This document shows, piece by piece, positions 1-32,000 of a stretch of 32,000 nucleotides of DNA. Under the pieces are notes generated by a model. The model saw only the letters and a list, made by a program, of their open reading frames with translations. It searched no databases and had not been told where the DNA came from. Both the position numbers and the translations under genes were made by a program. Within the stretch, counting starts at the first letter, position 1; every line of letters begins with the position of its first letter. This stretch comes from Clostridia bacterium (lineage in GTDB: Bacteria > Bacillota > Clostridia > Lachnospirales > CAG-274), in NCBI GenBank assembly GCA_030524425.1, contig JAUNGN010000017.1, positions 19,689-51,688 on the forward strand, given 5' to 3'.

Positions 1-1
1 T

Positions 2-130
2 AAAAACTTCTCTTTGGCACAGGCGAGAGAGATTAACAATATACTAAGGCAAATGAAGGGATGGAAAAGCCAAAGTTCCGTAAACTGCGGTATTTACGGC
101 AGACAGCGTGCCTTTGTTAGAGAGGGTTAA
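2..130 (+). CDS. 3' end of an ORF entering from the left edge (…KNFSLAQAREINNILRQMKGWKSQSSVNCGIYGRQRAFVREG*); tentatively the C-terminus of a VirE/primase-helicase-type replication protein
   Basis: The frame is open from the window edge to TAA at 128-130. The basic G-x-RQRxF-type tail and its position just upstream of VRR-NUC/SNF2 genes resemble phage primase/VirE C-termini. Only 42 aa are visible. Confidence 0.3.
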   Translation, partial: KNFSLAQAREINNILRQMKGWKSQSSVNCGIYGRQRAFVREG

Positions 131-158
131 TCTAAGTAATATTGCTATCAGCACTTGT

Positions 159-431
159 TGAAGCACTTTGGGTAGCAGTTTAATTTTAATCTGCTGAACT
201 GCTACCAAGCCAATCAGCAGTTACAGCAGTTTAAAACAAACTGCTTCAACAACTGCTTCAGCCGAAAGCCTTTTGTTTCCTAAGCAAATTAAGCTTTACA
301 GCAGTTACAGCAGTTTTTTATCTATATACTTTAAAAAGTAAGATTAAAGAGTAAATGCTTAATTTTACATTCTTTAATTGCTATTTTAAAAGTTTATAGG
401 ATTTTACTGCTGAACTGCTACCAATATAAAA
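159..431. repeat. 272-bp non-coding iteron-rich block, copy 1 (second copy at 29131-29412)
   Basis: Matches 29131-29412 base-for-base by eye, apart from a 9-bp indel near the 3' end. It holds nine AGCAGTT/AACTGCT heptamers in both orientations (174, 197, 216, 225, 239, 251, 300, 309, 413) and an ~85-bp AT-rich core (316-400). It ends at the RBS of the 445 gene. Confidence 0.9.
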
Positions 432-444
432 ATAGGAGGTAAGT

Positions 445-726
445 ATGCTTGAAAGTACATTAGAGCAATCTGTAGGAAAATATATTAAGTCTTTGGGCGG
501 CTGCACTTTTAAGTGGGTTAGTCCCGGGGCGACAGGAGTCCCCGACAGGATTTGTATTTTACCCGGCGGGCATGTGATATTTATTGAGCTTAAAAGACCC
601 GGCAGAAAAAATGGGCTAAGCGAAAGACAAAAGAAAATTTTAAGAGTTTTAGAAGGCCTTGGCTGTAAAGTGTGGTGCATTAACAGCTTAGAAGATTTGA
701 AAGAAAGGATTGCTAATGAAGTTTGA
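445..726 (+). CDS. VRR-NUC domain nuclease
   Basis: RBS AGGAGG lies 5 nt upstream of the ATG. Motifs GVPDRICILPGGHVIFIELKRPG…SERQKKIL are the PD-(D/E)xK VRR-NUC signature. It overlaps the downstream SNF2 gene, a common phage pairing. Confidence 0.88.
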   Translation: MLESTLEQSVGKYIKSLGGCTFKWVSPGATGVPDRICILPGGHVIFIELKRPGRKNGLSERQKKILRVLEGLGCKVWCINSLEDLKERIANEV

Positions 727-2077
727 AGCTAAATATTATCAGCAATATTGTATTGATAAAATAATTGAACAACCTAAACTTGGGCTATTGCTTGATATGG
801 GTATGGGAAAAACAGTCATAACCCTTACTGCGGTAGAACGCTTAGTTTATGATTATTTTTCTGTGAGAAAGGTTTTAGTTATTGCACCGCTTAAACCGGC
901 AATAGAAACTTGGCCGACTGAGGTTGAAAAGTGGAATCATCTTAAACATATTATAACTTCTTTAGTTCTTGGCGATAAGGAGAGCCGCCTTAACGCACTT
1001 GAGAAGGACGCTGAGCTTTATATTGTAAATCGAGAGAATGTTCAATGGCTTGTTGACTACTATAAAAAGAAGTGGCCTTTTGATATGGTTGTTATTGATG
1101 AGCTGTCGAGCTTTAAATCTAGCAAAGCTCAGAGGTTTAAAGCTTTAAAAAAGGTAAGACCGTATATTAAAAGGATTGTCGGGCTTACCGGCACCCCGTC
1201 ACCGAATGGGTTGCTTGACCTATGGTCTCAAATGTATCTGCTTGATGCTGGAGAAGCCCTTGGCAAAACGATAACAAGTTATAAGGAAAAATGGTTTGTA
1301 CCGGACAAGAGAAATGCGACAACAATATTTTCTTGGAAGCCTAAAGATGGCGCCGAAGAAGAAATATACAAAAAGCTTGAGCCGCTATGTATCAGTATGA
1401 AAACAGCTGACTACTTACAACTCCCTGAGAGGATTGATATTAGACATGAAATTGAAACCTCAAGTACTACTATGGATTTATACAAAAAATTGGAGCGAGA
1501 TATGATTTTACCTTATGAGGACGGAGATATTGATGCAGGCTCAGCCGCCATATTAGTAAACAAGCTATTACAGGTAGCAGGCGGTGCAGCCTATGATGAA
1601 AATGGAAACATTAAGATTCTACATAACGAAAAACTTGATGCCTTAGATGTTTTACTTGAAGAGGCTAACGGGCAACCGGTTTTATTGTTTTATTCTTATA
1701 GGCATGAACGAGATAGAATAATAGAGCGACACCCGGAGGCTGTTGATGTTAAGGAGGACACAGCCGTCAAAGAGTGGAATGCGGGGAATATACCTTTGCT
1801 GTTAGCACACCCGGCAAGTGCCGGGCACGGCTTAAACTTACAGTTTGGCGGTCATATTGTGATTTGGTACGGTTTACCTTGCAGTTTAGAGCTTTATCAG
1901 CAGGCTAATAAGCGCGTTCATCGTATGGGACAAAAGGAAACAGTCTTGATACATCATTTACTTATGAAGAATACGGCTGATATGTGGGTGCTTGACCAAG
2001 TGCTTACCGAAAAAGATAAAAGACAAAATGCTTTGCTTGAAGCATTAAAAGCAAGAATACGGGAGGTAAAAGAATGA
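716..2077 (+). CDS. SNF2/DEAD-like family helicase
   Basis: Helicase motifs are present: DMGMGKT (I), VIDELSSFK (II), LTGTPSPN (III), GLNLQ and QQANKRVHRMGQ (V/VI). The track ORF starts at TTG 710. ATG 716 is preferred because a GAAAGG RBS lies 8 nt upstream. Confidence 0.92.
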   Translation: MKFEAKYYQQYCIDKIIEQPKLGLLLDMGMGKTVITLTAVERLVYDYFSVRKVLVIAPLKPAIETWPTEVEKWNHLKHIITSLVLGDKESRLNALEKDAELYIVNRENVQWLVDYYKKKWPFDMVVIDELSSFKSSKAQRFKALKKVRPYIKRIVGLTGTPSPNGLLDLWSQMYLLDAGEALGKTITSYKEKWFVPDKRNATTIFSWKPKDGAEEEIYKKLEPLCISMKTADYLQLPERIDIRHEIETSSTTMDLYKKLERDMILPYEDGDIDAGSAAILVNKLLQVAGGAAYDENGNIKILHNEKLDALDVLLEEANGQPVLLFYSYRHERDRIIERHPEAVDVKEDTAVKEWNAGNIPLLLAHPASAGHGLNLQFGGHIVIWYGLPCSLELYQQANKRVHRMGQKETVLIHHLLMKNTADMWVLDQVLTEKDKRQNALLEALKARIREVKE

Positions 2078-2535
2078 CAGTAGAACAGTTAAAAGAATTA
2101 GCAGAGGACCCTAAAAAGTTCCTTAATCGCTGTAGACATCATGAGCAGCGAATAAAGATGAAAAAAGACCAAATTCAGCATTACCGAGATATGGAGTATT
2201 CTATTACTGCTGCAATAAAAGATATTCCATCATTCGGCAATAAACCAACAAGTAAAATTGAAAATTGTTCTATATCAATTATGGCTATTGAGGAGGATAT
2301 ACAAAATGAAATTTTGGAGATACAAAAAGACAGGGCATTAATACGAAAAGCAATAAACTTAGTTGATGATGAGGACCTAAGACAACTTTTAGAGGCTCGA
2401 TATCTAAATGAATTAAAGTGGGAGGAAATAGCTTTACTATTAAACCACTCATATCGCTGGACTTTAAGACTTCATGGGAAAGCTCTAAAAAATATTTCTC
2501 AAAAAGCAAAAGAAGCCATTTTAAGCCACGCTTAA
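2074..2535 (+). CDS. Sigma-70 region-4-like phage transcriptional regulator (DUF1492/RinA/ArpU-type late activator)
   Basis: The C-terminus LLEARYLNELKWEEIALLLNHSYRWTLRLHGKALKNI looks like a sigma region 4 HTH. The gene sits immediately upstream of terS, as late activators do in Firmicute phages. RBS GGGAGG. Confidence 0.6.
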   Translation: MTVEQLKELAEDPKKFLNRCRHHEQRIKMKKDQIQHYRDMEYSITAAIKDIPSFGNKPTSKIENCSISIMAIEEDIQNEILEIQKDRALIRKAINLVDDEDLRQLLEARYLNELKWEEIALLLNHSYRWTLRLHGKALKNISQKAKEAILSHA

Positions 2536-2564
2536 CTCGTGTTATAATATAAAATAGATTTAAA

Positions 2565-2593
2565 GGATAGACAGGAAAAGTCTGTCCTTTTTT
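2565..2593 (+). terminator. Rho-independent terminator after the regulator gene
   Basis: GGATAGAC-aggaaaa-GTCTGTCC forms an 8-bp stem with one G.U pair, followed by TTTTTT. Confidence 0.6.
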
Positions 2594-2619
2594 AGTTTGC
2601 AAGAAAGGCAGGTAATTCT

Positions 2620-3057
2620 ATGACGCCAAGTGAAAAAAAATTTGCTGATGAATGGCTTATTGATTGCAATGGAACTAGAGCATATATGGCTGCATATCCT
2701 CGTATAAAAAACAGTAAATCTGCGGGTGTTTTAGCAAATAAGCTCTTAGCAAAAGCTAGTGTTCGACAGTACGTTGACGAAAAACTTGCAGAGCTCAGCT
2801 CTAAAAAGATTGCCAGCGCTGAAGAGGTTATGGAATACCTGACCGCCGTATTACGCGGAGAATCATCTGCGGAAATAGTTGTTGTTGAAGGCACAGGAGA
2901 CGGTTGCTCTGAGGCGAGAGCCTTACAGAAAAAGCCTGATGAAAAAGAAAAGCTTAAGGCCGCTGAGCTATTAGGTAAAAGGTACGGGCTTTATACCGAA
3001 AATGTATCGGTCAGCGGTGTTTCTAAGGTAATTATTGAGGATGATTTAAGTGAGTGA
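2620..3057 (+). CDS. terS: Terminase small subunit (Terminase_2-like)
   Basis: The N-terminus KFADEWLIDCNGTRAYMAAYPRIKNSKSAGVLANKLLAKASVRQYV matches the terminase small-subunit HTH pattern. The gene directly precedes and overlaps terL. Confidence 0.85.
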   Translation: MTPSEKKFADEWLIDCNGTRAYMAAYPRIKNSKSAGVLANKLLAKASVRQYVDEKLAELSSKKIASAEEVMEYLTAVLRGESSAEIVVVEGTGDGCSEARALQKKPDEKEKLKAAELLGKRYGLYTENVSVSGVSKVIIEDDLSE

Positions 3058-4291
3058 TACAAGAATTTCTCTTCAAAATATTGTAGGTAAGGGCTATAAA
3101 GAGTTTTGGAATTTTAAAGGCAGATATAGAGTATGTAAAGGTTCAAGAGCGTCAAAGAAAAGTAAGACAGCAGCATTAAACTGGATATTTAGAATTATGA
3201 AATATCCTCAGTCAAATCTTTTGGTAATAAGAAAAACATTCGCAACCTTAAAAGACAGTTGTTATACAGATTTAAAATGGGCTATTCACCGCTTTGGTGT
3301 GGATAGCCTTTTTGAGTGCAAGCTGTCACCTCTTGAAATAACATATAAGCCAACTGGACAAAAGATATTATTTAGAGGTCTTGACGACCCTTTAAAAATC
3401 ACTTCAATTACAGTAAGTGTAGGATGCCTATGCTGGTTATGGATTGAAGAAGCCTATGAAATTGACTCTGAAACAGATTTTAATATGCTGGATGAATCTA
3501 TAAGAGGTATAACACCAGAGGGATTGTTTAAGCAGATAACCCTTACCTTTAACCCTTGGAATGAGCATCACTGGCTTAAAAAGCGTTTCTTTGATGTTTA
3601 TGATGATAATATTCTCGCTATGACAACTAACTATACATGTAATGAATGGCTCGATGAATCAGACCTAAAATTATTTGAGGATATGAAGATAAGCAATCCT
3701 AGACGTTATCAGGTTGCAGGACTTGGCAACTGGGGTATAACCGATGGGCTTATATATGAAAATTTTGAAGAACGATTTTTTGATATAAATGAAGTACGAA
3801 ACAGTGGTACAAAAGCTGTATTCGGACTTGACTTTGGATATACAAATGACCCATCTGCCCTATTTTGCGGTGTAATCGATGCTGCAAATAAAGTGTTATA
3901 TGTATTTGATGAGATGTATGAGAAAGCTTTATCGAATGAGGCTATTGCTGAGAGAATAAGGTCAATGGGTTATGGCAAAGAAAAAATAACGGCTGACAGC
4001 TCCGAGCCTAAAAGTATTGACCGATTGCGAGAGCTTGGTATTTATCACATTAAGGGCGCAAGAAAAGGTAAAGACAGTATTAATAACGGTATTGACTTTA
4101 TTCAGGATTTTAAGATAATAATACACCCTAAATGTACGAATTTTATGAAAGAAATAACTAATTATCAATGGGATAGGGATAAAAGTGGCAGAAATATAAA
4201 TAAGCCTATAGATGACTTTAACCATTTGATGGACGCTATGAGGTATGCTATGGAGAACTTTATGGACGGTAATACCTTTAGTTTTGACTGA
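3050..4291 (+). CDS. terL: Terminase large subunit (PBSX/XtmB-like)
   Basis: The N-terminal pattern KGYKEFWNFKGRYRVCKGSRASKKSKT is a deviant Walker A, WIEEAYE is Walker B, and the C-terminus has an RNaseH-like nuclease (GLDFGYTNDPSA … DDFNHLMDAMRYA). GTG start. Confidence 0.93.
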   Translation: MSDTRISLQNIVGKGYKEFWNFKGRYRVCKGSRASKKSKTAALNWIFRIMKYPQSNLLVIRKTFATLKDSCYTDLKWAIHRFGVDSLFECKLSPLEITYKPTGQKILFRGLDDPLKITSITVSVGCLCWLWIEEAYEIDSETDFNMLDESIRGITPEGLFKQITLTFNPWNEHHWLKKRFFDVYDDNILAMTTNYTCNEWLDESDLKLFEDMKISNPRRYQVAGLGNWGITDGLIYENFEERFFDINEVRNSGTKAVFGLDFGYTNDPSALFCGVIDAANKVLYVFDEMYEKALSNEAIAERIRSMGYGKEKITADSSEPKSIDRLRELGIYHIKGARKGKDSINNGIDFIQDFKIIIHPKCTNFMKEITNYQWDRDKSGRNINKPIDDFNHLMDAMRYAMENFMDGNTFSFD

Positions 4292-4308
4292 TGAGGAAGT
4301 GATAAAAA

Positions 4309-5826
4309 GTGTTTAATTTTCAATTTAACGGTTGGCTAACTCCGTTCATAAACGATATTATTCGTAAAGGCTCTGAAAGCCGAATAGCCGACCTTGATTT
4401 TATAAGGAAGGAGATTAATAGATTTTTGGATGGTCCTCAAAGAGCCGATATGATTAAAGGTAATAATTATTACAAGGGTATACACGATATACTTGGACAT
4501 AAGAGAACAGTAATAGGTGAAGGCGGAGAAGTTACAGAAGTTGAAAATCTGCCAAATGACAGGCTTGTAAATAATCAGTATGGAAAACTTGTAGACCAAA
4601 AGGTTAATTATTTGCTTGGCAAGCAGATAACATTTAATACAGATAATAAAGTATATTCTAAGATTTTGAACGATGAAGTGTTTAATGCATCTTTCGACAG
4701 GCTTATGCTTGAGGTGGGCGAGGACAGCCTAAATTGTGGTATTGGCTGGATATATGTATATTATAATGAATTTGGTGAATTAAGCTTTAGAAGGTTTAAG
4801 CCTTGGCAGATTATACCCGGCTGGGCTGATGATGAGCACACAAAGCTTGATTATGCCATAAGGGTCTATCCTGTGCTATTGTACGAAGGAAGAAATAATG
4901 AAAAGCTAATACATAAGATTGAAGTTTATGATAATAAAGGCATTACTAAGTTTGTTAAGGACGGCAGTACAATATATGCCGACGGTTCTGACTGGCAGAT
5001 ACCTTATTTTTATGCAGACAATATGCCTTTGGGCTGGGACAGAATACCTCTTATACCCTTTAAGGCTAACCGTAATGAACTGCCTCTATTAAAGCGAGTA
5101 AAGAGCTTACAGGATGCTTTAAATCTTATGATGAGCAATTTTGACAACAATATGCAGGAGGACGTAAGAAATACGATACTTATACTCAAAAACTATGACG
5201 GCGAGAATTTAGGAGAGTTTAGACGAAATCTTGCAACCTATGGGGCCGTTAAGGTAAAAACAGTAAATAATTCTGACGGTGATGTTACAGCCTTGACTAT
5301 AGCCGTTAATTCAGAAAACTACAAAAGTATTATTGAACTGCTTAAGAAGTCCATAATTGAGAATGCAATGGGCTTTGATGCCAAGGATGACAGGCTAAGC
5401 GGTAACCCTAATCAGATGAACATACAAAGTATGTATTCTGATGTTGACCTTGACGCAAATAAAATGGAAATGGAATATAAAGCCTCTTTTGAGCGTTTGC
5501 TTTGGTTTGTTAATGCCTATTTATCGCAGACCGGTAAGGGTAATTTTGATAATGAGGAAGTTGATATTATCTTTAACAGAGATATTCTTATAAATGAAAG
5601 TGAAGCTATTGATAATTGCGCCAAATCTCAGGGTATTTTATCTGATGAAACTATTGTGGCGCAGCATCCTTGGATTGATGATGTACAGGACGAGCTTAAA
5701 AAGCTTAAGAAACAAAAAGAAGAGAATATGGCTGAATATGGTTTGCCAATGGGGCAGGCTCCAGACACAAAAGGTGATAAAAGCGCTCCTACTAAAGGTG
5801 ATAAAACTCCCGAGGGTGATGAATAA
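4309..5826 (+). CDS. Portal protein (SPP1 gp6-like)
   Basis: It is 505 aa, follows terL, and has the NNYYKGIHDILGHKR motif typical of SPP1-family portals plus an acidic/basic low-complexity C-terminus. GTG start with a GAGGAAGTG RBS. Confidence 0.9.
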   Translation: MFNFQFNGWLTPFINDIIRKGSESRIADLDFIRKEINRFLDGPQRADMIKGNNYYKGIHDILGHKRTVIGEGGEVTEVENLPNDRLVNNQYGKLVDQKVNYLLGKQITFNTDNKVYSKILNDEVFNASFDRLMLEVGEDSLNCGIGWIYVYYNEFGELSFRRFKPWQIIPGWADDEHTKLDYAIRVYPVLLYEGRNNEKLIHKIEVYDNKGITKFVKDGSTIYADGSDWQIPYFYADNMPLGWDRIPLIPFKANRNELPLLKRVKSLQDALNLMMSNFDNNMQEDVRNTILILKNYDGENLGEFRRNLATYGAVKVKTVNNSDGDVTALTIAVNSENYKSIIELLKKSIIENAMGFDAKDDRLSGNPNQMNIQSMYSDVDLDANKMEMEYKASFERLLWFVNAYLSQTGKGNFDNEEVDIIFNRDILINESEAIDNCAKSQGILSDETIVAQHPWIDDVQDELKKLKKQKEENMAEYGLPMGQAPDTKGDKSAPTKGDKTPEGDE

Positions 5827-7298
5827 TGAAAAGTAGTGAGTATTGGGCTAAAAGGTTTAAGGCTTTAGAGGAAAGGTCAAATGCGGAAGCACAAAAGTGT
5901 GCGGCTGAGTCGATGAAGCTTTTAGATGATGCTATTGTACAAATAGATAAGGACATTACATATTGGCTGAAACGATTTGCAGATAATAACGAAATGACCT
6001 TGGCAGAGGCAAAGAAGGCAATAACAAATAAAGAGCTTAAAGAACTTGGCTGGGATGTTGAGGAATATATAAGAAAAGGCTACGCCAATACCTATCTGGG
6101 CGATTGGAGCACTGAGCTTGAAAATGCAAGTGCCAAATACCATATAACAAGGCTTGACGCTATTAAATTTCAGATTCAGAAATTTTGTGATGAAGCATTT
6201 GCGGATATTGTTGACAGTATGTCAAAGAGCCTTTCAAACGTATATGAAGATGTTTATTATAGGACAGCCTTTGAGGTACAAAAAGGTATGGGAGTAGGAT
6301 TCAGCTTTGCACAGGTTGATGAAAACAAGCTAAAAATGATACTTGAAAGACCTTGGGCTGTTGACGGAGCTAATTTTTCCCAAAGAGTTTGGGGAACCTA
6401 CAGACCAAAGCTTACTAATAAACTTCAGCAGGCATTGACCGATTGGTGTGTAAGAGGTACAGACCCTAAAAGGCTTGCGAGAAAGCTAAGCTATGAAAGC
6501 GATGTAGCCCAATCAGCGTGCAATAGGCTTATACATACGGAGACATCTCAGATATGTACAAGAGCTGAAATGGATAGCTATGACGAATTAGGAGTTGAAA
6601 AGTATAGAATACTTGAAACATTAGACGGTAAGACCTGTGAGATATGCGGCGATATGGACAGTAAGATATTTAACCGAAATGATTTTGAGGTTGGTGTTAC
6701 AGCACCGCCCTTCCATCCAAGCTGCCGTGGAACTACAGTACCTGAAGTTGATGATGAGCTTTTGAAAAAAGGTAGAAAGCGAGCAGCCCGAGATGAAAAT
6801 GGTAAAACTGTTTATATTGATGATATGTCGTATAATGAATGGAAAGAAAAATTTGTTAGTAATGACCAGTTTACAAATCTAAGCAATAACGATATAATAA
6901 AATCAGGTAAAGAATTATATAGAAAAAATTCTAATTTAGGAGCTTTTTCAGGGCTTCCTGAAAGAATGAGTAAAAAGCATATTCGTGATATAGCTAATGA
7001 GTTTAATGTTGATATATCAGGGCTTAAGTTAAACATTGATGCTTCCGAAGAATTATTGAAATATGTAATTACAGGAGAAGCGGTTCCAGAAGAAATTGGG
7101 AAAATAACATTCTTTCCAAATGCGTTTAGAAGTAAAGAGGAATTGCTACGAACATTAGTCCACGAAAAAGAACACGTTCAGCAGTTTAAAGAATTTGGTG
7201 CAGAGTTTGTTCAAAATAATATGGCGCATTTTGAAAAGCTCGCCTATGAGAAAGAAAACTTATTTATTGAAAAAGCAAAAAAGGATGGACTTTTATGA
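5826..7298 (+). CDS. MuF/SPP1 gp7-family head morphogenesis protein with a ~180-aa C-terminal extension carrying an HExxH motif
   Basis: The MuF core includes LIHTETSQ… and GKTCEICGDMD…PPFHPSCRGTTVPEV (F296 at nt 6711). The extension runs aa ~310-490, with LVHEKEHVQQ at nt 7161-7175. Confidence 0.85.
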   Translation: MKSSEYWAKRFKALEERSNAEAQKCAAESMKLLDDAIVQIDKDITYWLKRFADNNEMTLAEAKKAITNKELKELGWDVEEYIRKGYANTYLGDWSTELENASAKYHITRLDAIKFQIQKFCDEAFADIVDSMSKSLSNVYEDVYYRTAFEVQKGMGVGFSFAQVDENKLKMILERPWAVDGANFSQRVWGTYRPKLTNKLQQALTDWCVRGTDPKRLARKLSYESDVAQSACNRLIHTETSQICTRAEMDSYDELGVEKYRILETLDGKTCEICGDMDSKIFNRNDFEVGVTAPPFHPSCRGTTVPEVDDELLKKGRKRAARDENGKTVYIDDMSYNEWKEKFVSNDQFTNLSNNDIIKSGKELYRKNSNLGAFSGLPERMSKKHIRDIANEFNVDISGLKLNIDASEELLKYVITGEAVPEEIGKITFFPNAFRSKEELLRTLVHEKEHVQQFKEFGAEFVQNNMAHFEKLAYEKENLFIEKAKKDGLL

Positions 7299-7492
7299 GT
7301 AAAAAAAATATATGGACAACTAAGCTTATTGAATATATGAAAACAAATAAGGCTGGGAAATGCCCTATTTGTGGAAGCTTAAATTTTAAGGTCGAAGAAT
7401 TTAACTACGGTCGCAGGTCTATTTCGTTTAAGTGTTCTGATTGTGGCGTTATTCGTCATTTTGATGGTTGTGAAAGTGTTCAAAAGGTTTAG
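7295..7492 (+). CDS. Small zinc-ribbon protein (65 aa)
   Basis: Its ATGA start/stop overlaps the MuF gene and it has an AAGGATGG RBS. Two CxxC pairs are present (CPICG, CSDCG). Confidence 0.6.
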   Translation: MSKKNIWTTKLIEYMKTNKAGKCPICGSLNFKVEEFNYGRRSISFKCSDCGVIRHFDGCESVQKV

Positions 7493-7505
7493 GAGGTGCG
7501 TTATT

Positions 7506-7898
7506 ATGAAAAAGCTATTGAAAACTCTTTTCCTTGAAAACGGAGAGCTATATTCCATTATTGATAATAGAAGAACAATTTTAGCGCACTGTAAACCTAA
7601 GATTGAAATATATGAGGATGCTACTAATATTTCTACTATAGGTAAAGGCTATAAAGTCAAAAAGAAGCGCCTCTCAATTATTTTATGTAACGATTTAGAA
7701 CTAACCCGAGAAGTTGATGAAAATTATTTTCATAAGGTCATCCGTTTTGAGCTTGTTGGTGATTTTCAGCGAACTGACGGAGTATTTGAAAGGCTTACAT
7801 TTGATAGCTTGACACCAATGGAGATTGATTTAGATGGCGACTGGTCCTTTGAAATTATCGGAGAATCTGAGTTTATAAAAAAGTTATTGACTTTATAA
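7506..7898 (+). CDS. Hypothetical protein (130 aa); candidate immunity/partner of the MuF C-terminal domain
   Basis: ATG 7506 is preceded by AGGAGGTG (7491-7498). The track start at 7443 has no RBS and overlaps the previous gene. No family recognised. Confidence 0.6.
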   Translation: MKKLLKTLFLENGELYSIIDNRRTILAHCKPKIEIYEDATNISTIGKGYKVKKKRLSIILCNDLELTREVDENYFHKVIRFELVGDFQRTDGVFERLTFDSLTPMEIDLDGDWSFEIIGESEFIKKLLTL

Positions 7899-7902
7899 AA
7901 AT

Positions 7903-8070
7903 AGGCTTCTAAAATTCTTAAAGGCGGAAGATAAAAAAAATAATACAAGAGTTGCGGCTCTTGTATTATTCACAAAGAATATTATTTTTTTTTTGTTTGC
8001 GCTAAAGCGCTTCCAGCGACGGATTTTGATATTTTACTATGTCTTCCGTCTCTAAGAATTTTAGAAGCCT
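7903..8070. repeat. 29-bp inverted repeat (7903-7931 / 8042-8070) spanning the intergenic region
   Basis: The arms AGGCTTCTAAAATTCTTAAAGGCGGAAGA and TCTTCCGTCTCTAAGAATTTTAGAAGCCT give 27 Watson-Crick pairs, one G.U and one mismatch. The left arm starts 5 nt after the stop of 7506-7898. The right arm ends 1 nt before the RBS of the 8084 gene. Confidence 0.9.
7933..7970 (-). terminator. Rho-independent terminator for minus-strand transcripts
   Basis: A perfect 13-bp stem AATAATACAAGAG/CTCTTGTATTATT (7939-7951/7958-7970) has a 6-nt loop. The A-run at 7933-7938 gives the U-tail on the minus strand only. Confidence 0.75.
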
Positions 8071-8083
8071 TAGGAGGTTAATT

Positions 8084-8227
8084 ATGGAGATTATAATTAA
8101 AGCAAATCCAAAAGAAATGGCTGATTTTATCGGAAGCCTAAACCAAAATAGCGAAATATCCATAGATGAAGTTATTCGTCATTTTGAAAAACAGACGAAA
8201 GAACATCATATAGAAATTGCGAATTAG
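8084..8227 (+). CDS. Small hypothetical protein (47 aa)
   Basis: TAGGAGGT RBS lies 6 nt upstream of ATG 8084. Its 3' end overlaps the convergent 8172-8378 ORF by 56 nt. Confidence 0.5.
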   Translation: MEIIIKANPKEMADFIGSLNQNSEISIDEVIRHFEKQTKEHHIEIAN

Positions 8228-8378
8228 AATCTATAAGTGCAAGGGCTAAATCCGCTATTAGTTTTGCTGAATTATTTTCTGTTTTTTGTTTATTTAATTT
8301 ATTTAAATTGTCGGTAAAATTTGTAAGCTGCTGCTTAGATGCGCGACCGATAAGAATTTTAAGTTCTTCATTAGTCAT
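8172..8378 (-). CDS. Small hypothetical protein (68 aa), minus strand
   Basis: It has its own consensus promoter (P1) and a GAGGG RBS 8 nt upstream of the ATG. No family recognised. Confidence 0.55.
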   Translation of the reverse strand: MTNEELKILIGRASKQQLTNFTDNLNKLNKQKTENNSAKLIADLALALIDSNSQFLYDVLSSVFQNDE

Positions 8379-8410
8379 AAAAAATGACCCTCTTTTCTTT
8401 ATATAAAATA

Positions 8411-8478
8411 CTATATATAGTGGTATATATTCTTTGCACCACTATATATAGCATACAAAGTTATAAATGCTTTGTCAA
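8411..8478 (-). promoter_or_regulatory. Minus-strand promoter P1 with downstream 13-bp-arm palindrome
   Basis: On the minus strand: -35 TTGACA (8473-8478), a 17-bp spacer and -10 TATGCT (8450-8455). An inverted repeat CTATATATAGTGG-N15-CCACTATATATAG (8411-8451) follows immediately. Confidence 0.75.
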
Positions 8479-8498
8479 GCAACAATTATTTAATATTC

Positions 8499-8525
8499 GT
8501 GCCCTCTCTTTGAGGGCGTTTTTTC
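8499..8525 (+). terminator. Rho-independent terminator, plus strand
   Basis: GCCCTC-tcttt-GAGGGC followed by GTTTTTT. There is no U-tail in the minus orientation. Confidence 0.7.
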
Positions 8526-8530
8526 GTATA

Positions 8531-8561
8531 AAAATAAAACCGCCAATTATGTGACGGTTTT
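8531..8561 (-). terminator. Probable terminator for the 8560-8817 minus-strand gene
   Basis: On the minus-strand RNA, an AAAACCGUCA…UGGCGGUUUU stem is followed by AUUUUUAU. It overlaps the stop codon of the ORF. Confidence 0.5.
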
Positions 8562-8817
8562 AATATAAATATAAGATTTTCGCCGAATTTACGGAGTGCA
8601 AATTACAAGTTACCTTGTAACAGGGCAATATGTTTACCTCTCCAAATGAACCTACTGTGTTACATATTGATTCTGCAATGCCAAAGCTCTTAGGCTTAAT
8701 AGATTCTACAGTATCTAAAGCTTCTGCTAAATTACCGCAAACAGAAGTCATACCGGCATAAGCTGACTCAATTGAATCTGAGAGAGGTGATTTAACAGTA
8801 TTAATTCTATTGTTCAT
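8560..8817 (-). CDS. Hypothetical 85-aa protein, minus strand (coding status uncertain)
   Basis: It is the only ORF in the 8.5-9.0 kb block, and it ends exactly at a terminator hairpin. However, it lacks a convincing RBS (GGAG is 16 nt upstream). No family recognised. Confidence 0.4.
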   Translation of the reverse strand: MNNRINTVKSPLSDSIESAYAGMTSVCGNLAEALDTVESIKPKSFGIAESICNTVGSFGEVNILPCYKVTCNLHSVNSAKILYLY

Positions 8818-9003
8818 ATCAATCCAAAATTGTTACTCCACTTAATGTGTGGCTGCATCATTTCTGTGCAGCTCTTGCAGTCGCCTGCAAGTTCAGACTG
8901 TGCCTTCAACCTGAATTTTAAACTCTCCATAGGTTGCTCCGTGTCCAGTCGTTACACCTTCCCTATAAAAGGGCTTGGCTCGGCGTTATCTTAGATACTT
9001 TGC
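8818..9003 (-). promoter_or_regulatory. ~190-nt structured 5' leader / candidate cis-regulatory RNA between P2 and the 8817 start
   Basis: The region is visibly more GC-rich than its flanks. On the minus-strand RNA it forms consecutive hairpins: UUCAGGUUG/CAGUCUGAA, UUGCAG-GCGA-CUGCAA (a GNRA loop), GCUGCA-N9-UGCAGC and CCCU-N5-AGGG. Confidence 0.4.
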
Positions 9004-9004
9004 G

Positions 9005-9073
9005 CTATATGTAGTGGTATATATAGATTATTGCTACTACATATAGTATATAATACTTAAAATAATTTGTCAA
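9005..9073 (-). promoter_or_regulatory. Minus-strand promoter P2, paralogous to P1, with the same palindrome architecture
   Basis: -35 TTGACA (9068-9073), a 17-bp spacer and -10 TATACT (9045-9050). The inverted repeat CTATATGTAGTGG-N16-CTACTACATATAG (9005-9046) follows. Confidence 0.75.
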
Positions 9074-9102
9074 GTGTTTTATATAAAGACGGTACCAAAA
9101 TT

Positions 9103-9306
9103 ATGAAATTCAGATGTAAAAAGACGCTTACAATAGGTCGTTTCCAAATATTTGAGGACTGTGAGGCAAGGCTTAAGCATATTACTTATGATGAGGCTCC
9201 AGAATCAGCCGTATTCACACTTTTCTTTAAGACTGATGGATTTAGCTTAGATATACCTCAAAGCGTCCTTATAAGCCATTTTGAGCCAATTATGGATAGT
9301 GAATAA
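9103..9306 (+). CDS. Possible small protein (67 aa)
   Basis: An open frame from ATG 9103 (the track start is TTG 9067). I could not find an RBS or a plus-strand promoter. Confidence 0.3.
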   Translation: MKFRCKKTLTIGRFQIFEDCEARLKHITYDEAPESAVFTLFFKTDGFSLDIPQSVLISHFEPIMDSE

Positions 9307-9469
9307 ATATGGAACGTACTCAAATTACCTTACCTGTTTTCGTTATGGCAGAAGATTGGACGGGCTTTGGGTTTTTATAAAAATAATTATCAGAGGTGGT
9401 GCCTATGATTTAGTTAAGTTTATACTAAAATAACGTCTATACTAAACTACATATTAAATCTATTTTGAA

Positions 9470-9495
9470 GGAGGTGAAAACGCCTCCTATATTTT
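9470..9495 (+). terminator. Rho-independent terminator-like hairpin
   Basis: GGAGGTG-aaaa-CGCCTCC forms a 7-bp stem with one G.U pair, followed by TATATTTT. Confidence 0.5.
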
Positions 9496-9718
9496 GTGTT
9501 CAATGAGAGTGAGAGTCAAATCTTACCCTTGTTTTTGGGGCTAACTCGTGAGGGAATAAAGCTGGGTCTCTGAATAGAGGTAGACGCATAGAGCGTTTAG
9601 AACTCCTTCGCTCCCGGGGTTAGCCTTTTATATTGCCCTGAATACGGCGTAAAAGTGTTCAAGCATTTTAACACAAGAGGTGAAACCTCGTAAAAAATCG
9701 TATTGGAGGAATGAAAAA

Positions 9719-10306
9719 ATGAAAAGAAAATTTTTAGAGGATTTGGGTATCGAAAAGGAAAATATAGATAAAATTTTGGATGAAAACGGCAGAGATATTG
9801 AAAACGCAAAAGGCGAGCTTGAAACAGTGAAATCCGAGCTTAACACAGCCAACAATACAATAGCTGAAAGAGATAAGCAGCTTAAGTCTCTTAAGGAAAG
9901 TGTCGGGAATAATGAAGCTCTTACTCAGAAAATTGCAGACCTTGAACAGAAAAATAAGGATGACGCTGCAAAGCACAAAGCAGAGATGGATAATCTTAAA
10001 ATCAATAATGCTATTGATAAATCACTTATGAGCTTTAAGGCTAAAACCCCTAAGGCTGTTAAGGCAATGCTTGATATGGAAAGTGTTAAGCTTGATAAGG
10101 ACGGGAATATTACCGGTATTGATGAGCAGATTAAAGCTCTTTCGGAATCCGAGGACACTAAATATCTGTTTGAAAATTCTGCTCCTGTATTAAGGGGTAC
10201 TCAGCCGGGACACGGCGCAGATGACGACGATAACTCAAATACCGAAAAAATGACTTACAGTGAAATGTGTGCATATTTGGAGTCAAACCCAGATGCAAAA
10301 GTTTAA
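9719..10306 (+). CDS. Scaffolding protein (Phage_GP20-like)
   Basis: The N-terminus MKRKFLEDLGIEKENIDKILDENGRDIE is typical of GP20 scaffolds. The protein is coiled-coil-rich and directly precedes the capsid gene. ATG 9719 follows a GGAGGA RBS, whereas the track start GTG 9680 has none. Confidence 0.8.
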   Translation: MKRKFLEDLGIEKENIDKILDENGRDIENAKGELETVKSELNTANNTIAERDKQLKSLKESVGNNEALTQKIADLEQKNKDDAAKHKAEMDNLKINNAIDKSLMSFKAKTPKAVKAMLDMESVKLDKDGNITGIDEQIKALSESEDTKYLFENSAPVLRGTQPGHGADDDDNSNTEKMTYSEMCAYLESNPDAKV

Positions 10307-10319
10307 GGAGGAATTTTAA

Positions 10320-11375
10320 ATGGCAAAATTTGATTCAAAATCATTTAATCCGCAGGCTTTTGGTAAGTATGTGGAAAGAATACCACAGCTTAAGAAGAAT
10401 GAGCTTATTAAGAGCGGCGCAATAAAGGGTAATACTGAAATTAGAAACGCATTCAGCTCTCAGACAGGTACAGCTTATGCAATTCTCCCAATGTATGGCT
10501 TACTTGATGGGGATGTACTTAATTATGATGGTCAGACCGATATTACGGCAACAGGCACTACAACCTATGAGAGAGGCGTTGTTGTTATCGGCAGGGCTAA
10601 AGCATGGACAGAAGGCGACTTTGCCGTTGATATTACAGGCGGCGTTGACTTTATGGACAATGTTGCTAATCAGGTTGCAGAGTATTTTGACGAAGTAGAC
10701 CAGAGTACATTACTTGCTATCCTTGAAGGTATCTTCAATATGACAGGTGCAGCAAACAAGGAATTCGTTGACAAGCATACTTATGACATTACTGCCGTTG
10801 ATGACGGTATGGCAGGCCCTTCAACCCTTAACAGCGCTATTCAGCAGGCAGGCGGCGATAACAAGAGTAAGTATACAATGGTTATTATGCACTCAACTGT
10901 TGCCACAAATCTTGAAAATATTAAGCTCTTGGCTTACCTTAAGCAGACTGATGCAAACGGCATTGAAAGAGAATTAGGTCTTGCTACTTGGAATGGCAGA
11001 ACAGTTATTATTGATGATGATATGCCTGTGAGCGATGTAGCAGAATCTGCTTCAGGTAAGGGTGACGGCTATACAGCCTATACAACTTATGTGCTTGGAG
11101 CAGGTGCTTTTGACTATGAAAATATTGGTGCAAAGGTACCTTATGAGATGAACAGAGACCCTAAGACTAATGGCGGTCAGGACACACTCTATGCAAGACA
11201 GAGAAAATGCTATGCTCCTTATGGCATCAGTTATACAAAGAAGAGTCAGGCAACTCTCTCCCCTACTGATGCAGAGCTTAAGAAGGGTACTAACTGGGAA
11301 CTTGTAAATGACGGTAATGGCAAGACCATTAACCACAAGGCTATTCCTATTGCGAGAATTATTTCTAAGGGCTGA
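10320..11375 (+). CDS. Major capsid protein (SPP1 gp13-like, HK97 fold)
   Basis: Blocks VIMHSTVATNLE, NGRTVIIDDDMPV, TYVLGAGAFDY and SPTDAELKKGTNWELV parallel SPP1 gp13 as I recall it. Strong AAGGAGG RBS. Confidence 0.9.
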   Translation: MAKFDSKSFNPQAFGKYVERIPQLKKNELIKSGAIKGNTEIRNAFSSQTGTAYAILPMYGLLDGDVLNYDGQTDITATGTTTYERGVVVIGRAKAWTEGDFAVDITGGVDFMDNVANQVAEYFDEVDQSTLLAILEGIFNMTGAANKEFVDKHTYDITAVDDGMAGPSTLNSAIQQAGGDNKSKYTMVIMHSTVATNLENIKLLAYLKQTDANGIERELGLATWNGRTVIIDDDMPVSDVAESASGKGDGYTAYTTYVLGAGAFDYENIGAKVPYEMNRDPKTNGGQDTLYARQRKCYAPYGISYTKKSQATLSPTDAELKKGTNWELVNDGNGKTINHKAIPIARIISKG

Positions 11376-11379
11376 TGTT

Positions 11380-11775
11380 ATGAATATTGATAGCAAAGAT
11401 GTAGTCAAGAGGCTTGAAACTCTTGGCTACAATATTGACGACAGTGACTTAACTCTTATTCAGTTTGCTATAAACGGTACAGAGCAGTATATTAAAAAGT
11501 TTTGTAATATTGCAGAGATTCCAGTTGAGCTTTACTCTGTGGCGGTTGATATGTCAGCAGGAACGTTATTAAAAACCAAATCAAGTATAGGCCTTCCTGT
11601 GTGCGATAATATAGACTTTGATGACGGAAGAGTAAACAGTATTACCGAAGGGGATGTAAGTGTAAGCTATGGTTATGACAGTGACACAAGCAGCGCAGCA
11701 AAATATGCAGCCCTTCTTGATAGTCTTTGTAACAGAGACGCTGAGCTTGTAACCTTTAGGCGATTGAGGTGGTAG
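11380..11775 (+). CDS. Head-tail connector protein (gp6/SPP1 gp15-like), tentative
   Basis: The call rests on its position after the capsid gene, its ~130-aa size, and an N-terminal VKRLETLGYNIDDSDLTLIQ pattern. ATG 11380 is preferred over the overlapping track start at 11308. Confidence 0.55.
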   Translation: MNIDSKDVVKRLETLGYNIDDSDLTLIQFAINGTEQYIKKFCNIAEIPVELYSVAVDMSAGTLLKTKSSIGLPVCDNIDFDDGRVNSITEGDVSVSYGYDSDTSSAAKYAALLDSLCNRDAELVTFRRLRW

Positions 11776-11776
11776 T

Positions 11777-12148
11777 ATGAAAGCTTTTAAATTTGCAAGA
11801 AAAAAGATTGAAAGCCTTTACACAGGCCTTTGTTCTGTATATGCACTTGATACAGTTAGGGACCCGGATACAAAACAATCGAAGCAATCTGAAATACTAC
11901 TGCTTGAAAACCAGCCTTGCAGAATATCCTTTGAAAGTAATTCCGCAACAGTAAAAAGCAATGATACGGTTTACGAAAAGCCACAGAGTATAAAACTTTT
12001 TATAGCGCCGGACTTGGTTATTACTCCCGGCTCTAAAATAGTTGTGACTCAAAACGGCAAAACAGAAACATATAAAAGCTCAGGTGTCCCGCGTATATAT
12101 GTTACGCATCAGGAAATAGTTCTTGAACTGTTTGTAAGGTGGGCTTAG
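11777..12148 (+). CDS. Head closure / head-tail adaptor protein (SPP1 gp16-like), tentative
   Basis: The call rests on size, gene order and a GAGGTGG RBS. Confidence 0.55.
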   Translation: MKAFKFARKKIESLYTGLCSVYALDTVRDPDTKQSKQSEILLLENQPCRISFESNSATVKSNDTVYEKPQSIKLFIAPDLVITPGSKIVVTQNGKTETYKSSGVPRIYVTHQEIVLELFVRWA

Positions 12149-12150
12149 CT

Positions 12151-12561
12151 ATGACACGTATGGGTAATTGTGATTTTTCTGAGCTTAGGAAATTTGCTAA
12201 GCACCTTGAAAAGCAGGAAGCTAAAGCTAAAGCAATGATTGAAAGGTGTATAAATGACTTAGTGGCTGAAATGCTTGCAAGGACTAAGGATAGAACCCCG
12301 GTAGACAGCGGTGACCTTAGAAGAGCTTGGACCGTATCAAGTATAAAACGCATAGGAAAATACTATAAGATTGTCATAAGTAATAATCTTGAATATGGAG
12401 CCTATGTTGAATATGGGCACAGAACAAGTAACCATAAAGGATGGGTTCCCGGTAAATTTATGATGACCGTTTCAGCAAAGGAAATAGATTCTCTTGCGCC
12501 GGCAGTAATTGAAAGGCGCATAAAAGCGTTCCTTAATCAGGTGATGCAATATGATAAATAA
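12151..12561 (+). CDS. HK97 gp10-family tail-attachment/neck protein
   Basis: TPVDSGDLRRAW and LEYGAYVEYGHRT are HK97 gp10-family signatures. ATG 12151 follows an AAGGTGG RBS. Confidence 0.8.
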   Translation: MTRMGNCDFSELRKFAKHLEKQEAKAKAMIERCINDLVAEMLARTKDRTPVDSGDLRRAWTVSSIKRIGKYYKIVISNNLEYGAYVEYGHRTSNHKGWVPGKFMMTVSAKEIDSLAPAVIERRIKAFLNQVMQYDK

Positions 12562-12979
12562 AATAGTTAAAGGTATAAGCCAAGCTCTTTATCGTGAGTT
12601 TGGTGATGATTATGAAATTTATACGGAAAATGTTGAACAAGGTTTGAAGGAGCCTTGTTTTTTTATTCAATGTATTAATCCAAAAATAACCAGATTCAGA
12701 GGTAACAGATATTACAGAGAAAATCAATTCGCAATACAGTATTTTCCAAAGTCTAAGGACTACAGAACAGAATGTTTTGATGTAATTGACAGAATGTATA
12801 CAGCTCTTGAATTCGTAGAGGTTGACAACGAACTTGTTCTTGGTAAAGGGGTTGATACAAATATTTATGATGGCGTTCTAACATTTACAATTAATTACGA
12901 TATGTTTGTAATTGTAGAAAATGACGTTGAAAAAATGGAAATTCTTATTCAGAAAGGACTGATGGCTAATGGCAACTAA
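12551..12979 (+). CDS. Tail terminator/completion protein (by position), tentative
   Basis: A 142-aa ORF lying between the gp10-like gene and the sheath gene. No firm motif. Confidence 0.45.
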   Translation: MINKIVKGISQALYREFGDDYEIYTENVEQGLKEPCFFIQCINPKITRFRGNRYYRENQFAIQYFPKSKDYRTECFDVIDRMYTALEFVEVDNELVLGKGVDTNIYDGVLTFTINYDMFVIVENDVEKMEILIQKGLMANGN

Positions 12980-13205
12980 AAAAACTACAGACACGGAGAC
13001 AATAGTTGAAAACACAACCGTAGACACTGCTCCGGTGACGGCAGTTGAAGCTGTAGAAACAAGTTACACTAAAAAGCAGATTATTGAGAGCCAAAAATAC
13101 TCCAAGTATATTGACATTCTTAATACCCTACTCGGTAATCGTAAATATACTTTTTCAGAGGTTGATAATCTGCTTAAGGAGTTTTTAAGTAAGGAGGTAG
13201 ACTAA
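12969..13205 (+). CDS. Small hypothetical structural-module protein (78 aa)
   Basis: An ORF tightly packed between neighbouring genes, on the same strand. Confidence 0.45.
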   Translation: MATKKTTDTETIVENTTVDTAPVTAVEAVETSYTKKQIIESQKYSKYIDILNTLLGNRKYTFSEVDNLLKEFLSKEVD

Positions 13206-13206
13206 T

Positions 13207-14946
13207 ATGGCATTAGGCGGCGGTACATTTGTAACACAGAATAAAATATTACCCGGCAGCTACATTAACTTTGTATCAACTGCAAATGCAGGTCTTGTGT
13301 TTGGAGACAGAGGTGCTTGTGCGGCGCCTCTCAATCTTGATTGGGGTTCAGAAGGCGAAGTTATTGAAGTTACGGTTGAGGATTTTGAAAAAAATTCATT
13401 GAAGATTTTTGGCTATTCTTACACCGATGAAGAAATGAAGCCGTATAGGGATTTATTCAAAAATGCGCAGAAATGTTATTTTTACAGAGTAACAGGTGGC
13501 GTTAAGGCTTCTGCAACTCTCGGAATTGCAAAATGTGCAGGTACAAGGGGCAACAGTATTTTTTATACGGTAGCTAAGAATGCGGATAATGAAGCATTAT
13601 ATGATGTTTGTACATATATCAGAAGTATTGACAGCAGCATTGAGGCAAATAAGCTTTATGATTTTGAAAATACCAAAGCAATTTCTCCTGATATTATAAA
13701 TGTCGGCGGTAAAGCATCAATCACTCAAGACAATTCAGACCTGAGCAATCCTTATTATTGCGCTATTGACGGAGTAAGAGAAGGCACAGACCTTAATGAA
13801 AACGGCAAACCTATAAACCGAGCTTTATGCTTTGCCGGCATAACAGTACCTTGTAAAATTAAGGTTACATGCGCAAACGGCTCACAAAATTCTGTGAGAG
13901 TTTATTCAGATGGAACAGCCCCTTCAACTTTATCTCCGGCGATTGATGGAACAACTGCCGTATTTACAATTCCGGCAGGTGACGATGCGGCAAGAGATGT
14001 TTATGTATATGGCGCAGCAAAAATAAGAATGCTCAAAATTGAAATTGTATACGAAGGCGCAATAACTGATACTCTTGTGGATAAGCAGTCTGTTACATCA
14101 GCAAATAAGCTGAATAATAATGATTTTATTATTTGGGAGTCCAACGCAGCATTAGTAGAAACCGCTGGTACATTCTTAACAAATGGAACAACGACAGTAG
14201 CTACTGGAGCAACATATCAGAAGTTCCTTTCGGCTATTGAGAGTACACAGTTTAATACGCTGGTTTGCGACTCTACTACTGATACAATCAAGGCTCTTTT
14301 TGTGAGCTTTACAAAGAGACTTAGAGATACTGTGGGTGTTAAATTTCAGACAGTTGTGTACAAGTACGCCGGTGATTATGAGGGTTTAATCAATCTGACT
14401 ACTCCTGCTAAAGAAAATATTCCGGCTCTTGTATGGTGGGTAGCCGGAGCGGAAGCAAATTGCGCAATTAATAAAAGCTGTGCAAATAAAAAATATGATG
14501 GTGAGTATACACCAATTTGTACTGACACACAAGCGGGGCTTGAAAATGCAATAAACAATGGTGAATTAAAGTTCCATAAGGTAGGTTCTGATTATAGAGT
14601 TCTTACGGATATTAATTCCTTGGTTACAACAACATCCGAGAAAAGCAATTTATTCTGCTCTAATCAGACAATTAGAGTGTGTGACCAGATTGCTATGGAT
14701 ATAGCAACAATATTTAATACTCGTTACCTTGGTATAATGCCAAATGATAAAACGGGCAGAATTGCACTTGGGGCAGATATTGTAAAGTATATGAAAAATC
14801 TTGAGACTCTTAGAGCTATTGAGGATTTTACAGATACTGATGTTGTCGTTGAACAGGGCGAGGTAAAGCGTGCGGTTGTTGTTAATACACCTATTACTGT
14901 TGTAAATTGTATGGAACAGTTATATATGACTGTTAAGGTTAACTAA
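13207..14946 (+). CDS. Contractile tail sheath protein with an internal ~145-aa insertion
   Basis: The N-terminus MALGGGTFVTQNKILPGSYINF is the canonical sheath start. A conserved C-terminal half is also present. AAGGAGG RBS. Confidence 0.9.
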   Translation: MALGGGTFVTQNKILPGSYINFVSTANAGLVFGDRGACAAPLNLDWGSEGEVIEVTVEDFEKNSLKIFGYSYTDEEMKPYRDLFKNAQKCYFYRVTGGVKASATLGIAKCAGTRGNSIFYTVAKNADNEALYDVCTYIRSIDSSIEANKLYDFENTKAISPDIINVGGKASITQDNSDLSNPYYCAIDGVREGTDLNENGKPINRALCFAGITVPCKIKVTCANGSQNSVRVYSDGTAPSTLSPAIDGTTAVFTIPAGDDAARDVYVYGAAKIRMLKIEIVYEGAITDTLVDKQSVTSANKLNNNDFIIWESNAALVETAGTFLTNGTTTVATGATYQKFLSAIESTQFNTLVCDSTTDTIKALFVSFTKRLRDTVGVKFQTVVYKYAGDYEGLINLTTPAKENIPALVWWVAGAEANCAINKSCANKKYDGEYTPICTDTQAGLENAINNGELKFHKVGSDYRVLTDINSLVTTTSEKSNLFCSNQTIRVCDQIAMDIATIFNTRYLGIMPNDKTGRIALGADIVKYMKNLETLRAIEDFTDTDVVVEQGEVKRAVVVNTPITVVNCMEQLYMTVKVN

Positions 14947-14960
14947 GGAGGATATAGGCA

Positions 14961-15443
14961 ATGGCTACAAATATAACTATGAACGCAAGGGATGCTATAG
15001 CTGCAAAATTAGCTAAATGTTTTTTTACTATTAATGGAAATCGCTATAATTTTGCAAATATAATTGACCTTGAAGCAAAGCTTGAAAAGGATAAAGCAAC
15101 CGTGCCTCGCCTTGGCGCAATAATGAAAGGTCATAAGTCTTGTGGTATGGAAGGCACCTTCTCAGGCACAATGCACTATAATCAGTCTGTACTCAGAAAG
15201 CTTCTTGAAGATTATAAGAATACAGGGGAAGACGTTTATTTTGAAATACAGATTGAAAATGATGACCCTACGTCAGCAGCTGAAAGTCAGAGTGTAATAC
15301 TTTATGACTGTAACACTGATGGTGGTATTCTTGCTAAGTTTGATGCCGATGGCGAATATCTTGATGAAGAAATTGAGGGCACTTTTGAGGACTTTTCAAT
15401 TCCGGAAACATTTACAGAACTTGACGGTTTTTTAATGAGCTAA
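14961..15443 (+). CDS. Tail tube protein (XkdM-like)
   Basis: It follows the sheath gene, is 160 aa, and has the FFTINGNRYNFANIIDLEAKLEKDKATVPRLG pattern. Confidence 0.85.
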   Translation: MATNITMNARDAIAAKLAKCFFTINGNRYNFANIIDLEAKLEKDKATVPRLGAIMKGHKSCGMEGTFSGTMHYNQSVLRKLLEDYKNTGEDVYFEIQIENDDPTSAAESQSVILYDCNTDGGILAKFDADGEYLDEEIEGTFEDFSIPETFTELDGFLMS

Positions 15444-15493
15444 TATTAATAGGCGAGTGAAAATGCGCCCTTTTATTTTAAGGAGGATTTTAT

Positions 15494-15925
15494 ATGTCAA
15501 AGTTTAACGCTTTTATGAAGGCAAACAAGGTTGTAAAGGATAATGTAAAACGTGTTGCAACTACATCTATTGTAGATGAAAACGGCAACAGCCCTGAATG
15601 GGAGTTCAGGCACATTTCAACTAAGGAAAATAAGGCTTTAAGAGAAAAGAATGTAAAAGAAGTACCTATTCCCGGCAAGTTTGGAGCGTTCAGACAGAAA
15701 ATTGACGGCGAAAGCTATGTGCTTGATATGATTGTAGCTTCTACAGTCGTTCCTAATCTTTATGATGCTGAATTACAGGACAGCTATGGCGTTAAAACCC
15801 CCGAGGATTTATTAATGGCTATGATTGATAATCCGGGAGAGTATGATGACCTTGCAGCTTTTGTACAGAAGTTCAATGGCTATAATAAAGGTCTTGACGA
15901 AAAGATTGAAGAAGCAAAAAACTAA
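15494..15925 (+). CDS. Tail assembly chaperone (XkdN-like), zero-frame product
   Basis: It lies between the tube and tape measure genes. The N-terminus is MSKFNAFMKANKV…, and a slippery site sits at its last codons. Confidence 0.85.
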   Translation: MSKFNAFMKANKVVKDNVKRVATTSIVDENGNSPEWEFRHISTKENKALREKNVKEVPIPGKFGAFRQKIDGESYVLDMIVASTVVPNLYDAELQDSYGVKTPEDLLMAMIDNPGEYDDLAAFVQKFNGYNKGLDEKIEEAKN

Positions 15926-16110
15926 TTGAAACAGACAGTGAGGCAAGTTATGTATATTACTGTCTGTTTGAATTACATATGAAACCAAGTGAGTTTGTTG
16001 ATATGGACGAACAAGAAAAAGCCTTTATTTTTGCATCAGTAGAAAGAAAGGTTAAAGAGGATGAAAAGCAACAAAAGAAACTTGACCGTAAAAGAGCGAA
16101 AAAGAGGTGA
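15494..16110 (+). CDS. Tail assembly chaperone, -1 frameshift extended product
   Basis: After slippage on A_AAA_AAC (15916-15922), the -1 frame stays open for 62 more codons (LIETDSEASYVYYCLFELHMKPSEF…KRAKKR) to TGA 16108-16110, abutting the tape measure start. Confidence 0.75.
15916..15969 (+). promoter_or_regulatory. Programmed -1 ribosomal frameshift signal
   Basis: The heptamer A_AAA_AAC lies in the zero frame. A 6-nt spacer follows, then a perfect 11-bp stem AAACAGACAGT/ACTGTCTGTTT (15929-15939/15959-15969). Confidence 0.8.
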
Positions 16111-16115
16111 ATACT

Positions 16116-18713
16116 TTGACTATATCAAGTTCAATAGAGTTATATGACAATTTTAGCGGAGTATTTACTTCTATGACTTCTGCTATGAACCTTATGTTAT
16201 CAGGAATTGATGATATTCAAGCTGCTATGGCATCTGGCATTGATACCAGTTTTGATACAAGGCCTTTTGATGCAGGCCGTGAAAGCTTGAGAGAGGCAGA
16301 GTCCGCGGTACTAGCTTTTCAGGAAGAAATTGAAAAGCTTAAGGAAAATTCATCTACCGTGCCTCCAATTAAGGTACCTGTTGAGTGGGTAGGTGATACC
16401 GAGCCGCCCGTATTTACTACTACCGGTGTAGAACGCTATGAGCAAGAGATAAGCAATGCCAATACGTTAATGAATGATTTGGTAAATACGCAGGTTAATA
16501 TTAATGCAAATGCAGTTAATGTATTATCGCCATCAGCTATAACAGACCTTACTTCTATTAATACTCGTATGACCGCGATACAGCAGAGAATACAGCAGAT
16601 AGAGAGCAACCCTTTAAACGTAGGTTCTGAAGCTGCTAATGCGGGATTGGAAAATCTACGACGACAGCTAGCACAGGCTCAGCAGGCACAAAGTCAGCTG
16701 AATACAGCCGTTGCTAATATGGATGTCGGAACTGCAAATGCGGCTTATGCAAGGTTATCGTCAACAATAAGTAATACCGAAAGATATATAAGAGATAACG
16801 TTACGGAGCAAGGCGCTTTTAACAACAAAATTGCAGAAGGTAGTAATAAGGCAAATGATTTAATGAGTAAGCTTAAGGGCGCTGCAGCTGCGTACATAAG
16901 TCTGCGCGGCATAGGAAGTGCGATAAATCTGTCTGATGAAATAACACAAACAGATGCGCGTCTTAGTTTAATGATTGATAATTTTGACGAGACGGGGTCT
17001 GTGGAAGACTTGTTTAATAAAGTATATGCATCAGCACAGGACGCAAGAGGCTCTCTTACAGAAACTGCGGCAGTTATTGCAAGATTTGGTAATAATGCAA
17101 AAGATGCTTTTAGCGGTACAGATGAGGTTGTGGAGTTTGCAAATCTTGTGCAAAAGCAAATGACCATTGCAGGAGCAACTACATCAGAGTCTTCTAATGC
17201 TATGCTTCAGTTATCGCAAGCACTGGGTTCAGGTGTATTAAGAGGTGATGAACTTAATTCAATATTTGAAAATGCACCTAATTTAATACAGAATATTGCA
17301 GATTATTTAGGTGAGCCTATAGGTCAAATAAGAGAAATGGCTGCCGATGGTGAACTTACTGCTGATGTGGTGAAAAATGCCATTTTTGCGGCAAGCGATG
17401 AAATTAATGAGCGTTTTAATAAAATGCCTATGACTTGGGGACAAATGTGGACTAAATTTCAGAATACAGCTGTAATGGCATTTAAGCCGGTATTGGACAG
17501 GCTTAATGACCTAGCAAACAGCGAAGCTTTTCAAAGTTTTGTTGAAAATGCGATAACAGTTATGGCTGTACTTGCCAATGTAGTTATAGATATATTTGAA
17601 CTTATAGGAACTATCGGCAGTTTTATAGCAGACCATTGGAATGTTATAGGGCCCATTATATATGGCGTGGTAGCCGCTCTTGCTGTATATTATGGTTGGT
17701 TAGCTCTTATTAAGGTTATTGAGCTTATTAGTACAGGCGTAAAAATAGCGTTATGTATAGCTTCATTTGCACATGCAGCCGCAACAGGGGCAGAGGCATC
17801 TGCTACTGCGGCAGCAACAGCAGCGCAATATGGTTTAAACACAGCTATTTTAGCGTGCCCTATATTTTGGATAATTATATTAATTATCGCATTGATAGCT
17901 GTACTTATAGCAGTATGTGACTGGATAGCGGAGGTAACAGGGGCTGCAGAATCAGCTTTAGGAATTATCTGCGGAGCATTAGCTGTAGCGGGTGCTTTTA
18001 TTTGGAATACCATAGTTGGTGTCATAAATGGTATTATACAGCTTTTATGGACTCAATTCGTAGAGCCCTTTATAGGTATTATTGAATGGATATTGAATGT
18101 TTGTAACGGCGGTTTTGATAGTTTTGGAGATGCAGTAGCAAATCTTGTAGGGCAAATAATATCGTGGTTTTTATCCCTTGGCAAGGTTGTTACAAAAATT
18201 ATTGACGCAATATTCGGCACCGACTGGACTGCCGGGCTTACATCATTACAAGACAGTGTACTTGCGTGGGGTAAAAATGAAAATGCAATTACTTTAAGTC
18301 GTGAAGCTCCTGAAATTCCATTACAAAGGATTGAATACGGTACAGCTTGGGATGCAGGCGTTGAGTTTGGTGATAACATATCAAATGCAATTTCAAATGG
18401 TATAGACAATTTGAAGAATATGGCTGATGATTTACTTAACCCGACTACCGATTCTGGGGAGGATGCTCTTAACGGAATTAAAGATAATACTGACGATATT
18501 AAAAAGGAAGTAAAGAACTCTGATGATATTTTAAGTATGATTAAAGACAGTATAAGCAAAGAAAGAATTGCAAGTTATACAACAAAACAAATTAATGTGG
18601 ATATGTCGGGAATGTCTAATAAGATTGAAAGCAGCTTAAGTATTGGTGATGTTGTACGAGAGTTTGAAGAGCGTATTGCAGAAGCTGCTTCTGCTTCTGC
18701 TGAGGGGGTGTAG
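16116..18713 (+). CDS. Tail tape measure protein (TP901-family core)
   Basis: The core is MLQLSQALGSGVLRGDELNSIFENAPNLIQNIADYLG, with a hydrophobic glycine/alanine-rich central segment and a length of ~865 aa. TTG 16116 sits 8 nt after AGAGG. The track start GTG 16107 overlaps that RBS. Confidence 0.92.
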   Translation: MTISSSIELYDNFSGVFTSMTSAMNLMLSGIDDIQAAMASGIDTSFDTRPFDAGRESLREAESAVLAFQEEIEKLKENSSTVPPIKVPVEWVGDTEPPVFTTTGVERYEQEISNANTLMNDLVNTQVNINANAVNVLSPSAITDLTSINTRMTAIQQRIQQIESNPLNVGSEAANAGLENLRRQLAQAQQAQSQLNTAVANMDVGTANAAYARLSSTISNTERYIRDNVTEQGAFNNKIAEGSNKANDLMSKLKGAAAAYISLRGIGSAINLSDEITQTDARLSLMIDNFDETGSVEDLFNKVYASAQDARGSLTETAAVIARFGNNAKDAFSGTDEVVEFANLVQKQMTIAGATTSESSNAMLQLSQALGSGVLRGDELNSIFENAPNLIQNIADYLGEPIGQIREMAADGELTADVVKNAIFAASDEINERFNKMPMTWGQMWTKFQNTAVMAFKPVLDRLNDLANSEAFQSFVENAITVMAVLANVVIDIFELIGTIGSFIADHWNVIGPIIYGVVAALAVYYGWLALIKVIELISTGVKIALCIASFAHAAATGAEASATAAATAAQYGLNTAILACPIFWIIILIIALIAVLIAVCDWIAEVTGAAESALGIICGALAVAGAFIWNTIVGVINGIIQLLWTQFVEPFIGIIEWILNVCNGGFDSFGDAVANLVGQIISWFLSLGKVVTKIIDAIFGTDWTAGLTSLQDSVLAWGKNENAITLSREAPEIPLQRIEYGTAWDAGVEFGDNISNAISNGIDNLKNMADDLLNPTTDSGEDALNGIKDNTDDIKKEVKNSDDILSMIKDSISKERIASYTTKQINVDMSGMSNKIESSLSIGDVVREFEERIAEAASASAEGV

Positions 18714-18716
18714 AAT

Positions 18717-19478
18717 ATGGCGTATTTAATTTATGTTGAGGATGTTTTAATGCCGGTAACACCTTCTAAAATTACCAGAAAGGTTCCGGGGAAAAATGAA
18801 GAAATTGAACTTTTAGGCGGAAAAACAGTTCTAAATCTTCAAGAACCGGGGCTTACAGAATGGTCAATGGATTTTCTGCTGCCAAAGGTTAAATACCCAT
18901 TTGTAAATATAATACCGGAACAGCAAGAACTAAGGTCTCAAGATTTTTATTTAACTCATTTTAATACATTAATGGCAAAAGCAAAACCTTTTAACTTGAT
19001 GATAATAAGAACTAAGCCTAATGGTGTTTGGGACTTTGGAGAGGATGGCGGAACTTTTAAAATAGACACATCAGACTATGTTTCGGCAAACCCAATATAT
19101 GTAAATGACCTTGATGGCATTTTAAATAAATGTCAATGTACTATTGAAGATTTTACAGATAAAGATTCAACAGACGAGGGCTTTGATAAAATTATAAGCG
19201 TTACTTTTAAGAAGTATCTGTCTTATGGTACAAAAACAGTCAGTTTGGCTACTGACAATAAAACAGGTACAATAACAGCGACAACAAAAACCACAAGAGA
19301 AACAGATAATAAAGAAATACCTTCTACTTATACTGTAAAATCCGGAGACTACCTTATATTAATAGCAAAAAAGGAGTTGGGTGACGGAAATAAGTGGAAA
19401 GATATTTATGAGTTAAATAAAGACCAAATTAAAGACCCAAACTTAATTTACCCCGGTCAGGTCTTTAAATTAAAATGA
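18717..19478 (+). CDS. LysM-domain tail protein (XkdP-like)
   Basis: The C-terminus carries a LysM domain: YTVKSGDYLILIAKKELGDGNKWKDIYELNKDQIKDPNLIYPGQVFKL. Confidence 0.8.
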   Translation: MAYLIYVEDVLMPVTPSKITRKVPGKNEEIELLGGKTVLNLQEPGLTEWSMDFLLPKVKYPFVNIIPEQQELRSQDFYLTHFNTLMAKAKPFNLMIIRTKPNGVWDFGEDGGTFKIDTSDYVSANPIYVNDLDGILNKCQCTIEDFTDKDSTDEGFDKIISVTFKKYLSYGTKTVSLATDNKTGTITATTKTTRETDNKEIPSTYTVKSGDYLILIAKKELGDGNKWKDIYELNKDQIKDPNLIYPGQVFKLK

Positions 19479-19494
19479 CAGGAGGCGTTTTTGT

Positions 19495-21531
19495 ATGTCG
19501 GGAACTGTTAGCGAGTTATTAGCTTGGGCCAGAAAGTATGTTGGAAAAGGTAGCTTTCCTCATCAGGGAGGAGGCGGAACGTGGAGTGCGACAAATAGCT
19601 GTCAGGCTTTTGTTGCCTCTGCATATAAGGCTTCCGGTGTTAATGCGGCCTATACATCTAAAGATACTGCTGCCTTAGCAAAAGCTGCATGGGGTAAAAA
19701 TAAAATAGCTTACAAAAACGGGAAAATTGACTATAGCAATATCCCTACAGGCGCTTGCATTTATTCTCAATGTGGAAAGGATACAAGAGGACACGTTTCA
19801 ATTTATTCCGGCAATGGAAATATAATTGAAGCCGGAGTAAACCCTATTAGAGAAATAAATATAAACCAAACATTAAATAACAGAAAATATTATAGCTGGG
19901 GATATAACGGTAATTCAAAGCCAAACGGTTCTACTACAAGCACTGGTAGTAGTTCGCCGGCCGCTATACCGACAAAAACTATAACCTTACCAACCGGCTT
20001 AGGAGGAACCTTTACATATATGGGCTGGCAGCTAATCACTTCAAAAACCTCTACACAATATAAGCTAAGGTCTCAGACCGGACAAAATTTTAATTCTGAG
20101 GGATTTGGAATAATCAATAGCCGTTATGTTGTTGCGTGTACTACTACATATGGAGCCGTAGGTGATTATATCGACGTATACCAAAGTAACGGAAATGTAC
20201 TTAAGTGTATTATAGGAGATATTAAAAATCAAAATGATGCAGGTTGCAATAAGTGGGGTCACCTTAGCGGAAAGTGTGTTATAGAATTTGTTGTTGATAA
20301 GGCTAAATGGTACAACCCTATGCACGCAAACCCGGGAACTTCAAGCTGTCACCCTGAATGGGGAGGAAAAACCATAGCTAAAATAGTTAATTTGGGCAGC
20401 TATTTTGAGGGGGCAAGCGCTGATGCCGGAGCTGAAGAGGCAAATAAATCTAAATCCAAAGAGGAAAAGGTAGAATTATGCTCTACTTCTGTAATAAGCA
20501 CAGTAAATGTTGCGGGCTCTCTTAATGATAATAAGTATATAAATATAGCCGGAAATAAAGATGCTCTTTATGAGCTTCACATAATAAATAATGGTGTAGA
20601 TTATCAGCCTATCATTGTTGGCGAGGTTACGTGGACAACAGAATGGAAAGATGCGGCGGGTAAGCTAGAATTTTCTGTGTTAAAGGACTCTGCTCTTGAC
20701 ATTCAGGAGGGAAACACTGTAGCTTTTCTTAAAAATGGTACAGGCGTTTTTTACGGGTATTTATTTACAAAGTCAAGAAGTAAAGGTAAAGAAATAAGTT
20801 GCGTAGCCTATGACCAGTTAAGATATTTGAAAAACAAGGATACATATTGTTATCTTAACAAGTCATTGCGTGAAGTTATTATAATGATTGCTATGGATTA
20901 TAGGCTTAAGGTTGACCAAAGTAAGTTAGTCGATACCAAGTATGCAATACCCGGGCGTGTTGAGGATAACGAAACTCTTTTTGACATAATAAAAAATGCA
21001 AGAGACCTTACAGAGCAAGCAACGGGAAATATATATATTCTTTTTGATGACTATGGTCTGCTCAGTTTAAAGGCTATTGAAGATTTAAAGACCGACTACT
21101 TACTTGATAATGAAACTGCTGAAGATATGGACTACACTTCAAGTATTGATGACGAAGTTTATAATCAAATACAGTTTTACAGAGATGATGAGACTACCGG
21201 TAACAGAGCAAAGTATATATTCCAAAATTCTGAGCTCATCAATAAATGGGGAGTTCTCCAGCTTACCTGTAAGCTGGAAAAAGACGATAACCCGGCGGCT
21301 TTCGGTAAATCGATACTTAATTTGTACAGCGAAAAGAAAAGAGAGCTTACAGTAAAAGACTGCTTTGGTGATGTAAGGCTAAGAGCAGGAGCTTCTTTAT
21401 TTGTAAATCTGGATTTGGGTGATGTTATTTTTAAAAACTGTCAAGTTATTGTTAAAAAAGCTGTGCATAAATTTGGAACAAAGTATAGCTGCGATTTAAC
21501 CTTATTAGGAGGTACACCTTATGTCAGTTGA
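19495..21531 (+). CDS. Baseplate hub (XkdQ / gpD-like) fused to N-terminal cell-wall hydrolase domain(s)
   Basis: The N-terminus has a Cys/His pair (NSCQAFVASAY … GHVSIYSGNGNIIEAG) of CHAP/NlpC-P60 type. A middle segment GAVGDYIDVYQSNGNVLKCIIGDIK looks DPBB/3D-like. The C-terminal half is XkdQ-like. Confidence 0.8.
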   Translation: MSGTVSELLAWARKYVGKGSFPHQGGGGTWSATNSCQAFVASAYKASGVNAAYTSKDTAALAKAAWGKNKIAYKNGKIDYSNIPTGACIYSQCGKDTRGHVSIYSGNGNIIEAGVNPIREININQTLNNRKYYSWGYNGNSKPNGSTTSTGSSSPAAIPTKTITLPTGLGGTFTYMGWQLITSKTSTQYKLRSQTGQNFNSEGFGIINSRYVVACTTTYGAVGDYIDVYQSNGNVLKCIIGDIKNQNDAGCNKWGHLSGKCVIEFVVDKAKWYNPMHANPGTSSCHPEWGGKTIAKIVNLGSYFEGASADAGAEEANKSKSKEEKVELCSTSVISTVNVAGSLNDNKYINIAGNKDALYELHIINNGVDYQPIIVGEVTWTTEWKDAAGKLEFSVLKDSALDIQEGNTVAFLKNGTGVFYGYLFTKSRSKGKEISCVAYDQLRYLKNKDTYCYLNKSLREVIIMIAMDYRLKVDQSKLVDTKYAIPGRVEDNETLFDIIKNARDLTEQATGNIYILFDDYGLLSLKAIEDLKTDYLLDNETAEDMDYTSSIDDEVYNQIQFYRDDETTGNRAKYIFQNSELINKWGVLQLTCKLEKDDNPAAFGKSILNLYSEKKRELTVKDCFGDVRLRAGASLFVNLDLGDVIFKNCQVIVKKAVHKFGTKYSCDLTLLGGTPYVS

Positions 21532-21799
21532 ATTAGTTAAATTAATCAAAAGTGTTGCTATGGATGCTTTTCGAGCAAGTAAGCCTGTTGAATTAATTTA
21601 TGGGAATGTTATAAAGGATTATGAGAATGACGGCGAACTTGTGATACATTTGGCAGAAAAGCTGGATTTATGTGCGGATTTTTTTGTTTTCGGTAGTATA
21701 AGACCTAAAAATCTTGAAAGAGGAAACCGTCTTGTAATCATAAGAATGCAGGGCGGGCAGTCCTATTATGTAGCAGACATTTTAAGGGAGGATGATTAA
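21521..21799 (+). CDS. Small baseplate protein (XkdR-position)
   Basis: A 92-aa ORF with a GGAGG RBS, in conserved PBSX gene order. Confidence 0.55.
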   Translation: MSVELVKLIKSVAMDAFRASKPVELIYGNVIKDYENDGELVIHLAEKLDLCADFFVFGSIRPKNLERGNRLVIIRMQGGQSYYVADILREDD

Positions 21800-22210
21800 A
21801 TGCTTCCAGACAGTTCAAATTATGAAATATTAAGTAACTACGATACAACTGAGCAGCCAAGTATGACATACAAACTTGACAGAGAAAATAAGCGTATCGT
21901 TGCTGTATTTGAAGACTACAAGGAAATTATAAGGCAGGCTGTATATTTGGCGTTATTGACTGAACGCTATGATTACGCCATGTATTCTTGGAACTACGGT
22001 GTTGAGTTAAGTGATTTGTTTGGTCGCGAGCGACAGTATGTAATTCCTATACTGGTGGGTAGAATTAAAGAAGCCCTATTACAAGATGATAGAATTCTGA
22101 ATGTTATAAATTTTAATTTTGATATAAAAAGAAGTGTATACAATGTAAGCTTTACCGTTATAACAAAATATTCTGATGTAGATGTAAAGGACGTGATATT
22201 TAATGTTTGA
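21800..22210 (+). CDS. Baseplate protein (XkdS/DUF2634-like)
   Basis: The pattern MTYKLD…IRQAVYLALLTERYDYAMYSWNYGVELSDLFG is typical of the XkdS family. Confidence 0.7.
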   Translation: MLPDSSNYEILSNYDTTEQPSMTYKLDRENKRIVAVFEDYKEIIRQAVYLALLTERYDYAMYSWNYGVELSDLFGRERQYVIPILVGRIKEALLQDDRILNVINFNFDIKRSVYNVSFTVITKYSDVDVKDVIFNV

Positions 22211-23366
22211 AAACTATACATATGAAGAACTTCTTACGGCTATGCTTTCCGAGGTGCCTTCAAATGTGGATAAGCGAGAGGGCAGTATAATATTTGATAC
22301 TCTTTCCCCCGCAGCTTTAGAGCTGACTAAATTATATATGGGGTTAGATAGTGTATTAAATAACGCCTTTGCTGAAACTGCTATAAGAGAATATTTAATA
22401 AAAATTGCAAAAGAGCGAGGTCTTACACCTGAATCAGCAACAAATGCTATCCTAAAGGGCGAATTTAATTTCATATCAAATGATGGAGAGTATATTGGCG
22501 AAGTTGTTAGCGAAGGTGATAGGTTTAATCTTGATAAAATTAATTATGTAGTTACACACCAACTAACAAATGATTCCGATAATGCTATGACAATAACCGA
22601 CAATGACGGTAATATAATAGCAGTTAATAAAAAAGACCGGATACCGGGTATGTGGGCATTAAAATGTGAAACAGCGGGAACAGTTGGTAATACGCATTTT
22701 GGTACTATGACACCTATTGAAACAATAAGCGGACTGACTAAAGCTGAAATTACTGACTTATTAATACCGGGAGAAGACGAGGAAGATACAGAAGTATTTA
22801 GACAGAGATACTTTGATAGTATTAATAGCGAAGCTTTCGGCGGAAACAGAGCTAACTATATAAAATGGGTACAAGAAATGGATGGCGTTGGTCAGGTTAA
22901 GGTCAAGCGAACTCCTAATGGAGGCGGTACAGTTGGTGTAATTATAACGGACAGCGAAGGTAATTCTGCCAGTGAAGAATTACAAAAGGCTGTAAAAGAA
23001 GCTCTTGACCCGGAAGAATACGAGGGTCAGGGAGAAGGTCTTGCACCTATCGGGCATAAAGTAACTGTGTCTACGGTATCTGTACACACCATCGCTGTGT
23101 ATTTTAATAATATTGCGCTTGAAGCCGGATTAGAAAATTCAGATATACAAAATGAAGTAGTACAGATATTAATGAGCTATGCTAATGAAATAAATGAAAA
23201 TTGGGGCGAAAAAGAGACAATAAAGGTTTATGCTGCTCAAGTACTGGCTCGTTGTCTTGACATTGACGGGGTAATTAATATTGAAAGTGCTGACCTAGCA
23301 GGCCACAGTTATATTACTCTTGATGAAAATGAAATACTTAAACTGACTTTAGGAGGTTTAGATTGA
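22203..23366 (+). CDS. Baseplate J-like protein (XkdT)
   Basis: The N-terminus YEELLTAMLSEVPSNVDKREGSIIFDTLSPAALEL is a Baseplate_J signature. 387 aa. Confidence 0.9.
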   Translation: MFENYTYEELLTAMLSEVPSNVDKREGSIIFDTLSPAALELTKLYMGLDSVLNNAFAETAIREYLIKIAKERGLTPESATNAILKGEFNFISNDGEYIGEVVSEGDRFNLDKINYVVTHQLTNDSDNAMTITDNDGNIIAVNKKDRIPGMWALKCETAGTVGNTHFGTMTPIETISGLTKAEITDLLIPGEDEEDTEVFRQRYFDSINSEAFGGNRANYIKWVQEMDGVGQVKVKRTPNGGGTVGVIITDSEGNSASEELQKAVKEALDPEEYEGQGEGLAPIGHKVTVSTVSVHTIAVYFNNIALEAGLENSDIQNEVVQILMSYANEINENWGEKETIKVYAAQVLARCLDIDGVINIESADLAGHSYITLDENEILKLTLGGLD

Positions 23367-23884
23367 TGAAATATATTGACTACTACCCTCCCGTACTCCA
23401 AGAAGTCTATGAAATAAAACTTATAGCTCTTATATTTGATAAATTTTTAGCGGCAGTTGAAAGCAATAAAGAGCAGCTTCAAAATGAATTGTATTTAGGC
23501 ACAGCAAAGGGCAGTGGCCTTGAAATATGGGAAAGAATTTTAGGCTTACCTGTAACGGATACAGATATTGAAGTAAGACGCTTTAAAATCAGAAGTAAAT
23601 TATTAGGTGATAGTACAAGCTTAAGAACTAAACTAAATGCTTTATTGGGCGAAGATAAATATAAAATTACTGTTTACCCGAACGACTGCCACATTTTATT
23701 TAGTCTTGAGTTATCGGCTCAGAATTTAAAATCTGAAATAATTGAACTTTTAGAAAAGGTGCTGCCGGTAAACCTTACATATGAAGTTGATTTAGCTTAT
23801 AACAGACATATAGATTTAAAACCTTATACTTATAACGAATTAAAAAAATATACTCATAAAGAATTAAACGCTAAAAAATTATGA
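23363..23884 (+). CDS. Tail protein XkdU/DUF2313-like
   Basis: The pattern YYPPVLQEVYEIKLI…LYLGTAKGSGLEIWERILGL is present. Confidence 0.8.
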   Translation: MMKYIDYYPPVLQEVYEIKLIALIFDKFLAAVESNKEQLQNELYLGTAKGSGLEIWERILGLPVTDTDIEVRRFKIRSKLLGDSTSLRTKLNALLGEDKYKITVYPNDCHILFSLELSAQNLKSEIIELLEKVLPVNLTYEVDLAYNRHIDLKPYTYNELKKYTHKELNAKKL

Positions 23885-23896
23885 TGAGGTGATATT

Positions 23897-24967
23897 ATGG
23901 CTACAAAAACAACAAATTATAAACTTACCAAACCAGCTCAAACAGATTATTATAATGTTAATGATTTTAATAATAATATGGACATTATTGACGCTACTGT
24001 TAAGGCAAATAGTAACAGTATAGAAGATATGCCAATTCATAGAAAAGTCATCAAGACTTCTAAGATAAGTTCTTCGGATTTAACTAAGGGTGAATATATT
24101 GTTATAGCTGAAAAAGGGCATTACAGTAATGGCTCTGCTTTTATTTTAGTAGAGGCTTCGGGAAGTCTTACTCATCATTCTATGGTATTAACTATTAGCT
24201 GTAGTTTTTCGACAAAACCTACAATAACTTGCCTTTGTAATTCTGCCTATGCAACACCCTTATTTGATTCGGCAGTAATTGAAACCGTTTGGTCCAAACA
24301 GCATATTGTTTGTTTAAGATTAAATAATGATATAAGCACGCAAAGTCCAGTTGAATTTAAAGTGACCGTTATTTCTGAATGGTGGGATATTAACATAAGA
24401 CCTTTGGGAACCTATACATTTACTGCAAGTAATATGAAAAGCGTGCAATTACAAGCCAATACAACCGCTTTTGACGGCTATTTACCTAAAACCGGCGGTT
24501 ATGTTTCGGGAGCAATAACTGTTAACGATGATATAAATATTAGCGGAGACATAAATGTGGATACTGATATAAATGCGTCTGGTAACATAAATACCGATGA
24601 TACTATAAATGCATATAATGTAAAATCCGAAAATAATATGGTTATAAAAAACCGTACGATTGCCCGAGCTATTGAATTATATAACTCTCCAAATGTGGAA
24701 ATCGGCGGCTACATAGATTTTCACTATAATCAGGAAATAACTGAAGAAAATCAGACCGCTAATACAGAAGGAGATTATACTGCACGAATAATTGAAAACG
24801 CTCCGGGTGAGCTTAATGTACAAGCCAGTTCAAACTACATAGCAAAATTAAAAGTTGCTGGTAATCAAGTTTACGATAACAGTCGAATTATGGTAAGAAC
24901 TACAGATAATGTTACCGCAGGAGTTTCACCTCTATCTCAAGGTAATATTATTTTGGTCGTTGAGTAA
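23897..24967 (+). CDS. Tail fibre protein
   Basis: The N-terminus TNYKLTKPAQTDYYNVNDFNNNMDIID is a conserved fibre anchor. Hexapeptide xDINxx repeats are also present (nt ~24525-24615). Confidence 0.75.
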   Translation: MATKTTNYKLTKPAQTDYYNVNDFNNNMDIIDATVKANSNSIEDMPIHRKVIKTSKISSSDLTKGEYIVIAEKGHYSNGSAFILVEASGSLTHHSMVLTISCSFSTKPTITCLCNSAYATPLFDSAVIETVWSKQHIVCLRLNNDISTQSPVEFKVTVISEWWDINIRPLGTYTFTASNMKSVQLQANTTAFDGYLPKTGGYVSGAITVNDDINISGDINVDTDINASGNINTDDTINAYNVKSENNMVIKNRTIARAIELYNSPNVEIGGYIDFHYNQEITEENQTANTEGDYTARIIENAPGELNVQASSNYIAKLKVAGNQVYDNSRIMVRTTDNVTAGVSPLSQGNIILVVE

Positions 24968-24980
24968 GGCGGTGACTTAA

Positions 24981-25547
24981 ATGCCAATATATGTTGGGGA
25001 TAGTACAAACAAAGCTAAAGCAGTAGAAAGTATTTACGTCGGAAACGAAAACAATATTGCTCAACGCGTATTATACGCATACGTAGGAGACGAAAATAAT
25101 ATTGCACAGCTTGTTTATGACGGAGCTACAAGGGATTTTAGTAATCTTGACTTTAAATGTACCTATGTAAATGAAGCGACCGGCGGAACTGTTTCGGTTA
25201 ATACTGTTTATACCGCAATACCAATAATGTGGAATACCGGGGCTGAACTTAATTCATCCGTAACCTTTAAATCAAGTAAGCTTAAACTGCGTAAAGGAGA
25301 TACCGTAAAAATAACATTTACATTATCACCGCCTGAAGGATGCAGTGATTACAATATTAATGTTTGGCTGGAATCTAATGCTGCCAAACTTAACAAATCT
25401 ATAAGCAATACTAGCTCTGGCGCAATAACTTGGGATATTACTTCAACTCTTTCACCTATAAGCTTTATAATAAACATATATGGCAGTTCAGCAAATGTAA
25501 AATTAACTGCCTGTAATATTTATGTAAACGATACCAAAATATTATAA
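24981..25547 (+). CDS. Second tail-fibre/receptor-binding-associated protein
   Basis: It follows the fibre gene. The N-terminus carries a threefold YVG(D/N)xxNxAx repeat. Confidence 0.45.
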   Translation: MPIYVGDSTNKAKAVESIYVGNENNIAQRVLYAYVGDENNIAQLVYDGATRDFSNLDFKCTYVNEATGGTVSVNTVYTAIPIMWNTGAELNSSVTFKSSKLKLRKGDTVKITFTLSPPEGCSDYNINVWLESNAAKLNKSISNTSSGAITWDITSTLSPISFIINIYGSSANVKLTACNIYVNDTKIL

Positions 25548-25558
25548 GGGACTTGCAA

Positions 25559-25927
25559 ATGATAGTAGAACTCATAAAACAGTATTGGATAGATTTAGGC
25601 TTTGGGGTATTTACCGCATTCTTAGCTTTTTGCTATAAAAATCTTAAAATAGAATTGTTAAAACGGGTAAAAGAGCAGGAGGCTGTTAAAGAAGGCGTTG
25701 TTGCTTTACTTAGACAAGCATTGTACGACAACTATAATAAATGGAGTGAAAGAGGATATTGCCCTATTTATGCTATGGAAGTATCAAAAAAGATATATGA
25801 GCAGTATCACTCTTTAGGGGGCAATGATGTAGGTACGGAGCTGTATGAAAGACTTAAAGAATTGCCCACAGAGCCTACGGAAATAAATAAAATAATAAGT
25901 GATAACAAATTTATGAAAGAACATTAG
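25559..25927 (+). CDS. Membrane-anchored protein at the head of the lysis cassette (XhlA position), function unknown
   Basis: It has one N-terminal hydrophobic helix (LGFGVFTAFLAFCY). ATG 25559 lies 8 nt after AAGGGA. Confidence 0.45.
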   Translation: MIVELIKQYWIDLGFGVFTAFLAFCYKNLKIELLKRVKEQEAVKEGVVALLRQALYDNYNKWSERGYCPIYAMEVSKKIYEQYHSLGGNDVGTELYERLKELPTEPTEINKIISDNKFMKEH

Positions 25928-25940
25928 GAGGTTTTATATT

Positions 25941-26129
25941 ATGAAGAAATGGTTTAAAGCGGCAGGAGTAAGAGCGGTAAAAACAATGGCGCAGACAGCA
26001 GTTGCTATGATTGGCACATCAGTTGCATTAAATGATGTAAATTGGACTATGACAGCATCTGCAACGGTACTAGCGGGAGTTTTGTCAATGCTTACATCTG
26101 TTGCGGGACTGCCTGAGTTAAAGGAGTGA
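25941..26129 (+). CDS. Holin
   Basis: A 62-aa protein with two hydrophobic segments. The pattern RAVKTMAQTAVAMIG is typical of small Firmicute phage holins. It overlaps the endolysin gene. Confidence 0.8.
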   Translation: MKKWFKAAGVRAVKTMAQTAVAMIGTSVALNDVNWTMTASATVLAGVLSMLTSVAGLPELKE

Positions 26130-26134
26130 TTTAT

Positions 26135-26977
26135 ATGAACATAATAGATGATTATTTGCCCGTCAATAAATATTCCCGTCCCGGTACGAAAATTAAGCCG
26201 ACAAAAATAGCCGTTCATTATGTAGGCAATGCAGGCAGCTCAGCAAAGGGTAACAGAAATTATTTTGCAAGTGGGAAGGTTTATGCCAGCTCACATTACA
26301 TAATCGGATTAAACGGAGAAATACTTAGATTAATTCCAGAGGATGAAATAAGTTATTGTACCAATCAGGCAAACAGCTATACAATATCTATTGAGTGTTG
26401 TCATCCGGATAACTCAGGTAAATTTAATACTGCAACTTTAAATTCCCTTATTGAATTGTGCACAGATATTTGTAAGCGCAGGAATTTCAGCCCTCTTAAG
26501 GATATTATAAGACATTACGATGTAACACAAAAAGCTTGCCCTTTATGGTGGGCTCCTAATGGACCTAATAAGAATGCAAATTCTGATTTTAATGCTTTTA
26601 AATCAGCTGTGGCTGAATTTATGGAATCCGGTAATAAAATAGTTAAGGCGGACATAGAAGTGATTACAGAGACAAATATAAAGATAAATGGCAAGGTCAT
26701 CAAAATAAACAGAATACTTAAAGATGATAAAAATTATATTGACCTCAGAGGTCTTGAGGCTGCTGGTTTCAAGGTTGGCTTCGATACAAATACAAAACTA
26801 TTGATTTTAAATAATAAAGTCTCAGAATTACCAATTAATGTTGACGGTAAGGAAACAAGTGTTGAGGCAATAAATATTGAGGGTAATAATTATGTGCCTA
26901 TCAGGAGTATTGCCTCTGCAACTGAGACTTTTGATGTGGGTTACATCAACGGTGATGTTGTTATTAATAAGAAATAA
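26135..26977 (+). CDS. Endolysin: N-acetylmuramoyl-L-alanine amidase (Amidase_2/PGRP) with a C-terminal copper-amine-oxidase-N-like wall-binding domain
   Basis: Amidase motifs: IAVHYVGNAG, SSHYIIG, SISIECCHPD, HYDVTQKACP. The C-terminal pattern IKINGKVI…NYIDLRGL…EGNNYVPIRSIA is also present. ATG 26135 lies 8 nt after AAGGAG. Confidence 0.92.
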   Translation: MNIIDDYLPVNKYSRPGTKIKPTKIAVHYVGNAGSSAKGNRNYFASGKVYASSHYIIGLNGEILRLIPEDEISYCTNQANSYTISIECCHPDNSGKFNTATLNSLIELCTDICKRRNFSPLKDIIRHYDVTQKACPLWWAPNGPNKNANSDFNAFKSAVAEFMESGNKIVKADIEVITETNIKINGKVIKINRILKDDKNYIDLRGLEAAGFKVGFDTNTKLLILNNKVSELPINVDGKETSVEAINIEGNNYVPIRSIASATETFDVGYINGDVVINKK

Positions 26978-26982
26978 TTTTT

Positions 26983-27010
26983 GAGGCGCTTCGGCGCCTC
27001 TTTTTTATTT
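26983..27010 (+). terminator. Strong rho-independent terminator ending the late operon
   Basis: GAGGCGC-ttcg-GCGCCTC followed by TTTTTTATTTT. Confidence 0.9.
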
Positions 27011-27037
27011 TGCTTGGTATTAAGCAATTATGCTTGC

Positions 27038-27116
27038 AAACTGCACAGAAATTGATTATAAACTCTGTGTGGAATATCAGTATACAAATTTAAGCGGCCA
27101 CGCTATAATTATTAAT
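27038..27116 (+). promoter_or_regulatory. Early promoter/operator repeat, copy A (diverged; closest to copy D)
   Basis: Perfect TATAAT at 27104-27109 and TATACA 17 bp upstream. The TTGCTT-N6-AAGCAA palindrome lies at 27010-27027, just upstream of this interval. The copy aligns with copy D (TGCACAG…AAACTCTGT…TTTAAGC…CACGCTATAAT). Confidence 0.65.
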
Positions 27117-27135
27117 GTAAATTATTTTAAGGGAG

Positions 27136-27330
27136 GTGGTAAACTTGGGCTTAAGGGAAAAACGACTTGAGAAGGGCTGGACACTTAAAGAACTTTCGGA
27201 GAGGTCTGGCGTACATTTAGTTAAAATTCAACAGATAGAAAGCGGAAAAATCAAAGCTGAGAATATGTCACTCAGAAATGCTGAAAAGCTTGCCAAAGCT
27301 TTAGGATGTCCGACTAGTGACCTTCTGTAA
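27136..27330 (+). CDS. XRE-family helix-turn-helix transcriptional regulator
   Basis: WTLKELSERSGVHLVKIQQIESGK is the classic HTH_3 motif. The true start may be TTG 27145, 8 nt after GGGAGG. Confidence 0.85.
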   Translation: MVNLGLREKRLEKGWTLKELSERSGVHLVKIQQIESGKIKAENMSLRNAEKLAKALGCPTSDLL

Positions 27331-27416
27331 AAATTGCATAGCAAAATTGCTTAAATTCCGTGTAAAACGTCGGCATACAAATGCCGAAAAACACGACATA
27401 ATAATATATGTAAGGT
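27331..27416 (+). promoter_or_regulatory. Early promoter/operator repeat, copy B
   Basis: Near-identical to copies E, F and G. It has TTGC-ata-GCAA-aa-TTGC, a CGGCAT-acaa-ATGCCG hairpin, CATAAT at 27397-27402, and GTAAG 8 nt downstream. Confidence 0.7.
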
Positions 27417-27476
27417 GCAAGTGAGTAATCGTTACAATTTCAGGCTGCTCACTTGATATGAAAGGAAGTGAGGACT

Positions 27477-27623
27477 ATGAAATTGCCAAATGCAACAGAA
27501 ATGATTGAAAAGCTTGCTAAAGAAAGTGCTATTAAGGATATTTACATAATGGCTCTCGAAGCAAAGCAAAATGGCCAAAGCTTTGATGATTTTATCAAAG
27601 AGCTTGAAGCCTTAAAGAAGTAA
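27477..27623 (+). CDS. Small protein (48 aa), paralogue of 31234-31386; below the ORF-track length cutoff
   Basis: It has a GGAAGTGAGGA RBS. It shares the blocks …AK…K(D/E)IYI.ALEA…G…(D/E)F(I/V)KELEAL with the other copy. Confidence 0.6.
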   Translation: MKLPNATEMIEKLAKESAIKDIYIMALEAKQNGQSFDDFIKELEALKK

Positions 27624-27669
27624 AAAAAGATAGCCGAGCTAGTGAAGTTCTTGTCGGCTATCTAAAACC

Positions 27670-27727
27670 AAAAAGCGAGCTCTGAGAGCGCAAACCTTAC
27701 TGCCCCTCAGTGTTCGCTTTTTATTAT
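27670..27727 (+). terminator. Extended hairpin plus U-tract; probable terminator of cassette 2
   Basis: An outer stem AAAAAGCGA/TCGCTTTTT and an inner stem CTGAG/CTCAG are followed by TTTTTATTAT. Confidence 0.5.
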
Positions 27728-27784
27728 ACCTCAAAATTGCCAATTTGTAAACTCTAATTTGAAATGTTTTATTGTAAGCCCTGC

Positions 27785-27864
27785 TCAGCAAAATTGCTTA
27801 AATTTCGTGTAAAACGTCGGCATACAGACGCTGAAAAACACGGCATAATAATGTATGTAAGGGC
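27785..27864 (+). promoter_or_regulatory. Early promoter/operator repeat, copy C (5'-truncated)
   Basis: AGCAAAATTGCTTAAATTTCGTGTAAAACGTCGGCATACAGACGCTGAAAAACACGGCATAATAATGTATGTAAG. Confidence 0.65.
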
Positions 27865-27891
27865 GAGTAAACATAAAGGAGATTTATACTA

Positions 27892-28170
27892 ATGAAATTT
27901 AAAATTTATGAACAACAAATATTTAATAACTCAAAAACATACTTATTAGCTGATTTTGGTTTTACATCAAATGATGAAAAAGCAAAACAAATATTTATAT
28001 CAACCATAAAATCTCAAAAAAATTTAATTGACTATATAAATACAAGAAAACTTAAAGAAAATATTGATATTACTTATATACTTTATAACTGTGATACAAA
28101 CAATATCATTTTAAAATTAATACCTACTTCTAATAATCTTATTAACTCTAAAACTGGTGAACTTATTTAA
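27892..28170 (+). CDS. Hypothetical protein (92 aa), extremely AT-rich
   Basis: It has an AAAGGAG RBS. By eye the G+C content is roughly one-fifth, well below the rest of the window. No family recognised. Confidence 0.55.
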   Translation: MKFKIYEQQIFNNSKTYLLADFGFTSNDEKAKQIFISTIKSQKNLIDYINTRKLKENIDITYILYNCDTNNIILKLIPTSNNLINSKTGELI

Positions 28171-28222
28171 TTATTACTCTTGCCCTTACTTATTCTAAAT
28201 TTAAAAAAGCTTAAGTCGTAAG

Positions 28223-28300
28223 AATTGCACAGCAAAGTTGCTAAAACTCTGTATGAAACGTCAGCATACGAGTTTAAGCAAACACGCTATAATAAATATA
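28223..28300 (+). promoter_or_regulatory. Early promoter/operator repeat, copy D (diverged)
   Basis: TTGC-aca-GCAA-ag-TTGC and a perfect TATAAT at 28288-28293. Confidence 0.65.
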
Positions 28301-28337
28301 TCAAATGAAACAAAACAACTTTTTACGGAGGTACATT

Positions 28338-29129
28338 ATGAAAAACTTAAATGAAATGACAGCTAAGGAGCTTAAGGAAATGGCTAAAGAGCTTAAGGTT
28401 GCAAACTGGTGGAATTTAAAGAAGTCTGAACTTATTTCTGGCATTGAGATGGCTTCCAATTCAGAAACCAATTCTGATAAAACTGACGAGAGTGAAGAAT
28501 TTGAGACTAATATTATAGAAGAAACAGTAAACGAGCCTATGAAGATGAGCGATACAATCACTATTTTAGAGGATATGTTTGACAAGCTTAACGCAATTTA
28601 TTTTGAAGATGCATTGCCTAAGCCTGTTATTACTGTGCAGTCTACACCTAAGGCATACGGTCATTGCTCAACTAAAAAAATTTGGAAGGCTGGTGACAAC
28701 GAGGCTATGTATGAGATTAACCTTGGTGCTGAGTTTATAAACAGACCTATTCAGGAAACTGCAGCAACCCTTACTCACGAGATGATACATCTTTATTGTA
28801 TTGTTAATGAGATTGCAGACACCTGCCAAAATGGCAGATACCACAATAAGACATTTAAGCTTGAGGCTGAAGCAAGAGACCTTGAGGCTGGGTATGACCG
28901 TGCAAATGGCTATACACATACAGCCCCAACTGAAACCTTTGTTAATAAGATTACTGAGGCTGGTATTAATATGACAATCAGATTTGCGCGCATTCTTAAA
29001 GCTCCTATAAAAAGAGAAAGAAACAAGCAATATAAATATGTTTGTCCTGTTTGCGGTCAGTATGTTAAGTCAGCATCTGAATTGCATATTAAATGCGCTA
29101 ATTGCGATGCGGAAATGATACGCAAATAA
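28338..29129 (+). CDS. SprT-like zinc metalloprotease with an N-terminal SAP/Rho-N-like motif and a C-terminal zinc ribbon
   Basis: LTHEMIHLYC is the HExxH motif and NGRYHNKTFKLEAE follows it. The N-terminus is AKELKEMAKELKVANWWNLKKSELISGIE. The C-terminus has CPVCG…CANCD. ATG 28338 follows GGAGG. Confidence 0.8.
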   Translation: MKNLNEMTAKELKEMAKELKVANWWNLKKSELISGIEMASNSETNSDKTDESEEFETNIIEETVNEPMKMSDTITILEDMFDKLNAIYFEDALPKPVITVQSTPKAYGHCSTKKIWKAGDNEAMYEINLGAEFINRPIQETAATLTHEMIHLYCIVNEIADTCQNGRYHNKTFKLEAEARDLEAGYDRANGYTHTAPTETFVNKITEAGINMTIRFARILKAPIKRERNKQYKYVCPVCGQYVKSASELHIKCANCDAEMIRK

Positions 29130-29130
29130 C

Positions 29131-29412
29131 TGAAGCACTTTGGGTAGCAGTTTAATTTTAATCTGCTGAACTGCTACCAAGCCAATCAGCAGTTACAGCA
29201 GTTTAAAACAAACTGCTTCAACAACTGCTTCAGCCGAAAGCCTTTTGTTTCCTAAGCAAATTAAGCTTTACAGCAGTTACAGCAGTTTTTTATCTATATA
29301 CTTTAAAAAGTAAGATTAAAGAGTAAATGCTTAATTTTACATTCTTTAATTGCTATTTTAAAAGTTTATAGGATTTTACTGCTGAACTGCTGAAACTGCT
29401 ACCAATATAAAA
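29131..29412. repeat. Iteron-rich block, copy 2 (281 bp)
   Basis: Same sequence as 159-431, with an extra GCTGAAACT-type 9-bp unit at ~29389-29397. It starts 1 nt after the SprT stop and ends at the RBS of the 29427 gene. Confidence 0.9.
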
Positions 29413-29426
29413 TGGGAGGTGAAATT

Positions 29427-29612
29427 ATGACGGATAAAATCAAAGAGCAAATTATTGCAATTAGAGAAAGTGGCTTGACAAATATGTTTGATATAAGGGA
29501 AGTTAAGAGGCTTGCAAAAGAAAGAAGATTTTTTGAGCTTATAGATTATATAGAAGATTATCAGGACCGATATGTTGCCTTTATATTCAATAGTAATAAG
29601 AATAAACCGTAA
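29427..29612 (+). CDS. Small DUF5049-like protein (61 aa)
   Basis: It has a GGGAGGTG RBS. The pattern IIAIRESGLTNMFDIREVKRLAKERRFFELIDYIE matches what I recall of the DUF5049 phage family. Confidence 0.6.
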   Translation: MTDKIKEQIIAIRESGLTNMFDIREVKRLAKERRFFELIDYIEDYQDRYVAFIFNSNKNKP

Positions 29613-29698
29613 AAATTGCATAGCAAAATTGCTTAAATTCCGTGTAAAACGTCGGCATACAAATGCCGAAAAACACGGCATAATAATATATGTAAGAT
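29612..29698 (+). promoter_or_regulatory. Early promoter/operator repeat, copy E
   Basis: Near-identical to copies B, F and G. It begins at the last base of the stop codon (29610-29612) of the preceding gene. Confidence 0.7.
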
Positions 29699-29735
29699 AC
29701 AAAAAAACACATACATTATTATGGAGGTAATTCAA

Positions 29736-30611
29736 ATGAAAAATCAGACTTTTGGAATTGAAATTGAGACAAGCGGTATTACAAGACAGAGAGCGGCTGA
29801 GCTTATTGCTAATTACTTTGGAACTGAAGCAAGCCATTATGGTGGAAGTTATGACAAGTATATAGCAAGAGATAATAAAGGACGTTACTGGGCTTGTGTA
29901 TTCGACTCATCAATTATTGCACAGTCACGTGCAACAAAATGCGAGGTCGTAAGCCCTATTCTTACTTATGATGATATTTCAGACCTTCAGGAGATAGTAA
30001 GAATATTAAGAAAAAATGGGGCTAAGTCAAGCCCAAGCAGGCAGTGTGGCATACATATTCATATTGGTCTTGGTAATCACAATATTAAGACTCTTAAAAA
30101 CTTAGTAAACTATATGAGTTCATATCAGGACCTTATTTACAAAGCTCTCAAAATTACAGATGAACGTCAAAGATGGTGCCAGAAACTAGAGTCTGTTTTG
30201 GTTGATAAGTTCAATGAAAGAGGTCTTGATACTTTTGAAAAGGGTGAAAGTGCTTGGTATGGCAAGGGCTGTGAGAGCGGTAAATACCAACACTACAACC
30301 CAACTCGATACCACGGTTTAAATCTTCATAGCGTATTTTCAAAGGGTACTATAGAATTTAGATTATTCAATGGTACACTTCATGCGGGCGAAATTAGAAG
30401 CTATGTTTGCTTTTGCTTGGCAATGAGTAATTTTGCTTTAGAAAAAAGGTCAATAAGGAGAGCCCATAAAAATCAATTCAATGATAAGTATACTATGTAT
30501 GAGATGCTTTGCAGAATAGGTATTAAGGGAGAGGAATTTAAGGTTGTAAGGGACCATCTTACTAAACATCTTTCAGGAAGCCTTACTCATGAAGGTAGAT
30601 ACATAATATAG
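29736..30611 (+). CDS. Amidoligase_2-family COOH-NH2 ligase (glutamine-synthetase/GCS2-like fold)
   Basis: Four blocks are characteristic of the 'putative amidoligase enzyme' family: FGIEIETSG, CGIHIHIGLG, RYHGLNLH and TIEFRLFNGTLH. ATG 29736 follows GGAGG. Confidence 0.85.
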   Translation: MKNQTFGIEIETSGITRQRAAELIANYFGTEASHYGGSYDKYIARDNKGRYWACVFDSSIIAQSRATKCEVVSPILTYDDISDLQEIVRILRKNGAKSSPSRQCGIHIHIGLGNHNIKTLKNLVNYMSSYQDLIYKALKITDERQRWCQKLESVLVDKFNERGLDTFEKGESAWYGKGCESGKYQHYNPTRYHGLNLHSVFSKGTIEFRLFNGTLHAGEIRSYVCFCLAMSNFALEKRSIRRAHKNQFNDKYTMYEMLCRIGIKGEEFKVVRDHLTKHLSGSLTHEGRYII

Positions 30612-30663
30612 AGTTAATGAGAGCTTGCAGTTTTGCAAGCTCTCAAAAAAAGAGGTGTAAGTT

Positions 30664-31110
30664 ATGAAATTATATATTGCTTATGGCAGTAACTTAAATT
30701 TAGGACAAATGGAACGCAGATGCCCCGGCGCAAAAGTTTTATATAAAGGAATTGTTAAAGATTACTCACTTGTATATCGTGGCTCAAAAACCGGCGCTTA
30801 TGCTACTATCGTTCCCCAAAAAGGTGATTTTGTTCCTGTCGCAGTGTGGGAAATAAATTCTGTACACGAGCGCAGACTTGACATCTATGAAGGCTATCCC
30901 AACTTTTATTATAAAAAAGAACTACCGGTTATATTAGATGATAATAGCCGGATTTGGGGAATGGCTTATATTATGTTTGATGGCGCAAAAACTGGGCGAC
31001 CGTCAGAGGAATATCTAAGGACTTGTTTGAGAGGCTACCTTGATAACGGACTTAATATAAACAAATTTGAAAACTCAATTAAGAATAATGAGAAAGAGCT
31101 GTTGCGGTAA
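30664..31110 (+). CDS. Gamma-glutamyl cyclotransferase-like protein (GGCT/AIG2 fold)
   Basis: It has the N-terminal YGSNLN motif, a catalytic-Glu context DIYEGYP, and a size of ~150 aa. Confidence 0.85.
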   Translation: MKLYIAYGSNLNLGQMERRCPGAKVLYKGIVKDYSLVYRGSKTGAYATIVPQKGDFVPVAVWEINSVHERRLDIYEGYPNFYYKKELPVILDDNSRIWGMAYIMFDGAKTGRPSEEYLRTCLRGYLDNGLNINKFENSIKNNEKELLR

Positions 31111-31196
31111 AAATTGCATAGCAAAATTGCTTAAATTCCGTGTAAAACGTCAGCATACAAATGCAGAAAAACACGGCATAATAATATATGTAAGAC
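31111..31196 (+). promoter_or_regulatory. Early promoter/operator repeat, copy F
   Basis: Near-identical to copies B, E and G. It begins immediately after the GGCT stop codon (31108-31110). Confidence 0.7.
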
Positions 31197-31233
31197 ACAA
31201 GTAAACAACTTGTTTTGAAAGGAAGTGAGGATG

Positions 31234-31386
31234 ATGAAAGAAATGACGCCAACAGAAATTGCTGTTGAGTATGCCAAGGCTGATTTGAAAAAAGAGATTT
31301 ACATAAAAGCTCTTGAGGCTCAAAAAGCCGGCAAAACTCTTCAAGAGTTTGTTAAAGAGCTTGAAGCCTTGGCAACCAGCAAATAA
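31234..31386 (+). CDS. Small protein (50 aa), paralogue of 27477-27623
   Basis: It has the same RBS context (GGAAGTGAGGATG-ATG) and a conserved EIYIKALEA…EFVKELEAL core. It is not in the ORF track because it is too short. Confidence 0.6.
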   Translation: MKEMTPTEIAVEYAKADLKKEIYIKALEAQKAGKTLQEFVKELEALATSK

Positions 31387-31590
31387 AAATAAGATAGCTG
31401 CTCTTGATTACCCAGTCAACCAGCTATCTTAAAGAAACCACACAGCCTTGAGAATGCGAGTCTTACCGTTTCTCTTGGTTGTATGGATTCATTATAACGT
31501 AAAACAATGAAAATGTAAATAGTTTTTTAGGAAGAAAAAATGAAAACAAAAAAAGGAGAGTATTGCATTCGGAGATGATAAGAGCTTGTA

Positions 31591-31677
31591 AGAACTGCAT
31601 AGCAAAATTGCTTAAATTCCGTGTAAAACGTCGGCATACAAATGCAGAAAAACACGGCATAATAATATATGTAAGAT
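31591..31677 (+). promoter_or_regulatory. Early promoter/operator repeat, copy G
   Basis: Near-identical to copies B, E and F. Confidence 0.7.
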
Positions 31678-31710
31678 ACAAAAACACATATTATTAAGGA
31701 GGTACATAAG

Positions 31711-31986
31711 ATGAAAGTTTGGTTTGGCGGTGAATTTAAAAATATTGAAATTGGACAAAAGGTCTTTGTAGGTCATGCAGGTTCTGGACATAGCTGTTTT
31801 GGTGAATACGGAAAGCTTGAGCGCACAACTGTTAAACACCTTGTATTTAGAACTGAGTCCGGTGCAATAATTAAAACGGCAATTGGTAACCTTCATCAGG
31901 TTGTTGGCAAAGCTGGCAAGCAGGGTAATTTTGTAAGCTTATTAATTGAGAGAGAATTTATATATAGCCCGTTGAAGATTTATTAA
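31711..31986 (+). CDS. Hypothetical protein (91 aa)
   Basis: It has an AAGGAGG RBS and follows promoter repeat G. No family recognised. Confidence 0.55.
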   Translation: MKVWFGGEFKNIEIGQKVFVGHAGSGHSCFGEYGKLERTTVKHLVFRTESGAIIKTAIGNLHQVVGKAGKQGNFVSLLIEREFIYSPLKIY

Positions 31987-32000
31987 ATAAAAAAGTGTGT

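Follow-up and report, generated by a model that had tools for sequence, protein, structure and literature searches.

Organization of the unit region

The window, by which we mean the whole 32-kb stretch of DNA analysed, belongs to a temperate, contractile-tailed phage of Clostridia and holds seven direct, co-oriented copies (units A to G) of one repeated unit between positions 27034 and 31684, as identified by repeat analysis, alignment and profile search (Table 1). A sequence-only reading of the same DNA had also counted seven, and this count was confirmed: the units were the only nhmmer matches to the unit profile (E about 1e-13 to 1e-27), with no further copy found elsewhere in the 32 kb. 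The motif CGTCRGCATAC (the core) occurs exactly six times in the window, always on the plus strand and within units; with up to one mismatch there were seven matches against 0.33 expected, a number reached in 0 of 100 shuffles. Units B, E, F and G, described earlier as nearly identical copies of a unit of some 85 bp, are indeed 95–99% alike (B versus F, 96%), but the unit is really about 95–100 nt long and contains GTAA in its 5' edge. Compared with these four copies, unit C is 86–89% alike, unit D, an ancestral-looking form (…AAGCAAACACGCTATAATAAATATATCAAATGAAACA), 68–77%, and unit A 52–65%.

Table 1 Features of the window. Left-hand coordinates of the genes directly behind units are the likely gene starts.
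Feature	Position	Strand	Remarks
DUF1492 sigma-region-4-like regulator	2074-2535
Endolysin (Amidase_2)	26126-26977
Intrinsic terminator after endolysin gene	26983..27010	+	GAGGCGCTTCGGCGCCTC, then T-run
Unit A	27034..27130	+	Profile E 1.6e-13; most diverged copy; precedes XRE gene; -35-like TATACA 27081-27086; -10 TATAAT 27104-27109
Small XRE/Cro-like HTH protein, 61 aa	27145..27330	+	TTG start; Pfam HTH_3 6.9e-12
Unit B	27324..27424	+	Core CGTCGGCATAC 27368-27378; -10 CATAAT 27397-27402
48-aa hydrophilic helical protein (cassette B body)	27477..27623	+
Predicted convergent small-RNA gene (cassette B)	27622..27751	-	Promoter TTTACA-17-TATAAT 27751->27723; transcript ~27716->27622
Unit C	27771..27867	+	Core 27815-27825; -10 CATAAT 27844-27849
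92-aa protein (cassette C)	27892..28170	+
Unit D	28216..28315	+	Core CGTCAGCATAC 28259-28269; -10 TATAAT 28288-28293
SprT-like zinc metalloprotease	28338..29129	+	N-terminal Rho_N/HeH domain (Pfam)
DUF5049 protein	29412..29612	+
Unit E	29607..29704	+	Core 29650-29660; -10 CATAAT 29679-29684
Cassette E body	29736..31110	+
Amidoligase	29736-30611	+	Pfam Amidoligase_2 4.5e-59; PHROGs
Gamma-glutamyl cyclotransferase-like protein	30664-31110	+	Pfam GGACT 4.6e-12; PHROGs
Unit F	31105..31204	+	Core CGTCAGCATAC 31148-31158; -10 CATAAT 31177-31182
50/51-aa protein (cassette F)	31231..31386	+	Paralogue of 27477-27623 gene; start 31231 or 31234
Second predicted convergent small-RNA gene copy	31386..31519	-	Promoter 31519->31491; transcript ~31484->31386
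Unit G	31586..31684	+	Core 31629-31639; -10 CATAAT 31658-31663
91-aa protein (cassette G)	31711..31986	+

The terminator behind the endolysin gene would isolate the unit region from the late/lysis operon. Each unit is followed by a ribosome-binding site (RBS) and an open reading frame, with gene starts 43–75 nt past the -10 for units B to G, although the earlier claim that every copy precedes a different gene does not hold for B and F, whose genes (48–51 aa) are paralogous and whose cassette bodies are about 73% alike. The predicted small RNA of cassette B has a 5' stem-loop (loop GUAAG) and an intrinsic terminator. For the 92-aa protein no family match was found. The stop codons of the XRE gene, the DUF5049 gene and the cassette E body lie within the 5' edges of units B, E and F, respectively. 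The earlier reading had placed the repeat directly behind the stop codon (B and F) or one base into it (E) and had taken these junctions for a product of recombination, but GTAA is the unit's own sequence. Because (T)GTAA is also present in units C, D and G, where no reading frame ends, B, E and F share one identical junction, which belongs to the unit and is not, taken alone, a scar of recombination.

Both prophage relatives and Dulem virus 37, whose genome is complete, carry the units in an arm bounded by the lysis genes on one side and by the attachment site or integrase on the other. The unit region thus appears, as judged from these relatives, to be a post-lysis, att-proximal accessory arm and not a classical early operon, which makes the former label of “early region” doubtful.

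Conservation of the unit across relatives

The unit recurs in many uncultured relatives: profile searches returned 186 matches in about 45 loci. Apart from the window, these loci include some 25 contigs of IMG/VR, several prophages from ENA/Logan and one Eubacteriaceae MAG; a separate scan added six units from GenBank Dulem virus 37. Strong matches were co-oriented with the other units of their locus, with L077 as the sole exception. Among 108 units of relatives, the RBS and start of the reading frame followed the -10 at a median of 49 nt (IQR 44–58), and at least 29 gene families filled the slot after the unit. The gene most widespread directly 3' of a unit is the SprT-like gene, found in this place in 17 of the 29 loci that have it.

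Conservation was profiled over 59 non-redundant units, drawn from phages that differ widely in base composition. Conserved elements are the -10 box (TAWAAT), AAACACG just before it, phased yCGT half-sites, an A-rich GCAYAGCAAA block at about -75 to -45, and the almost invariant core, part of whose apparent invariance is due to ascertainment, since the collection scan that found many of the relatives demanded CGTCRGCATAC plus AMRCGNYAWAAT in at least one unit per locus. Information peaked at CGTCGGCATAC, AAACACG and TAAAAT and was symmetric on both flanks of the core. The core falls in an imperfect dyad (TTTCGT-N6-ACGAAA) that has its centre near -35.5. The six bases in the middle of this dyad, CGGCAT, are invariant yet asymmetric, a feature that a simple dimer model does not explain. 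Two points of the earlier reading are supported: each copy carries a -10-like box, and the unit, with its dyad at the -35 position, holds far more conserved sequence than would suffice for a housekeeping promoter. Two other proposed elements proved to be lineage-specific: the half-sites TTGC-N3-GCAA-N2-TTGC are not conserved in relatives, and the CGGCAT-ACAA-ATGCCG hairpin, said to occur in each copy, is perfect in B and E but has one mismatch in F and G and more in C, is absent from A and D, and shows no compensatory change.

Every window copy except A matches TTGACA at only two or three of six -35 positions. Unit A has the sole passable -35 (TATACA-17-TATAAT) together with a degenerate core (ATCAGTATAC in place of CGTCRGCATAC), and it alone among the units was listed by a simple sigma-70 scan. 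Most units have TAAAAT, TATAAT or TAATAT as the -10, while the CATAATA form is restricted to one lineage. The -10 is retained where its surroundings differ. In L001, TGnTATAAT replaces ACACGG. The core is a different one, GCGCGCTCCC, in L026 and in two units of Dulem virus 37, which keep AACACGGTAAAAT as well as the upstream block. In L065, CTTACTAAACGCGGTAAAAT recurs in a divergent promoter, where it is paired with a good -35 (TTTACA) at a spacing of 17 bp; this shows that the block functions as a -10/spacer region. Orthologous units are not uniformly better kept than coding DNA (A 66% and C 68%, versus 57–89% for coding sequences).

Cassette differences between relatives

Whole cassettes, and the order in which they stand, vary from one relative to another, and the junctions fall at the units. 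This supports the earlier reading of exchangeable cassettes: the slots between units hold different genes in relatives. The window and L058 differ by exactly unit B, the 48-aa gene and the small-RNA gene (window 27317-27766) and are colinear elsewhere. The C cassette is missing from both L003 and L101, and so is the DUF5049-amidoligase-GGACT block. In L042 the G cassette, unit and gene together, sits directly after the XRE gene (window 31586-31968 corresponds to L042 7181-7562, 71%). Unit C has an E/F/G-type body fused to the 92-aa gene's own 5' UTR: the orthologous gene (in L058, 89% identical at the DNA level) is preceded in L058 and L059 by a unit of another class, 68% alike to unit C, and similarity to these loci resumes past the -10. 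The unit ahead of this gene has been exchanged for one of another class, the crossover lying between the -10 and the RBS.

A probable regulated promoter and seam for cassettes

These comparisons support a unit that would behave as a portable promoter module: its -10 is conserved, it always points the same way as the genes, and an RBS and reading frame follow it. Most likely, it is at once a co-regulated promoter and a seam for cassette swapping; in its specific form, we consider it probable that the units are sigma-A promoters with an operator for a phage helix-turn-helix regulator and provide portable homology for cassette exchange, in the manner of the promoter-early stem-loops of T4-type phages. 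What the comparisons show are the repeats with their pattern of conservation, the placement of genes, the differences between cassettes and one unit swap; from these we infer that the units act as promoters, that a factor binds them, which factor this is and when they are active. Each unit would be a self-contained promoter-operator module starting a short transcription unit in the accessory arm. Host sigma-A RNA polymerase would use the -10 TAWAAT, ahead of which AAACACGn holds a conserved G at -14, and start about 7 nt 3' of the -10 (for unit E, at about 29690-29692), 40–70 nt ahead of the RBS of the cassette gene. Because the -35 is poor and the sigma-70 scan reports only unit A, the -10 alone points to sigma-A. 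The -35 hexamer position would be taken by CGTCRGCATAC instead of TTGACA, and the A-rich block may serve as an UP-like element.

The surplus of conserved sequence and the dyad at the -35 make a dedicated DNA-binding factor a reasonable inference. The putative operator is an imperfect 18-bp dyad, TTTCGT-CGGCAT-ACGAAA, with an extra yCGT half-site one helical turn upstream, a layout that fits a dimeric or oligomeric helix-turn-helix regulator setting the activity of all units jointly. Repression is favoured by a site centred on the -35; alternatively, the protein may activate a promoter lacking a -35, as restriction-modification (R-M) controller proteins do. The leading candidate is the XRE/Cro/controller-like protein, which would then be autoregulated from unit A. 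An XRE orthologue (48–91% identical) is present in every well-covered unit-bearing phage, and more distant XRE homologues occur without units, but the co-occurrence is confounded by shared ancestry, as close relatives have most genes in common. In L026, all three units have the variant core and the recognition helix of the XRE protein differs (IRYQKIRD versus VHLVKIQQ/VNYMKIHQ). Dulem virus 37 has both core types but only one XRE orthologue seen in its accessory arm, so that XRE cannot explain both classes.

As near-identical direct repeats of about 95 nt, the units would also serve as substrates for homologous recombination and gene conversion, through which whole cassettes (a unit with its gene or genes) would be gained, lost, duplicated and re-ordered. 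If so, every incoming cassette brings its own regulated promoter.

Alternative explanations

Plain constitutive sigma-A promoters, made similar by recent duplication or gene conversion and bound by no dedicated factor, are an unlikely explanation. The 95–99% likeness of B, E, F and G compared with about 73% for the B and F cassette bodies would fit such homogenisation, and orthologous units A and C are less conserved than neighbouring genes. However, the same blocks persist in the 59 units although the phages differ widely in base composition, conservation comes in blocks (core, AAACACG, -10 and phased half-sites) and is not uniform, the core occupies the place of the -35 without resembling one, and two alternative cores coexist on one shared scaffold.

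We likewise regard as unlikely, and rank next, a reading in which transcription from the units depends on an alternative or phage-directed sigma factor, or on a sigma-appropriating activator, with GTCRGCATAC as a -35-type element defining a sigma-A-independent temporal class. Their -35 region is non-canonical and almost invariant, and derived copies read GCATA-N19-CATAATA, recalling forespore-type promoters (the Bacillus subtilis sigma-G consensus is GHATR / CATXHTA); the phage also encodes the DUF1492 regulator. Against this, the CATAATA form is confined to one lineage, the spacing is 19 and not 17–18, the DUF1492 gene lies before the terminase genes, like known late activators, where there is no unit, and the L065 divergent promoter joins the same -10 block to a canonical TTTACA.

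A nucleic-acid structure, either an RNA processing/antitermination element or a single-stranded DNA hairpin that acts, like integron attC or plasmid Frpo elements, as promoter or recombination site, would account for units abutting stop codons, and B and E do have a CCGTGT…ACACGG stem that encloses a perfect hairpin of 6 bp. This reading is not supported and is very improbable: RNAalifold found no consensus pair in 33 diverse units, the named hairpins were paired in 64% of cells versus 63.6% in shuffles, the inner helix shows no compensatory change, there is no Rfam match, no tyrosine recombinase adjoins the array, and the units lack terminal inverted repeats and target duplications.

Relation to known systems

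The Streptomyces phage phiC31 has multiple near-identical early promoters with a non-canonical -35 and conserved inverted repeats bound by its repressor, which gives synchronous control. The units resemble this family in their high mutual similarity, non-canonical -35 and repeated dyad and differ in lineage, sequence and genomic location; we know of no cassette-shuffling role for the phiC31 promoters. R-M controller (C) proteins act on dyads overlapping a poor -35 and can both activate and repress. The XRE protein is likewise a small single-domain XRE-type helix-turn-helix protein, and its best PDB match, although weak, is C.BclI (E 1e-3). Unlike C-box systems, one operator would here serve many promoters and not one operon, and no R-M genes adjoin the units in the window. 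Lambdoid phage morons are autonomous promoter-gene(-terminator) modules in accessory positions and have no common flanking sequence. The cassettes, of which B and F are nearly self-contained, are similarly autonomous and placed, but here a common unit would supply both regulation and homology.

Cluster A mycobacteriophage stoperators are asymmetric 13–14 bp sites found genome-wide, mostly without a promoter, that block elongation (PMC6550527, PMC9283540). Both systems repeat one short conserved site many times, oriented alike with respect to transcription and often beside stop codons, through which one phage regulator could control many transcription units; the site of the unit differs in being embedded at the -35 of a 95-nt promoter unit and confined to one arm.

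Promoter-early stem-loops (PeSLs) of T4-type phages combine strong consensus sigma-70 -35/-10 elements with a G/C-rich stem-loop that terminates transcription, and their crossovers fall in the stretch from the -10 to the SD (Arbiol et al. 2010, PMC2839356; Comeau et al. 2014, PMC4122927). The unit differs in its temperate Clostridia phage host, in having a conserved non-consensus dyad in place of the -35 and in its hairpin, which lacks both conservation and a T-run; nor are the two similar in sequence. Both contain a promoter and occur in many copies in a plastic region with many small orphan genes, ahead of which they are preferentially located, and in both cases relatives vary by insertion, deletion or replacement of motif-flanked cassettes, PeSL shuffling having its equivalents here in the B-cassette indel, the unit C swap and the moved G cassette.

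Seven repeated units downstream of the endolysin gene

The window is phage or prophage sequence, read on one strand (see table). Directly 3' of the endolysin terminator, alignment of two repeat families (D1 and D3) delineated seven direct, co-oriented units (A to G) over 4.7 kb, and a profile built from these units matched all seven (E values of 1.6e-13 to 5e-24) and no further site in the other 27 kb. The 11-nt sequence CGTCRGCATAC occurred exactly six times in the window, always on the forward strand and within a unit; with up to one mismatch, seven matches were found where 0.33 were expected, a count reached in 0 of 100 shuffles. The profile matches and the core enrichment therefore confirm the seven copies described in an earlier sequence-only reading, although alignment gave a unit length of ~95-100 nt instead of the ~85 bp first proposed. 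Near-identity of units B, E, F and G was upheld (pairwise 95-99%), while C resembles this group at 86-89%, D at 68-77% and A, which lacks the core, at 52-65%. A 60% match to family D3 at 6849-6903 lies inside a minor head protein gene and was missed by the profile, and was treated as chance for these reasons.

The units precede, in order, genes for the small XRE helix-turn-helix protein, a 48-aa protein, a 92-aa protein, an SprT-like metalloprotease with a Rho_N domain, an amidoligase together with a gamma-glutamyl cyclotransferase-like protein, a 50-aa paralogue of the 48-aa protein, and a 91-aa protein. Each unit had been said to lead into a ribosome-binding site (RBS) and a different gene; an RBS does lie 43-75 nt 3' of the -10, but the genes after B and F are paralogous. 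Similarly, the abutment of repeat and preceding stop codon is present at B, E and F, but the GTAA that supplies the stop is part of the unit's own 5' edge. A short palindrome (AAGCA-ATTA-TGCTT) lies upstream of the first unit only, has equivalents upstream of A-type units in the relatives L058 (TAGCG-AATA-CGCTA), L003 and L061, and may serve the XRE promoter as an operator of its own. Elsewhere in the window, a DUF1492/PHROG 36 transcriptional regulator, sigma region 4-like and probably the late-gene activator, is encoded just 5' of the small terminase gene, in a vicinity with neither unit nor core site.

Positions of features in the window and of related elements in other loci
Feature	Sequence	Position	Strand	Basis or remark
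End of VirE-type primase gene	window	5' end		
VRR-NUC, SNF2 helicase, DUF1492 regulator, TerS, TerL genes	window	next, in this order		
261-nt direct repeat, first copy	window	159-419		
DUF1492 regulator gene	window	2074-2535		
SPP1-type portal, head, tail, baseplate genes, then holin	window	then, in this order		
Amidase_2 endolysin gene	window	26126-26977		
Clean terminator	window	26983-27000		after endolysin
Palindrome	window	27011-27045		
Unit A	window	27034-27130	+	profile match
Unit B	window	27324-27424	+	profile match
Small-RNA gene, first	window	27622-27751	-	
Unit C	window	27771-27867	+	profile match
Unit D	window	28216-28315	+	profile match
261-nt direct repeat, second copy	window	29131-29391		
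Unit E	window	29607-29704	+	profile match
Unit F	window	31105-31204	+	profile match
Small-RNA gene, second	window	31386-31519	-	
Unit G	window	31586-31684	+	profile match
Second-class units	L026	1788-1880, 2497-2589, 5720-5812		
Second-class units	L100 (Dulem virus 37)	9568-9698, 14023-14150		
Second-class unit	L086	about 775		
Inverted core	L082	about 4400, about 5590		
Inverted core	L088	about 4915		
Divergent promoter	L065	2940-3140		
tmRNA gene	L058	14630-14978	-	
Diversity-generating retroelement	L100 (Dulem virus 37)	4597-6470		

Relatives carrying the unit

The unit is solidly real and widespread in uncultured gut Clostridia phages. Megablast and blastn with the unit region or unit D gave no real match among GenBank phages, and Dulem virus 37 (PP511443.1, a complete circular genome) was reached by protein search. 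A long degenerate pattern returned one genome and no viral or metagenome contig, and a 19-nt core pattern run on metagenomes returned 22 loci, L003 alone being genuine. Pattern scans and protein-anchored searches yielded units in a Eubacteriaceae MAG (L001), a 131-kb metagenome contig (L003), about 25 IMG/VR contigs, and ENA and Logan prophage contigs, via XRE homologues. Overall, 186 profile matches were obtained at about 45 loci including the window, with six additional matches in Dulem virus 37 (separate scan), and the strong matches were uniformly oriented at each locus, with the exception of L077, where the two strands carry one each. No sequencing run matched the window itself, and L003 was represented in four wastewater 'RNA?' runs by a few short contigs, which were uninformative on 5' ends.

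In L101-L104 the unit region lies between the endolysin gene and host chromosomal genes, and in L058 it ends at a directly adjoining tmRNA gene, indicating integration at ssrA and marking the prophage end. Dulem virus 37 has, in order, lysis genes; units with SprT, methyltransferase, XRE and Lar genes; integrase and repressor genes on the opposite strand; and Cro-like and replication genes, VirE, VRR-NUC, SNF2, DUF1492 and terminase, with every unit match inside record positions 29.3-33.9 kb. In L061 and L062 the unit module is instead placed after the integrase/repressor/Cro block. These positions thus define an accessory arm that adjoins the attachment site and is terminator-isolated from the late operon; the label of an early region is doubtful, as the units do not demonstrably form an early lytic operon and sit beside the attachment site in relatives. 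Dulem virus 37 also carries a diversity-generating retroelement (Avd and reverse transcriptase) between its tail-fibre region and lysis genes, and no ORF of the size of either was listed between the tail and lysis genes of the window (judged by size only).

Conserved blocks and the predicted operator

Conservation was evaluated on 59 units filtered to <88% identity, with positions relative to the inferred start. Information peaked at CGTCGGCATAC (about -41 to -31), at AAACACG followed by TAAAAT/TATAAT/CATAAT (-20 to -7), at AAA-TCCGTG (about -53 to -44) and at tGCAyAG-AAA (about -75 to -62). The consensus surrounding the core, TTTCGT-CGGCAT-ACGAAA, is an imperfect 18-bp dyad centred at ~-35.5 whose arms carry symmetric information, with an extra TCCGT one helical turn 5' of it. 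The invariance of the core is partly ascertainment because one collection scan accepted a locus only if one or more of its units had the core; the remaining units of these loci were recovered by profile and keep the core too. The -10 is retained while its neighbours vary (in L001, TGnTATAAT replaces ACACGG). The best-supported reading is that the units are a family of sigma-A promoters with an operator at the -35 position that a phage helix-turn-helix regulator would bind, an arrangement that would place many short transcription units under joint control.

A variant core, GCGCGCTCCC, was found in L026 and in two of the four Dulem virus 37 units. It belongs to a second unit class in which CGTCGGCATAC is exchanged for (T)GCGCGCTCCC or GTCGGCTCCC, while the upstream block and the AACACGGTAAAAT end are kept. 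Dulem virus 37 carries units of either class, which suggests that the scaffold is used by two promoter classes under separate regulation. In some units of L082 and L088, an inverted core, GTATGCCGACGAAA, lies ~45 nt 5' of the normal one, and such a pair would suit looping or dimer-of-dimers binding. Some GC-rich relatives have a divergent promoter by the first unit, with a short reverse -10 block (-35 TTTACA, 17 bp, TAAAAT); in L065, CTTACTAAACGCGGTAAAAT is reused behind a good -35 TTTACA, and the promoter occupies the same place in L066, L067, L069, L073, L081, L083, L085, L091, L093 and L095-L097. The minus-strand gene under it encodes 62-167 aa and is possibly a repressor.

Exchange of cassettes and units

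In relatives, 108 units led into an RBS and an ORF (30 aa or longer) whose start lay a median of 49 nt past the -10 (IQR 44-58), and 29 gene families occupied the downstream slot. The commonest genes of the region were SprT (29 loci) and XRE (24 loci), and relatives contribute further accessory genes (DUF3846, DUF6273, DUF2786/DUF7168 and DUF7666; methyltransferase and Lar in Dulem virus 37). The sequence-only reading had called for a comparison of slot content, and relatives differed in it by cassette indels and a moved cassette. The closest relative, L058, is colinear with the window at ~80% identity save for 27317-27766 of the window (unit B, the 48-aa gene and a small-RNA gene), which it is missing. 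L003 and L101 are without the C cassette and without the DUF5049-amidoligase-GGACT block, and the G cassette (unit and 91-aa gene), downstream of SprT in the window, is found in L042 directly after XRE and upstream of SprT. Cassette B represents a duplicate of cassette F that has diverged (bodies ~73% alike, units 96% alike). An indel between L101 and L103 (DUF7666) was not bounded by units.

Unit C is of the E/F/G type (87-89%), while the unit before the orthologous 92-aa gene of L058 and L059 (gene 89% identical) is of another class (68%), and likeness between window and relative at this cassette returns just past the -10. Judged from these alignments, unit C is a unit replacement whose crossover falls past the -10 and ahead of the RBS, a zone shared with the mini-circles of the promoter-early stem-loops (PeSL) of T4-type phages. 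Units otherwise sort according to slot into classes A, D, C/B' and E/F, so that within-genome homogenisation is partial. An alternative explanation of the array, which we consider unlikely, is that the units are constitutive promoters homogenised by gene conversion; the likeness of B, E, F and G would fit such a process.

Promoter type, structure and candidate regulator

The sigma-A promoter and operator reading draws on the conserved -10, the G found at -14, the A-rich block further upstream and the weakness of the -35. While the -10 matches well (TATAAT/CATAAT), CATACA/CATACG stands at the -35 position, and only unit A passes a consensus scan. Such a -35 could also be expected if the units were promoters for an alternative or phage-directed sigma factor, which appears rather improbable. 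Sigma-54, ECF sigma, the CcpA cre site and the Spo0A box were compared by eye with known consensus sequences and rejected for misfits in spacing or key bases, and a sigma-G-like GCATA-N19-CATAATA was limited to a derived lineage.

A hairpin (CGGCAT-ACAA-ATGCCG) and TTGC-N3-GCAA-N2-TTGC half-sites had been taken as hallmarks of each copy. Both turned out to be features of the window's own lineage, and the hairpin is perfect in B and E, in no other copy, and is not kept as a structure in relatives. RNAalifold predicted no consensus base pairs across 33 diverse units, the two named helices were paired in 64% of cells compared to 63.6% in shuffles, and the inner helix showed no compensatory change; a hairpin or long-range stem was accordingly rejected as a conserved structure. 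An Rfam scan of 26900-32000 gave only sub-threshold chance matches. From the absent conserved fold, covariation and Rfam match, we infer that the unit works as double-stranded DNA, and that the units are structure-based elements is highly improbable, despite the two perfect hairpins.

For the regulator of the predicted sigma-A promoters, XRE is a candidate on circumstantial grounds. An XRE orthologue (48-91% identical) is encoded by every well-covered unit-bearing phage, no units were found with more distant homologues (L043-L057), and in L026 all three units have the variant core and the XRE recognition helix differs. The nearest solved relative of XRE is the restriction-modification (R-M) controller protein C.BclI, with weak resemblance. 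Against XRE, its co-occurrence with the units is confounded by ancestry, the dyad's invariant centre is asymmetric, and both cores are present in Dulem virus 37, with only a single XRE orthologue observed in the accessory arm. For covariation of XRE and core, L026 was the sole informative lineage.

Relation to known systems

The functionally closest known system is the PeSL (PMC2839356, PMC4122927), which the units resemble in span, repetition, a position ahead of orphan genes, and cassette indels whose crossovers fall within the motif; relatives here likewise show cassette indels or replacements delimited by the unit. Recombination between PeSL motifs also forms cassette mini-circles. Unlike PeSL, which combine strong consensus sigma-70 -35 and -10 elements with a stable terminator/attenuator stem-loop, the units are without a consensus -35 (unit A excepted), and their imperfectly kept 6-bp hairpin has no T-run and no covariation. 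Because the consensus -35 and terminator stem-loop are absent and the phage lineage is unrelated, the unit is not a member of the PeSL family.

The units share one aspect each with stoperators, the inverted-repeat-bearing early promoters of phiC31, C-box circuits and morons. Stoperators are short oriented sites, present in multiple copies, to which the phage immunity repressor binds; in the window an oriented 11-nt core is repeated, but only inside the promoter units of a single arm. Unlike integron attC sites, which are foldable inverted repeats after promoterless cassettes, the units carry predicted promoters and no conserved foldable structure, and in contrast to integron IntI, no integrase lies next to the array in the window. 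R-M controller circuits have dyad operators of their own ahead of the C-protein gene and a restriction endonuclease gene after it, whereas the genes downstream of XRE are not R-M genes. Nothing here is unprecedented in kind, and the unit is directly testable.

It is possible, and we propose it only tentatively, that units and XRE form a self-contained portable regulon, a counterpart of integrons acting via homologous recombination in which each incoming cassette would gain a regulated promoter, swappable cores (CGTCGGCATAC/GCGCGCTCCC) on one scaffold would define separately controlled classes, and an accessory, possibly anti-defence island would be governed in a broad group of uncultured gut Clostridia phages. 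The proposed island comprises the SprT-like protease, amidoligase/GGACT, DUF3846, DUF2786 and DUF6273, with Lar and methyltransferase in relatives. If true, one regulatory unit would explain both expression and variability of the accessory arm in these widespread phages, and PeSL-type modular shuffling would extend from T4-like phages, which are virulent and have Gram-negative hosts, to temperate Firmicutes phages, with the twist that the common sequence is centred on a regulator site rather than on a consensus promoter and terminator. In practice, the unit profile delimits cassettes and locates accessory genes on phage contigs from metagenomes, and the invariant core offers a direct handle on the putative regulator-operator pair (EMSA, reporter fusions).

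Small RNA and long direct repeat

Two conserved small-RNA genes are each convergent with a gene for a 48-51-aa paralogue, and the small-RNA gene is also present in L003, L058, L059 and L061. Its promoter is near-consensus (TTTACA-17-TATAAT, 11/12), its 5' stem-loop has an invariant GUAAG loop, and its intrinsic terminator (AAGATAGC…GCTATCTT and a T-run) adjoins the stop codon of the protein gene. Compensatory changes were found in 10 of 25 predicted pairs (six loci), and no Rfam family was matched. Convergent type I toxin-antitoxin pairs are reminiscent of this layout, although here the small protein is hydrophilic.

The window also contains an exact 261-nt direct repeat, with copies 28,972 nt apart, one 5' of the VRR-NUC gene and the other 5' of the DUF5049 gene. 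Motifs CAGCAGTT/AACTGCT occur 12 times in the window compared to 1.1 expected, nine of them inside the two copies. IMG/VR contigs of a relative (L024, L025) terminate where the repeat would be. Recent conversion is suggested because the copies are 100% identical, and the repeat could represent iterons, an origin or a common regulatory region.

Follow-up and report, generated by a model that had tools for sequence, protein, structure and literature searches.

Two adjacent genes in the window, as we call the 32,000-nucleotide stretch of Clostridia DNA analysed here, encode an Amidoligase_2-type ligase and a gamma-glutamyl cyclotransferase (GGCT), and our locus survey showed their pairing to be a real one, close to obligatory among the phages and conjugative elements of gut Firmicutes. 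Specifically, in 127 of 149 related amidoligase loci (85%) a GGCT on the same strand followed within 400 nt, and 141 had one within 6 kb. When the comparison was made from the GGCT side, an amidoligase was found no more than 400 nt upstream in 65 of 67 loci (97%) and somewhere in the locus in all 67. Identity to the window proteins was only 42 to 63% across the surveyed loci, and the amidoligase and the GGCT alone were constant across the phage and conjugative-element contexts. The two families were also found joined in a natural fusion (P0258; 927 aa) with the order GGCT-Amidoligase_2-GGCT. Co-conservation in other phages, the failure of which the first-pass annotation of this DNA had named as a refuting result, was thus borne out by the neighbourhood survey. 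An adjacent GGCT was absent from ~15% of the related amidoligases, among them that of FP_Taranis, where the gene following the amidoligase (gp80) was considered as a GGCT and rejected (20% identity and unalignable).

The pair is not a new kind of system, since the linkage was predicted by Iyer, Abhiman, Burroughs & Aravind in 2009 (Mol Biosyst 5:1636, according to the passage of PMC11318856 that cites it) and is a standard annotation in PHROGs; its novelty had been overrated at first pass. The earlier statement that no substrate had been defined experimentally agreed with our literature searches, in which we found no experimental characterisation of the pair. New from the locus survey are the near-obligatory position of the GGCT behind the ligase, its apparent membership of the dipeptide-specific human type, and the constancy of only these two genes, and these results bring the problem within reach of an experiment in vitro. 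The module also occurs very often: the amidoligase clusters (90% identity) that matched at E<=1e-10 number more than 5,000, and homologous pairs are annotated in phages across Ca. Heliusvirales, a widespread human-gut phage lineage (PMC11283538), as well as in Terrisporobacter phage TPDSL_ph1 and in C. clostridioforme prophages, besides those in conjugative elements.

The cassette and its boundaries

In this myovirus-like phage the cassette follows the lysis genes, in a repeat-bounded region, and consists of the following features:

29609 to 29712, + strand: copy 4 of a 104-nt repeat, left cassette boundary, a promoter-like or leader element directly upstream of the amidoligase ribosome-binding site
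29736 to 30611, + strand: predicted amidoligase (Amidoligase_2 carboxylate-amine ligase with a GCL/YbdK/glutamine-synthetase-like fold; Pfam PF12224, AlphaFold model, Foldseek), from its most likely start
30618 to 30645, + strand: 12-bp perfect stem-loop between the amidoligase and the GGCT (folding energy)
30664 to 31110, + strand: predicted gamma-glutamyl cyclotransferase of the human GGCT (C7orf24) type (Pfam GGACT and AIG2_2, fold match)
31107 to 31210, + strand: copy 5 of the repeat, right cassette boundary, starting at the GGCT stop codon

Both open reading frames were present on the + strand at the coordinates first assigned to them, and all of the motifs quoted for them were verified (FGIEIE, CGIHIHIG, RYHGLNLH and TIEFRLFNGT in the first; YGSNLN and DIYEGYP in the second). 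The mechanical reading frame of the amidoligase spans 29721-30611 and, counted from its first ATG at 29721, has 296 aa. The true start is most likely the ATG at 29736, which gives a gene of 29736-30611, since a GGAGGT lies 7 nt before this ATG and homologues are ~291 aa long and begin with MKNQT. The GGCT gene has its own ribosome-binding site (AGAGGTG, 7 nt 5' of its ATG) and is separated from the amidoligase by a spacer of 52 nt. The stem-loop within this spacer folds at -20.3 kcal/mol (z -4.3; none of 200 shuffles folded as well), and GC-rich hairpins occupy the same intergenic space in two relatives. It is followed by A7 in place of a U run, which ruled it out as an intrinsic terminator; it may have a part in the stability or processing of the mRNA.

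With regard to the flanking repeat, six copies could be aligned (starting at 27327, 27774, 28218, 29609, 31107 and 31588). The stop codon of the GGCT gene (TAA) lies inside the conserved GTAA that opens the repeat, and stop codon and repeat start also coincide for the DUF5049 gene (29610-12) and the HTH gene (27328-30). The closest relative (L004) has a homologous 88-nt element in seven copies, one of them directly upstream of its amidoligase. No exact match to the repeat core was detected in IMG/VR or among 165 loci, and an Rfam search of positions 26900-32000 returned nothing credible, the repeat being without a match. The repeat had been described as a promoter that drives the two genes; it is real, but a recognisable sigma-70 promoter was not called in it by our scan, the best sigma-70 reading being CATACA-17-CATAAT (8/12). 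Its predicted stems are supported by four compensatory pairs along with G-U pairs, and the pairing is strand-specific. This can suggest that the repeat may be an intercistronic RNA element. Early expression of the cassette, as we infer it, is plausible. A sigma-70-like promoter and an XRE-type HTH gene open the cassette array, which follows the endolysin terminator, and the repeat-bounded cassettes in this region of the phage clearly exchange genes. A nucleotide search of GenBank phages with the region gave no match, and relatives in isolated or curated phages were found at the protein level only (<=51% identity).

The genes around the pair varied. In phages, the pair usually lies between DNA methylases and terminase genes, and it also occurs in MobL/TraG-type conjugative elements. 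An SprT-like neighbour, which had been read as a telling context at first pass, accompanied the pair in one of 240 surveyed loci (L086, on the same contig as L004), that is, only in the single closest relative, and a DUF5049 neighbour in seven of 240; both were rejected as components of the system. For the host-takeover or counter-defence role that had also been proposed, we found no direct support: neither protein matched a PADLOC model, and the pair occurs in conjugative elements as well. Searches of NCBIfam gave no informative match.

Family, fold and conserved residues

The amidoligase matched Pfam Amidoligase_2 (PF12224) over nearly the full profile (positions 1-244 of 245, with E 4.5e-59 and a score of 200.7 bits where the cut-off is 22) and phrog_2443 of PHROGs (E 3.3e-84). 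Its AlphaFold model (pLDDT 93) was matched by Foldseek, at probability 1.0, to the GCL domain of GshF (3ln7), YbdK (1r8g), glutamine synthetases, GmaS, plant GCL (2gwc) and Dop, the last at rank 32. The TM scores to these relatives are low (0.35-0.47) because the protein is smaller than they are, by ~60 to 150 residues in comparison with GCL or GS. Small size and low TM scores together suggest that the modelled pocket may be open to macromolecules. When the amidoligase alignment was run as a profile against the PDB sequences, no match appeared even at E 10. Ten residues were invariant in 38 to 41 homologues of down to 41% identity (E14, E16, E75, H112, H114, R196, N201, H203, E212 and R214 in the 296-aa numbering), and all of these but N201 and H203, as acidic, histidine and arginine residues, would serve metal, ATP and acyl-phosphate chemistry. 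The assignment to Amidoligase_2 made at first pass was therefore upheld by the profile and structure checks, with the predicted catalytic residues intact, and profile and model place the protein in the GS-GCL-type superfamily of carboxylate-amine ligases, with ATP-dependent formation of an amide bond as its predicted activity.

The GGCT matched the Pfam families GGACT (PF06094; E 4.6e-12) and AIG2_2 (PF13772; E 4.2e-07) and phrog_2520 of PHROGs (E 2.2e-41). Its family profile scored human GGCT at E 1.5e-18, compared with 0.014 for GGACT. The model (pLDDT 96) superposed on human GGCT (2i5t/2rbh) with a TM score of 0.84, an rmsd of 2.0 A and 29% identity (to 2i5t). The AYGSNL motif occupies residues 6-11, of which YGSNL aligns with residues 22-26 of the human enzyme; Glu76 aligns with the human catalytic Glu98 (entry 3cry has Gln at this position) and Tyr82 with human Tyr105. 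Among 40 GGCT homologues, the YGSNL motif and Glu76 were invariant or nearly so. The GGCT/AIG2 fold proposed earlier thus stood up to the same two kinds of check, and alignment and model identify the product as a genuine GGCT of the dipeptide-specific human type, predicted to release 5-oxoproline.

Proposed chemistry of the pair and alternative readings

The reading that we prefer, and that we hold to be about evenly poised between right and wrong, is that the cassette is a two-step gamma-glutamyl module. In the first step, as fold and conserved residues suggest, the Amidoligase_2 enzyme would phosphorylate the gamma-carboxylate of a glutamate-type substrate with ATP and Mg2+, and the activated carboxylate would be joined to an amine to give a gamma-glutamyl amide (gamma-Glu-NH-X). 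In the second step, for which similarity to human GGCT and gene linkage argue, the free alpha-amine of the glutamyl group would attack the gamma-amide, so that GGCT would release 5-oxoproline and regenerate X-NH2. X would most likely be a small molecule, either an amino acid or a small amine, since the GGCT most resembles the enzyme for gamma-glutamyl amino acids and the conserved neighbours include no carrier or tag protein. Overall, the module would bring about either an ATP-driven conversion of glutamate to 5-oxoproline, equivalent to the GCL and GGCT arm of the gamma-glutamyl cycle, or a transient gamma-glutamyl masking of an amine. The formation of 5-oxoproline by GCL together with GGCT is established biochemistry of that cycle. 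As a portable cassette of accessory genes, the module would belong to Firmicutes phages and conjugative elements alike, and its expression would be separate from that of the late structural operon. The writer-and-resolver logic of the first-pass annotation fits the folds, as the close structural relatives of the ligase (GCL, YbdK, GS, GmaS and Dop) all activate the gamma-carboxylate of glutamate and the human enzyme, which acts on gamma-glutamyl amino acids, is the one that the GGCT most resembles. Several considerations count against the two-step module. What a phage would gain from a net futile cycle is not obvious, and the gain for a conjugative element is less obvious still. Pairs of PF12224 with a glutamine amidotransferase in other phage lineages (PMC10580990) fit other chemistries, the compact ligase may have a pocket open to macromolecules, and ~15% of the related amidoligases are without an adjacent GGCT.

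It is possible, although unlikely, that the GGCT instead supplies a nucleophile (ammonia or an amine from a gamma-glutamyl donor) that the ligase attaches to an ATP-activated carboxylate elsewhere, for example on a cell-wall precursor. This would be consistent with the absence of any GGCT without a ligase in the 67 GGCT loci, with the position of PF12224 beside a GATase (PF13522) in other phage lineages (PMC10580990), and with Pseudomonas-type phages that carry GAT, amidoligase, ATP-grasp and GGCT together (PMC10945688). The cell-wall idea is cited in PMC11318856, where the relevant passage credits envelope modification and superinfection exclusion to Iyer et al. 2009. However, the coexistence of GAT and GGCT in the four-gene systems means that they are not simple substitutes, a GAT was absent from the conserved neighbourhood in all 240 surveyed loci, the genes conserved near the pair include none for a membrane or envelope-targeting protein, and the structural relatives of the ligase activate glutamate itself. 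We regard as quite improbable a macromolecular tagging in which the ligase, in the manner of PafA, would gamma-glutamylate lysines of a host or phage protein, or add a Glu-terminated peptide to them, and the GGCT would edit or remove the mark. Dop, a homologue of PafA, is among the structural matches, the ligase is compact, and a catalytically dead amidoligase-related paralogue that precedes the ligase in 34 of 132 loci could be a specificity subunit. This paralogue is missing from the window, however, and no small neighbour family with a conserved C-terminal Glu or Gln, as expected of a Pup-like tag, was found near the pair or in the window cassettes. The GGCT is also far nearer to the dipeptide-specific human enzyme than to GGACT, the enzyme for epsilon-(gamma-glutamyl)lysine.

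DNA methylases and a SAM synthetase recur upstream of the pair (ParB_N with an N6/N4 methylase in 56 loci, a C5 methylase in 36 and MetK in 14), and the pair resembles anti-restriction genes in its occurrence in both phages and conjugative elements. The pair might then act with these neighbours on a DNA or nucleotide amine, in nucleic-acid modification or anti-restriction. We consider this very improbable, as the methylases vary in kind and distance and none lies beside the pair in the window, so that they appear simply to share an accessory hot spot with it, and a stable DNA mark would hardly call for a writer with an eraser behind it. Neither a GS-fold ligase nor a GGCT is known from a characterised pathway of DNA hypermodification, which counts further against it. 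That the two genes are mere neighbours in a shuffled accessory region, without a functional link, has in its favour the gene-exchanging cassettes of this phage, yet it is already contradicted by the locus survey, namely by adjacency of 85% and 97% at such low identity in both phage and conjugative-element backgrounds and by the existence of a fusion protein, and we find it scarcely credible.

A bolder extension of the two-step module, which we consider doubtful, is a write-and-cyclise device that gut Firmicutes phages and conjugative elements would use during establishment in a new cell. The pair would gamma-glutamylate one specific host amine (a metabolite, signal or precursor), or drain glutamate and ATP into 5-oxoproline, and thereby rewire or disarm the recipient; in the quarter of lineages that have it, the dead paralogue would act as a subunit for specificity or regulation. 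Such a device, if real, would represent a new class of metabolic effectors carried by mobile elements. Likewise, a host metabolite or immune signal as product or target would make the pair a new kind of phage and ICE effector, whereas a mere cycle from glutamate to 5-oxoproline would be of modest interest.

Comparison with known systems

The arrangement of the cassette recalls the promoter-early stem-loops (PeSL), which are mobile regulatory cassettes of T4-type phages. In these, as in the window, near-identical stem-loop repeats of ~100 nt bracket small accessory cassettes in a plastic region. There is, however, no sequence relationship between the two, host and phage type differ, and the window repeat is a promoter candidate only. 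Klebsiella CfmP, which we considered as a characterised relative, was rejected as an unrelated ATP-grasp enzyme. In pupylation (PafA/Dop), too, a ligase of GS/GCL fold acts on the gamma-carboxylate of a glutamate, and the window ligase weakly matches Dop in structure, but the window has no gene for a Pup-like tag and the partner is a cyclotransferase rather than a deamidase or depupylase of Dop type.

With regard to the gamma-glutamyl cycle, the window ligase shares the GCL/YbdK fold, without a sequence-level match to solved GCL or GS, and the cyclotransferase resembles human GGCT in fold with its catalytic residues kept. The two activities together would take glutamate and ATP to 5-oxoproline through a gamma-glutamyl amino acid. 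The pair differs from the cycle in that no glutathione synthetase, gamma-glutamyl transpeptidase or 5-oxoprolinase was among the recurrent neighbour families. Glutathione is generally absent from anaerobic Clostridia, which are the hosts here. A comparable logic of installation and removal is known from butirosin, where BtrJ places a gamma-glutamyl group on an amine in an ATP-dependent reaction and the GGCT-fold BtrG later removes the group as 5-oxoproline. BtrJ, however, is an ATP-grasp rather than a GS-fold enzyme, and butirosin needs a carrier protein and an acyltransferase, neither of which is conserved near the pair.

The window pair differs from the related phage pairs in its placement, as it lies in a repeat-bounded cassette after the lysis genes and not just upstream of terS, and from the Firmicutes loci in that it is without the dead paralogue present in about a quarter of them. 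In comparison with the versions of phiEco32 and Pseudomonas phages, which include GAT-II and ATP-grasp genes, the window cassette is a minimal, two-gene one. It nevertheless has the same two families in the same order as the systems of Iyer et al. 2009 and the combination of phrog_2443 with phrog_2520, and like these it is an accessory module of mobile elements.

Genes and products of the ligase-cyclotransferase pair

The first-pass annotation had described an Amidoligase_2-type ligase followed by an enzyme of the gamma-glutamyl cyclotransferase (GGCT) fold, and all of the motifs that it quoted were found in two forward-strand open reading frames (ORFs):

29721-30611, + strand, ligase ORF, 296 aa
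30618-30645, perfect 12-bp hairpin between the ligase and GGCT genes (free energy -20.3 kcal/mol, z -4.3)
30664-31110, + strand, GGCT ORF, 148 aa

The ligase gene most likely spans 29736-30611, because GGAGGT lies 7 nt upstream of the second in-frame ATG (29736) and homologues are ~291 aa long with the N-terminus MKNQT; residue numbers follow the 296-aa ORF. The ribosome-binding site of the GGCT gene is AGAGGTG. The intergenic hairpin was ruled out as an intrinsic terminator since A7 comes after the stem; GC-rich hairpins occupy the same position in 2 relatives.

Both family assignments were confirmed. Specifically, the ligase is a full-length member of Pfam Amidoligase_2 (PF12224, E 4.5e-59), its PHROG family is phrog_2443, and a sequence-level search of solved structures returned no relative of it, even at E 10. 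Its structure model (pLDDT 93) matched the gamma-glutamylcysteine-ligase (GCL) domain of GshF, YbdK, glutamine synthetases, gamma-glutamylmethylamide synthetase and plant GCL with a Foldseek probability of 1.0, and Dop more weakly; TM scores were modest (0.35-0.47) because the phage ligase is far smaller than the matched enzymes. All of these phosphorylate the gamma-carboxylate of glutamate. Residues E14, E16, E75, H112, H114, R196, N201, H203, E212 and R214 are invariant among homologues with identities as low as 41%; the catalytic machinery appears to be intact, and specific roles for individual residues are putative.

The second protein matches GGACT and AIG2_2 in Pfam, belongs to phrog_2520, and is 100% identical to a protein of a Clostridia MAG. 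Its family profile matched human GGCT at E 1.5e-18 versus only 0.014 for GGACT. AYGSNL aligned to the human YGSNL motif, Glu76 to the catalytic Glu98 of human GGCT (Gln in entry 3cry) and Tyr82 to human Tyr105, and superposing the model (pLDDT 96) on human GGCT gave TM 0.84 and rmsd 2.0 Å. Because of the profile match, the YGSNL and Glu76 alignments and the superposition, we consider it a genuine GGCT, predicted to be of the type acting on gamma-glutamyl amino acids. The top-scoring relatives of the phage GGCT were two-domain proteins of 300-430 aa with GGCT-GGCT in tandem (P0241-P0256), and the library-wide profile search returned many tandem proteins of this kind.

Linkage and neighbours across mobile elements

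The forward survey covered 160 loci encoding ligase relatives (80 each from IMG/VR and species-representative genomes), which were 42-63% identical to the window ligase except for one close relative (82%; L086, on the same contig as L004). Among the 149 loci with enough downstream sequence, 127 carried a GGCT gene on the same strand ≤400 nt downstream of the ligase, and 141 had one within 6 kb. In the reverse survey, the ligase lay ≤400 nt upstream in 65/67 GGCT loci and somewhere in the locus in 67/67. On the strength of both surveys, GGCT is a near-obligate follower of the ligase, and the co-conservation for which the first-pass annotation had proposed a survey is borne out. The ligase sometimes occurs without it, as in FP_Taranis, where the next gene after the amidoligase is not a GGCT. 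A natural 927-aa protein from the library-wide GGCT profile search (P0258) is, by its predicted domain order GGCT-Amidoligase_2-(degenerate GGCT)-GGCT, a Rosetta-stone fusion. About 17-19 of the 160 ligase loci are conjugative elements, not phages (TraG-type P-loop ATPase, MobL relaxase, DUF6103; e.g., L106, L114, L121, L135, L137, L150), so the pair moves between element types.

Recurrent upstream neighbours were ParB_N plus N6/N4 methylase (56 loci), C5 methylase (36), HNH (24) and MetK (14); Terminase_4 (50) and TerL (55) recurred downstream. An amidoligase-related paralogue (~250-300 aa), absent from the window, sits at position -1 or -2 to the ligase in 34/132 loci. Its match to phrog_2443 covers the profile region that the ligase also matches, and it scores E 1e-9 to 1e-29 with the ligase HMM, similarity being strongest toward its C-terminal part; it has no Pfam match, retains no catalytic Glu, His or Arg, and may be a non-catalytic partner subunit. 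Two other small genes, both absent from the window, recur at +1 to +3 after GGCT. One encodes DUF4314 (PF14192; a 13-locus cluster and, in L001, a fused form); the other, at +2 in 26 loci, encodes a 133-aa family that has no annotation. Examples from the surveyed loci are:

L001, 3112-3876, amidoligase-related paralogue
L003, 2908-3636, amidoligase-related paralogue
L001, 5433-5828, small downstream gene
L089, 7662-8063, small downstream gene

With regard to the SprT-like neighbour (28305-29129) stressed in the first-pass annotation, its domain was recognised correctly: besides the SprT-like zincin domain with HEMIH, it has a Rho_N/SAP-like domain and, at the C-terminus, a CxxC...CxxC zinc ribbon. 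Among the surveyed loci, however, only the closest relative has an SprT-like protein together with the pair. The protein does not belong to the system. Defence-system models (PADLOC) matched neither ligase nor GGCT.

A repeat-bounded cassette array

The window belongs to a myovirus-like phage (SNF2-type helicase, TerL, portal, major capsid protein, tail sheath, tape measure, endolysin). The array comprises:

26983-27000, terminator after the endolysin
27081-27109, sigma-70-like promoter after that terminator (TATACA-17-TATAAT)
27136-27330, XRE/Cro-type HTH gene heading the array, 64 aa
27327, 27774, 28218, 29609, 31107 and 31588, six copies of a 104-nt repeat, a small cassette behind each

The ligase-GGCT pair is one cassette, with copies 4 and 5 as its exact limits. 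The conserved GTAA opening the repeat contains the stop codons of upstream genes. L004 holds seven copies of a homologous 88-nt element (5452-14663), one directly upstream of the ligase; across IMG/VR and the surveyed loci, the repeat was found nowhere beyond the window and L004/L086.

The repeat, earlier read as a promoter, gave no sigma-70 call and no Rfam match. Between the window and L004, stem pairing is kept by compensatory changes (TTGCAT/GTGTAA to CCGCAT/GTGCGG; AGCA/TGCT to AGCG/CGCT), and the predicted stems also use G-U pairs; in this comparison of only two independent lineages, both features are more suggestive of structured + strand RNA than of a simple promoter. The repeat could combine promoter and stem-loop, as T4 PeSL cassettes do, or be an intercistronic RNA element, with transcription starting at 27081. 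The promoter and HTH gene after the endolysin terminator are the best hint of an early transcription unit, and early expression, predicted from sequence, is plausible. The first-pass identification of the pair was right; its emphasis on SprT, promoter and early timing was weak.

A gene of ~51-53 aa is repeated along with the element (window 27468-27623 and 31225-31386; five L004 copies at 6544, 7928, 11867, 12298 and 14764). Its protein has the core ...EIYI(M/K)ALEA.K.G.(S/T)..(D/E)F(I/V)KELEAL... and searches of Pfam, PHROGs and PADLOC assigned it to no family. The window also contains a perfectly identical 261-nt direct repeat (159-419 and 29131-29391, 28,972 nt apart). Iteron-like CAGCAGTT(A/T) motifs occur in it several times, in either orientation; one copy lies upstream of endonuclease and helicase genes and the other upstream of a DUF5049 gene. 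Circular wrap-around was ruled out because the flanks differ; gene conversion may be keeping a shared regulatory or origin-like region identical, or the repeat may be an assembly artefact.

Proposed chemistry and relation to known systems

We give about an even chance to a scheme in which the ligase makes a gamma-glutamyl amide and GGCT cyclises it to 5-oxoproline. The ligase would build the amide via an acyl-phosphate, and GGCT would turn the glutamyl part into 5-oxoproline, releasing the amine. On balance, either Glu would be converted to 5-oxoproline at the expense of ATP, as in the gamma-glutamyl cycle when GCL plus GGCT short-circuit it in the known way, or an amine would be masked transiently, as happens in butirosin biosynthesis. 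Our analysis establishes the protein families, intact catalytic signatures, near-obligate linkage and natural fusion; the chemistry of the bond writer and resolver proposed earlier we infer, and judge reasonable. A small-molecule intermediate is favoured because the GGCT is close to the dipeptide-specific human enzyme, no tag or carrier gene is linked, and ligase and GGCT are the only constant genes.

Pup-like protein tagging is quite improbable, and among surveyed neighbour families we found no linked small protein that ends in a conserved Glu or Gln. It is a little less improbable that GGCT donates a nucleophile while the ligase amidates another carboxylate, the cell-envelope idea of Iyer 2009 as quoted in PMC11318856 and PMC10580990. 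We regard nucleic-acid modification as very improbable and the absence of any functional link, beside the adjacency and fusion, as scarcely credible. Host takeover, counter-defence, exclusion and metabolism are possible biological roles of the pair; that the pair is a mobile-element effector with a new function is doubtful.

The linkage is already known, and our locus is a further example of a predicted, annotated pair. That amidoligase and GGCT genes are linked in phages had been predicted computationally (Iyer 2009, as quoted in PMC11318856), and our literature search found no experimental work on the pair. The pair is routinely annotated with PHROGs. Existing annotations of it cover Ca. Heliusvirales phages, Terrisporobacter phage TPDSL_ph1 and C. 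clostridioforme prophages. In Pseudomonas-type phages, GAT and ATP-grasp genes accompany it (PMC10945688), whereas the window cassette consists of ligase and GGCT alone.
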